64,000 nt of DNA from the NCBI GenBank assembly GCA_043821445.1, contig JBDRCT010000017.1, positions 5,679-69,678 on the forward strand, in the 5' to 3' direction. Shown in pieces: positions 1 through 64,000 of this stretch. The position numbers and the translations under genes were made by a program. This DNA is from Candidatus Omnitrophota bacterium (GTDB lineage Bacteria; Omnitrophota; Omnitrophia; Omnitrophales; Aquincolibacteriaceae). A model generated the notes under the pieces. It saw only the letters and a list, made by a program, of their open reading frames with translations, was not told where the DNA came from and made no database searches. Positions within the stretch are counted from its first letter, which is position 1, and each line of letters begins with the position of its first letter.

Positions 1-1511
<1,511 letters not shown>

Positions 1512-1562
1512 GTGGGGAATTGTATCATAACCAGACCGGAGACTACAGACTAGAGACCGGGC

Positions 1563-1841
1563 TTACGCGGACTTTCCGTAGATTTCTCTGCGATGACCGA
1601 TGCGAAGAATAGTGATCGTTGTTGTGTGGACTTTGTAGATAACACGCCAGTCGCCAACACCCAGCTTCCAGTATCCCTTCAAGGTATGCCGAAGCGGTGC
1701 TCCGAACTCCTGCGGAAAAAGAGCAAGCTTCTGTTCGATGGCGCGCCGGATTCTTCGCTGATCAGCGGCTGTGATGCGAGGAATATCCTTTTGGGGAACA
1801 TCAGGATGGTAAAGGATTTCGAAATGCGGCTCCATAGACAT
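1563..1841 (-). CDS. RelE/ParE-family type II toxin
   Basis: 92 aa. ...LKGYWKLGVGDWRVIYKV...ITILRIGHRREIY resembles the RelE/StbE core. It lies 10 nt downstream of a small RHH gene. The last 4 codons (GKSA-stop) are identical at nucleotide level to the giant gene's 3-prime end. Confidence 0.75.
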   Translation of the reverse strand: MSMEPHFEILYHPDVPQKDIPRITAADQRRIRRAIEQKLALFPQEFGAPLRHTLKGYWKLGVGDWRVIYKVHTTTITILRIGHRREIYGKSA

Positions 1842-1850
1842 GCAGAGTCC

Positions 1851-2081
1851 TTATGAGCCCCAAACATCCCGGTGACGGACCGGTTTCGTTTTGGAAAGTG
1901 ATTTTTCCCGTTCGGCTGCCGCCTTCGCCCAAAAAGCGTCTTCGTGGATCGTGAGGGCTTCCCGCAAGAGATCGCGGGCAACCAGGGACATGGAAAGGCC
2001 TTCTCTTTTCGACATTTTATAGAGCGTCTCGTAGATCGACGGCTCCAGGACAACATTCAACCGCGGCTGTTTTGTAGCCAT
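1851..2081 (-). CDS. ribbon-helix-helix (CopG/ParD-like) antitoxin
   Basis: 76 aa. The N-terminal RLNVVLEPSIYETLYKMSKREGLSMSLVARDLLREAL is a typical RHH motif. It sits immediately upstream of the RelE-like gene in the same orientation, with a GGAGG Shine-Dalgarno 7 nt upstream. Confidence 0.65.
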   Translation of the reverse strand: MATKQPRLNVVLEPSIYETLYKMSKREGLSMSLVARDLLREALTIHEDAFWAKAAAEREKSLSKTKPVRHRDVWGS

Positions 2082-2099
2082 ATCATCGCCTCCGGGAGG

Positions 2100-2128
2100 A
2101 GTGTATCACAAGTGATGAACCAAGTCAA
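2100..2128 (-). promoter_or_regulatory. candidate sigma70-type promoter of the antitoxin-toxin operon, with a palindromic operator in the spacer
   Basis: Minus strand reads TTGACT (plus 2123-2128), a 17-nt spacer, then TACACT (plus 2100-2105). The palindrome ATCAC-TT-GTGAT (plus 2105-2116) sits inside the spacer, and GGAGG precedes the ATG. Confidence 0.5.
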
Positions 2129-2183
2129 GGGAAGAGACGAGAGACGCAGGCAGTAGTCTGCGGTCTATGGTCTGTAATCTGGC

Positions 2184-5100
2184 TTACGCGGACTTCCCGA
2201 TCGCGGCGGCGGCTTGGATCGCGGCGCCCAGGAGCTCAGCGACAGTGAATTGGAAGGCACTGCTCACCTTTGTGCGAGACCCGGTCACGGTCACAACCCC
2301 GTCGAACTGATTGAGCAACGCTGACGCCGCATGCAATTCGCTGGGGTCAACACCCTCCGTCACCTGGGCTTGGATCACATTCCGGTTCGCCTTTGCCGTA
2401 GCAACATCAATATGTAACCGATCCAATTCTTCTGTAACCGCCTGCGACAATAGGCTGTTGACCTGGCCAATGCGGAGGTCCATCTTCCCGACCCCTTTCA
2501 GAGCCTCGTTCGCAGCCGCTTCATCCGCCTGACCTGCGATGACCACAAACCTGCTGCCGGCCTGACTCTGCGCTACCCGTTGCGCGATGTAAGCCCCGTC
2601 AAACCCGTCGGCCGGATTGAATTCAATAATATGGAGTCCATTCCCCTTCAGGGAAAGAATCACACTTACATTAAGCGACTGCATGATCGATTCGATCATG
2701 CGCCCTTCGATCCGAGTGGCAAGCGGATTAACAATCTCAGGAAGAACCTGCATCGTAAACCGGGCTTCCTGCACCCCTGCAGCCGCCGCAATCGCTCTTT
2801 GGATCTCCTGTTCGCGTGCCGCCGCGCTTTGTTCCTGTTCCGCCGGCTGGACCTCGGGCGTTCTCAATTCCGAACGCGCCGGAATGGATTCCACGTTAAC
2901 AACCACTTTCTTGTCGGCAGACTGCTGAATACCCGCCTCCAACACCGTTCTGCCTTCGGACGCCACCACAAACCGGCCGTCTTCCATCCGGAAATCCGCC
3001 GCTTTCAACTGATCGAACGAGACCATCTTCAACAGCTCATTGATCTTTGTGGCATATTCCTTCCGGTCGACGCTTAAACTGATAAAATCGGTCTGCGTTA
3101 ATTGTTGAAGCTTGGAGAGCGCGTAAACGAGTTTGGTAACACTTTCAGGATTCCCCTGGCGCACCATCTCACGGAATACATACACGATCCGCTGGAACGT
3201 TACAGTCTCCATGAAAGTCTTGAAGTCGGGATTGGAGGCCAGTTCATTACGGATCTCCGCGGGAACTGCCTCTTCGGCAATGGCCTGGCTCAGATCAAGG
3301 ATCACGCCGTCGCGCGGTTCGTAAAAACCGGCCGCACGAACAGACGCCCAGTTCGACTGCAACCGCTCAAGGTTCGCCGCACTTTGCAAATAACGGGCGT
3401 TTGCGAGTTGGGCCGATGTAAGTTTACCTTTGCCCACGGCCGCGACATCAAGGATATAAATGAAAGACATCAGTTTCAGAAAGACCGGAATATCATTCTC
3501 CGGAAGCCCTTCAACCACCTTTCGCGGAACCGTCTCTCCCCACGGCAAAGCACCATATTCCAGTTCGCGCGAAGTCAATGCTGTCACGATCCTGACGGTT
3601 CGCGCGTCCATGCCGAGTTTCTCCAGGATCGCTTTGACCAGCTCGCTACCCACCACCGGATGCAACGGCCCCGTCGTGATCAGGCGCCCGTAATCGTGGA
3701 ACGCCAACGCCAACGCAAGCAACTTCTTCTCCTGCTCCGACAGACTGGCATTATAACTATCAACGAACGCCTTGAGGCCGGCCTCATCTAATGTCACGCT
3801 CGCTAGATTCCTGCTCCGGAAATAAGATACATCGTTAGCCTGCAATGCTTTCACACCGTTGAAGATCACTTGCTGGTGGTCACGGAAGGTCACGGTAGAT
3901 CCGTCCGGCATTTGCCATGCGGCCCCGCGGATCGGAACGTCCTGCTGCCAACCGAAAAGGCCGAGCGGGCTTAAGGCGTCGATAATGTCTTGAGGATTAT
4001 TCATCGCGGAGATCTTTTCCGCACCTTCGAGGTCCCGGGCCGGATCGATCCTTTCTAAATTGGCCATAAAACGGGTTTTCAACTGTTCCTGGAGCGCGGG
4101 CATCTCGCCCGAGGTCACGTGGATCTTTCCGACCAGTTCCCGGCTCTTATTGTCTACCACGGCACGTGCTTCGGACCGAACCTTGCTTAAAGCTTTTTCC
4201 GCGTCCGCCCGCGCAATAAGATTCAACGCTACCGGCCCGCGTTGCATCGAAGCGGTCCACCGGCCGATCATTGTGTTGATATCTTTGATACGATCTTCAT
4301 GAAGTATCGGACCACCCGGTAACAGGGAGAAATTGCTGACACTCAGAAGCTTAGCGCTCGGAGCCGGCACATCCTGCGCAGCTTGTGAAACAGGGCCAAA
4401 CACCATTTCGACAGTCCCTCCCACAAGACCGTCCAACTTCACATCATACTGGATCGTCCCCTCCTTCGAGACATCGAGAACACGAGTTTCGCTTCTCGCA
4501 AGCGCCAGGCTGACAACAACATCCGGAACAAGGGTTCCAACAATTCCAAATTCTCTAGAGGGTACGTAGACCGGTGCCCGGACTTCCGCCAGCGACGGAG
4601 GATTCACCTGGGCCTCCTCCGCGGGAACTTTTGGAACCTCGAGTCGCATTGGCATAGGCGCCGCCGGAGTTGCTTTGAGTTCCTCCAGTTGTTTCGCTTT
4701 TGCATCCGATAATTTGATATTTTCAGAATGGCGGATCCACATCCACAAAACTCCTACAACGCTCGCCAAAACAAGCAACAGCGCCACCGGCCCAACAAGG
4801 AACAGCCCACCCCACATCAACCCAGCAAATGATAAAACGATCGCAGTACCTATTAATCCGGCGATCTGCCAAGGGGTTTTCTTGATCCGGGCATCCAGCG
4901 CCGCGACTTCTCCCTCTAATTTTGTTACATCCTCCGACGGCGCAATAGCTGCCACGAGTGGCGCTACCGGAACCGCAGGCGACGCAGCGACAGTTTCCGG
5001 CGCCACGGCTAACGGCGTTTGCGCGGCAACTTGTGAAGCTAGAATCTCAGGCTGGCTTTGAGCCGTCTTTGGAGTAGCAACGATCTGTTTACTCCCGGGT

Positions 5101-8100
5101 AATACTTCCTGAGCGAGCTCCTGTTGGCGACTTAGATCGGGCAGCACCTCTTCCAGCGTCCGAACTTCAGACCGGCCAGGAGGAGTTCTGAGATTCCCAT
5201 ATTGATCAACGTCCGCCACATTTTTCGGTTCTTCCATCTTCTTTGGAAGTCCAAAAAAGCGTAAAACACGTCCCAATTTTTTCACACGCGACGAAGTTTT
5301 TTCATTTTTGGAAATGTAATCAGAAACGTTATACATTAGCTTGTAAAGCTGCGTTGATGGTGTCAAATCAGCTTTAATAGCCGCCTCTTCAACACCAATG
5401 TAGCCGCGGATAAATTCCAGCCAATGTCTAGCAGGTGCCATCAAAAGGAAAGGCGCTGCCAATAAAAACCCTGTCAATGCAGGGATCACAAAAACCATCG
5501 GTAACGCAAACCAGAAATAGACAGCCGATGCCGCGCTCATCTTGAGAAAAACACCGGCCGCGATCATAAGCCCGACCCCGACATTGAACCCCACGTGAAA
5601 CAGGACATTCGAAATTCTCATACTCCAGCCGGCAAACCATCCCAAGGTGCCTTTCTGCTCTTTTTTGGTTTCGCTATCTGAAAACATATCGGCCTTCATG
5701 CTTCTGTAGACATGCACCCAGAACAGACCGAGCCTCTTGATGCCGCCCCCCTTAAAACCGAGTCCTTCTTCAAGGTCGGGATAGCCGGCCGGCAAATTTT
5801 TGAACTGGTCCAGCCAGACATGCCAACCCGCCATGGACCAGGACCAAAGGAACGTGATACCGAAGACGAACGTGAACAAATTACTGTGGAACAGAACGCC
5901 GGAAGCGATCGCGAGGAGCGCCGCGACAAAAGCCGGACTGTAGAACATGTAAGTGCGCAGCAGGCTCTTTGCGCCATCAATCTGTCCGGTCCCGAACGAA
6001 GTGGCCCAGGGCAGCTGCTGGTCACGCATCACAATAAAGATCATCCGGGTGAATTTAACGGTATAGCGCAGCACCAGATAGCTGATCACGAACGCCGTAA
6101 AAATAGGATGTGCCGCTACCAAAGTCCCCAAGATGCCCGTGATGCCCCAGGGTGATAAAACACTCCATGCCGTCAGTTTTGCCGCAAGCACCGCGGCACC
6201 GGACGTAAAATGCCAAAACACGAAATTCCCGTTCATAACATACCAAAAGAGAACGGGAATACCAAAGATCATCGCGGGTTTCGAAACCCATTGGATCAGA
6301 TTCCCGATCACGGTGCCGATCGTCAAATGCCAGCTCCTGCTAACATTCTGGGAACCCTGCATAAAGAGCTTCCAGGGGTTCTCCCAGAAATTGCGCTTGA
6401 TATGGAGAAAAGTATCCGCCAGTCCGGTCGTGGTCCCTTTATAGAGCAGCATGACCTTCCCCCAGGTCTGGCCCTGAATGCTCCCAAAAAGCACGGGGAA
6501 AACGATGACGACGAAAAGCACGCCGATGAAGAGCAACCCCACCACCGGGAACGGGAGCACCACGAAAGCCGGAAGGAATTTTGCCGTCAGGGTGATACTC
6601 GCCCATACTAATGCCACGACCATGGAAGTAAATATCACGCCGTTCATCTTTTTAGAGATCCTGGTCCATTCCAGAATCAAGGCAATCATGAAAGAACCCA
6701 ATAACATGGCCGCAAGTACGACCGTGAACGGGAGCCAAGCCGGCCAAAGAACGCCGACAACCCCCAGCAGCGCCACCAAAAATCCCGGCATTAATAGACG
6801 CTGTATAATATTAAGAGCTTTTTTCCCGGAGAGTTGTTCCGCGTCCGCCGCTGAGCGGCGCATGAACCCGGCGATCAGGAGCGCGACCACGATCCCGATG
6901 ACCACCCCCACCCAGAGCTGGGGCATAACACACGACGTCATCAGGAATTCGGTCGACCGCGGCACCATGATCGTATACATGTTCGCCATCCCAGATAGCG
7001 AAGGGTCAAAGAAAAACCGTTTGATGACCCAGAAACCGAAGATGATCGGGTTGATGTATCCGAGCACCGCCACAAAGCTCATCCAGCGGGCCGCCAAGGG
7101 AACGCCCGGCTGGAAAATATCATACACACGCATCAGGTCGCCCTGGGCCCAGCGTACGAAGCTCCTGCCTTCCATTTCGAAGAACGTAGGTGTGGAAGGT
7201 TCGAGGATCGCGGCATTGTCCACGAACACGGCTCCCGTCGTGTCCCCTTCCTTGTAGTCGTGGCTCAGTTCCTTGATCGTCACGACGCCGAAAGACCCGG
7301 CGCTCTTGCCCGAGACCCATAACCCCGCAAACAACCCCAGCATTTGTCCGATGGAGAATTGAACCATCAACGGAGCGCTTAACAGGAAAGAAAGAGCCCC
7401 CGGAACGAAAGGAAGAGCACTTGGGATGAGAGGAAGAACAAATGACAGAAGAGAAAACACGATGGGCCCGGCCGCGATACCTGCCAGTGTGAACACAAGC
7501 ACCGTCCACCACCGGGAGGGCATGTTGCGCGCATCTCCCGTATGGTAATGGCTGTGAAGATTGACCAGCGCCTTGCCGGTAAAATTCCCCCGCCCCCGGA
7601 TCAACTGCAGGGCGTGCGCGTAAAAAACGCCGTGATTGCTCGCGAAATCGTTAAGCATCGTAAAAAATGTCCGGGCCGTCCTTTCCGTGACGACTTTCGT
7701 CCTCGGGATGATAATGCCCGCCCAATTATGTGTACTGCGGGCGACCTCCACCAACTTCCGGACGACATTGATGAAGGCCTTTTCGTTCGGGTATTCCGGA
7801 TTGTCGGGATTGTCCCCCAGACGGTTCTTATTATCCATCGTGAAGATATGCTGGGTACCCTCGGGATTTGTCGTGAACAATTGAACGCGGCGGCCTTGTG
7901 AATCCTCTACTGGAGCAAGTCGACCATTTTCATCTCTTTCCGGCAGACGATTCCTCAGTAAATGGTCCGGATCAAACCCGCAAATTGAATCCTTGGTATA
8001 AAGATCATCGGCAAAATAGCGGGTTCCCACTTTATTCGGTTTCAAATTCGCCTTGTGCTGTTTGTAATTCATGATCGCGCGGCCCGCAAAATATCCCATC

Positions 8101-11100
8101 AGCCACATCACCGCCCCCACAATCCAGGGACTGCTCAAAATAGGCCCGAGCACTGCAAGCGCCGGAGCTAACCAGATAACGCCCGCCACAGTAAGGACAA
8201 GCGCCACTCCATTCACAACCGCTGCCCCCACCGGATCATTGACGCGTCCCGAAAAACGCAGTAACGGAATAGGCAGTTCAGTCGCCGCGGGCGGACCGTC
8301 CTGGCCCATCAAATAATCCTCGGTAGACAGGATGTTCCCCTGTTTCTTTTCGAAATGAAGTTCCGTCAGAGGAAGATAGTAAATGAGCGCCTTGCCGAGT
8401 TGGGCTCGAGTAAGAGGTATGAGATCTCCTTTGCGTGCACCTTTCGTAGGTTCATCTTTCGTATAAACATAACCCGGGATCGTATAATCTCCATTCCCAT
8501 TGGGAACGTAAACGCTTCCATCGCCGAACCGGCTCGCACCTATTTGAATGACCTGTTCCCGGGCATATTCCAAAGCCGCTTTGATGAATTCAAATTGTAA
8601 GATCGCGTTGGCATCATTTTTCCCCGCTTTTTTAATGACCTTCGAATATTCTTTTTCGGCAAGGATGAGCAAAGTCGTCCTGCCGTACGGATCGAGATTG
8701 TACGCCAGCGAATCAATCACGTTTTTCAGAAAAAAGAAATCTTGCCAGCCGCCTTCATTATTTTTTTTGTCTATGTCGACGCCGAATTCGATCTTAAATT
8801 GTTCCTTGATGTATTCGATGCTCGCATGGGCTTTAAACATCTCTAAAAGCCATAATCTTATTGTGTGATCGATCACAGGTTTATCAGCGGCATCCTTCAT
8901 AGGCTTACCAGCGGCATCTTTCATAGACTCCTGGGGCGGCGGGAACGAATCGAAATTGAAATAGGCGATGCTCGTTTTGTGGCCCGGAGGCAGCGCCTGT
9001 CGTTTTTGGCCCTCTTCCGTTTTCAGAGAAACCTCGCGCTGAACTTCTTCTCCATCCTTTTCCTCAACAACGGTGAAAGAAAGATCATGCCGGTCCGCGG
9101 GTTTTAGATAAACCCTCGTTCCATCTTCTTTTTCAATATACGGTGGAAGATTGCCCTTGGAATCTGAAGACTTGGGCGGCTGCTCAGCCTCAGTCTTAGC
9201 CTCGGGCTTAGCGGTGGCCTTCAGTACCAGAAGATCGAGTTCGGGACGCTCAATAGCATCGCGCGATGCTGCACTGGGTCTCATTTTCACGAGTTTGGGG
9301 AAAATCTTAGCTAACACCCCTCGCACACGGCTTTGCTCCCCCATAGTCATGCTCTTGGGGAAGATCCGTCCCGCCAGCCAGGCCGTAAGGATGTGCGAAA
9401 GCATGAACGCCATCCACCCGCTTTCGAAAAGGTCTATCACGTTCCAGAAAATATTCGAATTCGTCAGTTCCAATACCTGCCAACTCATCAGGAGGAACAA
9501 CCCCACGAAAGCGCCGTGCACTAGCAGCATGACAGCTCCGCGCAAAGTCAGGTACGGTGGGGCATATTCCTTGCCCAGTGGCTCACGGCGGACCTCGCGA
9601 TTCCGTGCGGCCAACGCAGGATCCATCGTTTCTTCTTCTGTGCTAATGAGCCTGGAAAACAGCTGCCTCATTTCAGACCGGGGCAACATGCCCGTACGCT
9701 CATACTGAAACTCCTCTCTGAGCACAGGATTACCAGCGTGATCCAGTACAGGTACCTTGATCTTGCCCGCCTTGCGCAATTGCCGGACGGCGAATGCCGC
9801 GATGAGAACAAAGATCGTGGTAATGACGGAAAAGATCGGCAGGATGACCGACCAGGCGCTCCAGAATTCGCCCATTTGGCGGGTCCTGGACCCGCGCTCT
9901 GTGAGGAAGTCGCTCAGCTTGGGCCGCGCTTTCCCGCCCTTGGTTTCCTCCTGGATCCGGGTGTTGCTCGAAAGCACATAATTGTCCGCAAAATAGGACT
10001 CATACTGTTTGGCAAGTTCTACACCCTGGGCCCCTGCCAGTTGCCCCAGGACTTCCAGCTGCTCCTGCGAATAAAAAACAGGTTTCCGGTCCGCGATGAC
10101 CCCGGCATGGACCAGCGGCATGTCGCGCCCCGCCGCGATGAAACGCAGGAGGCTATCATCCTGGACCCGGAGGTCCGCAGGAATATCCTGCTGCTCTCCC
10201 CGGAACCAGGCCAGATCGGTCAGCACGACGCGAACCTGAGCGGGTGACAACAGGCCGCGACCAAGCCCTTGGATCCACGCGTCCTGTTGTTCCTTCGTGA
10301 GGCCGAGGGATAACTTTTCGGAAAGGCCCTGCACGAACTGTTCCGGCGCCCCGGCGTCTTCAGGTTGGAGAGGCTCCTGTTTTTCCGCCGCAAGCTGCAG
10401 GTATTTTCTAAGCATGTTCTCTTCGAAGTTCTTGAAGGTCGCAACCGTTTTGTCCTGATGCAGCGAAAGAATGCTGTTTAACAGTCTATTAGGATCCATG
10501 GCCAACCGGTCCCCGACGACGATCTCCTGCATGAGCGTCTTGAGGTCGTTGACCATAAGATTGAGTTGATTTTCATCTTTGATGTCTCGTAATTTTTGGA
10601 GCGAGCCGGCATTCAATGCTCCGAACAAATGATTGTTATCGACATAATATTTCACCAGTTCGGGGATCCTGTTCGCCGGAACGGTCTTTTTCGCCTGGAG
10701 GCGCGCCTCAAACCCTTGTTCGAAATCTGCCGGGGTCGCAAGCACGACGGGCCGCGTCATCAGCCTCAGAATGAGAAAACGCCTAAACTGTGACGCGTCT
10801 TCCAACATCTTCCGATCATAGGTCAGGTCCTTTCCGTTCCGCGCAAAGAACTCATCCCGGAAGGACCCTTCGAGATCTTGCCCGAGACGAGCGATCTCCT
10901 GGAGCCGCTGTAGGTCCTTCACGTTCTTTCCGAGGCCCATCAGGAAGTGGAAGAAATCTTTGTCTGCCAGTTGGGGATCAACCGGCCACCGGGAAAGAAA
11001 CGTCGTGCTAAGCAGAAGAGCCGTCCGTGCTTTCTCCCCTTCAGGCAAGGCCTCCCATAACGCTCCCCGTTTATCGGCCATCTGTTGGAGGTCAGATCCC

Positions 11101-14100
11101 GGCAAAGCGTATTTACCGCGAAAAGCGTCCTGTCCTTCCGCGGAGGCGGCAACATTCAAGTATGTTTTGGAAGGATCCGAAGGCTCCACGAAAATGAATT
11201 TTGTGACCATTTTCTGGACTGCCAGCGACGGACCGTTGTACCCAGGGGCGACAATGCTATGGTGACGCATCTTCAAACTGCGGCGGAATTCGATCACGTA
11301 TCCTTGCATTTCGTTAAATGCCAGCGGCCGGCCGAGATTTTGTTGTTCCAACGTTATTTGTTTTTCTCCGGGTTTACGGCTAAGTTTCTCTTCCGGAATC
11401 ATGCTCTTGTACTGTCCCGGGATAAGATCCGGACGCCCGAGGGCAAGGGCCAGCATCAGCTGGCACTGTTCAAAATATTCCTGAATATCAGAGACCTTTT
11501 CGATCTCTTTGGTATTAAGGACAACGCTCATGATATCGGCCTTGGTAATGGAATATCCCATGGGCTCGAGAATACCGTGATAGGCCTCCCAAGCGGCTTT
11601 CGCCCGGGGGATGATGACCGTCTCGACTTTTTTCATATCCACGTATTGTTCTTCACTCTCCGGATATTTGTTTTCTTCGACCATTTTCGACAGCCACTCC
11701 GGAATCATTTTTGCCGCCCACCCCGGAGCCTGACGGGACAGCCAGTAATTCGGCGTTGCGGCGTTCCTTTGCGCCTCCGAATCCATGACCCTCCCAAGCC
11801 AAAAGCTCGCGGTCCCGACCAGCATCCTCCCGGCGGAAACGCGTTGCAAAAGCGGAAGCGTCGACTGCGCTTGCAATACCCCGGCCAGATCGGGGTCCGC
11901 AATCATGAGGGATTCCTGCAGGCCTATGATCTTGCGCTCCATATTCAGACTGCCTGCGTCCTGAACGACCGGATAGCGGTCGAATTTCCCGACGATCAGG
12001 AAAAAGTTATCGAAGAACGTCCTTAATTTTGCCAGGGAAGCCGGATCATCTTTAGTAATGTCAAGACCCCGCGCCTTCAACATATCGGGCATGCCCGCAA
12101 CGATCCCTTCCACGAAAGCGCCCGGGAAATTCTCGCTGGCTTCCGTATCGATGATCGCATCGATCTGGGCCTTCCAGGCCGGGTTCCTGTTGATCACTTC
12201 CGCATATTTACTCCTCTGCAGGAACAGATACAGGTCTTTTTCGATCTGTTCGATCGTCCTCGGTGTTTCTTCAGGATAAGCGACCGTCACGTTCCCATAA
12301 TGGCTCTTGAGCCATGTCGAAAACCCTTCGAAATCCTGGCCATGCTGGTCCACCAACAATTTCAAGACCTTCCCCCTCTGCGCATAGATCGCTTCAAAAT
12401 CGGCCGGCAAGTCTTTAGCGGCACCGGTGAGACGCCCCATGAGTTTGGTCAATTTGGCCTTGCCCTCGGGGGTCTTGTCTTTTGCAAGTTCGGGCAGCAA
12501 GGTCCTGAGGTCTTGATTCTCACCGATCACTTTAAGTGCGCGGAGATAATCCGTAAAAGCCGGAGAGTCGATCAATTTCACGATATTTTCATAGCGCTGG
12601 GCCAGGCGGTCGTACGGGATATGATCTCGCTCGGCGATGTACGCTTCGTTCATGATGTGGCCGAAGGCAACACCCTGCTGTTCTTCGGGTTCACGAATGC
12701 TGTATTGATAGCTGCTGCCGTAAAGGATCTTGAAGATCTCCTCCGCCCCCTTGAACGCCTTCGGGTGCTTGGCGAACTTATCCATGAGATCCAGACGGCG
12801 TTCGTATTCTTTGATCCGCGCATCGATACGCGTGCCGATCGGGGCGTTAACGCCGCCCATCGTTTCCCATTTCTCATAGTCCCACATCGTATCAAGCTGG
12901 AACTGCGAGAGAAGCTTCCCTTGCCGGAAATCTTCCCGGTACTGCGCCGCCTCTTTGTGCCAGTCCGTGACCCCGAGAATGAATTGGGCGTGCGCCATGA
13001 CAATGCCCATGTTCGCGCTGACCTTTCCTCCTTGATCCAACCGGAAATCCCTGCCATAAAGTTCCTGAAGCTTCGGATAAAGCTTGCCTGCCACTTCGAT
13101 AATCTGTTTTAACTCATCGATCGTCAAATGGTACCGTGTCCCGTATTCATACCAGGCGGACACCTGCCCGCTGTCGCGCGGGTCCTTCATATTAAGTGCC
13201 CGCGAAAAAAGTCTGCTGGCGTCGAGGGCTTTCAGGATCTCAGGCGCTTTTCGATAATAGTCATCGATACCGCTACGAATATCGCCCAGCGGACCGGCGC
13301 GGATCCCTTGAGGCAGCGCGTTCCCTAATTCGTCCAACGCATCCGAAATGCTCTTACCATGAACTTCAGCGTATTGCTCGATCCCCTGGATCGTCCGGAA
13401 AACAACTTCACCCATGAGCGCCCCGGTGCGAAGACCCGCTTCTTCCTTTTGAACCTCCCGACGGTCCGCGTAGGTCTGATTGGCTTCCGCGCTCGCTCTC
13501 AGAAAACGCAACATAGCGGCCGACGGATCGGCGGCAGAAGGTTCTCCGTTGAGACCCACGATGGGCACGCGCTTATTTTCCAGGATATAGTTGGTGAGAA
13601 GAATGACCGTATTAAGACGCTTTGCCCGCTCGCCTTTATCCGGAGAATACAGTTTTCCCATAAAACTCATGTATTGCCAGGCCGTGATATCGGCCAGGTC
13701 CTTGATATCGCCATAAAGACCCAGATCCCTTCCGAAATTCGCGCGGTAAAGGTCGAACACTGCTTTACGAACGTTATTAAATTCCTGGAAGGTATCTTCC
13801 AGGGTCGAAAATTTATAATAAGGTTGTGCGCTGACCTGGCGGTCCGTGTAGGTGGCCCAATCCAGAAACACCTGACCAACGAACCTCCGCTTCAGGGCGG
13901 CGTCATCCTCCTGGGAACCCAGCCGCTTCTGCTGCTCGGCCCAGGCCTTAAAATCCACACGTCTATCCTTGATATCCACGAGGCGGCTTAACAGGCCGTC
14001 ACGTGTCAAGAATGCGATCTCGTCACTGGTAAACTGGGGCGGCGCAATGACGGGGACGGCCTGACCGTTCGGGGAGGCCTTATTTCGTTCGACCTGGTCT

Positions 14101-17100
14101 GCCATATTTTTGACTAACTTTGTCAAAAAGATAAAATCGACTTTCAACCGTTCGGAGAACATACTGTTAAAACGGTCGGAAAATTGGTTCTGAACGAGCT
14201 CAGGAACATTGGCGGATCTTGCGTTGATATCTTCCACCTTCATCCCTTTTAAAATGGACGTCGCGTAAAAAACGTAGACCCCCAGGATCCGGAGGTCTGT
14301 GTTTCTGTCCAGAAGCGAGTTCGCCTCTTCCTGATTCATTGCCGTCAACGTCCTATTCGAAAGCAACCCTTCGATCAATTGTGCGTAATTCAGCCCCAAC
14401 TTTTCGTTTCGAGGTAATTGCGCCATGAATTTCTTGAAATCCGGATCATTCAGCTTTTCCTTAAGCGAAGGCTTCCCGTCGGTCCCGGACCGGGACAATG
14501 TTTTCAGGATCTCGAACATCGCGAGCCTTTCATTGGGGGTCAACCGCATCGCATCAAAAAGCCGGACGAAGACATCTTCCACCAGGACTGGCTCGCTCAA
14601 TCCCCCGACAACTTTGCCGTCACGGCCACGCTCGATAACCGCGGTGTCGGCACCAAACATATTTCTCCACAGTTCGCTCACGGAAGGTACGTATGGCTCG
14701 TTGGTGTTTTTATCACGATAATCCGTTCGCGGCTCAATAACCGGCGGTTTTTTCTCCTCGCCAAGTTTTTTCTGAAGGACCTTGAGATCCACTACCGCTT
14801 CGGCCGGCTCCGGAGGAACAGGAAGTTGCGCAACCTCGGCCGCTTCCCTGTCGATCCGCGCTTCCGCCTGCTGAAGTTGTTCCAGGGCTACCTGTTGGCG
14901 CGTCTGGTACGGCAACGGCGCTCTGGCCGTGTGCTGGACCCTCTGTGCTTCCTCGTGAAGGCCCATCAGCTCCGTGGTATGGGAAAGATTGATCAAAGAT
15001 TTTTGAAATTCAAAATTGATGCCCGTAAGACGCAGGGAATCGTTCTCGCGGTAGTCAAAAGCGGCCAGAACATCGTTCACGGTCTTGACTGTGCGGCCAG
15101 GCTCCCCGATCGCACGGTAACCGGCCGTGGCGTCATTCGCAAAGCTTAATGACCCCGCGAATTCATCCGCGATCTGGACCAGCCGGACGCGATTCAGGAC
15201 AAAAGCGGCGTATTCTTCGAGAGCCTGCATTTGGACCGCTCTCCTGAGAGGGTCTTGCTGCGCCACCGCCAGTTCTTTCTTTGCTTTTTCAATGTTCACG
15301 AGTTCCGTTTTCGCACGGTCGATCAAGTGGCGCGTATATTCGGCGCCGACCGAGGGATGGTAACCGGCGAAGATCCCGACTTGGGAAGTCCAGCTGCGGT
15401 TCTTCTCCGCTTGCTTGACTTCGGCCGTGGCTACATCGTTGTTCCTCAAGATCGATTGGAACCTGGGGTCTTCCGCGGCACTCTTCAACATCTTCGCGAC
15501 AACTTCTTCCCCGATAGGTTCCCCGTTGTAGACCCGTTGGAGAAGGTTCGTCGGCGGCACTTGGATATCGATTTCGGCGGGGATCCCGGCGATGAATTTC
15601 AACATGTTCACGTAAATCTCAAAGTCCCGCTCGGCCGTCTTGGCCATGGTCACCGTACGTATGACCGCATCACTGAGTGCTTGTTGGTCTTCGAGAGCGG
15701 TGCCGGTTTGCGCGGCAGCTGCCATTTCCTTCCGGGCCTGCATTTCCTGTTCGCGGATGTCCCAGATGGCCTTGGACCTTAACACGTCTTGCCAGGCCAG
15801 TTCCACTAAGCGCTGTCGGATGTCCCTGCGAAACTCTTTTTCAAGACCCAATTGTTTCGCCCGAGCCATATAAATCTCAAGCTGCGTTTTGCTGAATGCA
15901 AGTTCTCTAAAGTCAAAGGTCACCCGACCGCCCGCTTGAAAATCATCTCCTCTGCCGAATCCGAGAGGAATCCTGAAAACTTCCGTGCTGATAGCCAAAG
16001 GCCGCAAATAACGACCATATTCCTGTATATCCCGTAATTCTTGGGCAAGTTTTTCGTTGGAGTCCGCAACACGGTCGCTGTTGCTTTTGACGAAATCCCG
16101 GAGATTCTCAGGCGTCGTTAGATCAATGACACGGCCTTGGGCCCCGATCTTCAACGTTCCCTTGGTCGCACGATTGACCTGGAGCAGCCGCAAGTTCAGT
16201 TGGTGGATCAGTTCATTGTCATCCTGGTCGTCACGGTTCACCTGACGGATAGCGGTATAAAGCTCCCTGTCGCCGGCATCCGCTAAACCGGCCTGTTCCT
16301 TCTCTTCATATTCACTGATGCTCTCGTCAAGGTCCCCGATCAGGCGCCGGGTTTCCGTCTTCTGGTCCTTCGTGTTGGCGACCTGCCGGTCAAGGTTCTG
16401 GGAAACAAGCCCTTGACGTATGATAAAGTCCTGGTAATCATCGAACATGGTCCGCAGATTCGCCTCGGCCACCGCAATGTCAAGCGTTTTATCTTTCGCC
16501 AGGTGCCCGGAATAAGTCCGCAGGCTCCCGGAGCCGCCGATCCCGATATGCGCGGGGTCTTCGATGATGGCATCAAGATGCTCGCTGATCGGGACATAGT
16601 TCGTCGTCACGGGGACGGCGGAGATGAACGGGACCATGAGGTGCAATTGTTTGTAGCTCTTGTGGTCGGCCGTGTTCAGCATCGCCCACTGGATGCGGAC
16701 CCGTTGCTCGGCGACTTTGCGATCGATATCTTTGTCGAACCCGGAAAGAAGGCCCAATTCTTCTTCACTGAGCTCTCCTTCCATGAAAGACTGTTTGCTT
16801 TTGGGCGTGTAAGTGAACCTGCCCGGGTCTTTACGATCCTCAACGTCACGGCCCATGATGCGGAGCATTTTCTCTTCTGCGCGGTTATGCTCCGACTCCA
16901 GGGAAGTCTTCGCTTCTTCAAAGGAAGAAAGGCGCTGCCTTCCCCATATGATCTGCCGGTCGATATCCTTGATCTTCTCCGGGGTCACACCCTCCTTCTC
17001 CCTCGATGCTTCCAATAGTGCCAACAATGTTTGCTCGTGCATGATCGCGCCCTCAAAGACATCGATACGGTAATGGATCTGATCCAAGAACTGGCGTTGG

Positions 17101-20100
17101 ACAATGATATTCTTGACATAATCGCGCTTATGGGCCTGCTGCAACAATTCCGATTCCTTTAACGCTTGTTCGAAGAAATCCCACTGTGCGGACATGTCCC
17201 CGAAATCCCAAGTGCCAGTCAGGCCTCCGCCCACTCCGGCCTTGAAAACGCCAAGCGCCTCCACGCCGCCGTCCACAAAACGCCGGATGCGGAGGTCCCG
17301 CAGCTTCTTGTCCTTCAATTCCGGATGGCTATCTTTTAGTGCCTGGAGGTCCGCTTTGACTTTCGGAAGCGTAAAATGCAGGGCCTTCAGGTCTTTGGCC
17401 GCCTTCTCTTTTTGCTCCGGGGTGGATTGGTCGGAGTTCAGGACCTCTTCCGCTTTGCGGATACGGGCTTCAATATCACCGATCTGACCGATCCAATTGC
17501 TGAAGTTGATCTCAATACGTACGGCCTCATAGGCCTCAAGTTTGGCCTTATTCACTTTTTCGATCTCTGCCTTGATCACTTCCGGTAAGCGTGGCGCCTT
17601 ACGGAAAAGATCACCGAACTTTTGGAAAAGATCGCGTTCCTTAGGACTGGTCGCCCGTTCATATTCCGAGAAAAGCTGGGCCTCGTATTTCTGAAGATCT
17701 TTGATCTCAACACCATTAACCGTTCCTTTCAGTCTGATTCCCTCCCCAGCCAGCATCTGGATTTCACGTTCTTTGACTTCCCGGGCACGGAACTCCTCAA
17801 GGAGGAGGTTCACATTTTTCCCGCCGGCAAGGTTGTCCGCTAACTCCGTGGCATCAACCGGCCGGTCACTTTGCCGGTATTTCGCTTCAAGCTGGGCGAA
17901 GTACTCCGCGTCGAAAAGTTTTCGGCTTTCCCCTTTTTTGACCTTTTCGGCATCACGCTCGAAATCCTCTTCGAATTTCGCGAGCTTTGCGCTCACCCCG
18001 GACGTAAAACGGTTGATCTCGATTGTTAGTTGTTCCACTTGATGGGCCGTGTCTGCGGCCTGTCTTTTCGCGAGGTCATACTGCTCGACCGCAGCCTTAA
18101 ATCGCATGGACCAGCCCGACTCGTTGCGATAGCGCTGCCGTTCTTCCCTCAAAAGGTTCTCTGCCCCATCAAGCCGGGATTGGACGATCCCGTTAATCCG
18201 GACAGCCGTCTCGAGACGGCCACGCAATGCCTCCTCATCCGCCTTGATCTGCTGGGCGTCCTGATAATATTGCAACGCAGCCCCCTCACGGGAAAGCATG
18301 TGGACCATCGCGGGTGTCTTGGGATCGCGAACGGATGAAAGCGGCGACATGAAGTCGAACGCTTTGGGAGGATTGAAAAAGATACGTGTTCTAAAGAGGA
18401 TCCCCATTTTCCCGCGGGCCTCAGCCAAAGAGGTGTTAAGTACATCCAGCGCATATTTCCCTTGCGCTGCCGCAAGGTCCAGGCTCTGTCCTCGCGCGGC
18501 CGGGGCCGCGGTAGCCTCAAAAAATTTGGCCGCCTCTTTCGGATCTTCCAGTTCTCTCGGGAGGATGATCTTTTTGTCCGTGACCCCGACCAGAGCGCCG
18601 ATCGAACGCAAGATCCCTTCTAATTCAGCACGACGGTCCGCCAGGTCACGCTCCAATTGGCGGCGTAATTTACCGATCGCCATGGCGGCATCCGTGTCCT
18701 GTCCTTCCCGGGTACGTGTTTTCGCAATTTCTTCGTCGTTGCGCACATCTTCAAGCGAAAGCCGCAACTTCTCTGCAAGGATTCTCGCACGGGCATAATT
18801 ATTCCCATGCGTCCTAAGTTCGCGGACAACATCGGCCATTTCCCGGTCCATTTGCAATAGTCCTTCCCGCTCACGGTACGTGGCGATCGCCTGGCGTTCA
18901 TTTTTCGTGGGATCCGACAAATAGAAACTGACCTCGGTGCCGACACCGTATCCTTTAAAAATAAAATCGGTGCCCGCGCGGGCGACAATACTCAAGGTGA
19001 ATTTCCGGTCATTCCTCTGGAACTTCGCCATGGCGTCCAAGATCGCCTTCGAAGGACCTGCCGTGGCCATCCGCGTCGCGATCGCCATTTCCAGCAGCTT
19101 GTCAACACTGACCGGCTGCCCTTCATTAAAAAGAGGCAAAGCGATGGTCACGTTTTCCGTGACCGGAGTATGTTCCTTGGCCTCGGTAACAGCGCTAAAC
19201 CGTTGAAGAATGGCTTCTCGGACAACATTCCGCAGCATCTCGATCTCGGGAGGTGTCAATGCGTTAATGCCGCCGGTCTGGTCCATCAACTCATCAAAAC
19301 CCGCCTGCAGGTCTTCGGCCTTCAACTTTGAAACATCGCCACGGCCGTCGGCGCCCCTCAGGGAGGCCACGTACTGGTCGGCAAGGCTTTTAATGAAACC
19401 GGGCCGACCAAGCAGGGACCTGGCGATCTCGCGGCCGGCATCCGAGGTATTCGCGTTAAAAGTGATCCTGTCGGTGATCTCACTCGTCAGGTAGTTTGCA
19501 AACCTCTGCGCATACCCATTGCGACTTTCCTCAAGGCGGAGTTCTGCTTCCTCCCGTTTTGATACAAGTTCGTCGTGAATCCGTCGCGCCTCTTCGGCCG
19601 CGGCTCCCATCGGTCCGGCAACGGCAGCCGTTTCTACCGTAGCTGCTCTTGTAACGTTCGGAGCGGGCCTCGCGGTAACTGTGGCGGCTTCTTCACCGAT
19701 CGCTGCGACACCTGTCATTGCGACTAAAGATAATACCGCCGACGTATTGGGCCCGAAAATATCGTCGACCGGCTTCGTGAGAGCCCGGAGACTGCGGCCC
19801 TTTAACTGTTCGGTAAATTTTGCGGGAACGGCCGCGCCCGTCATGACAGCGGCGAGCTCGGGGTTGTTCATTACTTCGGTTTGAAATTTTTCGACGACTT
19901 TGGGGTATTTTGCTTCATTAGCCTTAAGCCAGGCACCGATGTTGTAAGGCGTCGGCGCTTTTCCTTCCTGAGCCAACGCTGCCTTGCCTTCCTCGACAGC
20001 TTGCTGTAAATCGGTGGATAATTTCTGAAGTTCCGCGGGCGCGGCCTGCCGCTCGGTCACAAGCTCTGTGCGCTGCGCTTCAGCGGTGGGGACTTCTCTT

Positions 20101-23100
20101 TGCAGTGCGGCGTCTTCCACACGCCCCGCAGCCATTTCTGTAGCTCTCGCCGCAGGAGTGATCGTCGTCGAGGCCGGGACGCCGGATCTTTCCTGAACAG
20201 GCGGTTGGGGCGTGGCCGCTGTCTTTGGCGCGAATAAGGATTGGATACCACTGAAGACTTTCTCGATCAACGGAAGCGGATTGGGGACCATCCCGGCCTG
20301 CATAACTTTTACAGGTTCGCCCGTCGCGGCCGGGGTTTGCACAGCCTCTGCCTTTGCTTGACGGATCACCGTCTCCACGGAGGCAATTGCAATGTTCATT
20401 TCCTCCAAACTCATGGCATGGTTCGGGTCCAAAACAGCATCCGTGACCTTGGAAAATAGTTGTCGCGCCAGCAACGCCGTGACTGACGATTTCGGAAGCT
20501 TACGAAGCTCTCCGTCTAAACGCGCCAGGGCAGGTGACGCTGTCATCCGGACCTTTTCCGCCTGAAGTTCCGCCAAATGCCCGGCCTCTGTCCTATAAGC
20601 TTCGGTCCCCTCGCTCATTCCGGTCATTCTTGCCTGAAGGGTCGCAATGTCATGCGAGACTTGCCGGTCAGCGATATCTGTTCCAACACGGGCCAGGGCA
20701 CTATTCAGAAACACTTCCGGAGCCACAAGCGGCACAAGCCCGCCCAACGACCACATCCCCTGCCACACATTATTGAATAGACCGAGGAGGGTCCGTTCAA
20801 TGAACATCGCCACGGTGTGAAAACCATGGAATTCTGCGATGCCTAAAGGTTTTAAGGCCTGATTTGCCACGCTATCGAGCGATCCAAAAAGATGTAACAC
20901 GGCCGGAATTTCAAATGCCAGGGTGATGAGCCCCATGGCCGTCGTGAAGCCGGAAAGATAGAATCTTCCGCTCCCTAGAGTGCGGTACCGAGCCATGCGG
21001 TTGATCTCCATGCGTGTCGCGACCGCATCATCCACAGCAGAACTGGTCAGAACCCGTCCTGTCTCCCGGGCCTTTTGAATTTCATCCTGTGTGTACCGGC
21101 CGGCCAGCTCAGCCTGAATTCCATTAATACGTTCCAATAAAAGGAGTTGCTCGTTCTGATTCAAACTAAGGACATTCGCGACGATCATGCCGCGCAGCAT
21201 CTCAAGGTGGGACAAGAGGAACATATCGAACGTTTTCTCATCCATCCCAAGCTGTTTGGCCATTTCCTGGCGTTGTTCCGGCCCGATCGCATCAAAGTAC
21301 TGTCCTATTCCTTCATAAGTCAAAGTCGAAACGGATTTGCCGCCCTCTGTCCTGCTAAAAGCGAAGAACCCGGAAGCCTCCATCGTTTTAAAGCCGTACG
21401 ACCGCATTAGTTTCAGGACAGGTTCAAGGAAATATTTTTCCTGAATATGCTCAGCACGGCTTTTCTTAGCGGCCCCGCCGTACGCCATGATCATGCCGAG
21501 GAAAACATCTTTAAGGAGCGTGCCAAGACTTAAGGGAACCGCATCACCAAAGACTTTCAGAACGACTTGCTTACTGAACAGGTTGTGCGGAATAAATGAA
21601 ATGAGGTCGGGCGCCACAAATGCGCCGATCAACAAATAGCCCGCAATTCCGAGCCCGGCCGCCATCCCGAAAACGGAACCCGCGGTCTTGACGCGGTAAC
21701 TCCGTGTGGCCTTTTTGATCTCCGCCGCCTTTTGCGCTTCATTCAATTCGGTCTTCGGGAGCGCCCCGTATTTGCCCTCGATAGCGGCTAAGGTCTCTTT
21801 GAATTTTTCTTTACGGATCTGATAGACCCCGTAAGCGCGGTAGGAAACAAAAAGGGCAAGCGCGATACCGGTCCCGATCGGCCCCGTAAGGATGAAGGCC
21901 CCGGCGATGATCCCTTTGAAGAACAACGCGCCGCGGCCAAAAACGAACCATTGGAAAAAAGCCCCCAAGGGATTGGTAATATCGGAAAGGACGTAACGGA
22001 CCGCTTTTGCGGAAGTAGCTTTGGAACCCAGAAAATCTGTGATCTTTTTTGCCAAAAAGTTCTGAAGATGCAGGACCCGGATGATACGGGCATGAAGGGC
22101 GTCGCTGCGCGCGAGGTGATTCGCTACATTCTGAAGTCTCTTTTGGACCACGATGTGCTGGTCAAAAAGAGTGCGGATCCGTTGGGCTTCTGCAGAAGGA
22201 AGACCGGCCAACACCTGATCCAATTCCTTGTTCACCTGGTCCCAATCCCCGGTCGTCGTCGCAGCCTGCCGGCTCAACTCTTTCGCTTTTTCCGCAAGGG
22301 CCGTCAATGCCGCATCCTTCTTCTCAGTGAGATAGTCCTCGATCGTTTGCCCTACCACCAAGGGAAGCCGGCGATTCAAGGCATCCGTCAGAGCCTTCAC
22401 ATCGACGATCGCTTCCCCGGTTTCCGGATCGATCTCGACTTTTCCATCCTTGCCGATCTTTACAAAATAGGTCCGCTGTCCCGTTCCGTGGATGCGGTAC
22501 ATGATGGGATAAATAAGTTTTTGAATGAACGAAGACATGAGTTGGATCGATAGATAGAGCGGCGCACCCAGAACAAACAAAACCCCCAGCAATCCTTTTG
22601 CGACAGAGCCGCTCTTAAAGAGAGTTTTGACGTTCTCAATAAAGACAAACGTCACGTTGGCCATTTCCTTGGTCATCATCAGACCGATGACCGCTCCAAG
22701 GGCCAACACAGGCCACGCAAGGGAAATAAGCGCTGCCACTCCGACGCCTGTCAACAGACCGACTGCAAGGCCTGTCGCATAGAAAATCCCTTTGTGTGAT
22801 TTCACGCGAAGGTCAAGAGTCTTCTGTTCTTTCATATGCTGGCGCTGTTCAAAATCTTTTTCGACCTGCAGGTCGCGGATCGCTCTTTCAACTTCTTCCA
22901 ACTGCGCCAGGCTTAGGTCTTCTAAACGGACCGGCGTTTTTCCATCCACACGCAAACTCGGGATCTTCGCCAGCAGTTCCTCTTCTTTCATACTGTGTCC
23001 GGTCCTACCCAACGTCCGAGCCCGAATTTGATGGATAAAGAGGTCTTTGTCTTTTTTAGCGAAGCGCGTAAATGCAGATATCCCGGATAGCCCCTCGGCT

Positions 23101-26009
23101 GATTTAAAGCGATAGCCTTGTGCGTACCGGTAGAGCGTAAAACGGACTTTGACGAACGGGGTAAGGGCAACACTTGTTCCGTTGTTCACTTTGTCCATGA
23201 ACCGGCCCCAAAAGACCCCCGCCTTTTTGAAGATCCCCGGTTTTTCCTGAACCGCGGGAACTATTTCTTCAGCCGGTTTTGCTTCGGGTACCACGGGCGG
23301 TTTTGCTGGCGTTACTTCTGCGGCTTTCGGGGCTTCGGCTTTGGCGGCAACCTCCGCCTCGCGCTTGGGAGCTGCTTTCCGTTCAGCTACGGCGGCTGCC
23401 TCGGCCTCCCTGGCAAGAGCTGTTTTGCGTTCGGCGATCACTCCATTGATTGCATCCATCGTGAGCGAAACGGTATCTGTCGTGATCTTAAGTTTTGCTC
23501 CGAGGCTTATCGCCTCACGAAGCACGGGGATCTTCGCTTTGATCGCCTCCGGGCTGGAGCGCGAAAGAAGCCGCAGGATCACGCTACCGGAAAGATCTTG
23601 AGTGCCCACGCCCCCCTTTTGGGGATCCAGGGCATCCAATTTCGCTTGAAAATTTCTGTTCAGTAAAAGTTTCCTGAAAGCTTGTTCTGCGGCCTTCTGC
23701 TTATCAACATTCTCCTGGGGTTTCGGATCCGCAAAACCCGCGGCATGAAAAAGTCTTAGATTCTTTTCATAAAGGGCTTGCTCATCAGCATTGGGTGTCG
23801 GAGTAACCGGCAACCGGGCTTCCGACCGCGCTACGGCAGAGATCGCTCCCATTTCCGCCATCAAGCCCGGGACAATTTCCTTCGGACCAGCATTCCGCGC
23901 AACATCTGCGACAGCAGGCGGAATCCTGAGCTCACCAACACCTTGATAAAAAGTAACTGTCAAATTATCGCCCAAGCGGATCTCCGACCTTTTGCGGACA
24001 CCTAACTGAACTTCGCTTCGTCGCACCGCCGGATCAGAAAAAACGGCGACGGTCGCACGCAGTTCAGAACGCCCTCCCTCAGGGATAAGAACAGGAAACC
24101 AAACTTTATTCCCGTCTTGGATCGCTACCGACGGCAAAATTTTATTCATAAAGTCGCGAGCCTCTGTAAAAAGTCCCGCGAGCGCCTCGCGAATTGAGGA
24201 CAGTGCAGTTGCACCCCGGAACACGCTCACGGTGGACACAAGCTGCCCATATGTTTGGGCAAATGTAAGATTCTCCCCCGCTCCGATCTGGGATGTCGTC
24301 GGAATTCCATTCGGCGCAGACAACTGGAAGCGCGGATCATTGAGAACGCCGGTCTTGGGTTGAAGGAACGCTTCCGAGAGAACTTTTTCGATCGGGAGCG
24401 GCGTTTCGCGGAGCGCGGCGTCGTAAAGCGCGCTTTCTTTTTTCTGGTCGATCGCCTTGGAGATGCGCGGGGCAACGACGATGTAAGAAAAGCCCTTCTC
24501 CTGAAGGTACTTTTCGATCCCGGGCGTATGGAACCCGCCTGTGATGATGGCGGAGATCTTCTGCCCGGAGGCAAGGGTTTTCTCAACCGCTCTCTCGACC
24601 AAGACCTGGTCGCGTTCAAGCGCTGCTTGATAGAAGCGCTCCACACGCGGCAAGTCCTGATCGAGGGTCTCCATCTGGGACGGCAATCCTAGGGAGAAGT
24701 GATACTTCTGGGTGAGCGGTTTGAGAAAACTTGAAAAGGTTCCGGCTTTGAATTCATCTTGGTGAGTGTAATAGAACTCGGCGTCCTGCTTGGTCAAAGT
24801 AAAATCGAACATTTTGTTCATGACATCATAGATACGCATGAGATGATCCAGCTTGATCTCTTCCGGCGTCGTAAAAAGTTTGTTCTTAACGTCTTTTTCG
24901 AGGACCTCGATCTCATCAAAAAGGGAAACACCGATCGAATCGTAAAGCACCATGTACTGGAAGTAGGCAAGGACATTAGCGTATTGCTTGGTCAGGTCCC
25001 TCCCTCCGGTCTGAGTCACACTGATGCTACGGATCTCATCCTGAAGGTATCCGTAATAGGCGACGCGTTTCATCTTCTTCATGCGGAAGTGGACGGTGTT
25101 GGTCAGGAAACGGGAAAGTTTTTCGCGCGAAAGAACGCCCTTAAGATCGTTAATGAGTTGATCAGTCTCTTTTTCGGCCTTGTCGAAATCGATCTGCTTT
25201 TCAAGGTCGATCAGCTGGATCAGGGACTGCATCCCGCTATAATTCTCCGGCTTGAGATCATGCTTTTGGGCCATGCCCACGAGGAAACGGACATAAGCCA
25301 CCAATTCGCGGCCGCTTTCCTGGAACGCCGCGCGGCGGCGATAGAGCTCGCGCATCTCTTCCGGGAACACGAAGCGGCCCATGTACGCCAAAACCTTGTT
25401 AAGCGCGGCCAAGATCTCTTCGTCACGGGCCTTGAACTGAAGCGCGTCCACGTAGGCCTTGCGGTTCTTTTCGTAAAGTTCCGGATCTTCCACGCCATAA
25501 AGTGTCATCACCGGCTTTTCAACGATCGCCAGATATTCCGGGCCGGTGAGACGGCCTTCTTTCAGGAAATAATCCGCGACGCTCCGGCGGGCTTCTTTGT
25601 CCGGGAAAAAAGAAAAGAGCTCGGTGTAAAGCTCGCCGGAGGCGCCTTCAAGGTTCACAAGGCCGAGCTGATATTTTTCCGAAAAATGACGGAGGATATT
25701 GGCGATGTTCCGCTGGGCCTCCTCGTTGATGTGCGCGTCCTGGATCGCGAGGATGATCTGTCCGCGGCTCCCCTTAAAGGAGCTCTTGATCGTTCCGTAG
25801 CTGTCCGGAAGGTCAGGACGATCGATCAGGGAGAGCGCCGCGTTGGCTTTAAAGGATTCGACTGGAGTGAGGCTTGAGGGACTGGACGCGGCAGCATAGG
25901 CTTTAACGCCACCGTCCCAAACGACCGAGGTGAAGGTAAACACACAAACCGTCAGAAGCGCAACGGTCCTAAGCCAAGGCTTAAAACTGTGTGTTTGCCA
26001 ACTGATCAT
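2184..26009 (-). CDS. giant (7941 aa) signal-anchored multi-pass membrane protein of unknown function
   Basis: A single stop-free frame of 23,826 nt. There is a plausible SD (GAGGA) 12 nt upstream of the ATG and an N-terminal hydrophobic anchor (LRTVALLTVCVFTFTSVVW). TM clusters lie at about aa 1075-1170, 1345-1510, 1685-1775 and 5320-5470, and a roughly 937-aa polytopic block of about 20 helices lies at about nt 5440-8250. The protein has long coiled-coil/alpha-helical soluble stretches and an Ala/Glu/Lys/Pro-rich linker (aa about 865-915). An HD-like motif LALAFHDYGRL lies about 500 aa from the C-terminus. Confidence 0.9.
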   Translation of the reverse strand: MISWQTHSFKPWLRTVALLTVCVFTFTSVVWDGGVKAYAAASSPSSLTPVESFKANAALSLIDRPDLPDSYGTIKSSFKGSRGQIILAIQDAHINEEAQRNIANILRHFSEKYQLGLVNLEGASGELYTELFSFFPDKEARRSVADYFLKEGRLTGPEYLAIVEKPVMTLYGVEDPELYEKNRKAYVDALQFKARDEEILAALNKVLAYMGRFVFPEEMRELYRRRAAFQESGRELVAYVRFLVGMAQKHDLKPENYSGMQSLIQLIDLEKQIDFDKAEKETDQLINDLKGVLSREKLSRFLTNTVHFRMKKMKRVAYYGYLQDEIRSISVTQTGGRDLTKQYANVLAYFQYMVLYDSIGVSLFDEIEVLEKDVKNKLFTTPEEIKLDHLMRIYDVMNKMFDFTLTKQDAEFYYTHQDEFKAGTFSSFLKPLTQKYHFSLGLPSQMETLDQDLPRVERFYQAALERDQVLVERAVEKTLASGQKISAIITGGFHTPGIEKYLQEKGFSYIVVAPRISKAIDQKKESALYDAALRETPLPIEKVLSEAFLQPKTGVLNDPRFQLSAPNGIPTTSQIGAGENLTFAQTYGQLVSTVSVFRGATALSSIREALAGLFTEARDFMNKILPSVAIQDGNKVWFPVLIPEGGRSELRATVAVFSDPAVRRSEVQLGVRKRSEIRLGDNLTVTFYQGVGELRIPPAVADVARNAGPKEIVPGLMAEMGAISAVARSEARLPVTPTPNADEQALYEKNLRLFHAAGFADPKPQENVDKQKAAEQAFRKLLLNRNFQAKLDALDPQKGGVGTQDLSGSVILRLLSRSSPEAIKAKIPVLREAISLGAKLKITTDTVSLTMDAINGVIAERKTALAREAEAAAVAERKAAPKREAEVAAKAEAPKAAEVTPAKPPVVPEAKPAEEIVPAVQEKPGIFKKAGVFWGRFMDKVNNGTSVALTPFVKVRFTLYRYAQGYRFKSAEGLSGISAFTRFAKKDKDLFIHQIRARTLGRTGHSMKEEELLAKIPSLRVDGKTPVRLEDLSLAQLEEVERAIRDLQVEKDFEQRQHMKEQKTLDLRVKSHKGIFYATGLAVGLLTGVGVAALISLAWPVLALGAVIGLMMTKEMANVTFVFIENVKTLFKSGSVAKGLLGVLFVLGAPLYLSIQLMSSFIQKLIYPIMYRIHGTGQRTYFVKIGKDGKVEIDPETGEAIVDVKALTDALNRRLPLVVGQTIEDYLTEKKDAALTALAEKAKELSRQAATTTGDWDQVNKELDQVLAGLPSAEAQRIRTLFDQHIVVQKRLQNVANHLARSDALHARIIRVLHLQNFLAKKITDFLGSKATSAKAVRYVLSDITNPLGAFFQWFVFGRGALFFKGIIAGAFILTGPIGTGIALALFVSYRAYGVYQIRKEKFKETLAAIEGKYGALPKTELNEAQKAAEIKKATRSYRVKTAGSVFGMAAGLGIAGYLLIGAFVAPDLISFIPHNLFSKQVVLKVFGDAVPLSLGTLLKDVFLGMIMAYGGAAKKSRAEHIQEKYFLEPVLKLMRSYGFKTMEASGFFAFSRTEGGKSVSTLTYEGIGQYFDAIGPEQRQEMAKQLGMDEKTFDMFLLSHLEMLRGMIVANVLSLNQNEQLLLLERINGIQAELAGRYTQDEIQKARETGRVLTSSAVDDAVATRMEINRMARYRTLGSGRFYLSGFTTAMGLITLAFEIPAVLHLFGSLDSVANQALKPLGIAEFHGFHTVAMFIERTLLGLFNNVWQGMWSLGGLVPLVAPEVFLNSALARVGTDIADRQVSHDIATLQARMTGMSEGTEAYRTEAGHLAELQAEKVRMTASPALARLDGELRKLPKSSVTALLARQLFSKVTDAVLDPNHAMSLEEMNIAIASVETVIRQAKAEAVQTPAATGEPVKVMQAGMVPNPLPLIEKVFSGIQSLFAPKTAATPQPPVQERSGVPASTTITPAARATEMAAGRVEDAALQREVPTAEAQRTELVTERQAAPAELQKLSTDLQQAVEEGKAALAQEGKAPTPYNIGAWLKANEAKYPKVVEKFQTEVMNNPELAAVMTGAAVPAKFTEQLKGRSLRALTKPVDDIFGPNTSAVLSLVAMTGVAAIGEEAATVTARPAPNVTRAATVETAAVAGPMGAAAEEARRIHDELVSKREEAELRLEESRNGYAQRFANYLTSEITDRITFNANTSDAGREIARSLLGRPGFIKSLADQYVASLRGADGRGDVSKLKAEDLQAGFDELMDQTGGINALTPPEIEMLRNVVREAILQRFSAVTEAKEHTPVTENVTIALPLFNEGQPVSVDKLLEMAIATRMATAGPSKAILDAMAKFQRNDRKFTLSIVARAGTDFIFKGYGVGTEVSFYLSDPTKNERQAIATYREREGLLQMDREMADVVRELRTHGNNYARARILAEKLRLSLEDVRNDEEIAKTRTREGQDTDAAMAIGKLRRQLERDLADRRAELEGILRSIGALVGVTDKKIILPRELEDPKEAAKFFEATAAPAARGQSLDLAAAQGKYALDVLNTSLAEARGKMGILFRTRIFFNPPKAFDFMSPLSSVRDPKTPAMVHMLSREGAALQYYQDAQQIKADEEALRGRLETAVRINGIVQSRLDGAENLLREERQRYRNESGWSMRFKAAVEQYDLAKRQAADTAHQVEQLTIEINRFTSGVSAKLAKFEEDFERDAEKVKKGESRKLFDAEYFAQLEAKYRQSDRPVDATELADNLAGGKNVNLLLEEFRAREVKEREIQMLAGEGIRLKGTVNGVEIKDLQKYEAQLFSEYERATSPKERDLFQKFGDLFRKAPRLPEVIKAEIEKVNKAKLEAYEAVRIEINFSNWIGQIGDIEARIRKAEEVLNSDQSTPEQKEKAAKDLKALHFTLPKVKADLQALKDSHPELKDKKLRDLRIRRFVDGGVEALGVFKAGVGGGLTGTWDFGDMSAQWDFFEQALKESELLQQAHKRDYVKNIIVQRQFLDQIHYRIDVFEGAIMHEQTLLALLEASREKEGVTPEKIKDIDRQIIWGRQRLSSFEEAKTSLESEHNRAEEKMLRIMGRDVEDRKDPGRFTYTPKSKQSFMEGELSEEELGLLSGFDKDIDRKVAEQRVRIQWAMLNTADHKSYKQLHLMVPFISAVPVTTNYVPISEHLDAIIEDPAHIGIGGSGSLRTYSGHLAKDKTLDIAVAEANLRTMFDDYQDFIIRQGLVSQNLDRQVANTKDQKTETRRLIGDLDESISEYEEKEQAGLADAGDRELYTAIRQVNRDDQDDNELIHQLNLRLLQVNRATKGTLKIGAQGRVIDLTTPENLRDFVKSNSDRVADSNEKLAQELRDIQEYGRYLRPLAISTEVFRIPLGFGRGDDFQAGGRVTFDFRELAFSKTQLEIYMARAKQLGLEKEFRRDIRQRLVELAWQDVLRSKAIWDIREQEMQARKEMAAAAQTGTALEDQQALSDAVIRTVTMAKTAERDFEIYVNMLKFIAGIPAEIDIQVPPTNLLQRVYNGEPIGEEVVAKMLKSAAEDPRFQSILRNNDVATAEVKQAEKNRSWTSQVGIFAGYHPSVGAEYTRHLIDRAKTELVNIEKAKKELAVAQQDPLRRAVQMQALEEYAAFVLNRVRLVQIADEFAGSLSFANDATAGYRAIGEPGRTVKTVNDVLAAFDYRENDSLRLTGINFEFQKSLINLSHTTELMGLHEEAQRVQHTARAPLPYQTRQQVALEQLQQAEARIDREAAEVAQLPVPPEPAEAVVDLKVLQKKLGEEKKPPVIEPRTDYRDKNTNEPYVPSVSELWRNMFGADTAVIERGRDGKVVGGLSEPVLVEDVFVRLFDAMRLTPNERLAMFEILKTLSRSGTDGKPSLKEKLNDPDFKKFMAQLPRNEKLGLNYAQLIEGLLSNRTLTAMNQEEANSLLDRNTDLRILGVYVFYATSILKGMKVEDINARSANVPELVQNQFSDRFNSMFSERLKVDFIFLTKLVKNMADQVERNKASPNGQAVPVIAPPQFTSDEIAFLTRDGLLSRLVDIKDRRVDFKAWAEQQKRLGSQEDDAALKRRFVGQVFLDWATYTDRQVSAQPYYKFSTLEDTFQEFNNVRKAVFDLYRANFGRDLGLYGDIKDLADITAWQYMSFMGKLYSPDKGERAKRLNTVILLTNYILENKRVPIVGLNGEPSAADPSAAMLRFLRASAEANQTYADRREVQKEEAGLRTGALMGEVVFRTIQGIEQYAEVHGKSISDALDELGNALPQGIRAGPLGDIRSGIDDYYRKAPEILKALDASRLFSRALNMKDPRDSGQVSAWYEYGTRYHLTIDELKQIIEVAGKLYPKLQELYGRDFRLDQGGKVSANMGIVMAHAQFILGVTDWHKEAAQYREDFRQGKLLSQFQLDTMWDYEKWETMGGVNAPIGTRIDARIKEYERRLDLMDKFAKHPKAFKGAEEIFKILYGSSYQYSIREPEEQQGVAFGHIMNEAYIAERDHIPYDRLAQRYENIVKLIDSPAFTDYLRALKVIGENQDLRTLLPELAKDKTPEGKAKLTKLMGRLTGAAKDLPADFEAIYAQRGKVLKLLVDQHGQDFEGFSTWLKSHYGNVTVAYPEETPRTIEQIEKDLYLFLQRSKYAEVINRNPAWKAQIDAIIDTEASENFPGAFVEGIVAGMPDMLKARGLDITKDDPASLAKLRTFFDNFFLIVGKFDRYPVVQDAGSLNMERKIIGLQESLMIADPDLAGVLQAQSTLPLLQRVSAGRMLVGTASFWLGRVMDSEAQRNAATPNYWLSRQAPGWAAKMIPEWLSKMVEENKYPESEEQYVDMKKVETVIIPRAKAAWEAYHGILEPMGYSITKADIMSVVLNTKEIEKVSDIQEYFEQCQLMLALALGRPDLIPGQYKSMIPEEKLSRKPGEKQITLEQQNLGRPLAFNEMQGYVIEFRRSLKMRHHSIVAPGYNGPSLAVQKMVTKFIFVEPSDPSKTYLNVAASAEGQDAFRGKYALPGSDLQQMADKRGALWEALPEGEKARTALLLSTTFLSRWPVDPQLADKDFFHFLMGLGKNVKDLQRLQEIARLGQDLEGSFRDEFFARNGKDLTYDRKMLEDASQFRRFLILRLMTRPVVLATPADFEQGFEARLQAKKTVPANRIPELVKYYVDNNHLFGALNAGSLQKLRDIKDENQLNLMVNDLKTLMQEIVVGDRLAMDPNRLLNSILSLHQDKTVATFKNFEENMLRKYLQLAAEKQEPLQPEDAGAPEQFVQGLSEKLSLGLTKEQQDAWIQGLGRGLLSPAQVRVVLTDLAWFRGEQQDIPADLRVQDDSLLRFIAAGRDMPLVHAGVIADRKPVFYSQEQLEVLGQLAGAQGVELAKQYESYFADNYVLSSNTRIQEETKGGKARPKLSDFLTERGSRTRQMGEFWSAWSVILPIFSVITTIFVLIAAFAVRQLRKAGKIKVPVLDHAGNPVLREEFQYERTGMLPRSEMRQLFSRLISTEEETMDPALAARNREVRREPLGKEYAPPYLTLRGAVMLLVHGAFVGLFLLMSWQVLELTNSNIFWNVIDLFESGWMAFMLSHILTAWLAGRIFPKSMTMGEQSRVRGVLAKIFPKLVKMRPSAASRDAIERPELDLLVLKATAKPEAKTEAEQPPKSSDSKGNLPPYIEKEDGTRVYLKPADRHDLSFTVVEEKDGEEVQREVSLKTEEGQKRQALPPGHKTSIAYFNFDSFPPPQESMKDAAGKPMKDAADKPVIDHTIRLWLLEMFKAHASIEYIKEQFKIEFGVDIDKKNNEGGWQDFFFLKNVIDSLAYNLDPYGRTTLLILAEKEYSKVIKKAGKNDANAILQFEFIKAALEYAREQVIQIGASRFGDGSVYVPNGNGDYTIPGYVYTKDEPTKGARKGDLIPLTRAQLGKALIYYLPLTELHFEKKQGNILSTEDYLMGQDGPPAATELPIPLLRFSGRVNDPVGAAVVNGVALVLTVAGVIWLAPALAVLGPILSSPWIVGAVMWLMGYFAGRAIMNYKQHKANLKPNKVGTRYFADDLYTKDSICGFDPDHLLRNRLPERDENGRLAPVEDSQGRRVQLFTTNPEGTQHIFTMDNKNRLGDNPDNPEYPNEKAFINVVRKLVEVARSTHNWAGIIIPRTKVVTERTARTFFTMLNDFASNHGVFYAHALQLIRGRGNFTGKALVNLHSHYHTGDARNMPSRWWTVLVFTLAGIAAGPIVFSLLSFVLPLIPSALPFVPGALSFLLSAPLMVQFSIGQMLGLFAGLWVSGKSAGSFGVVTIKELSHDYKEGDTTGAVFVDNAAILEPSTPTFFEMEGRSFVRWAQGDLMRVYDIFQPGVPLAARWMSFVAVLGYINPIIFGFWVIKRFFFDPSLSGMANMYTIMVPRSTEFLMTSCVMPQLWVGVVIGIVVALLIAGFMRRSAADAEQLSGKKALNIIQRLLMPGFLVALLGVVGVLWPAWLPFTVVLAAMLLGSFMIALILEWTRISKKMNGVIFTSMVVALVWASITLTAKFLPAFVVLPFPVVGLLFIGVLFVVIVFPVLFGSIQGQTWGKVMLLYKGTTTGLADTFLHIKRNFWENPWKLFMQGSQNVSRSWHLTIGTVIGNLIQWVSKPAMIFGIPVLFWYVMNGNFVFWHFTSGAAVLAAKLTAWSVLSPWGITGILGTLVAAHPIFTAFVISYLVLRYTVKFTRMIFIVMRDQQLPWATSFGTGQIDGAKSLLRTYMFYSPAFVAALLAIASGVLFHSNLFTFVFGITFLWSWSMAGWHVWLDQFKNLPAGYPDLEEGLGFKGGGIKRLGLFWVHVYRSMKADMFSDSETKKEQKGTLGWFAGWSMRISNVLFHVGFNVGVGLMIAAGVFLKMSAASAVYFWFALPMVFVIPALTGFLLAAPFLLMAPARHWLEFIRGYIGVEEAAIKADLTPSTQLYKLMYNVSDYISKNEKTSSRVKKLGRVLRFFGLPKKMEEPKNVADVDQYGNLRTPPGRSEVRTLEEVLPDLSRQQELAQEVLPGSKQIVATPKTAQSQPEILASQVAAQTPLAVAPETVAASPAVPVAPLVAAIAPSEDVTKLEGEVAALDARIKKTPWQIAGLIGTAIVLSFAGLMWGGLFLVGPVALLLVLASVVGVLWMWIRHSENIKLSDAKAKQLEELKATPAAPMPMRLEVPKVPAEEAQVNPPSLAEVRAPVYVPSREFGIVGTLVPDVVVSLALARSETRVLDVSKEGTIQYDVKLDGLVGGTVEMVFGPVSQAAQDVPAPSAKLLSVSNFSLLPGGPILHEDRIKDINTMIGRWTASMQRGPVALNLIARADAEKALSKVRSEARAVVDNKSRELVGKIHVTSGEMPALQEQLKTRFMANLERIDPARDLEGAEKISAMNNPQDIIDALSPLGLFGWQQDVPIRGAAWQMPDGSTVTFRDHQQVIFNGVKALQANDVSYFRSRNLASVTLDEAGLKAFVDSYNASLSEQEKKLLALALAFHDYGRLITTGPLHPVVGSELVKAILEKLGMDARTVRIVTALTSRELEYGALPWGETVPRKVVEGLPENDIPVFLKLMSFIYILDVAAVGKGKLTSAQLANARYLQSAANLERLQSNWASVRAAGFYEPRDGVILDLSQAIAEEAVPAEIRNELASNPDFKTFMETVTFQRIVYVFREMVRQGNPESVTKLVYALSKLQQLTQTDFISLSVDRKEYATKINELLKMVSFDQLKAADFRMEDGRFVVASEGRTVLEAGIQQSADKKVVVNVESIPARSELRTPEVQPAEQEQSAAAREQEIQRAIAAAAGVQEARFTMQVLPEIVNPLATRIEGRMIESIMQSLNVSVILSLKGNGLHIIEFNPADGFDGAYIAQRVAQSQAGSRFVVIAGQADEAAANEALKGVGKMDLRIGQVNSLLSQAVTEELDRLHIDVATAKANRNVIQAQVTEGVDPSELHAASALLNQFDGVVTVTGSRTKVSSAFQFTVAELLGAAIQAAAAIGKSA

Positions 26010-26039
26010 CGGATTGCCGTCCTCTCTTGAAAGTCGATC

Positions 26040-26500
26040 AGAATTACTCTGTAATTCCCAGCCTTCTTAACCACTATATTAAACTTATTTTAAGACCTTA
26101 ATAACCTCAATAGAAATATACACAACGAAGTCTCCACAGTCAAGGAAACCTAAAAAATTTTTAATGATGTAACCCATTATTAATCAACATGTTATGTAAC
26201 TTTAGAATAAGATTTAACCTTTTTGTTGCTCCCATATAATTTTTTATAGCATTACTAAACAACAAAAAATGCCACTTTTTTTCAGAAATAATATCTGGAG
26301 GAATAAACATATTTAATATATTCATAAAAAGTTCTTTGAAATAAAACTCATTAAAACGGGGGTCCTTTGAATTCGATCGGAGTTAAAACGCTATGGGATG
26401 AACTCTTGCAAGTATGGAGACAGGCAGCACTGGTTTCCCATCTAAAAACTATGAGTATCGGTGCTGACTACGATTTTGAAAAAGAAATGATAGTTTGGAC
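26040..26500. promoter_or_regulatory. AT-rich (about 70% AT) upstream/promoter region of the giant gene
   Basis: Composition shifts sharply from the about 57-60% GC surroundings. It lies directly 5-prime of the giant gene start codon at 26009. Confidence 0.5.
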
Positions 26501-26509
26501 TGGCTAGGT

Positions 26510-26548
26510 GTCAAAATCAAAAAGCCCCCTCGGAAAATTCCGAGGGGC
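26510..26548 (-). terminator. rho-independent terminator (GC hairpin plus T-tract on the minus strand)
   Basis: Stem gccccctcgg/ccgaggggc (26524-26548) with loop aaaatt. On the minus strand it is followed by CTTTTTGATTTT (26510-26523). Confidence 0.5.
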
Positions 26549-26562
26549 TTCTTAATGAAAAC

Positions 26563-26650
26563 TGGACCTGCCCTTGCCTTTCATTTATTTCTAAATGGTC
26601 GGCAGGGCTGTCCCAATACCACTCAATCGAAGCAAAGCGGAGATTGGGGC
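26563..26650 (-). repeat. 88-bp unit, copy 1: tRNA 3-prime octamer CAGGTCCA, an AT-rich -10-like box, then the 41-nt palindromic element
   Basis: Perfectly identical to 26855-26942. It contains tttcatttatttctaaatgg (26579-26598) and gtcccaatacc...gagattggggc (26610-26650). Confidence 0.85.
26610..26650 (+). repeat. 41-nt CCAAT/ATTGG palindromic element (copy 1)
   Basis: gtcccaat...attggggc outer inverted repeat with an inner caatc/gattg pair. Confidence 0.7.
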
Positions 26651-26758
26651 GGCCCTGACTACCGCAAACTCAAAAGAAAATCAAAGCCAGGGCCGTCTCA
26701 AAAATCGCACATGTTATTCAGCGACTTTGTGGACGGGTCTCGCCGCGATTTTTGGCGG

Positions 26759-26768
26759 AAGCTACAGG
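26759..26768 (-). repeat. tRNA-Ala 5-prime fragment (nt 3-12, GCCTGTAGCT)
   Basis: Plus-strand agctacaggc is identical to 27241-27250 inside the tRNA gene. Confidence 0.4.
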
Positions 26769-26779
26769 CGGGAAATTTT

Positions 26780-26816
26780 GCCCCAATCTTTGATTACCTT
26801 TAAAGGTGATTGGGAC
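26780..26816 (-). repeat. palindromic element, reverse-orientation copy
   Basis: Minus strand reads gtcccaatcacctttaaaggtaatcaaagattggggc. Confidence 0.6.
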
Positions 26817-26854
26817 AACCCTAATTCTCATTAATGGTTTATTGAAAATTAGGG

Positions 26855-26942
26855 TGGACCTGCCCTTGCCTTTCATTTATTTCTAAATGGTCGGCAGGGC
26901 TGTCCCAATACCACTCAATCGAAGCAAAGCGGAGATTGGGGC
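26855..26942 (-). repeat. 88-bp unit, copy 2
   Basis: 88/88 identity with 26563-26650. Flanking sequence diverges immediately on both sides. Confidence 0.85.
26902..26942 (+). repeat. 41-nt palindromic element (copy 2)
   Basis: Identical to 26610-26650. Confidence 0.7.
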
Positions 26943-27018
26943 TGTCCTCGTCAGCCATTTGGAAAAGAAATTTCAGACGAGGGCTGGCCCATTTGACCTT
27001 AAATTCCATGGAGAGAAA

Positions 27019-27037
27019 TGGACCTGAGGAGAGTCGG
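27019..27037 (-). repeat. tRNA-Ala 3-prime-end fragment (T-arm plus acceptor 3-prime strand)
   Basis: tggacctgaggagagtcgg matches 27179-27197 of the intact tRNA at 18/19. Confidence 0.65.
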
Positions 27038-27179
27038 CTCCGTTGTCCGTAAAAAACACGGACTCCGGTAGGCCACCCGCCCTTAAAACATGACACCCGT
27101 CATGTTTCAGAACAGGGCTCCCTTCGACTCTCTTTTTATTCAAAAAAAATTCCCAACGGCAAAAACCATTGGGAATTTT

Positions 27180-27252
27180 TGGACCTGAGGAGAGTCGAAC
27201 TCCTGGCCTCTGCAATGCGAATGCAGCGCTCTACCAGCTGAGCTACAGGCCC
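27180..27252 (-). tRNA. tRNA-Ala (anticodon CGC)
   Basis: Minus strand GGGCCTGTAGCTCAGCTGGTAGAGCGCTGCATTCGCATTGCAGAGGCCAGGAGTTCGACTCTCCTCAGGTCCA folds as a canonical 73-nt cloverleaf. It has the G3:U70 Ala identity pair and anticodon loop TTCGCAT. No encoded CCA. Confidence 0.9.
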
Positions 27253-27330
27253 TTGTCTTTCATTTATTTCTAAATGGCTGACAAGGACCTGTCCAATTAA
27301 CCCTTAAGCTTTGAACGAGAATTGGACAGG
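27253..27330 (-). promoter_or_regulatory. candidate tRNA-Ala promoter built from a 43-nt palindrome variant (supplying -35 TTGGAC) and the AT-rich box (supplying -10 TAGAAAT)
   Basis: Minus strand reads TTGGAC, a 17-nt spacer, TTAGAAATAAATG, then caagg, then the tRNA +1. The palindrome cctgtccaatt...aattggacagg is at 27288-27330 and the box is at 27258-27277. Confidence 0.4.
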
Positions 27331-27387
27331 CCCAACAAATTCTAAAACTTAAAATGCTGTGCACCGGAAAGATAAAGCAGGGCGGTA

Positions 27388-28272
27388 TTATACACAATCT
27401 TCGATGATTGTCTTCAAAACATTGAAGGCCTTTTGCTGGTCCCGTTCGTTGAAGAGTTCATGAAAGAAGCCCTCAAAGATCGTCCGTTCCTTGCGGGGAG
27501 CCACGAGACGGTCAAAAAATCTGCGGACCGCGTTGGGGTCCACGATGCGCTCCTCCCCCACCCCAAGCAAGTGGACCGGGAACGGCACCGAAAGGATCGG
27601 CTGTTTTCGCAAGATTTCTGTGCGCCGCTCGAACTCCTCGACCAACTGCGCGGAGATATGGCGAAGGATCAGAGGATCTTTCCGGTAGACGGCGACCTCG
27701 GCCGGGTCATGGCTCAGAGCTCTCGCCTGGACTGGATCCCTGTAAACGATGCCCGGCGCGAAAAAAAGCACCAGACGGTTCAGCGGCCGGATGACCCTCG
27801 AAAATCGAATTCCCAGTAACGGAACGGAAAGGATCAGGAGTTTCACAGGTTCCGGATTTTTCATGGCCCAGTGGATCGCAACGAGACCCCCGAGGCTGTG
27901 CCCGAGCAATATGAATTTTGGGGGGATCGAATGCTTCTTTCGAAGGTGCTCGATAAAGGCCGTGATATCCCCGAGATAGTCTGCAAAAGAACCGACATCC
28001 CCGCGCCTGCCTTCCGACCGGCCCATTCCGCGGAAATCCATCATCGCGAACTGCGCGGAAAGGCGTCCCATTTTGCCGGGGAATTTTTCATAACGTCCCG
28101 AATGCTCTCCGTAACCATGAAGCATGATCACCGTATGCCGCGCCCCGGGTGCCGGATAAAAACAGTAGAAGATCTTCGTTCCATCCCGGCCCTTAAAATG
28201 ACCTTGGATCCATCCCGTGAGAGGCTTAACCAATCCATGGGCCGGGTTGGCGCTGGAATTATCGGGCGACAT
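27388..28272 (-). CDS. alpha/beta hydrolase (lysophospholipase / monoacylglycerol-lipase family)
   Basis: HGYGEHSGRY and the nucleophile elbow GHSLGG. 294 aa. Confidence 0.75.
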   Translation of the reverse strand: MSPDNSSANPAHGLVKPLTGWIQGHFKGRDGTKIFYCFYPAPGARHTVIMLHGYGEHSGRYEKFPGKMGRLSAQFAMMDFRGMGRSEGRRGDVGSFADYLGDITAFIEHLRKKHSIPPKFILLGHSLGGLVAIHWAMKNPEPVKLLILSVPLLGIRFSRVIRPLNRLVLFFAPGIVYRDPVQARALSHDPAEVAVYRKDPLILRHISAQLVEEFERRTEILRKQPILSVPFPVHLLGVGEERIVDPNAVRRFFDRLVAPRKERTIFEGFFHELFNERDQQKAFNVLKTIIEDCV

Positions 28273-28411
28273 CGTATTGATTTTCCCATTTAAAATTTTT
28301 ATGAGACTCTAACGGGGTCCAGGCAGAGGTCATAGCGAGCAAGCCATCAAATCGTTTTCTTCGACGCAATCGGGAGGCGATCCTGAACGCTTCTGGGCCA
28401 TGGGCCTTTTC

Positions 28412-29164
28412 TCAGGAAGCAACGGTCTTTACTTTGTCGACGGTCTTGGAAACCGTCCGAGTCTTTATTTTCTTTTCATCCATGGCGACTTGGACGGCCC
28501 CAATCTCAGCTCCGCTTCGATTGATTGGTATTGGGACCGCACCGGCAGGCATTTCTTTCAGGTCATCGATCGCTTGAGCATTACGCTGGGTCTCTTCATG
28601 AATAATACGCAGTTTTTCTTGCGCCAAGAGCGCCGTCTTCGCGGAGGCTTTCTGTCCGTTCGCCTGTTTCTGTGAGGCTTCCAGTTCGTTCAAGATCTTT
28701 TGATGGATGCGCGCCTGTTCCTGAACCCGTTGAAGCTGCATCGTGCGCCCGTTTTGCAGATTCTTGATCTTTTTATTCAGATCGAGTATTTTCTGGATCT
28801 CTTGACGAATCTGAGCCACCGAAGCGCGCGGCACCGGCGGAGGGGGAACATATCCCGGTTTGAGGGGCACGGCATTCGCAGTTTGAACCGGGGATTTTCC
28901 AGCCGAAACTTGCTTGGTAGCCGTCCTGGTACCGGCCGCATTTTTGGCCTTTTCCATCATCAATTCTTTGCCGGTTTTGCGTCCAAAGAATTGAACGATC
29001 CGGTCTCCAACGGCCTGGGGAGTCGCTACCGAAGATAAGGAGCTTTGTGCCTTGGGCCCTTTGGGAACCGGGGAAGATCGGTTGGGGTCAACGGAATTTT
29101 TGGGAGCCGAAGCACCCAGTTGGAGCAGGAACAGCACTGCGAACCCAAAGCTTATCTTACGCAT
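28412..29164 (-). CDS. secreted coiled-coil protein with a Pro-rich segment
   Basis: Signal peptide MRKISFGFAVLFLLQLGASA, a Q/K/E-rich helical region and a PPPPVP tract. The last about 40 codons run through a palindromic repeat copy. Confidence 0.55.
   Translation of the reverse strand: MRKISFGFAVLFLLQLGASAPKNSVDPNRSSPVPKGPKAQSSLSSVATPQAVGDRIVQFFGRKTGKELMMEKAKNAAGTRTATKQVSAGKSPVQTANAVPLKPGYVPPPPVPRASVAQIRQEIQKILDLNKKIKNLQNGRTMQLQRVQEQARIHQKILNELEASQKQANGQKASAKTALLAQEKLRIIHEETQRNAQAIDDLKEMPAGAVPIPINRSGAEIGAVQVAMDEKKIKTRTVSKTVDKVKTVAS
28496..28537 (-). repeat. palindromic element (reverse orientation) embedded in the 3-prime end of the secreted-protein ORF
   Basis: Minus strand reads gtcccaataccaatcaatcgaagcggagctgagattggggcc. 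Confidence 0.65.
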
Positions 29165-29409
29165 AGCACCCTTCCTTGTTTACAAAAACCCCGGATCGGT
29201 TCATCACCCTTTTGATCGCGCTATTATAGCTTAGAGCATTATCGAAAAAATCTATTATTTCTTGAGAAGGGATCCGGGATCATATCTGTTCGAAGATCAG
29301 CGTGCCGCCCTGGCCGCAGCCCATGCTGCCTGCGGCGTCCGGACCACACCCGTGATGACGATCTTTTTCATTCGGAAATTCCCTGTTGCCATGATAAGGT
29401 CTCTGAGGC

Positions 29410-31443
29410 CTATTCTAGCAACAGCTGGCGTATATCCGCCAGCTGTTCGCGGGCCTTTTTGATACCTTCATCGATGAACTTTTGTGCAGAAAAAAATTCG
29501 ATCCAGTGAGCGTCGGGGACGCATGCGTGGATGAAAATATCGGCCTCGCTTCCTTCCATGCGGGCGATCTCGAATTCGGTGAACTGGATAGAATTCATCA
29601 TGACGTTAAAGATATTGGCCGTGTAGCGCCGCTGGAGGCGATCCAGGCTCTTCATGACGATCCTCTGCCAATAGCCCCGATGTTGAAACCTCTGGTGAAA
29701 GGTCTTACGCCGCAGTTCATTGCGCTCGATCAAGTCTTTGGGAGACGGCAAGACATTGACCGCGATGCTCTTGCGGACGCCCATATTGGAAAGGATCTTG
29801 ACCGGAAGCGGGTCCACGATCCCGCCATCCATGAGATAACTTCCCTTGTAAGGGTAAGGACGCAAGAAACCCGGGATCGAGATCGATGCGCGAACCGCGT
29901 TAAGCACGCTCCCGGAGTCCAACACCACCTCCTCCGAGGTTAAAAGGTCCGTGGCCACTATCTTGACCGGGATCTTGAGATCCAAAAATGTCATATCTTT
30001 CAAATACGCGGAAAGAAACTGAGTGATCTGATTCCCTTTGAAAAATCCGCGATGGATCGCCGAAATGTCCCGAAGACCCAGCAGCCTGAAGAATGCATTC
30101 TTCTTGTCCAGGGATTTGGCGATCTTCCCGATCTCATGGGAGTCATATCCTGCGGCCCAAAGCGTACCGATAAGAGCCCCGATACTGGAACCCGCCAGCA
30201 CATCCACGGGGATCTTCTCCTCCTCCAGGACCCGGAGCACCCCAATGTGTGCCAGACCATACGCGGCACCGCTGCCCAGCACCAATCCCACCAATCGCTC
30301 CGACCATTCCTTGGCCAGAAAGGTTATCGTTTTTTCGTACTGATACCGTTGGTATTGAAGCGAAGGAAGCATGGAAAAAAGCTGTATCTCCGAAGCCGCG
30401 GACGGACCGCTCTCCGAAAAAGCCTTCCCCTCCTGGGAGGGCATGATGATCTTGATCTCGTTCTTGCTGAACCCAAAATCCTGACAGAGCTCCCCTGCTT
30501 TTTTTGAAGCGAATGTGAAGACATCTGTTCTCTTTTCGGCCCAGAGATAAACACGGTCTGAATAATTGAGGGCTTTGATGGCGACGGGGGTGTTACGATC
30601 CGGGAGACAGAGCACGAGATAGTCATAACGATAGGTCAAATAGGTCAGAAGCGTCGTGAATTTCTTTTCATCTTCGTCCAGGGCCGCATTAACCGTAAAC
30701 GGCAGAAGATCAAAGCTGGTTTCATGGACCAGAATAGACTTTTGGATCGATGGTTCATGGGATGGGTCCATCGTTTTAAGATCGAACCCGGAAGCATCTC
30801 CCCGGCGAAACTCGGCCGGAAGAAGACTCTTCAATTTCCCCGAGAGGTCCAAAAGCAATACCTTGCTTTGGGTCTCACGCCGTAGGGTCTTGATGAAATC
30901 CACAAGGAAGCACGCCATCCCCTCCGTCGAAGCCGCGAAATAAAAAGCCGCAATGCGGACCTCACGTCGGTGATGACTGTACCCCAGATCTTCGCGGGTC
31001 AGGTGCCTCCCGAGAGAGCGGCTCAGATGCAGCGCCAGGGCCGGGATCTCTTTGAGAAGTTGCTGAAAACTTTCAGCGCTGATCTTGAGCGCCATGGCAT
31101 CGGTTTTGGCCTCCACCGACGCGCTATGTACGCTGCCGGTCAAAAGAGAGGTCTCCCCGAAATGTTCGCCGCGATAAAAGAAGAGGAGCGTGGATTCCTT
31201 TTCCGGACCACGGGCACGGGTAAAAAGACGGAAGCGTCCGGAAATAATGATATAAAAGGCGTCCGGTGTCGTCCCCTCTTCGTAGACAATGTCGCCCCGC
31301 TTAAACCCCACCAACCGGGAATGCTGCTCGATCAGGGCCTGCCCTTCCGGCGCCAGGGACGAAAAAAGAGAGCTCGGTTCCGACAGGTACCCCTCTTTTA
31401 CTTCGGGCTTGGCCTTTTTCCAAAAAGAGAAAAGATTCATCAT
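29410..31443 (-). CDS. cyclic-nucleotide-binding domain fused to a patatin-like phospholipase
   Basis: The N-terminal CAP-type cNMP domain contains FYIIISGRF...GEHFGETSLL. The patatin motifs are GSGAAYG (oxyanion), AGSSIGA (GxSxG) and DGGIVD (catalytic Asp). Confidence 0.8.
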   Translation of the reverse strand: MMNLFSFWKKAKPEVKEGYLSEPSSLFSSLAPEGQALIEQHSRLVGFKRGDIVYEEGTTPDAFYIIISGRFRLFTRARGPEKESTLLFFYRGEHFGETSLLTGSVHSASVEAKTDAMALKISAESFQQLLKEIPALALHLSRSLGRHLTREDLGYSHHRREVRIAAFYFAASTEGMACFLVDFIKTLRRETQSKVLLLDLSGKLKSLLPAEFRRGDASGFDLKTMDPSHEPSIQKSILVHETSFDLLPFTVNAALDEDEKKFTTLLTYLTYRYDYLVLCLPDRNTPVAIKALNYSDRVYLWAEKRTDVFTFASKKAGELCQDFGFSKNEIKIIMPSQEGKAFSESGPSAASEIQLFSMLPSLQYQRYQYEKTITFLAKEWSERLVGLVLGSGAAYGLAHIGVLRVLEEEKIPVDVLAGSSIGALIGTLWAAGYDSHEIGKIAKSLDKKNAFFRLLGLRDISAIHRGFFKGNQITQFLSAYLKDMTFLDLKIPVKIVATDLLTSEEVVLDSGSVLNAVRASISIPGFLRPYPYKGSYLMDGGIVDPLPVKILSNMGVRKSIAVNVLPSPKDLIERNELRRKTFHQRFQHRGYWQRIVMKSLDRLQRRYTANIFNVMMNSIQFTEFEIARMEGSEADIFIHACVPDAHWIEFFSAQKFIDEGIKKAREQLADIRQLLLE

Positions 31444-31479
31444 GGGGGATTATCGGCAGGAAATCCTATTCACCTTATA

Positions 31480-31520
31480 GTCCCAATACCTATCAATTTC
31501 AGCTTTGCGGAAATTGGGGC
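31480..31520 (+). repeat. 41-nt palindromic element, immediately upstream of the patatin gene
   Basis: gtcccaatacctatcaatttcagctttgcggaaattggggc. Confidence 0.65.
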
Positions 31521-31557
31521 AATCCTTGTCGACCCTTTAAGAAATTAAATCTCAGGC

Positions 31558-31591
31558 GAGAAAAACAATAAGGGGCGCCGGAGGCGCCCCT
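31558..31591 (-). terminator. rho-independent terminator downstream of the PilZ gene
   Basis: Stem ggggcgcc-ggag-ggcgcccc (31572-31591), followed on the minus strand by TTATTGTTTTT. Confidence 0.55.
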
Positions 31592-31671
31592 TTAAACTGA
31601 AGAAGTTAAAATGTGATATTTCAAAAAAAACGAGAAACCGTCAAGGATTCACGGTCGGCAGGTCCTGGTCT

Positions 31672-32061
31672 CTACCACTCCTGAACGCCTTCCGGGTCCG
31701 CGTAATCGTTGACCTTAGTCTCAAGCCAATGGTTGTACGCATAATCCAGTACGCGGAATTTATCGACCGGATCCATGTTCAGTAACCGAACCCCCTGATC
31801 ATAGCCCTGGTCCGTTCCCGCAGAAGGCTTCGACCACATGACCAAACCAGAGCTGAAAATAGGCTTCGGATCATCAGGGATCGTGATCTCCAGATCCAAC
31901 GGAGTCCCGTCCGGAAGCGACTTGTCTGAATTGATCTTCAATCCTTCGCGGCAAAGGTCCCTGCTCAACGCGATCCCTTTAACGGACGTCGCCTCGGTTC
32001 CGGTGAACTTCACGCTCATATATGCGTCAAAGCGCTTAAATTTGCGCTTATCTTTTTCCAT
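31672..32061 (-). CDS. PilZ-domain protein
   Basis: RKFKR (RxxxR) followed by DLCREGL (DxSxxG-like). 129 aa. Confidence 0.6.
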   Translation of the reverse strand: MEKDKRKFKRFDAYMSVKFTGTEATSVKGIALSRDLCREGLKINSDKSLPDGTPLDLEITIPDDPKPIFSSGLVMWSKPSAGTDQGYDQGVRLLNMDPVDKFRVLDYAYNHWLETKVNDYADPEGVQEW

Positions 32062-32324
32062 CGCTTCCTCCTTTACTTTTCTCGTATCGTAATGACCGGA
32101 AAAAGCCTGACTTTCCGTTGGTTATATATCGACTTCTTCACGCATTAAATTAATTAAAAACACCTCACACAAGGAGAAAAGTAACACATGAGTTTGGATT
32201 TATCAAGAGGATGATGCGATTTTTTTGAGAAGAGAACCGCCCTTGGAGTCCTTAGGGTCCCTGCGCCAACAAGATTGCTGGAAAGAAGGGCTGAAAATAG
32301 CGCAACCCATTGTAAACAAATGGG

Positions 32325-32828
32325 TTATCGAAAATTCACAAACTGGACAGGCAGAGTCAGAGGTGCGGTCCGAAGATGCTGGATCACGAACTGAAGATCG
32401 TCTTTATTTTTGGAAGAGACCCGGATCTCGTCCCCCTGAATAGCAGCCTGGACTTTCACAGGAAGATCCTTGATGATCTTCACGATCTCCTTGGCCTTCT
32501 CTTGGGGGATCCCCTGGGTGAGGGTCACTTCCTGCCGAAGACAACCGTCAAAGGCCTTCTCCGGAGTTTTAAAATCGAGGGCCTTCTGAGAAATTTTCCT
32601 GCTGGCCATCCTCATTTTGAGAATGTCCTGGAGATTCCGTAATTTCATATCATCATCCGCAATGAGGCGGATCTTTTTTTCTTTTTCATCCTTGAGAAAT
32701 TCCACGGAGCTTTTACTGCCCTTGAAATCAAAACGGGTCTGGAGCTCTTTCTTTGCCTGATTAACGGCATTGTCGATCTCCTGAAGATCGATCTGAGATA
32801 CGATGTCGAAAGAGGATAGTTGGGCCAT
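32325..32828 (-). CDS. yajQ: YajQ-family (UPF0234) nucleotide-binding protein
   Basis: SFDIVSQIDLQEIDNAV...QAAIQGDEIRVSSKNKDDLQ...PVQFVNFR is collinear with E. coli YajQ. Confidence 0.8.
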   Translation of the reverse strand: MAQLSSFDIVSQIDLQEIDNAVNQAKKELQTRFDFKGSKSSVEFLKDEKEKKIRLIADDDMKLRNLQDILKMRMASRKISQKALDFKTPEKAFDGCLRQEVTLTQGIPQEKAKEIVKIIKDLPVKVQAAIQGDEIRVSSKNKDDLQFVIQHLRTAPLTLPVQFVNFR

Positions 32829-32843
32829 CGAGCGAAAAACCGG

Positions 32844-33212
32844 CTAAGAGCTCTTGGAAGGCGGAGTGATGAAGGCTTTCAAGCGCTTACGGGAGAACTC
32901 ATCCAAGTCCAGGAATTCAAAACCTGTGTCAAAATTCTTTTTGGCAGACTTCCGGTCCTGGCTCGGGATCACCCACACGCTGCGCCCTGTACACTGGATA
33001 GGAGGTTCGCCATCCTTAAGTTCCAGACTGATCTTGCAACGACCGAACCGCTCCAAAGGCTCCGGGAGCATGACCGAAACACCTCCCATCCCGACATCTT
33101 CAGTGCTTGCGGTATAGGCCTTTTGCTTGCCCACCGGTTGGATCGCCACCTCACAGGTCAGATGAAGTCTTGTAAACTTCCGTTTATTAAAACCATCCCA
33201 GAGAGAGTTCAT
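32844..33212 (-). CDS. PilZ-domain protein
   Basis: KRKFTRL (RxxxR) and DVGMGGVSV (DxSxGG). 122 aa. Confidence 0.65.
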   Translation of the reverse strand: MNSLWDGFNKRKFTRLHLTCEVAIQPVGKQKAYTASTEDVGMGGVSVMLPEPLERFGRCKISLELKDGEPPIQCTGRSVWVIPSQDRKSAKKNFDTGFEFLDLDEFSRKRLKAFITPPSKSS

Positions 33213-34177
33213 GACCGGTTCAATCTCACAAAGGCGTCCTGAAAGGGACGAGCGACTTCCTTAGCGCGGAATTTCAAGAGTTGAGCCTGGGCTTCAGCCT
33301 CAGTGCGGAACCCTCCGAGAAAAACCTGGAAATAAACCCGTCCGCTAGGTCTTGTATTCTCTTTGACAAAAGCACGAAAACCCTCACGCTTAAAAGTTTC
33401 CGCGACCTGATCCGCATCCTGCTTGGTCGGATAGGTCACGACCTGGATCACGTAAGATCCGCTCACCGGCACCGAAGTCGCTGCGCCGCCTTCAGACACA
33501 CGCGGCGTTTGGGGGGGCCTGGGAGGAACCGGAGTGATCACCACGGGACGCTCGACCGCGGGTTTAGAAACAACCACTGGTGCAGCGGTTGGGGTCTTTG
33601 CCGGAACCTCGCCGGGGATCTTGTATCGAACGCGCATCGCTTCCTCCCGCTGAGAATTGAGCGCGTTCACTCCCCAGAAAAGAAGAGAAACAACAAGCAC
33701 TGCCGTTCCCCAATAAAAAAAACGGCGGATGGCCACTTGCTCGGGGTCTAAGAAAAATTTAAATAACTTATCCGTCTTTTCAAAAAATCCGTCCGTGAGA
33801 TCCGAAAACGAGATGCGTTTCTTTCCCGGGGAACGATGGTAGCGAAAACGAGTATGGGAATCCGAACTGGATGGTATCGAGGCAAAAGAAGCTGGCCCTT
33901 TTTCAAAATCGCTAGGCGAGACATGGCGCGGTAAAAAGCTCGGTCCGGACAATACATCTTTTTGCGCACTAAAAAGATCGCGAGCTGCATCTTTCTCCAG
34001 GGAAGATTCTTTCGAGGTTAGTGGTATCGAAGCGGGAGTCTTGAAATCCTCCCGTTCTCCGATCACAACATGCGTCGTCCCTTCGGAAAACTCGCCATAA
34101 AGTTTTTTTTGGATCTCGGATTCCGAGAGTACCGATGATGACGATTCGGTGCTTTTCTTCCTGCCAAAAAATCCCAT
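33209..34177 (-). CDS. membrane protein with a C-terminal SPOR (peptidoglycan-binding) domain
   Basis: Single TM (FFYWGTAVLVVSLLFWGV), a Pro-rich linker and a SPOR-like C-terminus (YVIQVVTYPTKQDADQ...GRVYFQVFLGGFRTEAEAQ). Confidence 0.65.
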   Translation of the reverse strand: MGFFGRKKSTESSSSVLSESEIQKKLYGEFSEGTTHVVIGEREDFKTPASIPLTSKESSLEKDAARDLFSAQKDVLSGPSFLPRHVSPSDFEKGPASFASIPSSSDSHTRFRYHRSPGKKRISFSDLTDGFFEKTDKLFKFFLDPEQVAIRRFFYWGTAVLVVSLLFWGVNALNSQREEAMRVRYKIPGEVPAKTPTAAPVVVSKPAVERPVVITPVPPRPPQTPRVSEGGAATSVPVSGSYVIQVVTYPTKQDADQVAETFKREGFRAFVKENTRPSGRVYFQVFLGGFRTEAEAQAQLLKFRAKEVARPFQDAFVRLNRS

Positions 34178-34178
34178 G

Positions 34179-34676
34179 CTAAGCTCTCCTTTTCACAGCG
34201 TGGACATCTTCGCGAAGACACAATGACAATTTGATGAGCTCGATGGGCCCCAGGACAATATGGGCGCGCTGAATAAAACCGTTCTTGCGGCAAAGATCGA
34301 TCGCCCCCGACATTTTGGAAGTGGTCTTGAAAAAAACCTCCTCGTAACCCGCTTCGCGACAAAAATCCAGCGCACGATCGATCAGCCGCATACCGATCCT
34401 TAGCTTACGATGCGTTGGCGCAACAAATAAACGGCGCAGCAACGCGACCCGGCTGTCTTCCTTCTTGATCGCGACGGTTCCGATCACCTTGTGTGATTTC
34501 TCGTCTACCGCCACAAAAAACGCCTCACCGATCCCACCGTAGGCTTTCTCAATGCATTCAACATCCTCGATCGGATAGGTATGCTTGGCGTCATGGAACT
34601 CGCGGTCCATGACGCTAGAGATGAGATCCACCACCGCGGCATCATCATCTTTCATGGACCTTCGGATCGTGATCAT
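34179..34676 (-). CDS. GNAT-family N-acetyltransferase
   Basis: 165 aa. VIGTVAIKK...RRLFVAPTHRKLRIGMRLIDRALDF is an acetyl-CoA-binding-type motif. Confidence 0.7.
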   Translation of the reverse strand: MITIRRSMKDDDAAVVDLISSVMDREFHDAKHTYPIEDVECIEKAYGGIGEAFFVAVDEKSHKVIGTVAIKKEDSRVALLRRLFVAPTHRKLRIGMRLIDRALDFCREAGYEEVFFKTTSKMSGAIDLCRKNGFIQRAHIVLGPIELIKLSLCLREDVHAVKRRA

Positions 34677-34697
34677 AAAGGATTCCGTTTGCCTCCG

Positions 34698-35030
34698 TTA
34701 AGCTTTTTTGGCATCGCCGGCCGGTTTTACAGCGGCCTTCCCTGCGGCCGGTTTTGCAGCACCCGCAGGCGCAACGGCGCCAGGGGCTGCAGTTCCCTCA
34801 GCGGTTTCTGCCTTCGCCTCTTTGACCTTCCTCATCTTGATCTTAAGGGACCTTACTTTGGGTAGATTGTAAGCCGTTCCGCGGTCACTCCATTTGCCCA
34901 TTTCTTGGAGTTTCTTAACGCGTTCAAGACGCTTAAAAACATTTCGGTGTTTGGCTCCGACGCTGTCAGAACGCAGACTGGGATGTTGCGACATAAGACA
35001 CTGGACTCCTTTATTTGTGAATTGGATCAT
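34698..35030 (-). CDS. conserved small basic protein with an Ala/Lys/Pro-rich tail
   Basis: 110 aa. MSQHPSLRSDSVGAKHRNVFKRLERVKKLQE... then a low-complexity AKPAAGKAAVKPAG tail. Confidence 0.5.
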   Translation of the reverse strand: MIQFTNKGVQCLMSQHPSLRSDSVGAKHRNVFKRLERVKKLQEMGKWSDRGTAYNLPKVRSLKIKMRKVKEAKAETAEGTAAPGAVAPAGAAKPAAGKAAVKPAGDAKKA

Positions 35031-35088
35031 TCCGAACAGTTATTCTGCTGGAGGGGCGTATTATACCGATGCGGACGGAAAATGGCTA

Positions 35089-35129
35089 GTCCCAATTCTT
35101 ATCAATTTCAGAGTATCTGAAATTGGGGC
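35089..35129 (+). repeat. 41-nt palindromic element (tandem copy a)
   Basis: gtcccaattcttatcaatttcagagtatctgaaattggggc. Confidence 0.65.
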
Positions 35130-35130
35130 A

Positions 35131-35171
35131 GTCCCAATTCCAATCAATCGAAACGAAGTGGAGATTGGGGC
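35131..35171 (+). repeat. 41-nt palindromic element (tandem copy b)
   Basis: gtcccaattccaatcaatcgaaacgaagtggagattggggc. It is followed by the hairpin atccttgcc...ggcaaggat, whose loop agccattttggaaaa is shared with 26950-26975. Confidence 0.65.
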
Positions 35172-35272
35172 AATCCTTGCCAGCCATTTTGGAAAATAAT
35201 CCGAGGCAAGGATAGCTGAAAAATTAGGGGGAATCTTATTTGGAAGCTGTCAAAAACACGAACTTGGCGCGA

Positions 35273-35875
35273 TCAGCGCACCATCGGCCGTACATAGGCG
35301 TCGCTTGAAGCAAGCCCCTGGGTCCTCAACTGTTTGAGCATTTTGGAGGCATCCTGGTGCGTCTGGAATCCCTCTATACAAACCTGCAGGTGCTTGCCGC
35401 TTGGGATCACAAAGGAATGGTACCCTTTTTGGGAAAGTTTTTGGATCTCACGATCCGCCGCGGCCTGAGTGATATAAGTCACATGTTGGATCGTATACTT
35501 TCCTTCAGGCTTCACAACCTTGGCCACGGGCTTGGGCAGCTCCGCAACTGTGATAGGAATTTCCTTGGGAACAGATCTGTCGACCATCGTCGGCAAAGGA
35601 GTCTTCGAAACCGACGCGACAACCGTTTGAGAAGCCTCCGGAGAAACGACCTCGGTAGGAACCGAACGAACTCCCTGGCCCTCTAAAGACTTTTTTCCTT
35701 TTTCAACTCCCCAAGAAAAGCTCAACACATAGATCATGAGCAGGACGAGCGTCAACCCGATCGTCTGGTCGAGACGCAGCGTGATGAAAGTCTTTTCGAG
35801 ATAAGAAGCCTTGGGGGCCGTCGAGTCCTCTGAAAGAGTCCGGGGCACGGGCAGATCGAATAATTCCGTTTGCAT
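35273..35875 (-). CDS. membrane protein with a C-terminal SPOR-like domain
   Basis: TM (LTLVLLMIYVLSFSW). C-terminus YTIQHVTYITQAAADREIQKL...LQVCIEGFQTHQDASKMLKQL. GGAGGA SD 8 nt upstream. Confidence 0.6.
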   Translation of the reverse strand: MQTELFDLPVPRTLSEDSTAPKASYLEKTFITLRLDQTIGLTLVLLMIYVLSFSWGVEKGKKSLEGQGVRSVPTEVVSPEASQTVVASVSKTPLPTMVDRSVPKEIPITVAELPKPVAKVVKPEGKYTIQHVTYITQAAADREIQKLSQKGYHSFVIPSGKHLQVCIEGFQTHQDASKMLKQLRTQGLASSDAYVRPMVR

Positions 35876-35930
35876 GGTTAAGTCCTCCGTGGGTGTATTT
35901 ACGGCAACTCACACGGAAGACTTAATTAAA

Positions 35931-35995
35931 ACTCGCACAACGCTCAACGCACAAAGCGCAACGACCAGCTTCTCGCGTTGACCGTTGCGCGTTGC
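35931..35995. promoter_or_regulatory. symmetric array of 3x CAACGC followed by 3x GCGTTG upstream of the SPOR gene
   Basis: gcacaacgctcaacgcacaaagcgcaacg...cgcgttgaccgttgcgcgttgcgcg. Confidence 0.35.
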
Positions 35996-36000
35996 GCGAT

Positions 36001-36033
36001 TTATTTGGCAAGTTTAATGCGGCTCGGCGGCCC
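36001..36033 (-). repeat. diverged duplicate of the lepB 3-prime end (encodes ...PPSRIKLAK-stop)
   Basis: 26/33 nt identity with 36141-36173. Most differences are synonymous in the lepB frame. Confidence 0.6.
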
Positions 36034-36140
36034 GCCTTGAGGATCAGGCGTCCTGGTTTTTCCTTTCAATTTTGAATTGAAAACCAGGATTGCACTGAAA
36101 TTCGATTTAAAGCTTCAAAGGAGTTTCAGGCGAGGCTCGC

Positions 36141-36806
36141 CTACTTTGCAAGCTTAATGCGATTCGGCGGCCACCAGATCATGAAGGCTTTACCCACAAG
36201 ATCTTTTTTCGGAACAAAACCCCACTGACGGCTGTCGGCCGAGTGGGCGGAATTATCCCCTAACGCGAAATAATGCCCCTCCGGAACCCGGATCATCTGA
36301 CCAGACTTGCCGAACTTCCAATCCTCAACATTGTAATAGGTGTTCCCGGAAAACGGAGGGTCGGTCATCGGCTTTCCATTGACGAGCAGCACCCCTTTGC
36401 GTATCTCAAGCACTTCACCCGGGAGCCCCGCAAGCCGCTTGACGAAATCTTTTTTGCGGTCAAGAGGATACTTGAACACGATGATATCCCCACGCTCGGG
36501 TGGACGAAAACGGTAACTCAACTTGTCGACAAAGATCTTGTCTTCTTCCATGAAAGTCGGCTTCATGGAGCCGGTCGGGATCTTGTAGGGCCCAAAAATG
36601 AACGTGCGGATAAAAATAGCGAGCACCGCCGCGATCAGAAGCGGCTCGCCCCAATTTTTCCATTTTTCAAAGAGCCACCGCCGGGGCTCGGCCCGGGCGA
36701 ATTGCCATTCGTGAATGAGTTTCGCTCGGTAAACGTAGCCCAGCACCACGGCCACCGGCAGGATCCAAAGATACTTTCGAATCACTTGTATAAGATTCCC
36801 TTCCAT
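36141..36806 (-). CDS. lepB: signal peptidase I
   Basis: GSMKPTF (Ser box), GDNSAHSADSRQWGFVPK, N-terminal TM. 221 aa. Confidence 0.85.
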   Translation of the reverse strand: MEGNLIQVIRKYLWILPVAVVLGYVYRAKLIHEWQFARAEPRRWLFEKWKNWGEPLLIAAVLAIFIRTFIFGPYKIPTGSMKPTFMEEDKIFVDKLSYRFRPPERGDIIVFKYPLDRKKDFVKRLAGLPGEVLEIRKGVLLVNGKPMTDPPFSGNTYYNVEDWKFGKSGQMIRVPEGHYFALGDNSAHSADSRQWGFVPKKDLVGKAFMIWWPPNRIKLAK

Positions 36807-36807
36807 A

Positions 36808-38628
36808 TTATTCCACCTTCAAAATGCTGATAAAAGCCTCTTGAGGAAGATCGACCTTCCCGATCTTTTTCATGCGTTTCTTCCCTTCCTTTTGTTTTTC
36901 CCAGAGTTTGCGCTTACGCGTGATGTCGCCACCGTAACATTTGGCCGTCACGTTCTTTTTGATAGCGGAAATCGAATCGCGGGCGATCACCTTCGCCCCG
37001 ATCGCCGCCTGAATCACAACTTCGAACATCTGCCGGGGGATCACTTCCTTGAGCTTCTCTACGAGCGCCTTGCCGCGCGGATAAGCTTTTTCCTTCCAAG
37101 TGATGATCGCAAGCGCATCCACCGGTTCTCCGTTGATGAGAATATCCATCTTGACAAGGTCCGAAGGTTTATGGCCGATGAATTCGTAGTTGAGCGACCC
37201 ATAGCCGGCCGTAAATGACTTGATCTTATCATAAAAATCCATGACGACTTCTGAGAATGGAATCTCATAGGTCAGCACCGCGCGCGTCGCGTCGAGATAT
37301 TCTGTACTTTTATAAGTCCCGCGGCGGTCCTGACAAAGCTGCATGATCACCCCAAGCGCGGTGGAAGGGATCATCACATGCGCACGGATATACGGTTCCT
37401 CGATGATCTCGATCTGCTGCACCGGCGGCAAATTCGTGGGATTCTCGATCTCAAGGATCTCCCCCTTGGTCGTGAGCACCTTGTAGACGACATTCGGGGC
37501 CGTGATAATGAGCTGGAGATTAAATTCGCGTTCGAGCCGCTCCTTGATGATATCCATGTGCAAGAGCCCGAGAAATCCGCAGCGATATCCGTGCCCGAGC
37601 GATGCCGATGACTCCGGCTCATAAACAAAGGAGGAGTCATTGAGCCTGAGTTTCGCAAGCGCGTCCCTGAGCATCGCGAAATCATTGGCTTGGATCGGAT
37701 AGAGACCGCAGAAAACCATGGGCTTCACGTCCTGATAACCCGGTAAAGGCTCCGTGGCAGGATTGAGGGCAAGCGTCATCGTGTCCCCGATCTTCACGTC
37801 GGAAATATCCTTGATGTTCGCGTTCACGTAGCCGACCGTCCCGGCCCCGAGTTCTTCGACAGCCTCGGGGTTCGGATTAAAGATCCCGATCTGATCGACC
37901 TCGTGCTGGTTACGGGTCTGCATCATCAGGACCTGATCGTGCGTTCGGAGCTTTCCGTCAAAAATACGGAAGTAAGCCACCACCCCTTGATAGCTGTCAA
38001 ATTTGGAATCAAAAATGAGGGCCCGCAAAGGCTTTTCAGGATCTCCCTGGGGCGGCGGGACCTTGTCGATAATGGCCGCCAAGATCTCCTCAGTGCCCTC
38101 CCCGGTCTTGGCGCTGGAAAAAATGATCTCCTTTTCATCCACGCCTAAAAAATCAACGATCTCTTTTTTGACCCGCTCCGGTTCCGCGGTCGGAAGGTCG
38201 ATCTTCGTCACGATCGGGATGATCTTGAGGTTGCGCTCCATGGCCAGATAAAGGTTCGTCACGGTCTGCGCCTGGATCCCCTGCCCGGCATCCACAAGAA
38301 GCAAAACACCCTCGCAAGCCGCGAGACTTTTGGACACCTCATAAGTGAAGTCGATATGACCCGGGGTATCGATCAGATTAAGCCAATAACTTTTGTAATG
38401 GATACGCACCGCACGGGCTTTGATCGTAATGCCGCGCTCACGCTCCAGTTCCATATCATCCAGGATCTGGTCGCGGAATTCCCGCTTGCTGATGGCGCCC
38501 GTGTGCAAGAGCAAGCGATCCGCAAGTGTGGATTTTCCGTGATCAATATGCGCAATGATGGAGAAATTACGGATTTTGGAGGGATTCACCCCGTTAGAAC
38601 CGTCCTCCTGATGGAAGCCATTTGCCAC
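36808..38628 (-). CDS. lepA: elongation factor 4 (LepA)
   Basis: [15 protein letters not shown] and [11 protein letters not shown]-binding motifs. 606 aa, collinear with LepA. Confidence 0.95.
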
Positions 38629-38695
38629 TTTAAAAATCCTTTTGTTGAATCAAACGAATTAAACCGCTGTAAAGCCTAGCTTCTAACGGGGTTCA

Positions 38696-39376
38696 TTAGA
38701 ATTTTTTGAAGATTTCACGGAATTCCAGGATCGCCTTCGTGCGGTCGGCTTTTCCGAAAATAGCGCTTCCCGCAACCAGGATATCGGCACCGGCCTCAAG
38801 CGCCTGAGACGCGTTCCCTGCGTCAATGCCGCCATCCACGGAAATAAGCCCTTGGAACTTCGGTCGCAGCATTTTGATCTTTTCCATCGTCTCCGGCATG
38901 AACGACTGCCCACCGAACCCCGGCTCCACGGACATGACAAGGATCAGGTCCAGGTCCGAAAGATAAGGAAAAAGCACTTCGACGGCGGTCTTTGGCCTAA
39001 GCGAGATCCCGGTCTTAGCTCCTGAGGCCTTGATCATTTGAAGCACGCCGCGGACATCTTTTTCCGCCTCGACATGGACCGTGATCCAGTCCGCACCCGC
39101 CTTGCGGAATTCAGCCAGAGAGCGGGACGGCATGTCGATCATCAAGTGGACATCAAGCGGGAGTTTCGTGACCTTGCGGATCGCACTCACGACAAGCGGC
39201 CCGATCGTGAGATTGGGCACAAAATGCCCGTCCATTACGTCAATATGGAGCGCGTCACAACCGGCTTTTTCGACATCCCGGATCTCCTCAGCCAGCCGAC
39301 TGAAATCCGCGGAAAGCAAACTGGGTGCGATCATGATTTTCTTCACTTCGTTCTCCTTAGGTCCCTTTGATGACAA
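38696..39376 (-). CDS. rpe: ribulose-phosphate 3-epimerase
   Basis: IAPSLLSADF...HIDVMDGHFVPNLTIGP...GGI is the typical Rpe barrel. Confidence 0.9.
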   Translation of the reverse strand: MSSKGPKENEVKKIMIAPSLLSADFSRLAEEIRDVEKAGCDALHIDVMDGHFVPNLTIGPLVVSAIRKVTKLPLDVHLMIDMPSRSLAEFRKAGADWITVHVEAEKDVRGVLQMIKASGAKTGISLRPKTAVEVLFPYLSDLDLILVMSVEPGFGGQSFMPETMEKIKMLRPKFQGLISVDGGIDAGNASQALEAGADILVAGSAIFGKADRTKAILEFREIFKKF

Positions 39377-40637
39377 GATTTTCCGTGATCTCGCGTTGCA
39401 TCTTCTCGGGCACCGGCCCGATAAGCGAAAGGTTCAAATCCCCGGTCCGAAAGATCCCTTGCGCGACCCGCTGGATATCTTCCGGCGTCGTCGTCTCGAT
39501 CTCCCGGCGGATCTCCGCTTGATCCGGCAACTCTCCGGAGCAAAGAGCCTTTTCACCCGCCCAAAGCAAATGATCCAGCGTGTCTTCCACTCCCAGAGAA
39601 ACCTGACTCATGAAATAGTCCTTGGCCCGGCGAAGTTCGCCCGGCCTTACGAAACTTTCCCGCACTTTCGCAAGCTCCTTCATGATCACTGCCACAGCCC
39701 GCACGGTCTTTTTTGTTTCGACGCCGGCCGATACCGTGAAGGACCCGGTATCCTGATAGCCCGAAATGCCGGATTTGATCTCATACGCGAGACCCCGTTT
39801 TTCACGCACTTCTTCAAAAAGACGGCTCGACATATTCGCTCCGAGCATCACGTGCAGAAGACCCAGCTTGTAACGGTCCGGATGCATCCGCGGAAGGGCG
39901 TGCAGCCCGATCACCAAATGCGTTTGCTCGGTCGCCTTCTCAAAAAAATGCGTGCGCGGCTTCGTCTGCGCGTTTTTCGCCGGAACAAAAGCAGAAGGTT
40001 TCTCCGGCCGGCGCGTTTTGTAAATGTCGGCCACACGCGCCAGGACCTCGTCGTGATCCACATCTCCGGAAACCGAAACCAGGATGTTGCTGTTATGATA
40101 ATGACCCTTCTTGTATTTCAACATGTCGGCACGCGTCATCCGGGAAACTGTTTTCGGAGAACCGGCAAGCGTCCGGCCCAGCGACTGGTCCGGCCACAAA
40201 AGCTCCCCCATCAGATCATGCACGTGATGGGAAGGCACATCGCGGTACATCTTGATCTCTTCAAGGATCACGGTCCTTTCCTTGGCAAGCTCATCCGCCG
40301 GCAGGGTCGAATGCAGCACCATATCGGAAAGAACGTCAAGCGCCCGGGGATAGTATTGCTTCAAAAGTTTCGAAAAATAACAGGTCATTTCTTCGCCGGT
40401 GAATGCGTTCAGTATCCCGCCCACGCCCTCGATCTCTTCCTTGATCTGACGTGTGTTCCGCGTCGGCGTGCCTTTAAACATCATATGTTCCAGAAAATGC
40501 GAGATCCCTGAGATCTTTTTAGGTTCGTACCGACCGCCGACCTTGACCCATACCGCCACGGCCGCAGATTCCCGGTTCGCCATCGGAACGGTCAAAACCC
40601 TCAGACCATTATCCAAAGCCGTCAGCCGGTAAACCAT
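39357..40637 (-). CDS. M16-family (pitrilysin/insulinase-like) zinc peptidase
   Basis: Inverted zinc motif HFLEHMMFKGT (HxxEH). 426 aa. Confidence 0.8.
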   Translation of the reverse strand: MVYRLTALDNGLRVLTVPMANRESAAVAVWVKVGGRYEPKKISGISHFLEHMMFKGTPTRNTRQIKEEIEGVGGILNAFTGEEMTCYFSKLLKQYYPRALDVLSDMVLHSTLPADELAKERTVILEEIKMYRDVPSHHVHDLMGELLWPDQSLGRTLAGSPKTVSRMTRADMLKYKKGHYHNSNILVSVSGDVDHDEVLARVADIYKTRRPEKPSAFVPAKNAQTKPRTHFFEKATEQTHLVIGLHALPRMHPDRYKLGLLHVMLGANMSSRLFEEVREKRGLAYEIKSGISGYQDTGSFTVSAGVETKKTVRAVAVIMKELAKVRESFVRPGELRRAKDYFMSQVSLGVEDTLDHLLWAGEKALCSGELPDQAEIRREIETTTPEDIQRVAQGIFRTGDLNLSLIGPVPEKMQREITENLVIKGT

Positions 40638-40646
40638 GATTTTCCT

Positions 40647-41072
40647 TTATGAGTTTGCGATCATACTGTCTAGGTAATTCTGCAATATTCTCTGAGCGGC
40701 CAACTGATCGATCACTTCCTTGCGCTGTTTGCGGCTCACATCCGCACCGATCAGCATCCGTTCGACTTCTTTGGTCGACAATCTTTCGTCCCACATCACC
40801 ATCGGAACCTGAATCCGGGACTGATACCATTCAACTTCCTGGACTCTTTTCTTCGCCGCGATCCCCATCTCGTCCTTGAGTGTCTTGGGAAGACCGACCA
40901 CGACCTTCTCCGCTTTGTGCTCGAGGATCAATTTCTGGATCTGGGCCAGTACCTGCTCCCGCCCTCGGACCTCGATCGTTTTCACCGGAAACGCGATCGT
41001 GGTTCCGGCTGGCACGAACGCGACCCCGATCCTTTTTTCTCCGAGGTCAAGGCCCAGCAGCGTGCCGCTCAT
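40647..41072 (-). CDS. ruvX: Holliday-junction-resolvase-like protein RuvX/YqgF
   Basis: LGLDLGEKRIGVAF at the N-terminus. 141 aa. Confidence 0.8.
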   Translation of the reverse strand: MSGTLLGLDLGEKRIGVAFVPAGTTIAFPVKTIEVRGREQVLAQIQKLILEHKAEKVVVGLPKTLKDEMGIAAKKRVQEVEWYQSRIQVPMVMWDERLSTKEVERMLIGADVSRKQRKEVIDQLAAQRILQNYLDSMIANS

Positions 41073-41860
41073 GCACCATGAACCGCGCGGGACATCTTTT
41101 TAATAAAACGCTCGGCCGAAGAAATCCCTCGCTTCAAATGCTCGATCACCGCACTCCCGACGATCACACCGTCCGACATGCGAGAGATATTCTTTGCCTG
41201 TTCTGGCGTTGAAATACCGAACCCGGCCAGGACCGGCTTCGGGGTCATCCGTTTCAGTTTTACAAGATGCGCTTTAAGATCTTCGGGCAAAGCTTTTCGT
41301 GCGCCGGTCACGCCCCGAAGCGAGACATAATAGATGAACCCTTGGGACTTCCCTACAAGCATTTCTGCCCGTTTATCTTGGGTCGTCGGAGCCACCAGCT
41401 GGACTCTTTGTAATTTTTGTTTCCGGCACAATCTCTGGAACTCCGCTTCTTCTTCCGGCGGCAGGTCGGGGATGATCAAGCCGTCCACCCCTGCGCCTCT
41501 CGCATCCCGGGCAAAATCCTTCCCGCCATACGAAAAGATCGGATTGAAATAGCCGAAGAAAACGATCGGGACCCTGGAACCCTTTTGCCGGAGACGGCGC
41601 ACAAGAGCGAACGCATCTTTGATCTTCACGTTTTTTTTAATGGCCTGCTCGGACGAGTACTGGATCGTCGGCCCGTCCGCAAGAGGATCCGAAAAAGGAA
41701 AGCCCAATTCGACAATGTCCACCCCCGATTTTTCGGAGGAAAGAATGAGCCGTTCCGTCGCGGCGACGCTTGGATATCCCAGCGTCAGAAAAATACAAAA
41801 AAGTTTTCGCTTCTTTTTCCGGGCTTCTCGAATCTTCTGATCTAATCGATCTGGCAACAT
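41069..41860 (-). CDS. trpA: tryptophan synthase alpha subunit
   Basis: ELGFPFSDPLADGPTIQ and GFGISTPEQA. Overlaps ruvX by 4 nt. Confidence 0.9.
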   Translation of the reverse strand: MLPDRLDQKIREARKKKRKLFCIFLTLGYPSVAATERLILSSEKSGVDIVELGFPFSDPLADGPTIQYSSEQAIKKNVKIKDAFALVRRLRQKGSRVPIVFFGYFNPIFSYGGKDFARDARGAGVDGLIIPDLPPEEEAEFQRLCRKQKLQRVQLVAPTTQDKRAEMLVGKSQGFIYYVSLRGVTGARKALPEDLKAHLVKLKRMTPKPVLAGFGISTPEQAKNISRMSDGVIVGSAVIEHLKRGISSAERFIKKMSRAVHGA

Positions 41861-41960
41861 AAATTCTTTCTTAGTATCAACGTATCAGAGTATCAGAGTG
41901 TCAAAATCTTGATACTTTGACACATTGACACTATGACACTTCGCCTTTTATTTTTGTTTT

Positions 41961-43148
41961 TCAAAGATGCTGCTGCACCGTATGGATGTCTTTGTCCCCG
42001 CGGCCGGAAAGACAAATGATCACGATGTCCGAGCTCCGGGTCTTGGGCATCAGCTTGGGTAAATAGCCCAAGGTATGTGCGGGTTCAAGCGCCGGCATGA
42101 TCCCTTCAAGTTTTGTTAAAAGGTCGAAACCCTTGAGCGCGTCAGCGTCCGTCACAGCCCTGTAGGACACCCGCCCCGAATCCTTTAAATACGAGTGTTC
42201 CGGTCCGACAGAAGGATAATCCAGTCCTGCGGAGATCGAGTGGGCAAGCAGCACCTGACCGTTCTTATCCTGAAGTAAATAACTTTTCATGCCGTGAAGG
42301 ACCCCGGGCCTTCCCTTGGTGATGGAGGCCGCGTGATGTGGCGTGGAAACGCCTTCGCCGGCCGCTTCGATCCCAATGATACGGACACCCCGGTCCTGAA
42401 GGAATGGATAAAAGAAACCCATGGAGTTACTGCCTCCGCCGACACAGGCCAAAAGGTAACTCGGAAGACGTCCTGCGGCTTTGGCGATCTGCCGGCGTGT
42501 TTCCGTTCCGATCACTTCCTGAAAATCACGGACCATCTCAGGATAAGGATGCGGCCCGACGACCGAACCCAGAAGATAATGCGTGTCCTCAACGTTCGTG
42601 ACCCAATCACGGATCGCCTCGTTCGTCGCGTCCTTGAGGGTCTTGGATCCCGAATGGACCGGCCGCACCTCCGCGCCAAGCAGTTTCATCTTATAAACAT
42701 TCAAGGCCTGGCGCTTCATATCCACCTCGCCCATATAAACCACGCACTTAAGTCCGAAGACACAGGCCGCCGTCGCGGACGCGACGCCGTGTTGTCCCGC
42801 GCCTGTCTCGGCCACGATGCGCGTCTTCCCGAGCCGTTTGGCCAAAAGCCCCTGGGCAAGCGTGTTATTGATCTTATGAGCGCCGGTATGAAGGAGGTCT
42901 TCGCGCTTGAGAAAGATCCTTCCGCGGTCGAAATGGGCGGCAAGATTTTTTGCTTCATAAAGCGGGGTCGGACGTCCGGCATAGGTTTCGAGATAATACC
43001 GGAGCTCTTTCTGGAAATTTTTATCGTTTTTGATCGCCCGATAGGCCAAGGTCAATTCCTCGCAGGCCTTCACAAGCGTCTCGGGGACATAGCGCCCCCC
43101 ATAAGGGCCGAAATGGCCTTTTGCGTCCGGAAGTTTTTTTGCCCTCAT
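41961..43148 (-). CDS. trpB: tryptophan synthase beta subunit
   Basis: [13 protein letters not shown] (PLP lysine), GGGSNSMG. 395 aa. Confidence 0.95.
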
Positions 43149-43900
43149 ACTTTCACCTCAGCAATGTCCGAATCCTTCACCCAACCGCTCTCCCCGTTCG
43201 TCAAAATCACACGGCTCCAATCCTCACGCCGGTCCATCACGAACACCTTGATACCCTCGCCCATGCGAAACGCAACCTGGTCGTGTTCCGAAGGGCCGTA
43301 ACGGGCTTCACACTCTTTTTGCATCACGATCGCATCGCGGATCACATTGCTCTGCACCTGCTTTCCAAAAGCCACAAGCGCCGCGAGCAGAAGCACGATG
43401 AAAACGAATTGTTGCCATGGATTCCAGAATACTCCGCGCTCGCTCAAAAAATAAAGGATCCCGCCGGCCAGAAAAACAAATAAGACCGCGAGAACCACAA
43501 CATAAACCTCCCGCTCGGTCATGTACTTAAGCACAGCTTCGGTAGCTTTCAAGTACCAGTTGCGCGTATCCTCGACACGGTATTCCAAGAGCCCGCGCGT
43601 GTAGCGCAAATTCTCCCGGATATCCCCATCCCGGGGATCGAGCCGCAGGGCTTTTTCATAGTTCAGGATAGCACGACTCAGCTTTCCAAGCCGCACATAT
43701 GTATTCGCAAGATCATAATAAAAGGCCGCAACTCGGGGCTTCTGCTCGAGCAAAGACTCATAAAGTTCCGCGGCTTTCGCGTAGTCCCCGGTCCGGTAAC
43801 TCGTATTGGCCTCTTGAAAGACCTTCGCTGTCTCGACCCCCTCACACACGGCAGGCGCAAACCATAACGCGATGAGTAAAAGCCACGTGAGCCGTTTCAT
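43145..43900 (-). CDS. TPR-repeat membrane protein with a C-terminal SH3-like domain (BatE-like)
   Basis: Signal peptide, TPR repeats ([17 protein letters not shown]...), a TM, and a C-terminal [11 protein letters not shown]. Confidence 0.5.
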
Positions 43901-45810
43901 TTCCGCATCCTTTCGATCCGGTTCACAGTATCCTGAAAGATCTTGAGCCCGATCTTCTTCGATGCCTGAGGGATCGATCCTTTGCCAAAACGGGATTCAT
44001 CACAAAGATGGTAAAGCTCAAACACGTCCTTCAAGTGCGCGTCCTCCGCTCCGAAATGCGCCGCGAGAGTCTCTTCCAGATCCTGTCGCGTCACGCCATA
44101 AGTTGAAAGATTCCATTTGTCCGCGATGTACTGGACCATGGCTTTTTCAAGCTCCACAAAAAAAGCCGCGGTATCCTCGTCTTTTGAGGAGTGCGCAAGT
44201 TTCTTGAGCCTGTTGATGTTGACAGACGCGGTCCTGCGGGCCGTTTTCCGCCGCCGCAGCGCTTGATCTTTTGAAAATAGCCGGTCCTGGCGATCTTTCA
44301 CCCAAAGCACCAGCAGCAATACGAACAGAAGCAGGTCGCCCCACATAAGGACCGTATAAACCCAATCCACGGCATGAGCCGAAAAAGTCTCAGGAAGTTT
44401 TTCATCAATGTAGCGAATGTCCTTCCCTTCCGATTTGACCCGCTTTTGGAAGATGGCATTCCCCGTAAGTTCCTGCGGCATCTGGAAATTCTGATCCGAA
44501 TGCTCTACTTGGATCGGAAAGTTCGGGGTCTTCAAAGTCACATATTTTTCCTGACGGGGATCGAAATAGCTGAATTCAAGCGGTGGAACAAAAGAATTTC
44601 CCTCCTCCTTGGGAATAAAAACGATCTCAAAACTCTTCGTGCCACCGATCACGTTTTCGGTCTGGAAAAGCTTCGAATTGGTGTCCGAGTCATAGGTTTT
44701 AAAACCCGTAAGCTCCGGGATCTTCGGCCGCGTGATCGTCTCGATATTCCCTTCGCCCTCAATGACCATCTTAAGCATCACAGGCTCATTCTGTTTCACC
44801 TTGTCCTTATCGATCGTGGCTGAGAGACGGAAGGTCCCCACCGCGCCTTGAAAACTCGCCGGTTTTCCGTTTTCAGGCAAAGGCTTCACAACAAGTTGGA
44901 TCGGCGGAGGCGTAAGCAGACGATCCTGTCTCCTGGCAAAAAAGGCGCCTCCCGTAAAAAAACTATCGCTAAAAAACTCATCAAAAGCGCTCGCCCCCTG
45001 CGGTTCCTCGCGGATCGAGACCTTCAGACTCCCGGGTTGGATCGTGTAATTGCCGGGAGCGGTCGGAAAAAGTGCGAGTTTTTTCACATCCGCTTTGATA
45101 TAGCGTTTACCGTTCATGCGAACGGTCTCACGCGGCACATCCCGGCCCATCGGAAATTCCTCGATCCAGAACCCGCTTGTCTCGGGCTCTTTGTCGAATC
45201 CTTCATAGCGCGTGTCATAGCGTGTGAAAAGCGAATAGGTCAAGAGCACTTGCTCATTCTGATAGAGGGTCTTCCGGTCGACCAAAGCCTGGACGAAAAT
45301 GTTGTCGTCCGTGCCGGGAGGCATCACGGGAGCCTGATCCTGAAAGACCGGTTGTGTTACCGGAGACGAAGTGGAAGACGGCGTCACAACGCGCTGCGAC
45401 GGAACCTGCGTCCCAAGCGCCTGGTTCTGGCCTCCTAACACTTGGATCTCAAGCGGCTCCGTTCTGAAAACGCTCTGCCCTGCCCGGACTTCAATGGGAC
45501 TTAGCGTAAAACGTCCGGCCCTCTGGGGAATGAGCGTATAGCTGAATTCAACGTTCGTAGAGGACACACCATTGACGATCGAGATGTGAGAAGCGCGACC
45601 GGTATAGTAGGTTTCAAAGCCGTCGAGTTGCGGGAGTCTAGGAGCCTGAAGGTTCATGCTCTGCCCGGTCACGCGGATACTAAGCCGGACCTCTTCTCCG
45701 ACCTGTACCGAACGCTTGTTCAGGCTGGCGGACACACCGACTTCCTCGGCCTGAAGAAATGGAACAAAAACGCCCCAAAGGATAAGGGCTGTTAAAAGGA
45801 TTTTCCTCAT
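43897..45810 (-). CDS. BatD-like exported protein with a C-terminal membrane anchor
   Basis: 637 aa. Signal peptide MRKILLTALILWGVFVPFLQA and a C-proximal TM (LLFVLLLVLWV). Operon-coupled to the BatE-like gene (4-nt overlap). Confidence 0.45.
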   Translation of the reverse strand: MRKILLTALILWGVFVPFLQAEEVGVSASLNKRSVQVGEEVRLSIRVTGQSMNLQAPRLPQLDGFETYYTGRASHISIVNGVSSTNVEFSYTLIPQRAGRFTLSPIEVRAGQSVFRTEPLEIQVLGGQNQALGTQVPSQRVVTPSSTSSPVTQPVFQDQAPVMPPGTDDNIFVQALVDRKTLYQNEQVLLTYSLFTRYDTRYEGFDKEPETSGFWIEEFPMGRDVPRETVRMNGKRYIKADVKKLALFPTAPGNYTIQPGSLKVSIREEPQGASAFDEFFSDSFFTGGAFFARRQDRLLTPPPIQLVVKPLPENGKPASFQGAVGTFRLSATIDKDKVKQNEPVMLKMVIEGEGNIETITRPKIPELTGFKTYDSDTNSKLFQTENVIGGTKSFEIVFIPKEEGNSFVPPLEFSYFDPRQEKYVTLKTPNFPIQVEHSDQNFQMPQELTGNAIFQKRVKSEGKDIRYIDEKLPETFSAHAVDWVYTVLMWGDLLLFVLLLVLWVKDRQDRLFSKDQALRRRKTARRTASVNINRLKKLAHSSKDEDTAAFFVELEKAMVQYIADKWNLSTYGVTRQDLEETLAAHFGAEDAHLKDVFELYHLCDESRFGKGSIPQASKKIGLKIFQDTVNRIERMRK

Positions 45811-45843
45811 ATAAGGGTCACTCGGAGGGGTATTGTATAGGAA

Positions 45844-46869
45844 TCACAAAGCAATTTCAAACAACGAGTTAAGCGAAAAACGCTTCGATGAGAGCTCCCG
45901 GAGAAGCCGTTCGAGGTCCTCCGGGGTTTTCACACGCGCATGGAGCTCAAATCCGGGTTCTTCAAACCCCTGGACGGGCTCCAGGCGCAGATCTTTGGCG
46001 TCACGGAGAATATCCGACCGTCGTTCCTCGAAGGCTTCAAGATAAAGCGAATACCCGGGAAAACGCAACCGTTTGACGCGGGCAAAGAACCGGTCCGCTT
46101 TAGTGCGCGGGTCCATATCGCGCGTATTCAACTTTTCAAGGACTTTATGATCTCGGCAAAGTTCCCGGAGGCATTTCCCCGTCCTCTTCATGATGTCCCA
46201 TAGCCATTCTCCGGCCTGAAGCAACTGGGAACTCGTAAGTTTCATTCGAGCTCCGATATTCTTAGCAAAATAATCCTGGTCGTTTTCCGAGAATTTCAAA
46301 AAGGGCAGCACCCCCCGGAGAGATAATTGTCCGTCCTCGACAAGATCCTTGAAAGATGCGGGAAATTGATCGGACCTCCGATAAAATTCCAGCACGGCCT
46401 TGTCGCTTGCAAGTCCGAGGAGAGGCATCACAACCGAGAGGATCTCATTTTCCCTAAAATAAAATTCCCGGAACGCAAGGCCAAGCGCCCTGGCCCGGTC
46501 CATGTCCGAGCATCGTTGCTTCCAGTTGAAAACAAGATTTAAAAGAAAAGCGTCTTTCAGTTCCATTTTCTCCGCGACAAGCACAGGTACTTCCTTCAGC
46601 TTCAAGGCTTTCGCAACATGGAGGCGTTTGTGGCCCGCGATCACGACCGGACGCCCGGCATTCGTCACAATAACCGGCGTCAGAACCCCAAACGCCTTGA
46701 CCGACTCCAGAAGCTCTGCGTCTTCCAACCGGTACCGGTAGCAAAACGGCCCGTCCAGCCCGATCTCCCTCACCGCCTTCACACCCTGGGCCTTTAAAGT
46801 TCCGCACACCCGGGGCGCGAAAGACCGATGTGTCCTTGGGGAGGTTTTTATTTTACCGAAGCGAGCCAT
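45844..46869 (-). CDS. ParB/Srx-like nuclease-domain protein
   Basis: LESVKAFGVLTPVIVTNAGRPVVIAGHKRLHVAKAL resembles the ParB N-terminal domain. Confidence 0.5.
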   Translation of the reverse strand: MARFGKIKTSPRTHRSFAPRVCGTLKAQGVKAVREIGLDGPFCYRYRLEDAELLESVKAFGVLTPVIVTNAGRPVVIAGHKRLHVAKALKLKEVPVLVAEKMELKDAFLLNLVFNWKQRCSDMDRARALGLAFREFYFRENEILSVVMPLLGLASDKAVLEFYRRSDQFPASFKDLVEDGQLSLRGVLPFLKFSENDQDYFAKNIGARMKLTSSQLLQAGEWLWDIMKRTGKCLRELCRDHKVLEKLNTRDMDPRTKADRFFARVKRLRFPGYSLYLEAFEERRSDILRDAKDLRLEPVQGFEEPGFELHARVKTPEDLERLLRELSSKRFSLNSLFEIAL

Positions 46870-48044
46870 TCTTTTTCCAATTCTGAAGATGAGATCCCAA
46901 GCACTTCCTCGATCGCCTGCTCGGCGGGTTGTCCCTCTTTGAACTTCTCAAGGATCTCTTTCATGCGGTACATCTGAAAACGTTCAACCATATAACTGAC
47001 AAGCGCAAAAACCTCCTGATAAAAGAGCGCAACCTCCAGAGGATCCATCTTGTCTATTTTTAAATTCTCGGAAAGCAACCGGTTCATCGGCATAAGAGAG
47101 TTCGTCCGGATAGCCGCCTTGAAGACAGTCGTGTTCACCGGCTGGATCTTATTCTGTTCATATTGGGCCAGACCTTCATGGATCCAGGCGGGAGCACGCC
47201 CGCCGCTTAAAGACGCTACAAACGCATGGGTCATCTCATGAACCGCAGACGCATGCAAGTCCAGCTCCTTGAAGCCCTGGCGAAAAGCCGGAAGACGTAT
47301 TTTCCCGTCATAGAGCCCACCGACCCACATGGACTGACCGGTCACGTCGTGGAATTCCTTCCCGGAATAAAAAAGCACGGTGGTCTTATGATTAAAATAA
47401 GTGCCGAAATCCTGCGAGATCTGACGGTAAGCGTCCCGTAAAAGATTTTTCAGCCAATAGCCCTCGTAGCCTTGCTCGCCTTTCCGGTATTTGATGATAA
47501 AGTGCTCTTCGTCGTCGGTATCAAGATTTTTTTCGATCAAATTCTCTTTTTGGATTTTTTCGATCTTCTGGCGCAAGCGCGTCGAGGGGCTCACGAGATA
47601 ACTTTGCTTGTAATAATGTTCGGCCTTTTCGAAATCCTGCTGTAAATTCTCGATCTCACCCAAGAGTTCCAGGGCCAAAGCGTTCCGGGGTTCCAGCGAA
47701 AGCGACTCGCTAAGCGCCTGGCGGGCCAATTCGAATTCATTTTTCTCAAAGAACTTGACGGCGTCATTATAAAGTTTGATCGCCATGGGCGTCATCGGCG
47801 CGTTCCCGCCCTTCCCGGCATAGAATCGATCGATCTCGATCTTCTGCCGGCGCTCTACGGTTTCTTTGCCGCGATCGTCATCGTTGATCGCGGCATAAGT
47901 GCCGGTGGCAGCAAGGAAGCTCCCCATCAGCACAAAGCACAACACACAAGGTATAATATAAAATTTTCGCCTTAATTCTTTGTTTTCCCGCATTGGCATC
48001 CTTATTTTCAGACTATCGTCTACGGTCTGTGGCCTGTCGTCCAT
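46848..48044 (-). CDS. TPR-repeat protein with an HExxH metallopeptidase-like motif
   Basis: N-terminal TM, TPR-like region, VHEMTHAF ... EGLAQYE. Confidence 0.5.
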   Translation of the reverse strand: MDDRPQTVDDSLKIRMPMRENKELRRKFYIIPCVLCFVLMGSFLAATGTYAAINDDDRGKETVERRQKIEIDRFYAGKGGNAPMTPMAIKLYNDAVKFFEKNEFELARQALSESLSLEPRNALALELLGEIENLQQDFEKAEHYYKQSYLVSPSTRLRQKIEKIQKENLIEKNLDTDDEEHFIIKYRKGEQGYEGYWLKNLLRDAYRQISQDFGTYFNHKTTVLFYSGKEFHDVTGQSMWVGGLYDGKIRLPAFRQGFKELDLHASAVHEMTHAFVASLSGGRAPAWIHEGLAQYEQNKIQPVNTTVFKAAIRTNSLMPMNRLLSENLKIDKMDPLEVALFYQEVFALVSYMVERFQMYRMKEILEKFKEGQPAEQAIEEVLGISSSELEKEWLASVK

Positions 48045-49147
48045 TCTTTTCCCATTTCAATACGTTTGGCGATCGATGGATGATCGTAAAAGAACCATTC
48101 ATACCACGCCGGAGGCTCGGGATCCGCAAGATTCTGTTCGCCTAATTTGTTCATGCAAGCGATAAAAACTTCCCGGGTCTCAAGCGCCCTCAACGCAAAA
48201 ATATCAGCCGCCCGCTCCCGCCGTCTGGAATAACCGTTCATGACCGGCATCAGAACCAGATGAACGGCATAAAAGATCAAGAAGAGCAGCGGAAGGCCTG
48301 CCACATCCGCCGGAGAATTCAAAGACAGCCTGGGTGCAAGTGCGTTCATTCCCCAGAACCCGGCGGCAAACGCGGCAAGCGAAGCCATGAGGCCAACCGC
48401 CAGAAGCCGCCAAACGTCGCGGTGCTTGTAGTGGCCCAGTTCGTGCGCGACGACTACCTCCACTTCAGAGTGCGTGAAGTTCTGGATCAACGTATCGCTT
48501 AAGACCACCCGTTTGGTCCTTCCGATCCCCATGAAGGCGGCATTCGCCTTCTTGGTCGTTTTACTCAGATTAAGCGAATAGACGTTCCCGACCGGCATGT
48601 CAAAACGCGCGGCAAGCTTCAGAACCCTCGTCTCCAGTTCTTTATCTTCAAGCCTACCATATTTATAAAAAAGCGGCACGATCAAGACCGGAAAGACCTT
48701 CCCGAGGACATAACTCACAAAGGCGTAAGCCGCCCACGCCCAGATCCACCAATGCGCGTGATCCATACGAATGATCAGGTAAAGGCATTCCAGAAGCGCA
48801 AGTGACAGCGCGAACGAAAGAAGCGTTTTTTTTCCGAGATCCAAAAGCCACTGACCGAAGCTCTGATTCGAAAGACCGAATTGATGCTCTAACGCAAATC
48901 CCGAATAGAACGCAAGCGGCAGATCAAAGATCAGAAAAAAAATAGAGAAAAGAAAAAAATAGACCGCAACAACGCCCGCATCATTCGCCCCGGCGAGTCC
49001 GACAGCGTTCTGCCGCATCCCGAACGTCCACCCGCTTGCAATTAATATCCCGAGAAGCGAGGGCGTAAGAGCGAGTTGAAAAAGCGAAAGCCTGCGGCGG
49101 ATGATCTGATATTCTTTCGCTTTTAGGTCCGTAGGTTCCATGGTCAA
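48020..49147 (-). CDS. M48-family (HtpX/Ste24-like) membrane zinc protease
   Basis: VVAHELGHYKHRD and multiple TM helices. 375 aa. Confidence 0.75.
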   Translation of the reverse strand: MTMEPTDLKAKEYQIIRRRLSLFQLALTPSLLGILIASGWTFGMRQNAVGLAGANDAGVVAVYFFLFSIFFLIFDLPLAFYSGFALEHQFGLSNQSFGQWLLDLGKKTLLSFALSLALLECLYLIIRMDHAHWWIWAWAAYAFVSYVLGKVFPVLIVPLFYKYGRLEDKELETRVLKLAARFDMPVGNVYSLNLSKTTKKANAAFMGIGRTKRVVLSDTLIQNFTHSEVEVVVAHELGHYKHRDVWRLLAVGLMASLAAFAAGFWGMNALAPRLSLNSPADVAGLPLLFLIFYAVHLVLMPVMNGYSRRRERAADIFALRALETREVFIACMNKLGEQNLADPEPPAWYEWFFYDHPSIAKRIEMGKEWTTGHRP

Positions 49148-50037
49148 TTGAATTCGGTCATCACGCCAAAATGGTCCGAGGGATAGACGCCTTCTTCCGA
49201 TGGTTTATCAAAAACAATACGTGAGGATCTTATCTTCTCAAAAAGCCCCGTCTGTTCGCGGATAAAAATATAATCGATACGCCGTTCAGTCATCTTCTCC
49301 CGCTCCGCTTCCGCATAAGGATTCCGGTAATCCCAGGTCAATCCCGGATCCCCGGGGTTCTTCGCATCGAAGGTGTCGCACCATTTCAGCATCTTCCGAA
49401 GATGAGTGACGGAGGGTGTATCCGGTCCCGCGTTGAGATCTCCTATGAGCGCCACGGGCAGATCTCCGGACTTCTTCTGCACGAACGCCGCAAGCTCCAT
49501 GGTCTGCTTCAGGCGGATCTCGTTCTCATCGGCCTTCCACGAAAGATGGGTGTTAAAAAGCGCAACCTTCCCCCCGCCCGTATCCACTTGGACATAAAAA
49601 ACATAGCGCAGATAATCCTCGGTGGGTGACTTCGTTTTCATGACCAGGCATTCCTGTTCGACAATTTTGAATTTCGAAAGAAAGATCAGCCCGGAATGTT
49701 CGCTGTTCACAGCAAGATAGGAATACCCGCTCCGTTTTTGAATTTCCCGGGCCCAGTCTATATTGAAAACTTCCTGAAAGCCTACGATGTCGGCATCGTA
49801 TTCTTTTAGACCTTTGAGAATAAGTTCCCACCGGTCGCGCCACGGCCCACGTTCCTGCCAGGTATTCAACGTCAGTATTTTCACGCCTTTCTTCCTTTCA
49901 CTGGCGCCATGAGATCCACCAACCTCCCCGGCACCCCCGGTCACGATCATCAAAACGCACCCCGCTAAGAAGAGATCCCTTATTTTTTCCCGGAGACATG
50001 CTATTTTTTTCAAAGCAGAAACGCAAGAACCGCTCAT
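49144..50037 (-). CDS. endonuclease/exonuclease/phosphatase (EEP) family protein
   Basis: IVGFQEV...IGDLNAG...SDHFGV. Confidence 0.7.
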   Translation of the reverse strand: MSGSCVSALKKIACLREKIRDLFLAGCVLMIVTGGAGEVGGSHGASERKKGVKILTLNTWQERGPWRDRWELILKGLKEYDADIVGFQEVFNIDWAREIQKRSGYSYLAVNSEHSGLIFLSKFKIVEQECLVMKTKSPTEDYLRYVFYVQVDTGGGKVALFNTHLSWKADENEIRLKQTMELAAFVQKKSGDLPVALIGDLNAGPDTPSVTHLRKMLKWCDTFDAKNPGDPGLTWDYRNPYAEAEREKMTERRIDYIFIREQTGLFEKIRSSRIVFDKPSEEGVYPSDHFGVMTEFN

Positions 50038-50846
50038 CGACTGTGATGATGTCTTATGTGCTCTAACCTGCCGATCATCTCATGCCGGATCTTCTCTTTC
50101 ACCTCTTCCATCGAACTGTCCGAGAAATCCTCAAGCGATACGGGCTTCCCGATCGAAACGATGAAGGTGCTTTTCTTTTTGACGAGCCACGACTTTTTCG
50201 GAAGCGCCTGACCGGTCCCATCGATCACAATCGGAAGGATCTCGATTTTGTTGTCACGCGCGAGCTTGAAGGCCCCCATTTTGAACGCATGGATCTTTCC
50301 GTCGGGGCTACGGGTCCCTTCCGGGAAAAGGAGTACGCTCACACCCTTTTTGAGGACCCGGGTGATCCTTTGCATGGCATCCCGACCGCTCCTGTGACTT
50401 GCGCGATCGACCGGAATGTAACCCGCAATCGTCATCGACCAACCCATGAACGGGATATGAAAAAGCTCGCGTTTGGCAAGGAACTTGAAATTGATCGGAA
50501 GGGCGGCGCACACGGCAAGAATATCCAGCAGGCTCTGGTGATTAGCGACAAGAATGTAGTGTTTCCCCTTCTGGAGATGTTCCCGCCCCGTGACAACGAT
50601 CCCCCAGATCGAACTCCAGCGAATGATGGTCCGTCCCCAGTCGGCCGAAATAGCATGCAGGACCTTCCGGGTCTCGCGGTCAAAGAGAAGCGTCCATGGA
50701 AAAACAATGAGAAGGTTCAAGGACGCGGCAAAAAGCGTTAAAAAAACCGTTGCGGTCCAAAGGCTCAGCGAATAAAAAAGGCTTCCCAAGGGTCCGAATG
50801 TGCGTTCTTTGAGGATATTCACCCCGTTAGAGATTGTTGGACTCAT
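50034..50846 (-). CDS. plsC: 1-acyl-sn-glycerol-3-phosphate acyltransferase
   Basis: VANHQSLLDI (HxxxxD) and FPEGTRS. Confidence 0.75.
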   Translation of the reverse strand: MSPTISNGVNILKERTFGPLGSLFYSLSLWTATVFLTLFAASLNLLIVFPWTLLFDRETRKVLHAISADWGRTIIRWSSIWGIVVTGREHLQKGKHYILVANHQSLLDILAVCAALPINFKFLAKRELFHIPFMGWSMTIAGYIPVDRASHRSGRDAMQRITRVLKKGVSVLLFPEGTRSPDGKIHAFKMGAFKLARDNKIEILPIVIDGTGQALPKKSWLVKKKSTFIVSIGKPVSLEDFSDSSMEEVKEKIRHEMIGRLEHIRHHHSR

Positions 50847-51034
50847 ATTTCAGTTCTCTCTGGAATATTAAAAGTCGAAACATTTAATGTGAATTTTTCT
50901 CATGTCCCGGAAGCGCACTAAAAACGTTTCCTATCTCTGACGGGGTTCATAGGCGGCATTTTAGCGGTCAAACTCTCCATTGGAAACAGCTTTTTCCCTC
51001 CTGATCCGCAAACCGGATCCTGAGCCAAGCGGGA

Positions 51035-53254
51035 TCAGCGGAAATAACGTTCCGGCGGGGATGGAGAATCGTCATCGAATTCTATGAGGGTATCGTGGAT
51101 GGAATGACCCGTGCGGTCCTGGTCTTCGTCTTCATCCCGGTAGCCGTTCCCGGAATGCATGGCCCGGACGTCGTAAAGATCTGCGGGGATCTCATTCAAG
51201 AACCGGGATGGAAGATTATGATGCATAGTGCCGTACATGCGCCGCTGGGTCGCGTAGGAAAGATGTAGTTTTTCGCGAGCGCGCGTGATACCCACGTAAC
51301 AAAGCCGCCGTTCCTCTTCGATCTCGTCGGAGGGGCCCACAAAAGAATTTACGTGCGGGAATATCCCCTCCTCCATGCCGACCATGTGGACGATCGGAAA
51401 TTCCAGTCCCTTGGCGGTATGAAGTGTCATCAGCGTGAGCACATTCGTCCCTTGGTCCCAGGCATCGAGATCGGTCACAAGCTCAATCGAATCGAGAAAC
51501 GTTCGCAAGGAGCTCGCCGGAAAAGTTGGGACTAGTTCCTCTTGACCCGTTGGAATTTCCTGTTTTCTCGAGTCCCGAGTCCCGAACCCTGGGTCCCCCT
51601 TTTCCGTAAAGTCCTCGATCACGCTGAAGAACTCCTCAATATTCTCAAGACGCGCCTGGGCTTCCGGAGTGCGTTCGGCCTCAAGCGCTACGACATACCC
51701 CGTATCCTCAAGGACCCGCTCCAGGATCTCGTGGACCGTCACCTCGTACTGCTTTTTCCGAAGTTTCGTCAGCCAAGCATAGAACACCCCAAGGCTCTTT
51801 TTAACCCGCGGGGTTAATCCGTCGATGGCCCCAACATTTTCTAGCACGGCATCCCAATCGGCAACTTCCTCCGGAGAACGGGTAGCGGATGCCGGATGGC
51901 GAGAACCGGTTTGGACCTTCCGTCCTCCGTGCCCCACCATCCTGTTTTTTTCGATTTCAAGCATTTCCATCGCTTTCTTCCCGATCCCCCGCGGCGGCAC
52001 GTTGATGACGCGCTTCAAACTTATCTCATCATAAGGGTAGGCAATGATCCTGAGGTAGGCAATGACGTCTTTGATCTCCCGGCGGTCATAGAAACGCGTC
52101 CCGCCCACGATCTTGTAGGGAATGTTCGCGCGCATCAACTCTTCTTCCATTACACGCGATTGAGCGTGAACGCGGTAAAAGATCACTTGGTCCGCAAAGC
52201 TGCGGCCCTGGGCCTTGTACTTCAAAACATTGCCGGTGACGTACTTGGCTTCCTCGTTTTCATTCTCCGCGTTAAAAAGTTCTATCTTCGCGCCACCCTT
52301 CTGCTCGGTCCAAAGCTCCTTGGGTTTGCGCATCTGATTGTTCTTGATCAGGTGGTTCGCCGCATCGAGGATCACGGGCGTGGAGCGATAGTTCTGCTCC
52401 ATGCGGATCGCTCCGGATTCAGGATAATCTGCTTCAAAATTAAGGATGTTCTTGATATCCGCTCCCCGCCACGCATAAATGGATTGGTCCGGGTCCCCCA
52501 CGACGGTGATCTGACGCCTTGCGGAGGCCAGAAGTTTCACAAAGCGGTATTGTGCATGGTTCGTATCCTGATATTCATCGATAAGGACATGCTGAAAACG
52601 GTCCTGCCAAGTCTTGAGCACCTGGGGGTTCTTGTCAAAAAGCGCCACGGTTTTCATGATAAGATCCCCAAAATCACATGCCTTGAGCCGTTTCATTCGA
52701 GTTTCATAAAGCTGATAAACCTTCCCGGCATGATCTTCAAAAAGATCCGTCGCCCTTGCTAAGTAATGGGCGGGAGAAACAAGATAATCTTTCGAACGCT
52801 GGATCTCCTCCCGCACGGCCTTGGGGTTCACATCCTTTTCGTTCAGCTTGAGCTTCGCGATGCATTCCTTGATCACTTGAAGTTGGTCGTATTCGTCGTA
52901 GATGATGAAATTCCGGTCGATTTCTATCGCGGGTCCGTCCTGGCGGAGGATGCGGAGGCAGGTGGAATGGAACGTACTCACCCATACTCTTTGGGAAACG
53001 AGCTTTTCGATACGGTTGCGCATTTCCTGCGCGGCTTTGTTCGTAAACGTCACCCCGAGGATATTAAAAGCCGGCACACCATGCTCGATCAAATACGCGA
53101 TCCGGTGCGTGAGAATGCGTGTCTTCCCGCTCCCCGCCCCGGCCAGGATAAGCAGCGGCCGGACCGGAGGCCAGGAAACAGCCTCCTTCTGAGAAGCATT
53201 CAAATTGGCAAGAAGGTTTTTCATCTTATAATCTTGGTATGACGCCAGGCACAC
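51035..53254 (-). CDS. uvrD: ATP-dependent DNA helicase UvrD/PcrA
   Basis: Walker A AGAGSGKT, VLIDEYQDTN, and a C-terminal VGITRAREKL. Confidence 0.9.
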   Translation of the reverse strand: MCLASYQDYKMKNLLANLNASQKEAVSWPPVRPLLILAGAGSGKTRILTHRIAYLIEHGVPAFNILGVTFTNKAAQEMRNRIEKLVSQRVWVSTFHSTCLRILRQDGPAIEIDRNFIIYDEYDQLQVIKECIAKLKLNEKDVNPKAVREEIQRSKDYLVSPAHYLARATDLFEDHAGKVYQLYETRMKRLKACDFGDLIMKTVALFDKNPQVLKTWQDRFQHVLIDEYQDTNHAQYRFVKLLASARRQITVVGDPDQSIYAWRGADIKNILNFEADYPESGAIRMEQNYRSTPVILDAANHLIKNNQMRKPKELWTEQKGGAKIELFNAENENEEAKYVTGNVLKYKAQGRSFADQVIFYRVHAQSRVMEEELMRANIPYKIVGGTRFYDRREIKDVIAYLRIIAYPYDEISLKRVINVPPRGIGKKAMEMLEIEKNRMVGHGGRKVQTGSRHPASATRSPEEVADWDAVLENVGAIDGLTPRVKKSLGVFYAWLTKLRKKQYEVTVHEILERVLEDTGYVVALEAERTPEAQARLENIEEFFSVIEDFTEKGDPGFGTRDSRKQEIPTGQEELVPTFPASSLRTFLDSIELVTDLDAWDQGTNVLTLMTLHTAKGLEFPIVHMVGMEEGIFPHVNSFVGPSDEIEEERRLCYVGITRAREKLHLSYATQRRMYGTMHHNLPSRFLNEIPADLYDVRAMHSGNGYRDEDEDQDRTGHSIHDTLIEFDDDSPSPPERYFR

Positions 53255-53265
53255 GATGAACTTCT

Positions 53266-53646
53266 TTAAAGTGATTCATCATCAATCTTATACTTCCCGA
53301 AAGCCTCCTCAAAATCATAGACCTTATCAAAATCTTCGAGTTTGTCCTCGGGTTGTCTGCTGAGAAGTTGGACATCGATCAAGGCATAAACGATCTTTCC
53401 GAAATCAAGTGTCGTGTGGATCCCCCAGTGGTGGAGCACCGTCTTGGCCATGGGACCGAACTGATCCAGCGTGTACTTGCGTATCCCCAACGCAAGCTCT
53501 TTCCCGGTGATGTGCCGTGGCTTTTTGAGCTTGCTCACCGTGTCGTGAAGCGCCGCCAAAACGAACGTATAGGCCTCGAACTTATAGTCCGGGTCCTTTT
53601 CAAGAATGGCTTCGATCTTTTTAAGAAAACTTCCGGCTTCTTCCAT
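53266..53646 (-). CDS. conserved hypothetical protein
   Basis: 126-aa ORF with an acidic C-terminus. No motif recognised. Confidence 0.4.
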   Translation of the reverse strand: MEEAGSFLKKIEAILEKDPDYKFEAYTFVLAALHDTVSKLKKPRHITGKELALGIRKYTLDQFGPMAKTVLHHWGIHTTLDFGKIVYALIDVQLLSRQPEDKLEDFDKVYDFEEAFGKYKIDDESL

Positions 53647-53649
53647 CTT

Positions 53650-54384
53650 TCAAGGCCTTGAGGCCTGAGAACCGGGCCATGAGGAAAAGCTCTCACTCAA
53701 AGCCCATGGCTTGCGGCTCATGGCTTTCCTTTCCGCTTCAAAGAAAATTTCCGGGTCAAGATCCGTGTCCCGGATCATGATTTCAAAAATCGTCTCCAAG
53801 CCCTTCCGGACCGCCCCGATCAGATCCTCCCGCTTGACACCCGGCGGAATCAAAATCGATTCGTGATGCAAAAGCATACCCCCGGAACGTTTCTGCGCGC
53901 CTCCGGCGATCTTTTTGCTCTTCCAGGAAAGATCGCTTTTCACCGGAAAATCAAAACAGTCACTCCCTTGAGATACGGTATCTTCGGGACCGTAGAATTT
54001 CGGATCGAGACCGCAAAGTTCAAGACCCATTTTAACGCCTTCGTGAATTTTTCCATAGCTCGCCGAAACGTAGGACAACGGAGAGAAGCTTCCGTTATAT
54101 CGTGCGATCAAGGAAAAGATCAGATCCCGGCCATGAAGCACGCATCCTCCGCCCGTAATGCGCCGGCAGACCGGCACTTGAGGGTTCTTAACAACCAGAC
54201 CGGACTTTGAAAGAGCCGCAGAATCCCGGAAGGAACACCCCGCGCTGATCCACGGCTCCGGCGAAACATAGAATCGAAGGATGGGAGCTTGGACCGCATT
54301 TATTTGGGATTCAAAAAGAAGCTCATCCAGGGCCATTTGAAGCGGCATCGGCGCGCTGATCGTGGGCAGCAGACTCCAGTTCAT
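53650..54384 (-). CDS. lipoate-protein ligase / octanoyltransferase (BPL/LplA/LipB family)
   Basis: Sits directly downstream of the gcv genes. GGGCVLHGRDLIFSL is a core-like segment. Confidence 0.6.
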   Translation of the reverse strand: MNWSLLPTISAPMPLQMALDELLFESQINAVQAPILRFYVSPEPWISAGCSFRDSAALSKSGLVVKNPQVPVCRRITGGGCVLHGRDLIFSLIARYNGSFSPLSYVSASYGKIHEGVKMGLELCGLDPKFYGPEDTVSQGSDCFDFPVKSDLSWKSKKIAGGAQKRSGGMLLHHESILIPPGVKREDLIGAVRKGLETIFEIMIRDTDLDPEIFFEAERKAMSRKPWALSESFSSWPGSQASRP

Positions 54385-55880
54385 GCCACAGCTTCGGCCA
54401 GCAATACTTTTTCCCGGACTTGATCGCGGTAGGAAAGAATGGGCTTGCGCGCGGCAAGAATGTCGTCGGGACGGCGCACCGGAAGCGTATGAGGCGCTGT
54501 TTTCACTTTTTCCGGATCGGTCGCGATCTCGAGAGCGATCTCTTTCATCGCTTCAATAAAAAGATCCAGCGTTTCACGGGCCTCGGTCTCCGTGGGTTCG
54601 ATCATGAGGGCCTCGGGCACTACCAACGGAAAATGAACTGTCGGCGCATGAAAACCAAAATCGAGAAGACGCTTGCCCACATCTCCCGCGTGAACACCTT
54701 GCGCGGCAAAGGACTTGAGTGAGAGGACGAACTCGTGCATGCACGGCCCCTCCGTCGCAACCTTGAAAGTGCCCTTGAGCATTTCCTTCATGTAATTGGC
54801 GTTCAGGATCGCGGCTTCGCTCACTTTCCGGAGCCCCTCTTTGCCGAGCATTTTTAAGTAAACATAAGCACGTATCATGACCCCGACGTTCCCGTGGAAA
54901 AGTTTGACACGACCGATCGATCGTGGGCTGTGCGAGGCCCACACATAACCTTTTTTCGTTCGCTCCACGAGAGGACCGGGAAGGAACGGGATCAAATGTT
55001 TTTTCACGCCCACAGGCCCGGCCCCGGGTCCGCCGCCGCCGTGCGGAGTCGAAAAAGTTTTATGCAGGTTGATGTGAATGATGTCAAAACCCATGTCCCC
55101 AGGCCGTGCGATCCCAAGTAACGGATTCAAATTGGCGCCATCGTAATAAAGAAGTCCGCCGTGCTGATGCACGAGTTTTGTGATCTCGAGTATATCCTTT
55201 TCGAAAAGCCCAAGCGTGTTCGGATTGGTGAGCATAAGGCATGCTACATGCTCATCAAGATGCTGCTTCAGATCTTCCAGATCCACGCACCCATAGCGAT
55301 CGGATTTGATCTCGACCACGTGATAACCGAAAAGCGCGGCACTCGCGGGATTGGTTCCGTGGCTGGAGTCCGGCACAAGCACTTTGGTGCGTGTAGGCCC
55401 GCCCCGGGAAGCGTGGTACGCCCGGACAAGCATCATCCCCGTCAGCTCCCCATGCGCTCCGGCCGCGGGCTGCAATGTGAAACGGTCCATCCCCGAGATC
55501 TCTTTAAGGCCTTCCTCGAGCTCCCAAAGGATCTGAAGCATCCCCTGCACGGTCGCTTCGGCCTGAAGCGGATGCAGGGCCGTGAATTTCTCCTGCCGGG
55601 TCGCCCACTCGTTCACCTTGGGATTATATTTCATGGTGCAGCTTCCGAGAGGATAAAAATGTGTGTCCACCGAAAAATTCTTCCGCGAAAGATTGATGAA
55701 ATGCCGGACGATATCGAGCTCGCTGAGCTCGGGAAAGCCTATGGAAGTTTGGCGCAAAAGACCCTTCGGAGTACTTTGGAAAGGATCCTCACCCGAGTAA
55801 CGTTCCTTAGAGAAACTCACCGCCCTGCGGCCCGGCTTGCTCTTTTCAAAACTGAGACGGTCGTCTTGGGAGATTAACAT
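54381..55880 (-). CDS. gcvPB: glycine dehydrogenase (decarboxylating) subunit 2
   Basis: INLHKTFSTPHGGGGPGAGP (PLP-lysine region). Confidence 0.9.
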   Translation of the reverse strand: MLISQDDRLSFEKSKPGRRAVSFSKERYSGEDPFQSTPKGLLRQTSIGFPELSELDIVRHFINLSRKNFSVDTHFYPLGSCTMKYNPKVNEWATRQEKFTALHPLQAEATVQGMLQILWELEEGLKEISGMDRFTLQPAAGAHGELTGMMLVRAYHASRGGPTRTKVLVPDSSHGTNPASAALFGYHVVEIKSDRYGCVDLEDLKQHLDEHVACLMLTNPNTLGLFEKDILEITKLVHQHGGLLYYDGANLNPLLGIARPGDMGFDIIHINLHKTFSTPHGGGGPGAGPVGVKKHLIPFLPGPLVERTKKGYVWASHSPRSIGRVKLFHGNVGVMIRAYVYLKMLGKEGLRKVSEAAILNANYMKEMLKGTFKVATEGPCMHEFVLSLKSFAAQGVHAGDVGKRLLDFGFHAPTVHFPLVVPEALMIEPTETEARETLDLFIEAMKEIALEIATDPEKVKTAPHTLPVRRPDDILAARKPILSYRDQVREKVLLAEAVA

Positions 55881-57211
55881 TGGGCCAACGCCTCCGCGAA
55901 CCGATCAAGGTCCTCTTTGGATTTCGTCTCGGTCGCACAAACGAGGAACTGGTCCTTAAGCTCGGGATAGAAGGGCTCCAGCAAAACCCCCGGGAAAATA
56001 CCCTGAGCTGTCATTTTCTCTTCGACCTTCGCGAACGGCTTATTCGACCTGACCTTGAATTCATTAAAAATGGGCTGTGCGAGGTCCACTTCAAAATTCT
56101 TGAGTTTCGCGATCTTCTGGCGCAAATAAGTCGCCCGGTCCCAATTAATCTCGGCGATCTCACGGATGCCTTTTTTCCCGAGAAGCGTCATGTACGCGCA
56201 CGCGGCCAAAGCGCAAAGCGCCTGATTGCTGCAAATATTGGAACCCGCGCGCTCGCGGCGGATGTGTTGTTCACGCGCCTGAAGCGTAAGACAGAACGCC
56301 CGCTTCCCGTCCGCGTCCTGGGTCAGGCCCGCAAGTCTTCCGGGAATACGGCGCATGAGAGCCCGCGAGGTCACGAAATAACCCAAATAAGGGCCGCCGA
56401 ACTCCATGGAAAGACCGAGCGGCTGTCCTTCTCCCGCCGCGATGTCCGCCCCCCACTCCCCGGGCGATTTGAAAAGCCCCCAAGACAAAGGGTCGCCGGT
56501 AAGGATCATAAGCGAACCGTTCGCGTGGATCTTTTCACCCGCACCTTCGAGGTCCTCCGTATTGCCAAAGAAATTCGGCGTCTGGAAGATCACCCCGGCC
56601 ACGCTCGGGTCGAGTTTCGAGGCAAATTCTTTGCGGTTAAAATTCCCCTTTCCATCAAATCCGAATTCCTCGATCATATAAGGTGTACCCGCGAGGTATG
56701 TCCGTATAATCTCCCGATAGTGAGGATGCACGGAACGTGCGACAAGAAGTTTCGAACGGTCTATATGCTTGAGCGCAACCAAGGCGGCTTCCGCGAGACT
56801 GGTGGCACCGTCATAATGGGAGGCATTGGAAACGTCCAGGCCCGTCAACTCCGTCATGAGACTTTGATATTCATAGATGGCTTGCAAAGTCCCTTGGGAG
56901 GCCTCAGGCTGATAAGGTGTATAGGCCGTAAGGAATTCCTGGCGTCCGACGATCTCGAGGGCCGCCGCAGGAATAAAATGTTCGTAACTTCCCGCGCCGA
57001 GAAATGAAAGGACGTCCCGGGTTGTGGTGTTCTTGCGCCCGAGCTTTGAGATCAGGTCCTGGATCTCGGGCTCGCTTAAAAAAGACGGCAAAACGATCTT
57101 GGGATCACGCAGCGAAACCGGGATATCCGTGATCAGCTCATCGAATGAACGGACACCAATCCGATCAAGCATGGACCTTTTTTCTTCTTCCGTGAGCGAG
57201 AGGTAGGGCAT
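55874..57211 (-). CDS. gcvPA: glycine dehydrogenase subunit 1
   Basis: Collinear with GcvPA. Overlaps gcvPB by 7 nt. Confidence 0.9.
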   Translation of the reverse strand: MPYLSLTEEEKRSMLDRIGVRSFDELITDIPVSLRDPKIVLPSFLSEPEIQDLISKLGRKNTTTRDVLSFLGAGSYEHFIPAAALEIVGRQEFLTAYTPYQPEASQGTLQAIYEYQSLMTELTGLDVSNASHYDGATSLAEAALVALKHIDRSKLLVARSVHPHYREIIRTYLAGTPYMIEEFGFDGKGNFNRKEFASKLDPSVAGVIFQTPNFFGNTEDLEGAGEKIHANGSLMILTGDPLSWGLFKSPGEWGADIAAGEGQPLGLSMEFGGPYLGYFVTSRALMRRIPGRLAGLTQDADGKRAFCLTLQAREQHIRRERAGSNICSNQALCALAACAYMTLLGKKGIREIAEINWDRATYLRQKIAKLKNFEVDLAQPIFNEFKVRSNKPFAKVEEKMTAQGIFPGVLLEPFYPELKDQFLVCATETKSKEDLDRFAEALAQC

Positions 57212-57225
57212 GAGGACTTTTCGAT

Positions 57226-57618
57226 TTAATGTTTCGGAGCCTGCTCAACGACCACGCGGTACTGCGTAGCCGTCATAAGGGCGTCAAGCTCCGCAGGACT
57301 GGAAAGCTCCAGTTCAAAGATCCAGCCCTCCGTATAAGGACTTTGATTGATGAGTCCCGGATTCGATTCAAGTGCTTTATTCGCATCCGTGATCTTACCG
57401 GAGACCGGTGCGTAGATATCGAAAGCCGCTTTGACGGATTCCACAACCGCCGCCATCTTGGCCTGCTGGACGATCTGACCTTGTTTGGGCAGATCCACGA
57501 ATACGACGTCCGAGATCTCCCCTTGCGCATATTGGGTCACGCCGACCTTGGCCTTCGCACCCTCGACGGCGATCCATTCGTGGGTCTTGGTATAACGCAA
57601 ATTTTCAGGAAAATCCAT
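57226..57618 (-). CDS. gcvH: glycine cleavage system H protein
   Basis: Lipoyl-lysine motif VESVKAA. 130 aa. Confidence 0.9.
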   Translation of the reverse strand: MDFPENLRYTKTHEWIAVEGAKAKVGVTQYAQGEISDVVFVDLPKQGQIVQQAKMAAVVESVKAAFDIYAPVSGKITDANKALESNPGLINQSPYTEGWIFELELSSPAELDALMTATQYRVVVEQAPKH

Positions 57619-57671
57619 GATTGCCTCCCATTGAAAATGTCGGAAAATTTTAGAAGTGAATTGAGGTCATT

Positions 57672-58769
57672 CTACCCTTTTCTCTTATAAAAAGGTAGTG
57701 AAACCAGAACGGCCTCCACGGGTTTCCCGCGCACTAGCACTTCGATCGCGTTCCCGGTCTTGGCCTCCGCCGCCGGCACATAACCCATACCGATATTCTT
57801 GCCCGTGGTCGGAATGAAACTGCCGCTTGTGACCATTCCGATCGTTTTGCCGTTTTTTTGGATCTCAAAACCTTGACGCGGAATGCCCCGCCCGATCATT
57901 TCAAAACCGATCCTTTTTTTCAGGATCCCCATTGCCTTCTGTTTTTTGAGAACTGCGTTTCCCGGGAACTCGTCTTTGGTCAGATCGATCGCCCATTCCA
58001 GGTCTGCCTCAAGCGGCGTAATCTCATCCGTGAGCTCGTGCCCGTAAAGCGGCATCGCGGCTTCCAGACGCAACGTGTCGCGCGCACCGAAACCGATCGG
58101 TAAAAGCCCGTGCTTGGCTCCCATACGGGAAAGAACGTCCCAGACTTGCTTTAGCTTGTATTTGGGGACCATGATTTCGTAGCCGTCTTCGCCCGTATAT
58201 CCCGTCCTCGCGATAATGCCCCCCTCAAAATCCTTGTAATGAAAACGGCGGAGATCTTTATAAAAAGCCCCGAAACATTCGAGAAGGATCGTCTGACTCA
58301 AAGGTCCCTGAAGCGCCAAGAGCCCCATCGTATGGCTCAAGTCCGTAAGGGTCACTCCTCGCGTCACGCGGGTATTGAACCATTCGAAATCTTTCTCGAT
58401 ATTGCCGGCATTTACAATGATGAGGAACTTTTGTTTGTCCATGCGGTAAACGATGATGTCATCTATCATGCCGCCCCGGTCGTTCACAAGCGGCATGTAG
58501 AACGCCTGGCTGAATTGGAGAGGAGCGATGCGCCGCGGCAGGTTCTTTTCAAGATAGTCCAGCACACCGGGGCCTTCGACAAGAAATTCCCCCATGTGGG
58601 AAATATCAAAGATGCCCGCCTTGTTACGAACGGCGGTGTGTTCTTCCATGATGCTGGCGTAAAAGAGCGGGACAAGCCATCCCCCGAAATCGCCCATCCG
58701 GGCGCCTTTTCGGAGATGTTCATCGTGCAACGGAAGCTTCTTCGGTTCTGTCTCTAACGTCATGGTCAT
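57672..58769 (-). CDS. gcvT: glycine cleavage system aminomethyltransferase T
   Basis: ARTGYTGEDGYEI. 365 aa. Confidence 0.9.
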   Translation of the reverse strand: MTMTLETEPKKLPLHDEHLRKGARMGDFGGWLVPLFYASIMEEHTAVRNKAGIFDISHMGEFLVEGPGVLDYLEKNLPRRIAPLQFSQAFYMPLVNDRGGMIDDIIVYRMDKQKFLIIVNAGNIEKDFEWFNTRVTRGVTLTDLSHTMGLLALQGPLSQTILLECFGAFYKDLRRFHYKDFEGGIIARTGYTGEDGYEIMVPKYKLKQVWDVLSRMGAKHGLLPIGFGARDTLRLEAAMPLYGHELTDEITPLEADLEWAIDLTKDEFPGNAVLKKQKAMGILKKRIGFEMIGRGIPRQGFEIQKNGKTIGMVTSGSFIPTTGKNIGMGYVPAAEAKTGNAIEVLVRGKPVEAVLVSLPFYKRKG

Positions 58770-58858
58770 ATGGAAAAAAACCAGATTGATTGAAAAAAGA
58801 AGAGAAAAGTCAGAGCGGGATTATAGAAGTTCGCCGAAGAAAAAGAAAGCCAAAAAAC

Positions 58859-60109
58859 TTAAAAGTAGTTGGTAATCCAAGCGCGGGCGGCAGTAGCGGT
58901 CTTGGCGATAAGACCGCGAGGGGTGAAGAGGGCTTCCTGGGCGCGCTTGTAGGTCATGATCCACCGGAACATGCCGAGCGCGGATGCCATAGACGGATCG
59001 CGGACAAGTTCCTGTGAAGCTTCCACGTGGCGTGAGATCCCGAGCTTTCCGTCACGCGAGAATTCCCTTTGGACCCACTCGAGAAAACCGTCCGTCATTA
59101 CCGCCCCCCCGGTGAAAAGGATGTGCGGATAACGGACTTTCTCGTCCTGCATGAAGCCATCCGCAGACTCCAGAATCTGGGTCATCCATCCATGCGCGTG
59201 TTTAAAGAATTTCTGAAGGAATTCCTTGCGCGAAATGGACTGCTGGACCTTCTCGTTACGCGTGACAAGCGGCACAAGTTCTTCACTTTCTTGTTCACGG
59301 GCGTCGAGTGTCGCAAATTTTTCCTTCACCTTCTCGGCATCCCGCTCCTCGATATTCCAGTCCTTGGCCAGGCATTGGGTGAGATAGTGTCCGCCCGTCG
59401 GGAGCGTCCGCACTCCGGTCAAAAGACCATTTTTCCAAAGCACCAGCTGCGTCGCATCGTCCGCAATGTCCAGGATCATGCCCCCTTCCTGTTTCTCGGC
59501 ATCCCCCAGCACGGCCTCGGACAGCGGTAAAATCTTCGGGAAATAGCCCTCCACATCGAGATCCAACGTCTCAAAGATCTTGGCAATATTACGAAAAGCC
59601 TGAAATTCCATGGTATAGATCTGAAGCGTCACTCCCAGACGCTCGGCCTCGAGACCCACGGGATTGCGCACCGCCGGCATATCATTCACGAGAAAAGATT
59701 CCGGAATAGCCTGCAAGATCGATTCGTTCAGAGGCAGCGTGGCGACATTCCTCGTTTGCTGGACCACGGATTGGATCTCATGCGAGCTGATCGTACGCCG
59801 TTCGGGAGAATAATATTCGCAGCTTGAGAATCGATACATCTTGAAACGGCTATTCCCAAGCACCACATAGATCGAGACCTGTTCCCAGGCCTCGGATGGC
59901 AAAAGTGCTTTCATCAACTTCTCAAGGGAGGTGCTCGCGTTCTGGAGATTCGAGACCAGTCCTTTTTCAAAACCCTCCGGAAACAAGACCTCTTCGTGAC
60001 GAAGCACCTGTGGATGGCTGCCGCCCGTATCTCCCAACATCACCGTCAACTTCCGGGTACCGATATAAACAACCACGCATTTGTTCTTCAGATCGACCGG
60101 AATGTTCAT
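58859..60109 (-). CDS. ftsA: cell division protein FtsA
   Basis: Actin-fold N-terminus VVVYIGTRKLTVMLG. Overlaps ftsQ by 4 nt. Confidence 0.8.
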   Translation of the reverse strand: MNIPVDLKNKCVVVYIGTRKLTVMLGDTGGSHPQVLRHEEVLFPEGFEKGLVSNLQNASTSLEKLMKALLPSEAWEQVSIYVVLGNSRFKMYRFSSCEYYSPERRTISSHEIQSVVQQTRNVATLPLNESILQAIPESFLVNDMPAVRNPVGLEAERLGVTLQIYTMEFQAFRNIAKIFETLDLDVEGYFPKILPLSEAVLGDAEKQEGGMILDIADDATQLVLWKNGLLTGVRTLPTGGHYLTQCLAKDWNIEERDAEKVKEKFATLDAREQESEELVPLVTRNEKVQQSISRKEFLQKFFKHAHGWMTQILESADGFMQDEKVRYPHILFTGGAVMTDGFLEWVQREFSRDGKLGISRHVEASQELVRDPSMASALGMFRWIMTYKRAQEALFTPRGLIAKTATAARAWITNYF

Positions 60110-60921
60110 GATTTCCTTTTAACCGCCACGCGGTCGTATTGCAGGTCCATGTATTCAACATTCTCACGCGGCTCGGTCTTTAAAAGATAGACGGCATTGG
60201 TGAGGGAGGCGATGGCTTCAGATGCTTTGCGACCAAGCTTAAAATCCGGCCCTTCCCCCAGCCTGACCGTCACATATCCGTTCGGATCCAGACTGATCCG
60301 GGTCACGGTCTCGTGACGCGCAAGCTCATGTTTCCGGAAAACTTTCATGAATCGTAAGGCTTCAGCAAAACCTTTGTTTTGGAGACGCGCGCCGATCCGG
60401 GGTTCTTTGAACGGTTCGCTGAAATCCTCCATAAGGATCCATGTAGGATCAAGTGCCGGACGGATCTCGATGATGAAGCCGTCGTCCGCCGCGATCGCAT
60501 AGGGACCTCCCGGCTTCAGCTGCACATTCACGACGGGCCTGCGTTTCTGGATCTCGACACGGATCGTCGTCGGCATCTCGCGGACCACACGCACGCTTTG
60601 TGCTCCGGGTCCGAGCTCGATCGTGTTTGCGATCTTTTTCAGATCGAGCAGCAGGATATTCTTGCCGAGGATCTTATCTTCGAGTGTGCGGATACTCTGA
60701 GGCGAAAGGGCGTCCGGCGGAACAACCTGGATGGACTGTACTCTGAGCCAACGATCCTCGCACAAACCTTTCTTCACGACAAGACCGGCATAGACCAGCG
60801 CCCCGGCGATCACCGCAACCGGAAGTAATTTCCAAACAAGCCAGCCGATCCCACGGAACATCGCTCCGAGCGAAGAAAAGAACCACCCCTTTTTACCTTT
60901 TTTGAACTTTTTCCTGCCCAT
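60106..60921 (-). CDS. ftsQ: cell division protein FtsQ/DivIB (POTRA)
   Basis: N-terminal TM, then a POTRA-like region. Sits at the expected dcw position between ddl and ftsA. Confidence 0.6.
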   Translation of the reverse strand: MGRKKFKKGKKGWFFSSLGAMFRGIGWLVWKLLPVAVIAGALVYAGLVVKKGLCEDRWLRVQSIQVVPPDALSPQSIRTLEDKILGKNILLLDLKKIANTIELGPGAQSVRVVREMPTTIRVEIQKRRPVVNVQLKPGGPYAIAADDGFIIEIRPALDPTWILMEDFSEPFKEPRIGARLQNKGFAEALRFMKVFRKHELARHETVTRISLDPNGYVTVRLGEGPDFKLGRKASEAIASLTNAVYLLKTEPRENVEYMDLQYDRVAVKRKS

Positions 60922-60927
60922 GGAGAA

Positions 60928-61893
60928 TTATTTCTTTCCTTTTCGTTCGTAAGCATCCGCAAGAACACGCAAGCACAATTCCTCAAAACTGATTCCGACT
61001 GCCTGCGCCGCTTTCGGAAGAAGGCTGAATTCCGTAAGCCCGGGAATACTGTTCACCTCCAGCACATACGGCCGGTTCTTGCAATCCAACATCACATCCA
61101 CCCTTGAAAATCCCTTGAGCCCGAGACCCCGGTAAACCCGGTAGGCGATGGCCTGGATCTTTCGGGCGACCTTGGCCGGGATCTTGGCCGGCACTTCGTA
61201 GGTCGTCATCCCTTTGGTGTATTTCGCTTTGTAATCATAAAAGGGACGCGATGGCTTCACTTCCACGATGGGGAGCTTCAGGTGCCCCAAAAGTCCGGCC
61301 GTTAATTCGCGTCCGGCGATCTTTTTTTCGATCAAAAGCCTTCCGAACCGTAATACGGACCGTCTTAATCTTTCGGCTGATCTCTGAAAATCTTCAACCA
61401 AGAACACGCCCTGACTCGACCCTCCGTCAAGCGGTTTGGCAAAATAAGGCGTTGGGAACGCCGCGGCTACTTTGTGCCAATTTTTTTTATTGAGGATTGC
61501 GTACTCCGGTGTCGGAACACCAAACTTCGTAAAATGGCGTTTGCTGATCCCCTTATCAAAACTTTTCGCACAAGCACCGGAGGGCGAGCCCGTAAAAAGA
61601 AGGCCCTTCCGTTCCAGCATTTTTTGGAGCACGCCGTCCTCCCCGCCCTTACCGTGAAGGGCGATAAAAAGGATATCGACCTCGCGAATTTTCCGGGAAA
61701 AAGCCTTCCGATCGGCAGGATCGACCGGAAAGGCCGGAATGCCCACGCGCTTAAAAGCACGGGTCACCGCACGGCCGGAGCGGAGCGAAATGCGCCGTTC
61801 GGCCGAAAGGCCGCCACGCACCACGCCGATCTTAATTTTCTTGAACGATGCGAATTTCGAATTCGAAAGTAATTCCGCTTGCATGCAAAACAA
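60928..61893 (-). CDS. ddl: D-alanine--D-alanine ligase
   Basis: IALHGKGGEDG and an ATP-grasp C-terminus. Confidence 0.9.
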   Translation of the reverse strand: MFCMQAELLSNSKFASFKKIKIGVVRGGLSAERRISLRSGRAVTRAFKRVGIPAFPVDPADRKAFSRKIREVDILFIALHGKGGEDGVLQKMLERKGLLFTGSPSGACAKSFDKGISKRHFTKFGVPTPEYAILNKKNWHKVAAAFPTPYFAKPLDGGSSQGVFLVEDFQRSAERLRRSVLRFGRLLIEKKIAGRELTAGLLGHLKLPIVEVKPSRPFYDYKAKYTKGMTTYEVPAKIPAKVARKIQAIAYRVYRGLGLKGFSRVDVMLDCKNRPYVLEVNSIPGLTEFSLLPKAAQAVGISFEELCLRVLADAYERKGKK

Positions 61894-61973
61894 CCTTTGG
61901 GACTTTCTTAATATTTTATGTTTATTTCATTCCGGATCTGGCACGCAAAACTGTGTGAAGCTCAACGGAAACG

Positions 61974-63383
61974 CTACGTTGAGGCGCAGGCGTCGAGGTG
62001 ACTCACGAACTCGCTGGCGATATCCCCGATGTCTCCCGCCCCCATAAAGATCATCACGCCATCTTTAAGCGGATGCTCCACCAGGAAAGGAAGGATCTGT
62101 TCTTTACGCACGACTGAAACGTGCTTGTGTCCAGTCTTCAAAACTTCCTGATAGACCAGCTCGACATTAACTCCGTCGGGATTAGGCTCCCCTGCGCTAT
62201 AAATATCCGTCAGAACGACTTCATCGGCATCATCGAACGCGTGGGCGAATTCCCGGTAAAGGTTCTTCGTACGGCTGTAACGATGAGGCTGAAAAATAAC
62301 ACGCACATACTTTCCAGCTTCGTGAAGGGCGCGCAATACCGCTTTGACCTCGGTCGGATGATGCGCGTAATCATCGAGCACCAGGAATTGCGAGGTCTGT
62401 CCTTTGAGCTCCATACGTCGCTTCGTTCCTTTGAACGTGGCCAGCGCTTCGCGAACCAGATCTAGATCGAATCCCAAATTCAATAGGATGGACAACGTCG
62501 CTAGGGCATTGGCGATGTTGTGGCGCCCCGGTACGGAAAGTTTCATGTGCGCGCTATAAAGACCGGACTCGAAAAGGTCGAATTCAGAACCGAATGCGTG
62601 AAGGCAAACATTTTGGGCCGAATAAATGCATTCCTCGGAAAACCCGAAATTAACGCAAGGACGGCCGCTCTCCCGCACCAGCATGTGAAGCGTCGGATCA
62701 TCGCCAAAATAAGCTACTAGCCCCGGATCCTGGACTTGCTCGAGGAAACGGCGGAACGAATCCGTCAAATTCTCCCAGGTACCATAATGATCCAGATGTT
62801 CAGGCTCGAGGTTCGTGATAATCGAATAATGGGGGGCATAAAATTCATGGGAACTATCGCTTTCGTCCACCTCGCTTACCCAATAATCGCGACCGCCAGC
62901 CACGATATTGGTATCATAATTGAGCATATCACTGCCTACGAAACAGGTGGGGTTCGCGCCGATCTGTGACAGCACGTGAGAAACCATGGCCGATGTTGTG
63001 GTCTTGCCGTGCGTCCCCAAGACCCCGATCGAGGTCTCGGCATGGTTGAGAAGCGAGGCAAGCACCTCAGCCCGGTGATGGACCTTGAGTCCGAGCCGCC
63101 GGGCCTCTTTGAGCTCCAGATGATCTCCACCAATCGCGGTGGAATAGATAATAAGATCGGCGTCTCCAAACCCGACTTTCTTTTGCCCGATATGGACCGG
63201 GATACCGAAGCGGCGGAGACTTTGCGTTACGAATGTTTCTTTGGAGTCGGAGCCGGAAACCGAAAGTCCCAGATGCTTCAAAATGCGCGCAAGCCCGCTC
63301 ATCCCGGAACCTCCGATCCCGATCAGATAGGCCGCACGACTTTCGCGGATTAGATTATCGTGTATGATCTTCATGGGTTTCAA
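61974..63383 (-). CDS. murC: UDP-N-acetylmuramate--L-alanine ligase
   Basis: GIGGSGMSGLA and GTHGKTTT. Confidence 0.9.
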   Translation of the reverse strand: MKPMKIIHDNLIRESRAAYLIGIGGSGMSGLARILKHLGLSVSGSDSKETFVTQSLRRFGIPVHIGQKKVGFGDADLIIYSTAIGGDHLELKEARRLGLKVHHRAEVLASLLNHAETSIGVLGTHGKTTTSAMVSHVLSQIGANPTCFVGSDMLNYDTNIVAGGRDYWVSEVDESDSSHEFYAPHYSIITNLEPEHLDHYGTWENLTDSFRRFLEQVQDPGLVAYFGDDPTLHMLVRESGRPCVNFGFSEECIYSAQNVCLHAFGSEFDLFESGLYSAHMKLSVPGRHNIANALATLSILLNLGFDLDLVREALATFKGTKRRMELKGQTSQFLVLDDYAHHPTEVKAVLRALHEAGKYVRVIFQPHRYSRTKNLYREFAHAFDDADEVVLTDIYSAGEPNPDGVNVELVYQEVLKTGHKHVSVVRKEQILPFLVEHPLKDGVMIFMGAGDIGDIASEFVSHLDACAST

Positions 63384-64000
63384 TCAACTTTCGGGCTATT
63401 TCTATGAGTTCTTCCGTGGCCTTGGGCCGCGAGAGCTCTTTGATCGATCTTGCGATCCCTGCTAGGGATCCAGGATCTTCGATCGCTCGCCGCAGCTGGT
63501 CGACAAGCCAATCTTTCGCCCTGGAATCCTCTTCATGAAAGATCAGCCCGCCCTTTTCCGCGAAGCCTTGCGCATTGCGCTTTTGATGACCGCCTGCATG
63601 AGGATAAGGAATTACGAACGCCGGAACTCCGAATGCCGCTAATTCAAAAAGCGTATTTGCGCCGGCCCGGGTGATAGCAAGATCCGTCTTTTGAAAAAGC
63701 TCATCCATAGCGCTGTAAAACTCGTGCACTTCGTATGATAAAGCCAGCCGTTCGTAACGTTCCGCAACCCAAGCTTGGTCCTGTTTTCCCGTAATATGAA
63801 TAACGGCAATTTTGGATCTTTCTTCATCCGACAATGCCGCGATCGCGTCCGTGACCACCGCGTTTAAGCCCTGGGCGCCTTGCGAACCGCCGACCACAAG
63901 CAGGGTAAACGAACGCGGGACCGATTCCCCCGTCACTCGCACGGCCGCATCCACGATAAACGACCGCAAGGGCAGTCCTGTTGTGTAGAGCTTCTTAGGC
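63355..64000 (-). CDS. murG: MurG glycosyltransferase, C-terminal part; the gene continues beyond the window end
   Basis: The frame stays open to position 64000. GANTLFELAAFGVPAFVIPYPHAGGHQKRNA is typical of the MurG C-terminal domain. Confidence 0.85.
   Translation of the reverse strand, partial: PKKLYTTGLPLRSFIVDAAVRVTGESVPRSFTLLVVGGSQGAQGLNAVVTDAIAALSDEERSKIAVIHITGKQDQAWVAERYERLALSYEVHEFYSAMDELFQKTDLAITRAGANTLFELAAFGVPAFVIPYPHAGGHQKRNAQGFAEKGGLIFHEEDSRAKDWLVDQLRRAIEDPGSLAGIARSIKELSRPKATEELIEIARKLIETHEDHTR

Follow-up and report, generated by a model that had tools for sequence, protein, structure and literature searches.

A tRNA-Ala locus of Candidatus Omnitrophota at which palindromic repeat modules probably separate the gene from its original terminator

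In a Candidatus Omnitrophota MAG, about 610 bp of short, non-coding palindromic repeat modules have probably built up behind a tRNA-Ala gene, separating it from its original 3' end and terminator. Here we describe this locus within a 64,000-nt stretch of that MAG (the window) and compare it across eight syntenic tRNA-Ala loci, namely the window and relatives L106-L112. The hydrolase encoded upstream of the tRNA was not returned by an exact-identity look-up but has a 100%-identical NCBI entry by homology search, and the hydrolases of the seven relatives share 62-89% identity with it. The modules define at least two repeat families, one Omnitrophota-wide (A.B) and one widespread in metagenomes (X). 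The comparisons show family membership, presence/absence polymorphism, flank homology, and the conserved promoter.

The tRNA-Ala gene and its flanking signals

The intact tRNA-Ala(CGC) gene claimed in an earlier note at 27180-27252 on the minus strand was confirmed with both ARAGORN and Rfam (68.7 bits), and it is 100% identical to the tRNA of L106, L108, and L109. Using a promoter scan and an alignment of the eight loci, we located a sigma-70-like promoter (AAGACA, 16 nt, TATAAT) at 27386..27414 on the minus strand. The hydrolase stop codon and the TATAAT box (27392-27387) overlap, an arrangement that is invariant in 8/8 syntenic loci. The promoter sequence GAAGACAAT(C/T)AT(C/T)GAAGATTGTGTATAAT is likewise kept in all eight, with variation at only the two bracketed positions. 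The tRNA begins approximately 35-50 nt past the TATAAT promoter in L106, L108, and L112, and the site at 27386-27414 is likely the ancestral tRNA-Ala promoter.

On the other side of the gene, the terminator scan and alignment assign 26510..26562 (minus strand) to the ancestral tRNA-Ala gene as its native 3' flank and intrinsic terminator. On the minus strand, a terminator-like hairpin in this segment (26526-26547) leads into a T-run, in agreement with a previous claim of a strong terminator at 26510-26548. Another terminator-like hairpin with a T-run, term1 (27137..27180, minus strand; inverted repeat I8), has 15-nt arms that are 93% complementary and is part of the X module. The same hairpin precedes X in L108 and L109, where the stem changes are compensatory. 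Canonical TTGACA/TATAAT promoters are in use in these genomes, tRNA genes included.

Copies of tRNA-Ala ends

The tRNA 3'-terminal octamer CAGGTCCA occurs on the minus strand at 27180-87, within the gene itself, and again at 26563-70, 26855-62, and 27019-26, as had been claimed; the window holds six copies against 1.5 expected. The copy at 27019-26 is part of a longer repeat of the tRNA 3' end (27019-27036 = 27180-27197), which is exact over 18 nt and not the 19 nt first counted. A far-side att copy had been proposed as a thing to look for, and the window holds no further copy of the 18-mer. The 5' 10-mer GCCTGTAGCT is also present, with its position corrected from 26759-68 to 26760-26769. Matches to relatives indicate that it (26769-26760, then TCCGCC...) is the 5' fragment of a second tRNA-Ala copy at the head of a minus-strand segment, 26700..26769, which is a decayed copy of element Y. 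The region around the fragment has a 21-nt match to L106 and L107, and in those two relatives the fragment starts a second, nearly full-length tRNA-Ala copy that is interrupted by three inserts.

The octamer at 26563-70 (stub 1), taken with its downstream flank and terminator, can be aligned to the end of the tRNA and the terminator in the stub-free relative L111. Homologous octamer, flank, and terminator are shared by the window, L107, and L109; the sequence immediately after the L111 tRNA is homologous to them as well, as are the X-end and terminator of L109. Because of this homology to the tRNA end of a stub-free relative, stub 1 appears from its sequence to be the ancestral tRNA 3' end, moved 609 bp downstream by inserted modules. 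The octamer at 26855-62 (stub 2) is less certainly of tRNA origin, since CAGGTCCA beside an inverted A hairpin also resembles the junction motif of the repeat family itself (GGAC + NNG). The same stubs are a conserved feature in relatives, an outcome that the earlier note had named beforehand as one that would count against it.

Hairpin and palindrome modules at the locus

The longest direct repeat at the locus pairs 26563-26656 with 26855-26948 (94 nt, 98% identity), and its opening 88 nt are identical. These two 88-nt units had been described as perfect tandem copies; the identity holds, but as direct repeats they are dispersed, lying 292 bp apart, and the sequence between them is unrelated. 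The units had further been read as fusions of the tRNA promoter to the final 8 nt of the gene. Their hairpins instead belong to family A, and a third hairpin copy lies at 27249-27286 with 87% identity. The 21-nt loop CCATTTAGAAATAAATGAAAG is found exactly three times, with 0 expected. Searched by nhmmer with a profile made from 108 Omnitrophota copies, all three of the supposed promoter hairpins match the A model on the plus strand, opposite the tRNA, and each is joined to a family B palindrome. The 88-nt pair represents a recent duplication of B, an inverted A, and the 8-mer.

Reading along the minus strand from the hydrolase side, the first module is B4 (27289..27333, minus strand; inverted repeat I11), a divergent B-type palindrome that corresponds to what had been called a 43-nt palindrome. 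It starts with GGGCCTGT (27333-27326), a direct copy of the first 8 nt of the tRNA. B4 is followed by A6 (27249..27288, plus strand; nhmmer E = 2.5e-4), an A-family hairpin that lies on the strand opposite the tRNA and had previously been taken for an AT-rich -10 box; its stem extends over tRNA nucleotides 1-4. B4 is present in the window, L107, L109, and L110 and absent from L106, L108, L111, and L112. L108 does carry a B4.A6 module, but it is downstream and fused to a 5' tRNA fragment rather than to the intact tRNA.

Past the tRNA, term1, and X lies flank F (26984..27018, minus strand), a degenerate B-like palindrome that comparison with relatives identifies as the native 3' flank of a tRNA-Ala copy. 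It stands immediately after the intact tRNA in L106, L108, and L109, and after the 18-mer of X in the window. A canonical A.B element (26901..26986, minus strand; A5 26986-26942, E = 8.7e-6; B3 26941-26901, E = 6.6e-12; both nhmmer) has been inserted between F and the next hairpin. Both L108 copies of F and the first L106 copy have no such insert, giving an empty site, GGGCCAG/YCCTGCC (slash at the junction; Y = C in L106, T in L108), against a filled site, GGGCCAG[TCC...GGGACAG]CCCTGCC. The next hairpin is A4 (26860-26899), which follows TGGACCTG (CAGGTCCA on the minus strand; stub 2) at 26855..26899 on the plus strand as judged from the repeats and nhmmer, and with stub 2 and B3 it makes up the second 88-nt unit. 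The A4/stub 2 arrangement and its downstream flank are also found in L106 (258 nt at 90.7%).

Segment 26779..26854 (plus strand; inverted repeats I3 and I13) consists of a short B-like palindrome (26780-26822) and a hairpin (26813-26860); it gives a weak A match and is conserved in L106. Beyond the Y segment lies another canonical A.B (26609..26696, minus strand; A2 26696-26652, nhmmer E = 6e-4; B1 26649-26609, E = 6.6e-12). Last comes hairpin A1 (26568-26607) after TGGACCTG (stub 1 on the minus strand) at 26563..26607 on the plus strand, identified in the same way as A4, and A1, stub 1, and B1 form the first 88-nt unit. Module order differs among the window and L106-L109, X is absent from the corresponding position in L106 and L107, and none of A, B, X, or the stubs occurs at the tRNA-Ala locus of L111 or L112.

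A proposed history of the locus

In the ancestral state, the tRNA would have been read from the TATAAT at the end of the hydrolase gene, with its terminator directly after it, as in L111. In the window's clade, 609 bp would then have come to separate the functional tRNA 3' end (27180) from stub 1 (26570-26563) and the old terminator. This interval can be divided into three modules, every one of which would finish with a copy of the tRNA 3' end. The first comprises term1 and X, with a terminal 18-nt copy; the second comprises F, A.B, and an inverted A, with a terminal 8-nt copy (stub 2); and the third comprises the 5' fragment of the second tRNA, the decayed Y, A.B, and an inverted A, with terminal stub 1. 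The claim that insertion or duplication has happened repeatedly at this tRNA-Ala is supported, as the 18-nt copy is joined to flank F and stub 1 is homologous to the L111 tRNA end.

Modules may enter at the tRNA 3' end through recombination or insertion. For X, the junction would fall in the T-loop at C56/R57, similar to a tRNA att site, with no local integrase. For A.B, insertion may occur 3' of a trinucleotide, CNR, to which both the 3' end of the element and its internal linker correspond, a pattern that would fit an IS200/IS605- or REP-like single-strand mechanism. The order of events has no unique reconstruction, and homologous recombination between repeats could yield much of the variation in module order.

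It is also possible, but rather unlikely, that no site-specific insertion took place, and that tandem duplication copied tRNA-Ala and its flank two or three times, after which the extra copies decayed by deletion, REP-like repeats landed, and homologous recombination shuffled the result. The interrupted second tRNA-Ala of L106 and L107, the occurrence of F both after the tRNA and after its 3' copies, the differing module order in close relatives, and the L108 B4.A6 on a tRNA fragment would all be consistent with such a process. However, duplication and decay leave unexplained why X is found behind 17 tRNA types, why its tRNA repeat has a sharp boundary (14-21 nt, from C56/R57), why X also contains this tRNA segment in inverted form, and why the tRNA 3' end closes every module.

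The A.B repeat family

The A and B modules belong to a family that is dispersed beyond the tRNA-Ala locus. A is a hairpin with a variable stem of approximately 9-11 bp and a conserved T-rich loop of 22-23 nt (this length in 89/118 copies), and B is a 40-nt palindrome, CCCCAAT...ATTGGGAC; the A.B element spans approximately 84 nt. Over 105 loci match a strict 38-nt B pattern; they come from at least 20 assemblies, all Omnitrophota or unnamed MAGs, and 722 kb of those loci contain 151 A and 161 B matches. The window itself has 8 A and 6 B copies, including copies at three other intergenic or genic sites.

One of these sites is the 3' end of a coding sequence, ORF 28412-29164, which contains an 84-nt A.B in the window and in L106 and lacks it in L107-L109. 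The empty site reads GGAAACCG/CACCGG (slash at the junction) and the filled site ...ACCG[TCC...GGGACCG]CACCGG. This pair and that of flank F are the two empty/filled pairs for A.B, which behaves as mobile DNA and is present or absent at orthologous sites of close relatives. In 63/96 copies, A is preceded by the same trinucleotide that follows B, and this trinucleotide co-varies with the A-B linker, the flank/linker/end sets including CTA/TTG/CTA (25 copies), CCG/CGG/CCG (12), and CTG/CTG/CTG (10). The 3-4 nt repeat around the two filled sites (ACCG, CAG) also co-varies with the internal linker, as would not be expected of plain duplication.

Mismatches in A stems are symmetric, with 42 G:T versus 33 A:C among 1149 pairs, which points to a DNA palindrome and not an RNA read from one strand; selection on RNA structure in these stems was rejected on the same near-equality. 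Scored against crude ORF calls, 87/123 copies lie outside any called ORF. The family is found in convergent gene pairs (11/69), and in tandem gene pairs 31 elements are co-directional with the genes and 13 opposite. For 9/123 copies, ATTGGGAC[CT]ATG is followed by a long ORF, so that B sits at a fixed distance from the start codon with a GAAAGG/TAGG motif at Shine-Dalgarno distance; several of these ORFs (PtsI, MetH, and flavin reductase) start at the expected N-terminus, by eye. A role for A.B as a promoter of leaderless genes was rejected given its convergent and opposite placements and the existence of canonical promoters. We also rejected a general tie between A hairpins and tRNA 5' ends, which by HMM is confined to tRNA-Ala loci. 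Look-alikes of A were seen upstream of tRNA-Pro, Glu, and Leu, by eye only.

No autonomous A...ORF...B element was found among the 151 A matches, and no copy has a TnpA/TnpB gene between A and B. Searching by tblastn with three approximate Y1 transposase sequences gave no match in 829 kb (~1-2% of each genome). Rfam 15 at the gathering threshold returned only tRNAs for the window and 19 loci. With relaxed thresholds, 26300-27500 and 28400-28600 (a canonical A.B copy) gave chance-level matches.

Element X

Element X occupies 27019..27135 on the minus strand, as delimited by core search, tRNA comparison, and fold. Its 5' end is the reverse complement of the tRNA T-loop and the 3' strand of the T-stem (27135-27126), followed by GAAGGGAGC. 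The middle contains a hairpin with AAACATGAC/GTCATGTTT, then GCGGGTGGCCTACC, then a second hairpin, and the 3' end is the 18-nt copy of the tRNA 3' end (27036-27019). All sequence searched yielded 140 X cores, on contigs with a G+C of 29-66%; 120 metagenome contigs carry X. A same-strand tRNA lies within 700 nt upstream of 118/140, and 95 of these 118 carry at least 12 terminal nt of that tRNA, in an identity run of 14-21 nt (median 18). X is found beside 17 tRNA types, and tandem X-X arrays occur. The X family is widespread and apparently undescribed, typically with an 18-19-nt copy of the 3' end of the neighbouring tRNA.

The consensus fold of X contains a covarying helix, with double changes in 11/34 pairs, and the three-hairpin fold has z = -3.4. 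X also holds the same position between tRNA-Lys and tRNA-Leu in L075, L094, and L101. A permuted or two-piece tmRNA was rejected as the origin of the tRNA-like 3' fragment: ARAGORN reports none and X accompanies 17 tRNA types, not Ala alone. A conserved, structured core between inverted and direct tRNA copies that start from R57 would suit either a structure- or guide-directed element, comparable to attC or to a guide RNA, or a dedicated companion RNA. It is possible, but rather unlikely, that X is a new class of miniature integrative element (~100-160 nt, no protein gene) attached at the tRNA T-arm and retargetable to any tRNA, or else a tRNA companion RNA, and that A.B is a second, guide-directed single-strand transposon family that has no known transposase.

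Some copies may be functional rather than selfish, since B abuts start codons in at least 9 genes and the X core is conserved and covarying. A wholly functional account, which we consider unlikely, would make A.B a regulatory leader, a ribosome-binding cassette, or a protein-binding DNA structure, and X a companion RNA co-transcribed with the tRNA, with the cluster maintained as insulation of the tRNA from the giant-gene promoter. The 5' arm of X could then pair with the tRNA T-arm or with its own tRNA-like 3' end. The start-codon copies with their Shine-Dalgarno-distance motif, the co-directional excess, the doubly changed pairs of X, the z-score of the three-hairpin fold, and the kept position of X between tRNA-Lys and tRNA-Leu are in favor of function. 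Against it, A stems show no RNA-strand asymmetry, copies of A.B lie in either orientation, between convergent genes, and within a coding sequence, close relatives vary in presence or absence at the tRNA-Ala locus, and no Rfam family matches.

Promoter-like and island-like features

The site at 26115..26143 on the minus strand (TTGACT, 17 nt, TATATT; promoter scan) is a promoter-like site of the giant gene and is kept in L107, L108, L109, L111, and L112. The earlier note had suggested that an island targeted to the tRNA carries this gene, which is not supported: hydrolase, tRNA-Ala, and giant gene keep this order in 6/7 relatives, and the contig of the seventh, L110, ends approximately 160 nt past the tRNA. 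Behind the tRNA of L108, L109, L111, and L112 lies a giant gene of 7,900-10,400 aa, and in L106 and L107 large ORFs follow the tRNA and are cut by the locus or contig end. An integrase had been suggested as something to look for, and none of the 16 ORFs tested, which flank the locus on either side, has an integrase domain. The locus does have a direct repeat of a tRNA 3' segment whose displaced copy is joined to native flank, as tRNA islands do, and the 143 nt between the 18-nt repeats is non-coding.

The hairpins had also been assigned a -35/-10 pair and small-RNA promoters at the stubs. A consensus promoter scan of 25900-27500 reports no site in them, and the TAGAAA candidate -10 is without the conserved final T. 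It is very improbable that the hairpin-palindrome modules are copies of a tRNA promoter driving a ~50-nt small RNA and a ~290-nt transcript, with the stubs as scars of an island that carries the giant gene: TTGGAC or TTGGGA does lie 17-18 nt upstream of TAGAAA-like loop sequences, in the window as in L107, L109, and L110 the module does adjoin the start of the tRNA, and a strong terminator does follow stub 1, but canonical TTGACA/TATAAT promoters occur in these genomes, before tRNAs too, the module is missing before the tRNA in L106, L108, L111, and L112 while the TATAAT is invariant, the hairpin family occurs in all intergenic contexts, convergent pairs and one coding sequence among them, the terminator is that of the ancestral tRNA, and the giant gene is syntenic in 6/7 relatives, with no integrase among the 16 ORFs and no far att copy in the window.

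Comparison with known elements

No description of A.B or X was found in the searchable literature, and neither is in Rfam. REP, BIME, and REPIN elements are repetitive extragenic palindromes mobilised by RAYT Y1 transposases. Like them, A.B is a short, high-copy palindrome that is mostly extragenic, clustered in both orientations, and occasionally intragenic, its presence varies between related genomes, and its stems vary with compensation. However, the conserved A loop of 22-23 nt exceeds the 4-5 nt of REP loops, which sit on stems of 8-15 bp, A.B is a ~84-nt two-hairpin composite with no GTAG tag, and it is conserved across at least 20 species of the phylum, whereas REPs are species-specific; the three approximate Y1 queries also found no RAYT for A.B in the 829 kb. 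Some A subfamilies begin with CGTC or TGTC, as do the "CGTC-tagged" REPs, for which no transposase is known (Di Nocera et al. 2013, PMC3733652).

A.B resembles the miniature elements derived from IS200/IS605 (PATEs), whose family transposes as a single strand under guide direction, in having no terminal inverted repeats and a hairpin near each end, and in inserting 3' of a target that equals its own 3' trinucleotide and co-varies with the trinucleotide at the hairpin foot. It differs in that the target is just 3 nt (CNR) and no TnpA/TnpB was seen between A and B in any copy or in the 829 kb; the suggestion of such a mechanism draws on the two empty/filled pairs and the covariation. Unlike DDE-type MITEs, A.B does not have terminal inverted repeats of at least 10 bp, and its ends share only TCC...GGA. 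Rickettsia palindromic elements are likewise ~100-nt palindromic repeats that enter protein-coding and RNA genes without destroying them, comparable to the A.B in the 3' end of ORF 28412-29164 and to the inserts in tRNA copies, but they are unrelated in sequence, belong to another phylum, and the copies described here are mostly intergenic.

For X, the nearest comparison is with tRNA-targeted integrative elements, which use a tyrosine integrase with crossover in the T-loop and have non-autonomous derivatives (CIMEs). X shares with these an intact tRNA and a displaced 18-nt direct repeat from the T-loop to the discriminator base, a displaced copy that retains its native downstream flank, and tandem arrays. 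Unlike them, it is only ~100-160 nt, has no integrase or cargo, uses one conserved core for 17 tRNA types, and contains an inverted T-loop/T-stem copy, which is dispensable for classical att sites. Integron attC sites are also defined by structure, as imperfect palindromes with a variable centre and paired outer arms, and integrons too are built by serial insertion at one point into arrays whose units all close with the same core. There is no IntI, attI, R'/R'' consensus (GTTRRRY), or ORF cargo here, and the likeness is an analogy only.

Implications

The AT-rich loops of palindromic repeats can mimic promoters, and partial tRNA copies can mimic the att sites of islands. In the annotation of these little-known, uncultured bacteria, the repeat families described here account for many "orphan" hairpins between genes, for some of the ORF extensions, and for pseudo-fragments of tRNAs. 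If X is mobile, it would represent a compact way of targeting tRNA genes that is specified in nucleic acid; if X acts as an RNA, transcripts linked to tRNAs would gain a new kind.

The tRNA-Ala locus

The sole tRNA of the window is a tRNA-Ala(CGC) at 27180-27252 on the minus strand, found by both ARAGORN and Rfam. On one side lies an alpha/beta-hydrolase gene (27388-28272, minus), 100% identical to a protein from a Candidatus Omnitrophota MAG, and on the other a giant gene with a 7,941-aa ORF (2184-26009, minus). As the earlier note described, the 3' octamer of the tRNA recurs on the minus strand: CAGGTCCA starts at 26563 (stub 1), 26855 (stub 2) and 27019 besides 27180, and the window holds six matches where 1.5 are expected. 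Stubs 1 and 2 open a direct repeat of 94 nt (26563-26656 and 26855-26948). The first 88 nt are identical, as had been claimed, but the two 88-nt units are separated by 292 bp and are not tandem. For the 21-nt loop sequence there are exactly three occurrences where none is expected; the third hairpin copy, 87% identical, adjoins the tRNA 5' end at 27249-27286. The supposed 19-nt copy of the tRNA 3' end does exist, though it is exact over 18 nt (27019-27036), and the 5' segment recurs as the 10-mer GCCTGTAGCT, one base from its reported position, at 26760-26769. The terminator placed beside the 26563 copy was also recovered, as a terminator-like hairpin at 26526-26547.

A and B are dispersed repeat families

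We trained profile HMMs on 108 copies of hairpin A, which has a T-rich loop, and of the 40-nt palindrome B. The window contains eight A and six B copies. All three hairpins of the locus (26568-26607, 26860-26899 and 27249-27288) are + strand matches to A, on the other strand from the tRNA, so each 88-nt unit reads on the minus strand as B, inverted A, then CAGGTCCA. In its canonical order the composite A.B runs from hairpin A through a 2-3-nt linker to palindrome B, whose inner hairpin covaries, followed by AC-N-R. The A stem (about 9-11 bp) differs in sequence between copies yet keeps its pairing, with 1054 of 1149 pairs Watson-Crick, and its conserved loop measures 22-23 nt in 89 of the 118 copies. 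Mismatches in the stem are symmetric (42 G:T vs 33 A:C), which argues for a DNA palindrome over a single-strand RNA.

The palindrome CCCCAAT...ATTGGGAC is also found in other intergenic regions of the window. A strict 38-nt B pattern, scanned against a database of one genome per species, matched more than 105 loci in at least 20 assemblies, all of them Omnitrophota or unnamed MAGs, and Rfam holds no family matching the A/B elements. By crude gene calls, the elements lie between tandem genes (31 co-oriented, 13 anti-oriented), divergent genes (14) and convergent genes (11).

Some copies sit next to other signals. B abuts a start codon at a fixed distance, ATTGGGAC[CT]ATG, in 9 of 123 copies (L005, L020, L030, L036, L044, L066, L072, L088, L093). 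By eye, the adjacent genes include PtsI, MetH and flavin reductase, with N-termini that look genuine, and a GAAAGG/TAGG motif inside B lies at Shine-Dalgarno distance from these starts; B has perhaps been recruited as a ribosome-binding leader. An A.B.B array (35085-35216, minus) stands directly upstream of a canonical GGTATAAT box, an arrangement conserved in L012. Directly 3' of A.B, a conserved sequence, ACTAGCGTGCCTCG...GGCGGGAAGTGTGTTAAGCCACGCTAAGG, recurs in L022, L034, L064, L080 and L087 (at least three MAG assemblies), five loci with no Rfam match at the gathering threshold; it is also present at L112 ~4190-4310.

A.B as mobile DNA

By its filled and empty sites, A.B behaves like mobile DNA. 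An 84-nt A.B at 28452-28538 (+) is embedded in the 3' end of a hypothetical ORF (28412-29164, minus); it is shared with L106 and cleanly missing from L107-L109. Without the element the site reads GGAAACCG|CACCGG, and with it ...ACCG[TCC...ATTGGGACCG]CACCGG. The element replaces the C-terminus: the product has 250-253 aa in L106 and the window but 222-224 aa in L107-L109. A second pair occurs in flank F, the sequence following element X: GGGCCAG|YCCTGCC is empty in both L108 copies (Y = T) and the first L106 copy (Y = C), and GGGCCAG[TCC...GGGACAG]CCCTGCC is filled in the window, L107 and the second L106 copy. The trinucleotide 5' of A equals that 3' of B in 63 of 96 copies and covaries with the A-B linker, in keeping with A.B inserting 3' of a CNR target that it specifies itself. 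From these sequences we infer an IS200/IS605- or REP-like mode of insertion. In 829 kb of collected locus sequence, tblastn with three Y1 transposases found no transposase, and no A...ORF...B arrangement was seen either.

Syntenic relatives and the probable tRNA promoter

The locus was compared with seven relatives whose hydrolases are 62-89% identical. Six keep hydrolase, tRNA-Ala(CGC) and giant gene in this order; the L110 contig stops ~160 nt past the tRNA. All eight loci conserve the sequence GAAGACAAT(C/T)AT(C/T)GAAGATTGTGTATAAT, with variation at those two positions only, and the TATAAT within it overlaps the stop codon of the hydrolase gene. In L106, L108 and L112 the tRNA starts ~35-50 nt past TATAAT. 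The module 5' of the window tRNA, B4.A6, lies between TATAAT and tRNA in the window, L107, L109 and L110, where a repeat of the first 7-8 nt of the tRNA forms its left boundary; in L108 it is instead downstream, fused to a 5' tRNA fragment. B4.A6 is therefore an insertion or rearrangement and not the ancestral promoter. The stub units had been read as the tRNA promoter fused to the tRNA end, and this reading fails on that point and on the membership of their hairpins in a dispersed family on the opposite strand.

Origin of the stubs

L111 (hydrolase 67% identical) shows a simple state of tRNA, gttatctatcaaagcccctc...gaggggctttttt and giant-gene leader, and neither L111 nor L112 has A, B or X at the locus. 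In alignment A4, flank and terminator are homologous from CAGGTCCA onward in window stub 1, the stub of L107, the X-end of L109 and the tRNA end of L111; stub 1 is therefore the original tRNA 3' end, at present 609 bp from the functional tRNA. Flank F (from 27018, after the 18-mer of X) directly follows the intact tRNA in L106, L108 and L109, so term1, a terminator-like hairpin, and the X behind it (161 nt together) behave like an insert flanked by an 18-nt direct repeat.

In L106 (6060-6380) and L107 (6074-6307) there is a second copy of the tRNA-Ala, interrupted by three inserts (after GTAGCTCA, replacing the anticodon loop, and in the T-loop) and ending in the 3' copy, then F. The 10-mer at 26760-26769 is the remnant of this copy's 5' end. 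In L106, stub 2 is conserved together with the flank downstream of it (258 nt, 90.7%). Module order varies across five close genomes, so recombination among repeats also occurred.

The insert replacing the anticodon loop is a palindrome, CCTGCC-N4-GGCAGG, which also splits a 5' fragment of tRNA-Leu (L101) and occurs as a hairpin inside X (L101, L109).

Element X and other repeats around tRNAs

The first ten X copies lie behind tRNA-Ala, Lys, Thr, Gly and Arg, and a metagenome scan with two conserved core motifs gave at least 120 loci. Among the matches listed, all collected sequence contains 140 cores, 118 with a same-strand tRNA ending no more than 700 nt upstream; 95 of these carry at least the last 12 nt of that tRNA. 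The identity run, from C56 in the T-loop to the discriminator base, is 14-21 nt (median 18), and 17 tRNA types are represented, again among the matches listed. In 114 of the 118 listed copies the 15 nt of the X 5' edge are complementary to their own tRNA 3' region at 10-14 positions, vs a mode of 8-10 for tRNAs of another type. In the consensus fold predicted from the first ten copies, a 10-bp outer helix differs from tRNA to tRNA. L084 and L159 contain tandem X-X arrays, and paired matches suggest others in L138, L168, L183 and L186. Since only 12 of the 61 large X-bearing metagenome loci among the matches listed also have A or B, and their G+C spans 29-66%, X is more widespread than A.B.

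X resembles a T-loop-crossover integrative element reduced to its attachment region alone. It could also be a structured RNA. Its invariant motif GTGGCCGACCGG (27074-27061, minus) resembles the D-arm of long-variable-arm tRNAs (GTGGCCGAGCGG), and X might derive from a tRNA.

Other repeats were seen around tRNAs. Y, a small palindromic insert (TCCGCC ... GGACGGATCCGTCC ... GGCGGA), is present at L108 6140-6177, L106 ~6289-6363 and L107 ~6217-6291, in L025, L075, L079, L014, L084 and L085, and in decayed form at window 26700-26759; by eye, its sites are the T-loop or D-loop of tRNA copies and once TTC|GA within the inverted T-loop copy of X. Upstream of tRNA-Pro (L024 ~2500-2590, L052 ~410-500, L086 ~1890-1972), inspection by eye shows, in order, a repeat of the opening 8-10 nt of the tRNA, either a hairpin or B, the tRNA 5' end in complement, ~25-30 AT-rich nt and the tRNA; the upstream repeat follows a C/T difference of the tRNA across species. 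A repeat, GTACGGYGYCGTG-hairpin-CTACGRC..CCGCAC, lies between tRNA and X in L016, L075, L094, L101 and L159. It ends in a tRNA-3'-like hexamer, and in L094 it is found after the tRNA and again after the tRNA copy of X.

The island question

The earlier note raised the possibility that the giant gene lies on an island targeted to the tRNA, which the kept gene order argues against. Giant genes of 7,903-10,357 aa follow the tRNA in L108, L109, L111 and L112, and that of the window has its own conserved promoter-like site, TTGACT-17-TATATT (26143-26115, minus), ~105 nt upstream of the ATG. No integrase or transposase domain occurs in the 16 ORFs tested, which flank the giant gene and tRNA on either side, and the recognisable ones are housekeeping genes, e.g. 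LepA, signal peptidase and Rpe. The window holds no further, att-like copy of the 18-mer, even with up to three mismatches.

The sequence observation itself was correct, and the locus records repeated events at the tRNA gene, with stub 1 as an old 3' end and term1 and X bounded by a direct repeat. The inserted units, whose mode of insertion at the tRNA we infer, are miniature non-coding repeat modules, neither promoter-tRNA fusions nor island borders.

Follow-up and report, generated by a model that had tools for sequence, protein, structure and literature searches.

A family of small two-hairpin repeats in Omnitrophota, probably REP-like and gained and lost between related species

The CCAAT/ATTGG palindromes of a 64,000-nucleotide stretch of an Omnitrophota genome (here called the window) belong to a family of small non-coding repeats common to a clade of Omnitrophota. 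The element is probably a dispersed, REP-like hairpin repeat with a history of gains and losses. This agrees broadly with one of the two readings in the original prediction, a REP/MITE-like mobile palindrome, as the copies are dispersed, mostly intergenic and subject to many near-precise presence/absence differences. The other reading, in which the palindromes act as a local gene switch, is not supported.

The basic unit is a directional two-hairpin module of about 85 bases, in which a first hairpin (H1) is followed on the same strand and without a spacer by a second one (H2). H1 is 41 nt long and has the form GTCCCAAT-N5-TCAAT[stem-loop-stem]ATTGGGGC. Its arms GTCCCAAT and ATTGGGGC are invariant, which is partly built in because the strict search pattern fixed 22 bases; inside them are a second CAAT and a central stem that covaries. 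H2 (~44 nt) consists of a 9-bp stem of free, variable sequence framed by TCC/GGA and an A-rich loop of 23–25 nt with the pattern rCCaTT..GAAAAGAA, and the foot nGTCC...GGRCn is common to both hairpins. In 93 clusters H1 is directly followed by H2, while 22 clusters hold H1 only and 21 H2 only; short arrays occur too, and inverted neighbours are rare, the H1-to-H2 order being direct and fixed. The unit ends share only TCC/GGA, and terminal inverted repeats of useful length are absent.

H2 copies were found with the covariance model R1, and H1 copies with the strict pattern and an nhmmer profile. The window contains six canonical H1, about ten H2 and one divergent hairpin, all within 26.57–35.22 kb. 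The strict 22-base pattern has 6 matches compared with 0 expected, CCCAATNCC..ATTGGG has 5 compared with 0.01, and CCAAT-N18-34-ATTGG has 10 compared with 1.46. The eight sites originally listed as copies of one 41-nt element thus all exist, far beyond chance, but they are not eight copies of the same thing: six are canonical H1, whereas 26780–816 is of the H2 type and 27288–330 is a divergent hairpin. A second hairpin, noticed originally at two places, is real and turns out to be the regular H2 part of the unit. The features are as follows.

26568–26609, minus strand: H2, stem CCCTGCC/GGCAAGG, loop ACCATTTAGAAATAAATGAAA; R1 30.3 bits, E = 5e-6; abuts H1 in inverted orientation
26610–26650, plus strand: canonical H1, CGAAGC type; exact strict-pattern match, nhmmer 42.3 bits
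26651–26695, plus strand: H2 after H1, stem CCCTGACT/AGCCAGGG; R1 31.8 bits, E = 2e-6
26778–26817, minus strand: H2-type hairpin with H1-like stem GTCCCAATC/GATTGGGGC; R1 32.5 bits, E = 1.3e-6; no H1-profile match
26817–26857, plus strand: weak H2-like hairpin; R1 22.2 bits, E = 0.001; inverted repeat I9
26860–26901, minus strand: H2, duplicate of 26568–26609; R1 30.3 bits; direct-repeat family D2/D3
26902–26942, plus strand: canonical H1, identical to 26610–50; strict pattern, nhmmer
26943–26986, plus strand: H2, stem CCTCGTC/GACGAGG, loop AGCCATTTGGAAAAGAAATTTCA; R1 40.2 bits, E = 1e-8
27247–27289, minus strand: H2 in the tRNA-Ala leader, immediately 5' of the tRNA; R1 33.8 bits
27288–27330, no strand assigned: divergent hairpin with the same foot TGTCCAATT..AATTGGACA; CCAAT-N18-34-ATTGG match at 27293–27325; R1 only 14.6 bits, H1 profile below threshold
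28453–28496, minus strand: H2, stem CCAAGTC/GACTCGG; R1 49.1 bits, E = 3e-11
28497–28537, minus strand: canonical H1; strict pattern
31480–31520, plus strand: canonical H1, TTTCAG type; strict pattern, nhmmer; between the terminator at 31570–92 and the patatin start codon at 31443
31521–31574, plus strand: degenerate H2; R1 16.6 bits, E = 0.04, nhmmer 17.5 bits
35089–35129, plus strand: H1, TTTCAG type, first array unit; strict pattern
35131–35171, plus strand: H1, CGAAAC type, second array unit; strict pattern
35172–35215, plus strand: H2, stem CCTTGCC/GGCAAGG; R1 44.3 bits, E = 7e-10

The H2 at 26568–26609 falls in a 94-nt direct repeat with 26855–26948. The gene for tRNA-Ala (27180–27252, minus strand) has its first bases overlapped by the 3' stem of the H2 at 27247–27289, ahead of which the divergent hairpin (foot GTCC..GGAC) sits where an H1 would be. 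The module at 28453–28537 lies inside the last 42 codons of the ORF at 28412–29164, and the copy in a relative (L209) that matches the H2 at 31521–31574 is likewise degenerate.

The module occurs in at least 120 metagenome stretches, and in at least 105 stretches from 21 MAG assemblies, nearly all labelled Omnitrophota; one MAG alone holds it in at least 13. No match to the module was found in viral contigs, and no Rfam family matches the elements, even at E up to 10. The only Rfam matches were tRNA and, in the locus L100, a c-di-GMP-I riboswitch. About 70% of the non-redundant copies (163 of 233) are intergenic, compared with 15% non-coding among the sampled bases. A point against a mobile element is that there is no sign of recent bursts: the best matches of copies are mostly in other species (87 compared with 25) and the subfamilies are old and widespread, being common to 9–13 MAGs.

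The two hairpins are demonstrably maintained by selection. Between 90 and 92% of cells are paired, compared with 27–52% in slid controls, and none of 500 shuffles (0/500) reached the observed covariation score. Among same-site copies from different species there are 21 compensatory stem changes, 3 single changes that kept a wobble pair and 25 others; the H2 stem at 35172, for example, reads CCTTGCC/GGCAAGG in the window, CCTTGTC/GACAAGG in L035 and CCTTGTT/AACAAGG in L014. The predicted folds have energies of −11 to −18 kcal/mol and z-scores down to −4.6. The strands are asymmetric, with 59 G-T compared with 34 A-C pairs as well as tandem G.A pairs, and this asymmetry is independent of gene direction.

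Such conservation could indicate that the element functions mainly as structured RNA within host transcripts, in the way that REPs stabilise mRNA or act in termination, and RNA-level selection would then explain the conservation whatever the origin of the element. The strong compensatory evolution, which extends to same-site copies in different species, and the stability of the predicted folds are in line with this possibility, and so is the location of most copies, which are intergenic within operon-like runs of same-direction genes. We nevertheless consider it unlikely, as the strand with the G-T and tandem G.A pairs is more often antisense (59 copies) than sense (40) to the neighbouring genes, with equal asymmetry in both groups, and as a U-tract after H2, a conserved promoter ahead of H1 and an Rfam match are all absent.

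Comparisons among relatives provide 47 pairs of filled and empty sites with near-precise presence or absence of the element and flanks up to 97% identical, among them gatA[..GGATA]Gatg compared with gatAGatg, CG[..GGACG]G compared with CGG, and CT[..GGGCT]G compared with CTG. The module at 28453–538 is itself missing at the matching site of a syntenic relative (L212), and the array at 35088 ranges from one to four units across seven relatives. The intergenic region ahead of the patatin gene holds independent copies in related species, which differ in position and lie in opposite orientation. These differences demonstrate that the units were repeatedly inserted and lost at unrelated intergenic, and a few genic, sites during species divergence.

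Insertion appears to take place directly 3' of a dinucleotide xy (TA, CG, CT or CA), which the empty site already has and which the element repeats at its own 3' end. In about 16 of 19 readable events the empty site retains xy directly 5' of the insertion point; as the element ends in the same xy(G), a target-like right end looks the same as a 2–3-bp duplication. The junction is ambiguous by one base, as only some empty sites already have the G that follows xy, and a 2–3-bp target duplication is possible because of this ambiguity. In addition, xy covaries with the two bases at the junction of H1 and H2: the mutual information of the flanking bases peaks at this internal junction, with 0.79 bit for columns 3/47 (C-G 57, T-A 50) and 0.72 bit for columns 4/46, values that are correlative and to which subfamily inheritance could contribute.

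By analogy with known systems, these features lead us to suggest, tentatively, that a REP-like or IS200/IS605-miniature-like hairpin element could use a single-strand, guide-directed mechanism. The element would move, or would have moved, as a folded single strand, its hairpins would be recognised by an enzyme, and bases of the element itself would pair with the target to read it, as in IS200/IS605 and REP/RAYT. A conventional MITE, mobilised by a DDE transposase with a 2–3-bp target duplication (TAG, CGG or CTG), appears improbable to us. Short direct repeats xy(G) do flank most units, with one repeat copy in the empty site, as such a MITE would have it, but the ends share nothing beyond TCC/GGA, the "duplicated" bases covary with bases internal to the element, which a cut-and-paste duplication does not predict, and the repeat is imperfect in clean cases, such as CAG...CTG with flanks 97% identical. 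Near the copies, no DDE transposase was found.

The position of the copies relative to genes bears on the proposal that they serve as a common operator or 5'-UTR structure through which the genes of the 9-kb block, the giant gene included, would be co-regulated. Several copies in the window do follow a terminator and precede the next start codon or promoter. The array at 35088, a site common to L014, L035, L120, L122, L209 and L212, occupies a conserved place: its H1 at 35089 abuts a promoter-like TAGCCA-17-TATAAT (35088–35060, minus strand), and the array is directly upstream of this promoter-like site, which is conserved in seven relatives. However, the copies have mixed orientation, are placed between convergent as well as divergent genes, at variable distances from start codons (for the giant gene, the nearest copy is ~560 nt away), and in some cases lie inside ORFs. 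Independent copies differ in position and orientation within one intergenic region, and many sites are filled in some species but empty in others. Because the stem sequences differ between copies, a sequence-specific DNA-binding protein could recognise nothing but the H1 arms. The co-regulation hypothesis is therefore largely refuted, and we regard it as very improbable. The further observation that the palindromes always stand upstream of minus-strand genes is uninformative, because all genes of the window are on the minus strand, and the orientation is mixed in relatives. Confinement to 9 kb holds within this window, but a relative has a copy in the intergenic region matching 50846–51035; neither are the copies restricted to an accessory block, since those of relatives adjoin HPr, SmpB, endonuclease III, ThrRS and similar housekeeping genes.

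An origin of the 26.5–27.3 kb cluster as debris of integration at tRNA-Ala (att sites) or as an integron-like attC cassette array is scarcely credible, in spite of 18 nt at 27019–36 that duplicate the 3' end of the tRNA, the recurrence of TGGACCTG at 26563 and 26855 and the AT-rich character of the region, which borders the giant gene, as the same modules are present at more than 200 loci remote from any tRNA, an H2 foot followed by GTCC accounts for the TGGACCTG matches, no integrase was found, the ends GTCCCAAT/ATTGGGGC do not fit the attC core consensus RYYYAAC/GTTRRRY, and the copies are separated by conserved, syntenic genes and not by cassettes.

A counter-argument to the REP-like, mobile element that we favour is that about 1.5 Mb of sampled flanks contained two Y1_Tnp genes and no cognate transposase, RAYT or other, that could be tied to the hairpins. 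A Y1_Tnp gene adjoining a copy in L100 was rejected: it lies in a conserved operon, and it is catalytically degenerate, coming from a clade in which the first HUH-motif His is lost and the Tyr is variable. An intact RAYT-like gene in L204 was rejected as a partner as well, its flanks carrying a different palindrome. The sampled loci included no H1...gene...H2 arrangement with a transposase inside and no autonomous relative that has these ends and encodes TnpA (HUH/Y1) or TnpB. Any present-day role for the host, such as in RNA stability, protein binding or the spacing of transcription units, would be secondary and is putative.

Pneumococcal BOX elements have three types of modules whose number varies by site and strain, are intergenic and can fold. 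The element described here is similarly modular, intergenic and foldable, with a variable number of units; BOX has no known sequence relationship to it and is not known to choose targets in a guide-like way.

REP, BIME and REPIN sequences are short, imperfectly palindromic, mostly extragenic, present in many copies and associated with RAYT transposases (PMC3733652). The element resembles them in its conserved foot, its clusters, its occasional presence in genes, its age and its sharing between related species (PMC3733652), and H1 (41 nt) and H2 (~44 nt) are comparable with REPs in size and placement (20–40 bp, extragenic, many copies). Unlike the inverted dimers of REPINs and BIMEs, it combines two different hairpins in direct, abutting order, and in the sampled flanks these hairpins did not border any RAYT gene. 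The H2 loop of 23–25 nt compares with 4–5 nt in tagged REPs, which carry an unpaired GTAG or CGTC (PMC3733652), whereas CGTC is present in about a fifth of H2 and is base-paired. No unpaired GTAG or CGTC tag at one end was found in alignment A2, where columns 46–48 read AAT, CGT, AGT, TGT or TGC; about 20 of the 114 copies have CGT(C), which is paired within the stem. CGTC-tagged REPs (Di Nocera et al. 2013) are similar in that no associated transposase has been found, in the TGTC/CGTC variants at the 5' end and in stems of 8–9 bp, but the loops here are five times longer, CGTC/TGTC is part of the stem, there is a second hairpin with a nested stem (H1), and the host phylum is different.

In contrast to IS200/IS605 elements, the hairpins here are at the very ends rather than 10–19 nt inside, the target has 2 nt instead of 4–5, the apparent guide is located between the hairpins, 3' of H1 and 5' of H2, and the target recurs at the right end. 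IS608-type elements show an orientation bias relative to GC skew, whereas the element is without replication-strand bias (its top strand coincides with the G-rich strand in 52 cases and with the C-rich strand in 60), and no TnpA or TnpB with these ends was found in the sampled loci. IS608 itself acts on the top strand only and inserts 3' of a short target without gain or loss of DNA, the target being read by guide bases beside the hairpin foot through canonical and non-canonical pairs (PMC3201880). The element shares with the IS200/IS605 family two different hairpins on the same top strand marking the left and right ends, strand-specific features and the lack of inverted terminal repeats; its apparent insertion directly 3' of a short target that stays in the donor or empty site, and the correlative covariation of the target with foot-adjacent bases in canonical and non-canonical pairs (A.A, T.T), would be further points in common (PMC3201880).

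The repeats are present in the window far beyond chance, as the original prediction held. A search for CCCAATNCC...ATTGGG gave 5 matches compared with 0.01 expected, a strict 22-base pattern gave 6 compared with 0 expected, and the looser CCAAT-N18-34-ATTGG gave 10 compared with 1.46 expected, 9 of the 10 lying inside 26.6-35.2 kb. With the copies aligned, the palindrome of 41 nt with CCAAT/ATTGG arms (H1) is almost always followed directly on its 3' side, without a spacer, by a second hairpin (H2); we refer to H1 plus H2 as the module. H2 consists of nnTCC and five variable bases, the loop rCCaTTnnnGAAAAGAAnnnAAAG, and the complementary five bases with GGAnn, and the foot nGTCC...GGRCn is common to both hairpins. 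A covariance model of H2 (R1) places eight firm and two weak copies in the window. An alternative pairing of the H2 5' arm with the loop is present in only about a third of copies. On sequence inspection, H2 was rejected as a promoter, as the hexamers are not conserved, and as a ribosome-binding site with start codon, as ATG occurs in only about a quarter of the loops.

Arrangement of H1 and H2 in clusters (first 105 loci and the window)
H1 then H2, same strand, abutting: 93 clusters
H1 alone: 22 clusters
H2 alone: 21 clusters
Short arrays: the remaining clusters

The repeats had been described as at least eight copies of one palindrome, a description that fails at 26.5-27.3 kb, where a dense array of differing hairpins surrounds tRNA-Ala. 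The supposed reverse copy and the supposed ccaatt variant are hairpins of other composition (26780-816 and 27288-330 in the list).

Features of the window
2184-26009 (-): giant gene, a single ORF of 7941 codons with no element copy inside; upstream of it a 550-nt AT-rich gap (GC 0.40), then the first hairpin
26780-816: H1-type stem carrying an H2-type loop
27019-27085: 18-nt exact copy of the tRNA-Ala 3' end (TGGACCTGAGGAGAGTCG) and a T-arm-like remnant, 161 nt downstream of the tRNA; may be what remains of an old integration, or else a partial duplication
27137-27176: hairpin and T-run between tRNA-Ala and its 18-nt copy; looks like the tRNA-Ala terminator
27180-27252 (-): tRNA-Ala, the sole known RNA of the window
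27288-330: divergent hairpin with the foot of H1 and H2
28412-29164 (-): ORF for a 250-residue secreted coiled-coil-like protein, its C-terminal part made of element sequence
28453-538: element copy forming the last 42 codons of that ORF
29410-33212 (-): second-messenger-related genes (cNMP-binding patatin phospholipase, two PilZ-domain proteins, DUF520)
35060-35088 (-): promoter-like TAGCCA-17-TATAAT, kept in the related loci L014 and L035
36002-32 and 36142-72: 31-nt direct repeat, 84% identical
36048-36092: symmetric hairpin with a weak H2-model score on both strands, probably a bidirectional terminator

The strict pattern, searched in one genome of each species, yielded at least 105 stretches; these belong to 21 MAG assemblies, of which nearly all carry the label Omnitrophota. 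A metagenome scan yielded at least 120 further stretches. Sampled loci carry L-numbers here, and the closest relatives of the window among them are 85-90% identical. A scan of viral contigs gave no match, Rfam scans at gathering and permissive thresholds assigned no family to the elements, and literature searches by sequence and for Omnitrophota repeats found no earlier description. In at least seven MAGs, one or two modules lie in a purine-rich intergenic region, about 580 nt long, that is conserved and has neither an ORF nor an Rfam match (L096:4339-4920; matching loci L026, L032, L039, L066, L072, L088 and L153); at L182 the region is empty of modules.

Placement among genes was determined for the 233 strict copies left after removal of near-duplicates, with gene calls that we made from codon bias and tested on the window. 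The copies are predominantly intergenic (163 of 233, 70%, compared with 15% non-coding among the sampled bases). Of the copies flanked by genes of one direction, 59 are antisense and 40 sense (p = 0.07); divergent gene pairs enclose 20 further copies and convergent pairs 10, and orientation shows no bias by GC skew or replication strand (52 vs 60). The bracketed genes are ordinary, among them HPr, SmpB, endonuclease III, biotin carrier, MazF, ThrRS, a ROK kinase and an MFS transporter, and the genes between H1-only and H2-only copies are ordinary without exception. Intergenic placement in mixed orientation beside ordinary genes rules out a fixed cis-regulatory position, and the same data rule out restriction to accessory DNA. 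The suggestion of a shared operator or 5'-UTR structure is not supported, since the position and orientation of copies vary relative to genes, and neither is a link of the repeats to the giant gene. That copies always stand upstream of minus-strand genes is uninformative, because every gene of the window is on the minus strand. The other suggestion, a mobile palindrome, was broadly right in view of the filled and empty sites described below, with the exception of its confinement to an accessory block. The repeats give no ground for calling the hydrolase-to-small-basic-protein genes of the window a co-regulated accessory island.

Occupancy differs among syntenic relatives that are 70-97% identical. 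L041 has a copy just upstream of the gene matching window 50034-50846, where the window has none, and the window copy at 28453-538 is missing in L212. Upstream of the patatin phospholipase gene, the H1-H2 of the window and L209 adjoins the upstream terminator; in the same intergenic region of L206 and L212, an independent H1-H2 in the opposite orientation adjoins the start codon. The array at 35088 occupies a conserved position directly upstream of the promoter-like site, and its content varies by species. The promoter-like site begins at the base adjoining H1, so that the target dinucleotide TA belongs to the -35 hexamer. Searching systematically, we identified 47 pairs of a filled and an empty site whose junctions are tight. 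Together these comparisons provide good evidence for repeated insertion and loss. A lipoprotein-type signal peptide, intact in L104 and L085, contains an in-frame module at L070:867-950.

Content of the array at the 35088 site
L035, L120: H1H2
Window: H1H1H2
L014: (H1H2)x2
L212: H1H1H2H2
L122, L209: H1H2H1H2H1H1H2H2

The hairpins themselves were assessed in an alignment of 114 distinct modules (A2), with base pairs counted under two candidate folds. Between 90 and 92% of the cells are paired, the observed covariation score was reached by 0 of 500 column shuffles, and pairing falls to 27-52% when partners are slid by 1-3 columns. The H1 central stem (columns 23-28 with 32-37) and the H2 stem show 2-6 pair types per position. 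The 3' ATTG of H1 is able to pair with either of two CAAT motifs, and the choice in predicted folds varies by subfamily. Subfamily inheritance accounts for many of the stem changes; each of the H2 stem classes CCTTGTC, CCTGACT, CCAAACT and CCAAGTC occurs in 9-13 MAGs. Copies at the same site in different species differ by 21 compensatory double changes, 3 single wobble changes and 25 other changes. The H2 stem at window 35172, for example, is CCTTGCC/GGCAAGG, compared with CCTTGTC/GACAAGG in L035 and CCTTGTT/AACAAGG in L014, and the matching L209 H1 upstream of the patatin gene keeps the arms of the window copy around a wholly different inner stem (CATCCCGCC/GGCGGGATG). These compensatory changes indicate that the hairpins are under selection, and we regard the evidence for selection on structure as good. 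Mismatches are strand-specific (G-T 59 vs A-C 34), with tandem G.A pairs in one subfamily, and the asymmetry is equal for copies sense and antisense to neighbouring genes.

In about 16 of 19 readable events, the dinucleotide directly before GTCCC (xy) is already present in the empty site. The element ends in ...GGAxy, mostly followed by G, and has no terminal inverted repeats beyond TCC/GGA.

Filled and empty sites (element in brackets)
gatA[GTCCC..GGATA]Gatg; empty gatAGatg
CG[..GGACG]G; empty CGG
CT[..GGGCT]G; empty CTG
CA[..GGGCT]G (97% flank identity); empty CAG

The strongest covariation of the flanking dinucleotide is with the two bases between H1 and H2, exceeding that with its own 3'-end repeat: column 3 with column 47 gives 0.79 bit (C-G 57, T-A 50) and column 4 with column 46 gives 0.72 bit (A.A 55, G-C 26, A-T 8, T.T 6). 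Since the dinucleotide is part of the target in clean cases, the element seems to select targets that pair with its junction bases. Target choice thus appears, from correlation in the alignment, to involve partly non-canonical pairing with these bases.

A search for the mobilising enzyme used IS608 TnpA and E. coli RayT sequences as probes against all sampled ORFs and six-frame translations, and gave one weak lead, at L100. Two genes came out of probing the whole of the sampled DNA for Y1/HUH transposases. The first (L100:3530-4186, a Pfam Y1_Tnp member 45 nt downstream of a module) was set aside: in its clade the first His of HUH is gone (PDRIHLL, PNKIHLL) and the catalytic Tyr position holds F, Y or L, it belongs to a conserved operon (MerR-like and Y1-like genes, then three small ones and one giant one encoding several thousand residues), and a homologue at L106 (operon at L106:168-5569) has no elements nearby. 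Its features suggest a domesticated transposase with ties to giant-gene loci; a c-di-GMP-I riboswitch lies ahead of it (L100:3199-3274). The second, a RAYT-like gene with HVH and RYIHLNP motifs intact (L204:3023-3688) and a module about 150 nt upstream, was rejected because its flanks carry another palindrome, ACACACCCGGTGTGT, in three copies (L204:2920-3715). This palindrome type, ACACACC(C)GGTGTGT, recurs in three other loci (L004:4253, L105:263-301 and L223:8803) and makes up, with the RAYT, a further REP-type family of this clade, one of low copy number. Directly upstream of each of the two Y1 genes lies a module in the same orientation, with a chance of about 1 in 100 by our rough estimate; this is mildly suggestive and does not amount to evidence for a functional link. 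Nowhere in the sample is a transposase enclosed by an H1 and an H2, and a second protein search (query P0010) returned only unrelated gut RayT-like proteins.

Omnitrophota are uncultured, with genomes known only from metagenome bins. A clade-wide repeat breaks their assemblies and confuses gene calling, as seen here in ORFs that read through copies and in some start codons that adjoin them. It also marks intergenic hot spots and offers a ready marker for strain typing.

These results lead us to speculate, tentatively and with more doubt than confidence, that the element is a hairpin transposon that pairs a 2-nt target with its own H1/H2 junction bases. Junctions AA, CG, AG and TG would match targets TA, CG, CA and CT, and the coexisting subfamilies would be natural retargeted variants. 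The mover would not be a recognisable adjacent RAYT or TnpA and might act in trans, or the element may now be bound by the degenerate Y1-like protein conserved in these genomes. If the guide-like rule is true, the subfamilies would form a natural set of hairpin elements whose programmed targets differ and which lack an obvious transposase; this would bear on how REP-like sequences without RAYTs, such as CGTC-type REPs, spread.

The element does not belong to the DDE MITEs, the attC sites or any known RNA family. The target-reading logic of guide bases beside a hairpin foot is that of IS608, where such bases read cleavage and target sites through canonical and non-canonical pairs (PMC3201880); experiments there showed that only the top strand is active, and that insertion occurs 3' of the target with no DNA gained or lost (PMC3201880). 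By analogy, a single-strand, guide-directed mechanism would be plausible. Unlike IS608, the Omnitrophota element has a 2-nt target and hairpins flush with its ends, and it repeats the target at its right end. In behaviour it resembles REP/BIME repeats and gene-less IS200/IS605 derivatives, but it lacks defining features of both: it has no GTAG/CGTC tag, inverted dimers or flanked RAYT (PMC3733652), and neither an autonomous relative nor a replication-strand bias was found. We class it with the REP-like hairpin repeats, as a new variant that is confined to one clade of Omnitrophota.
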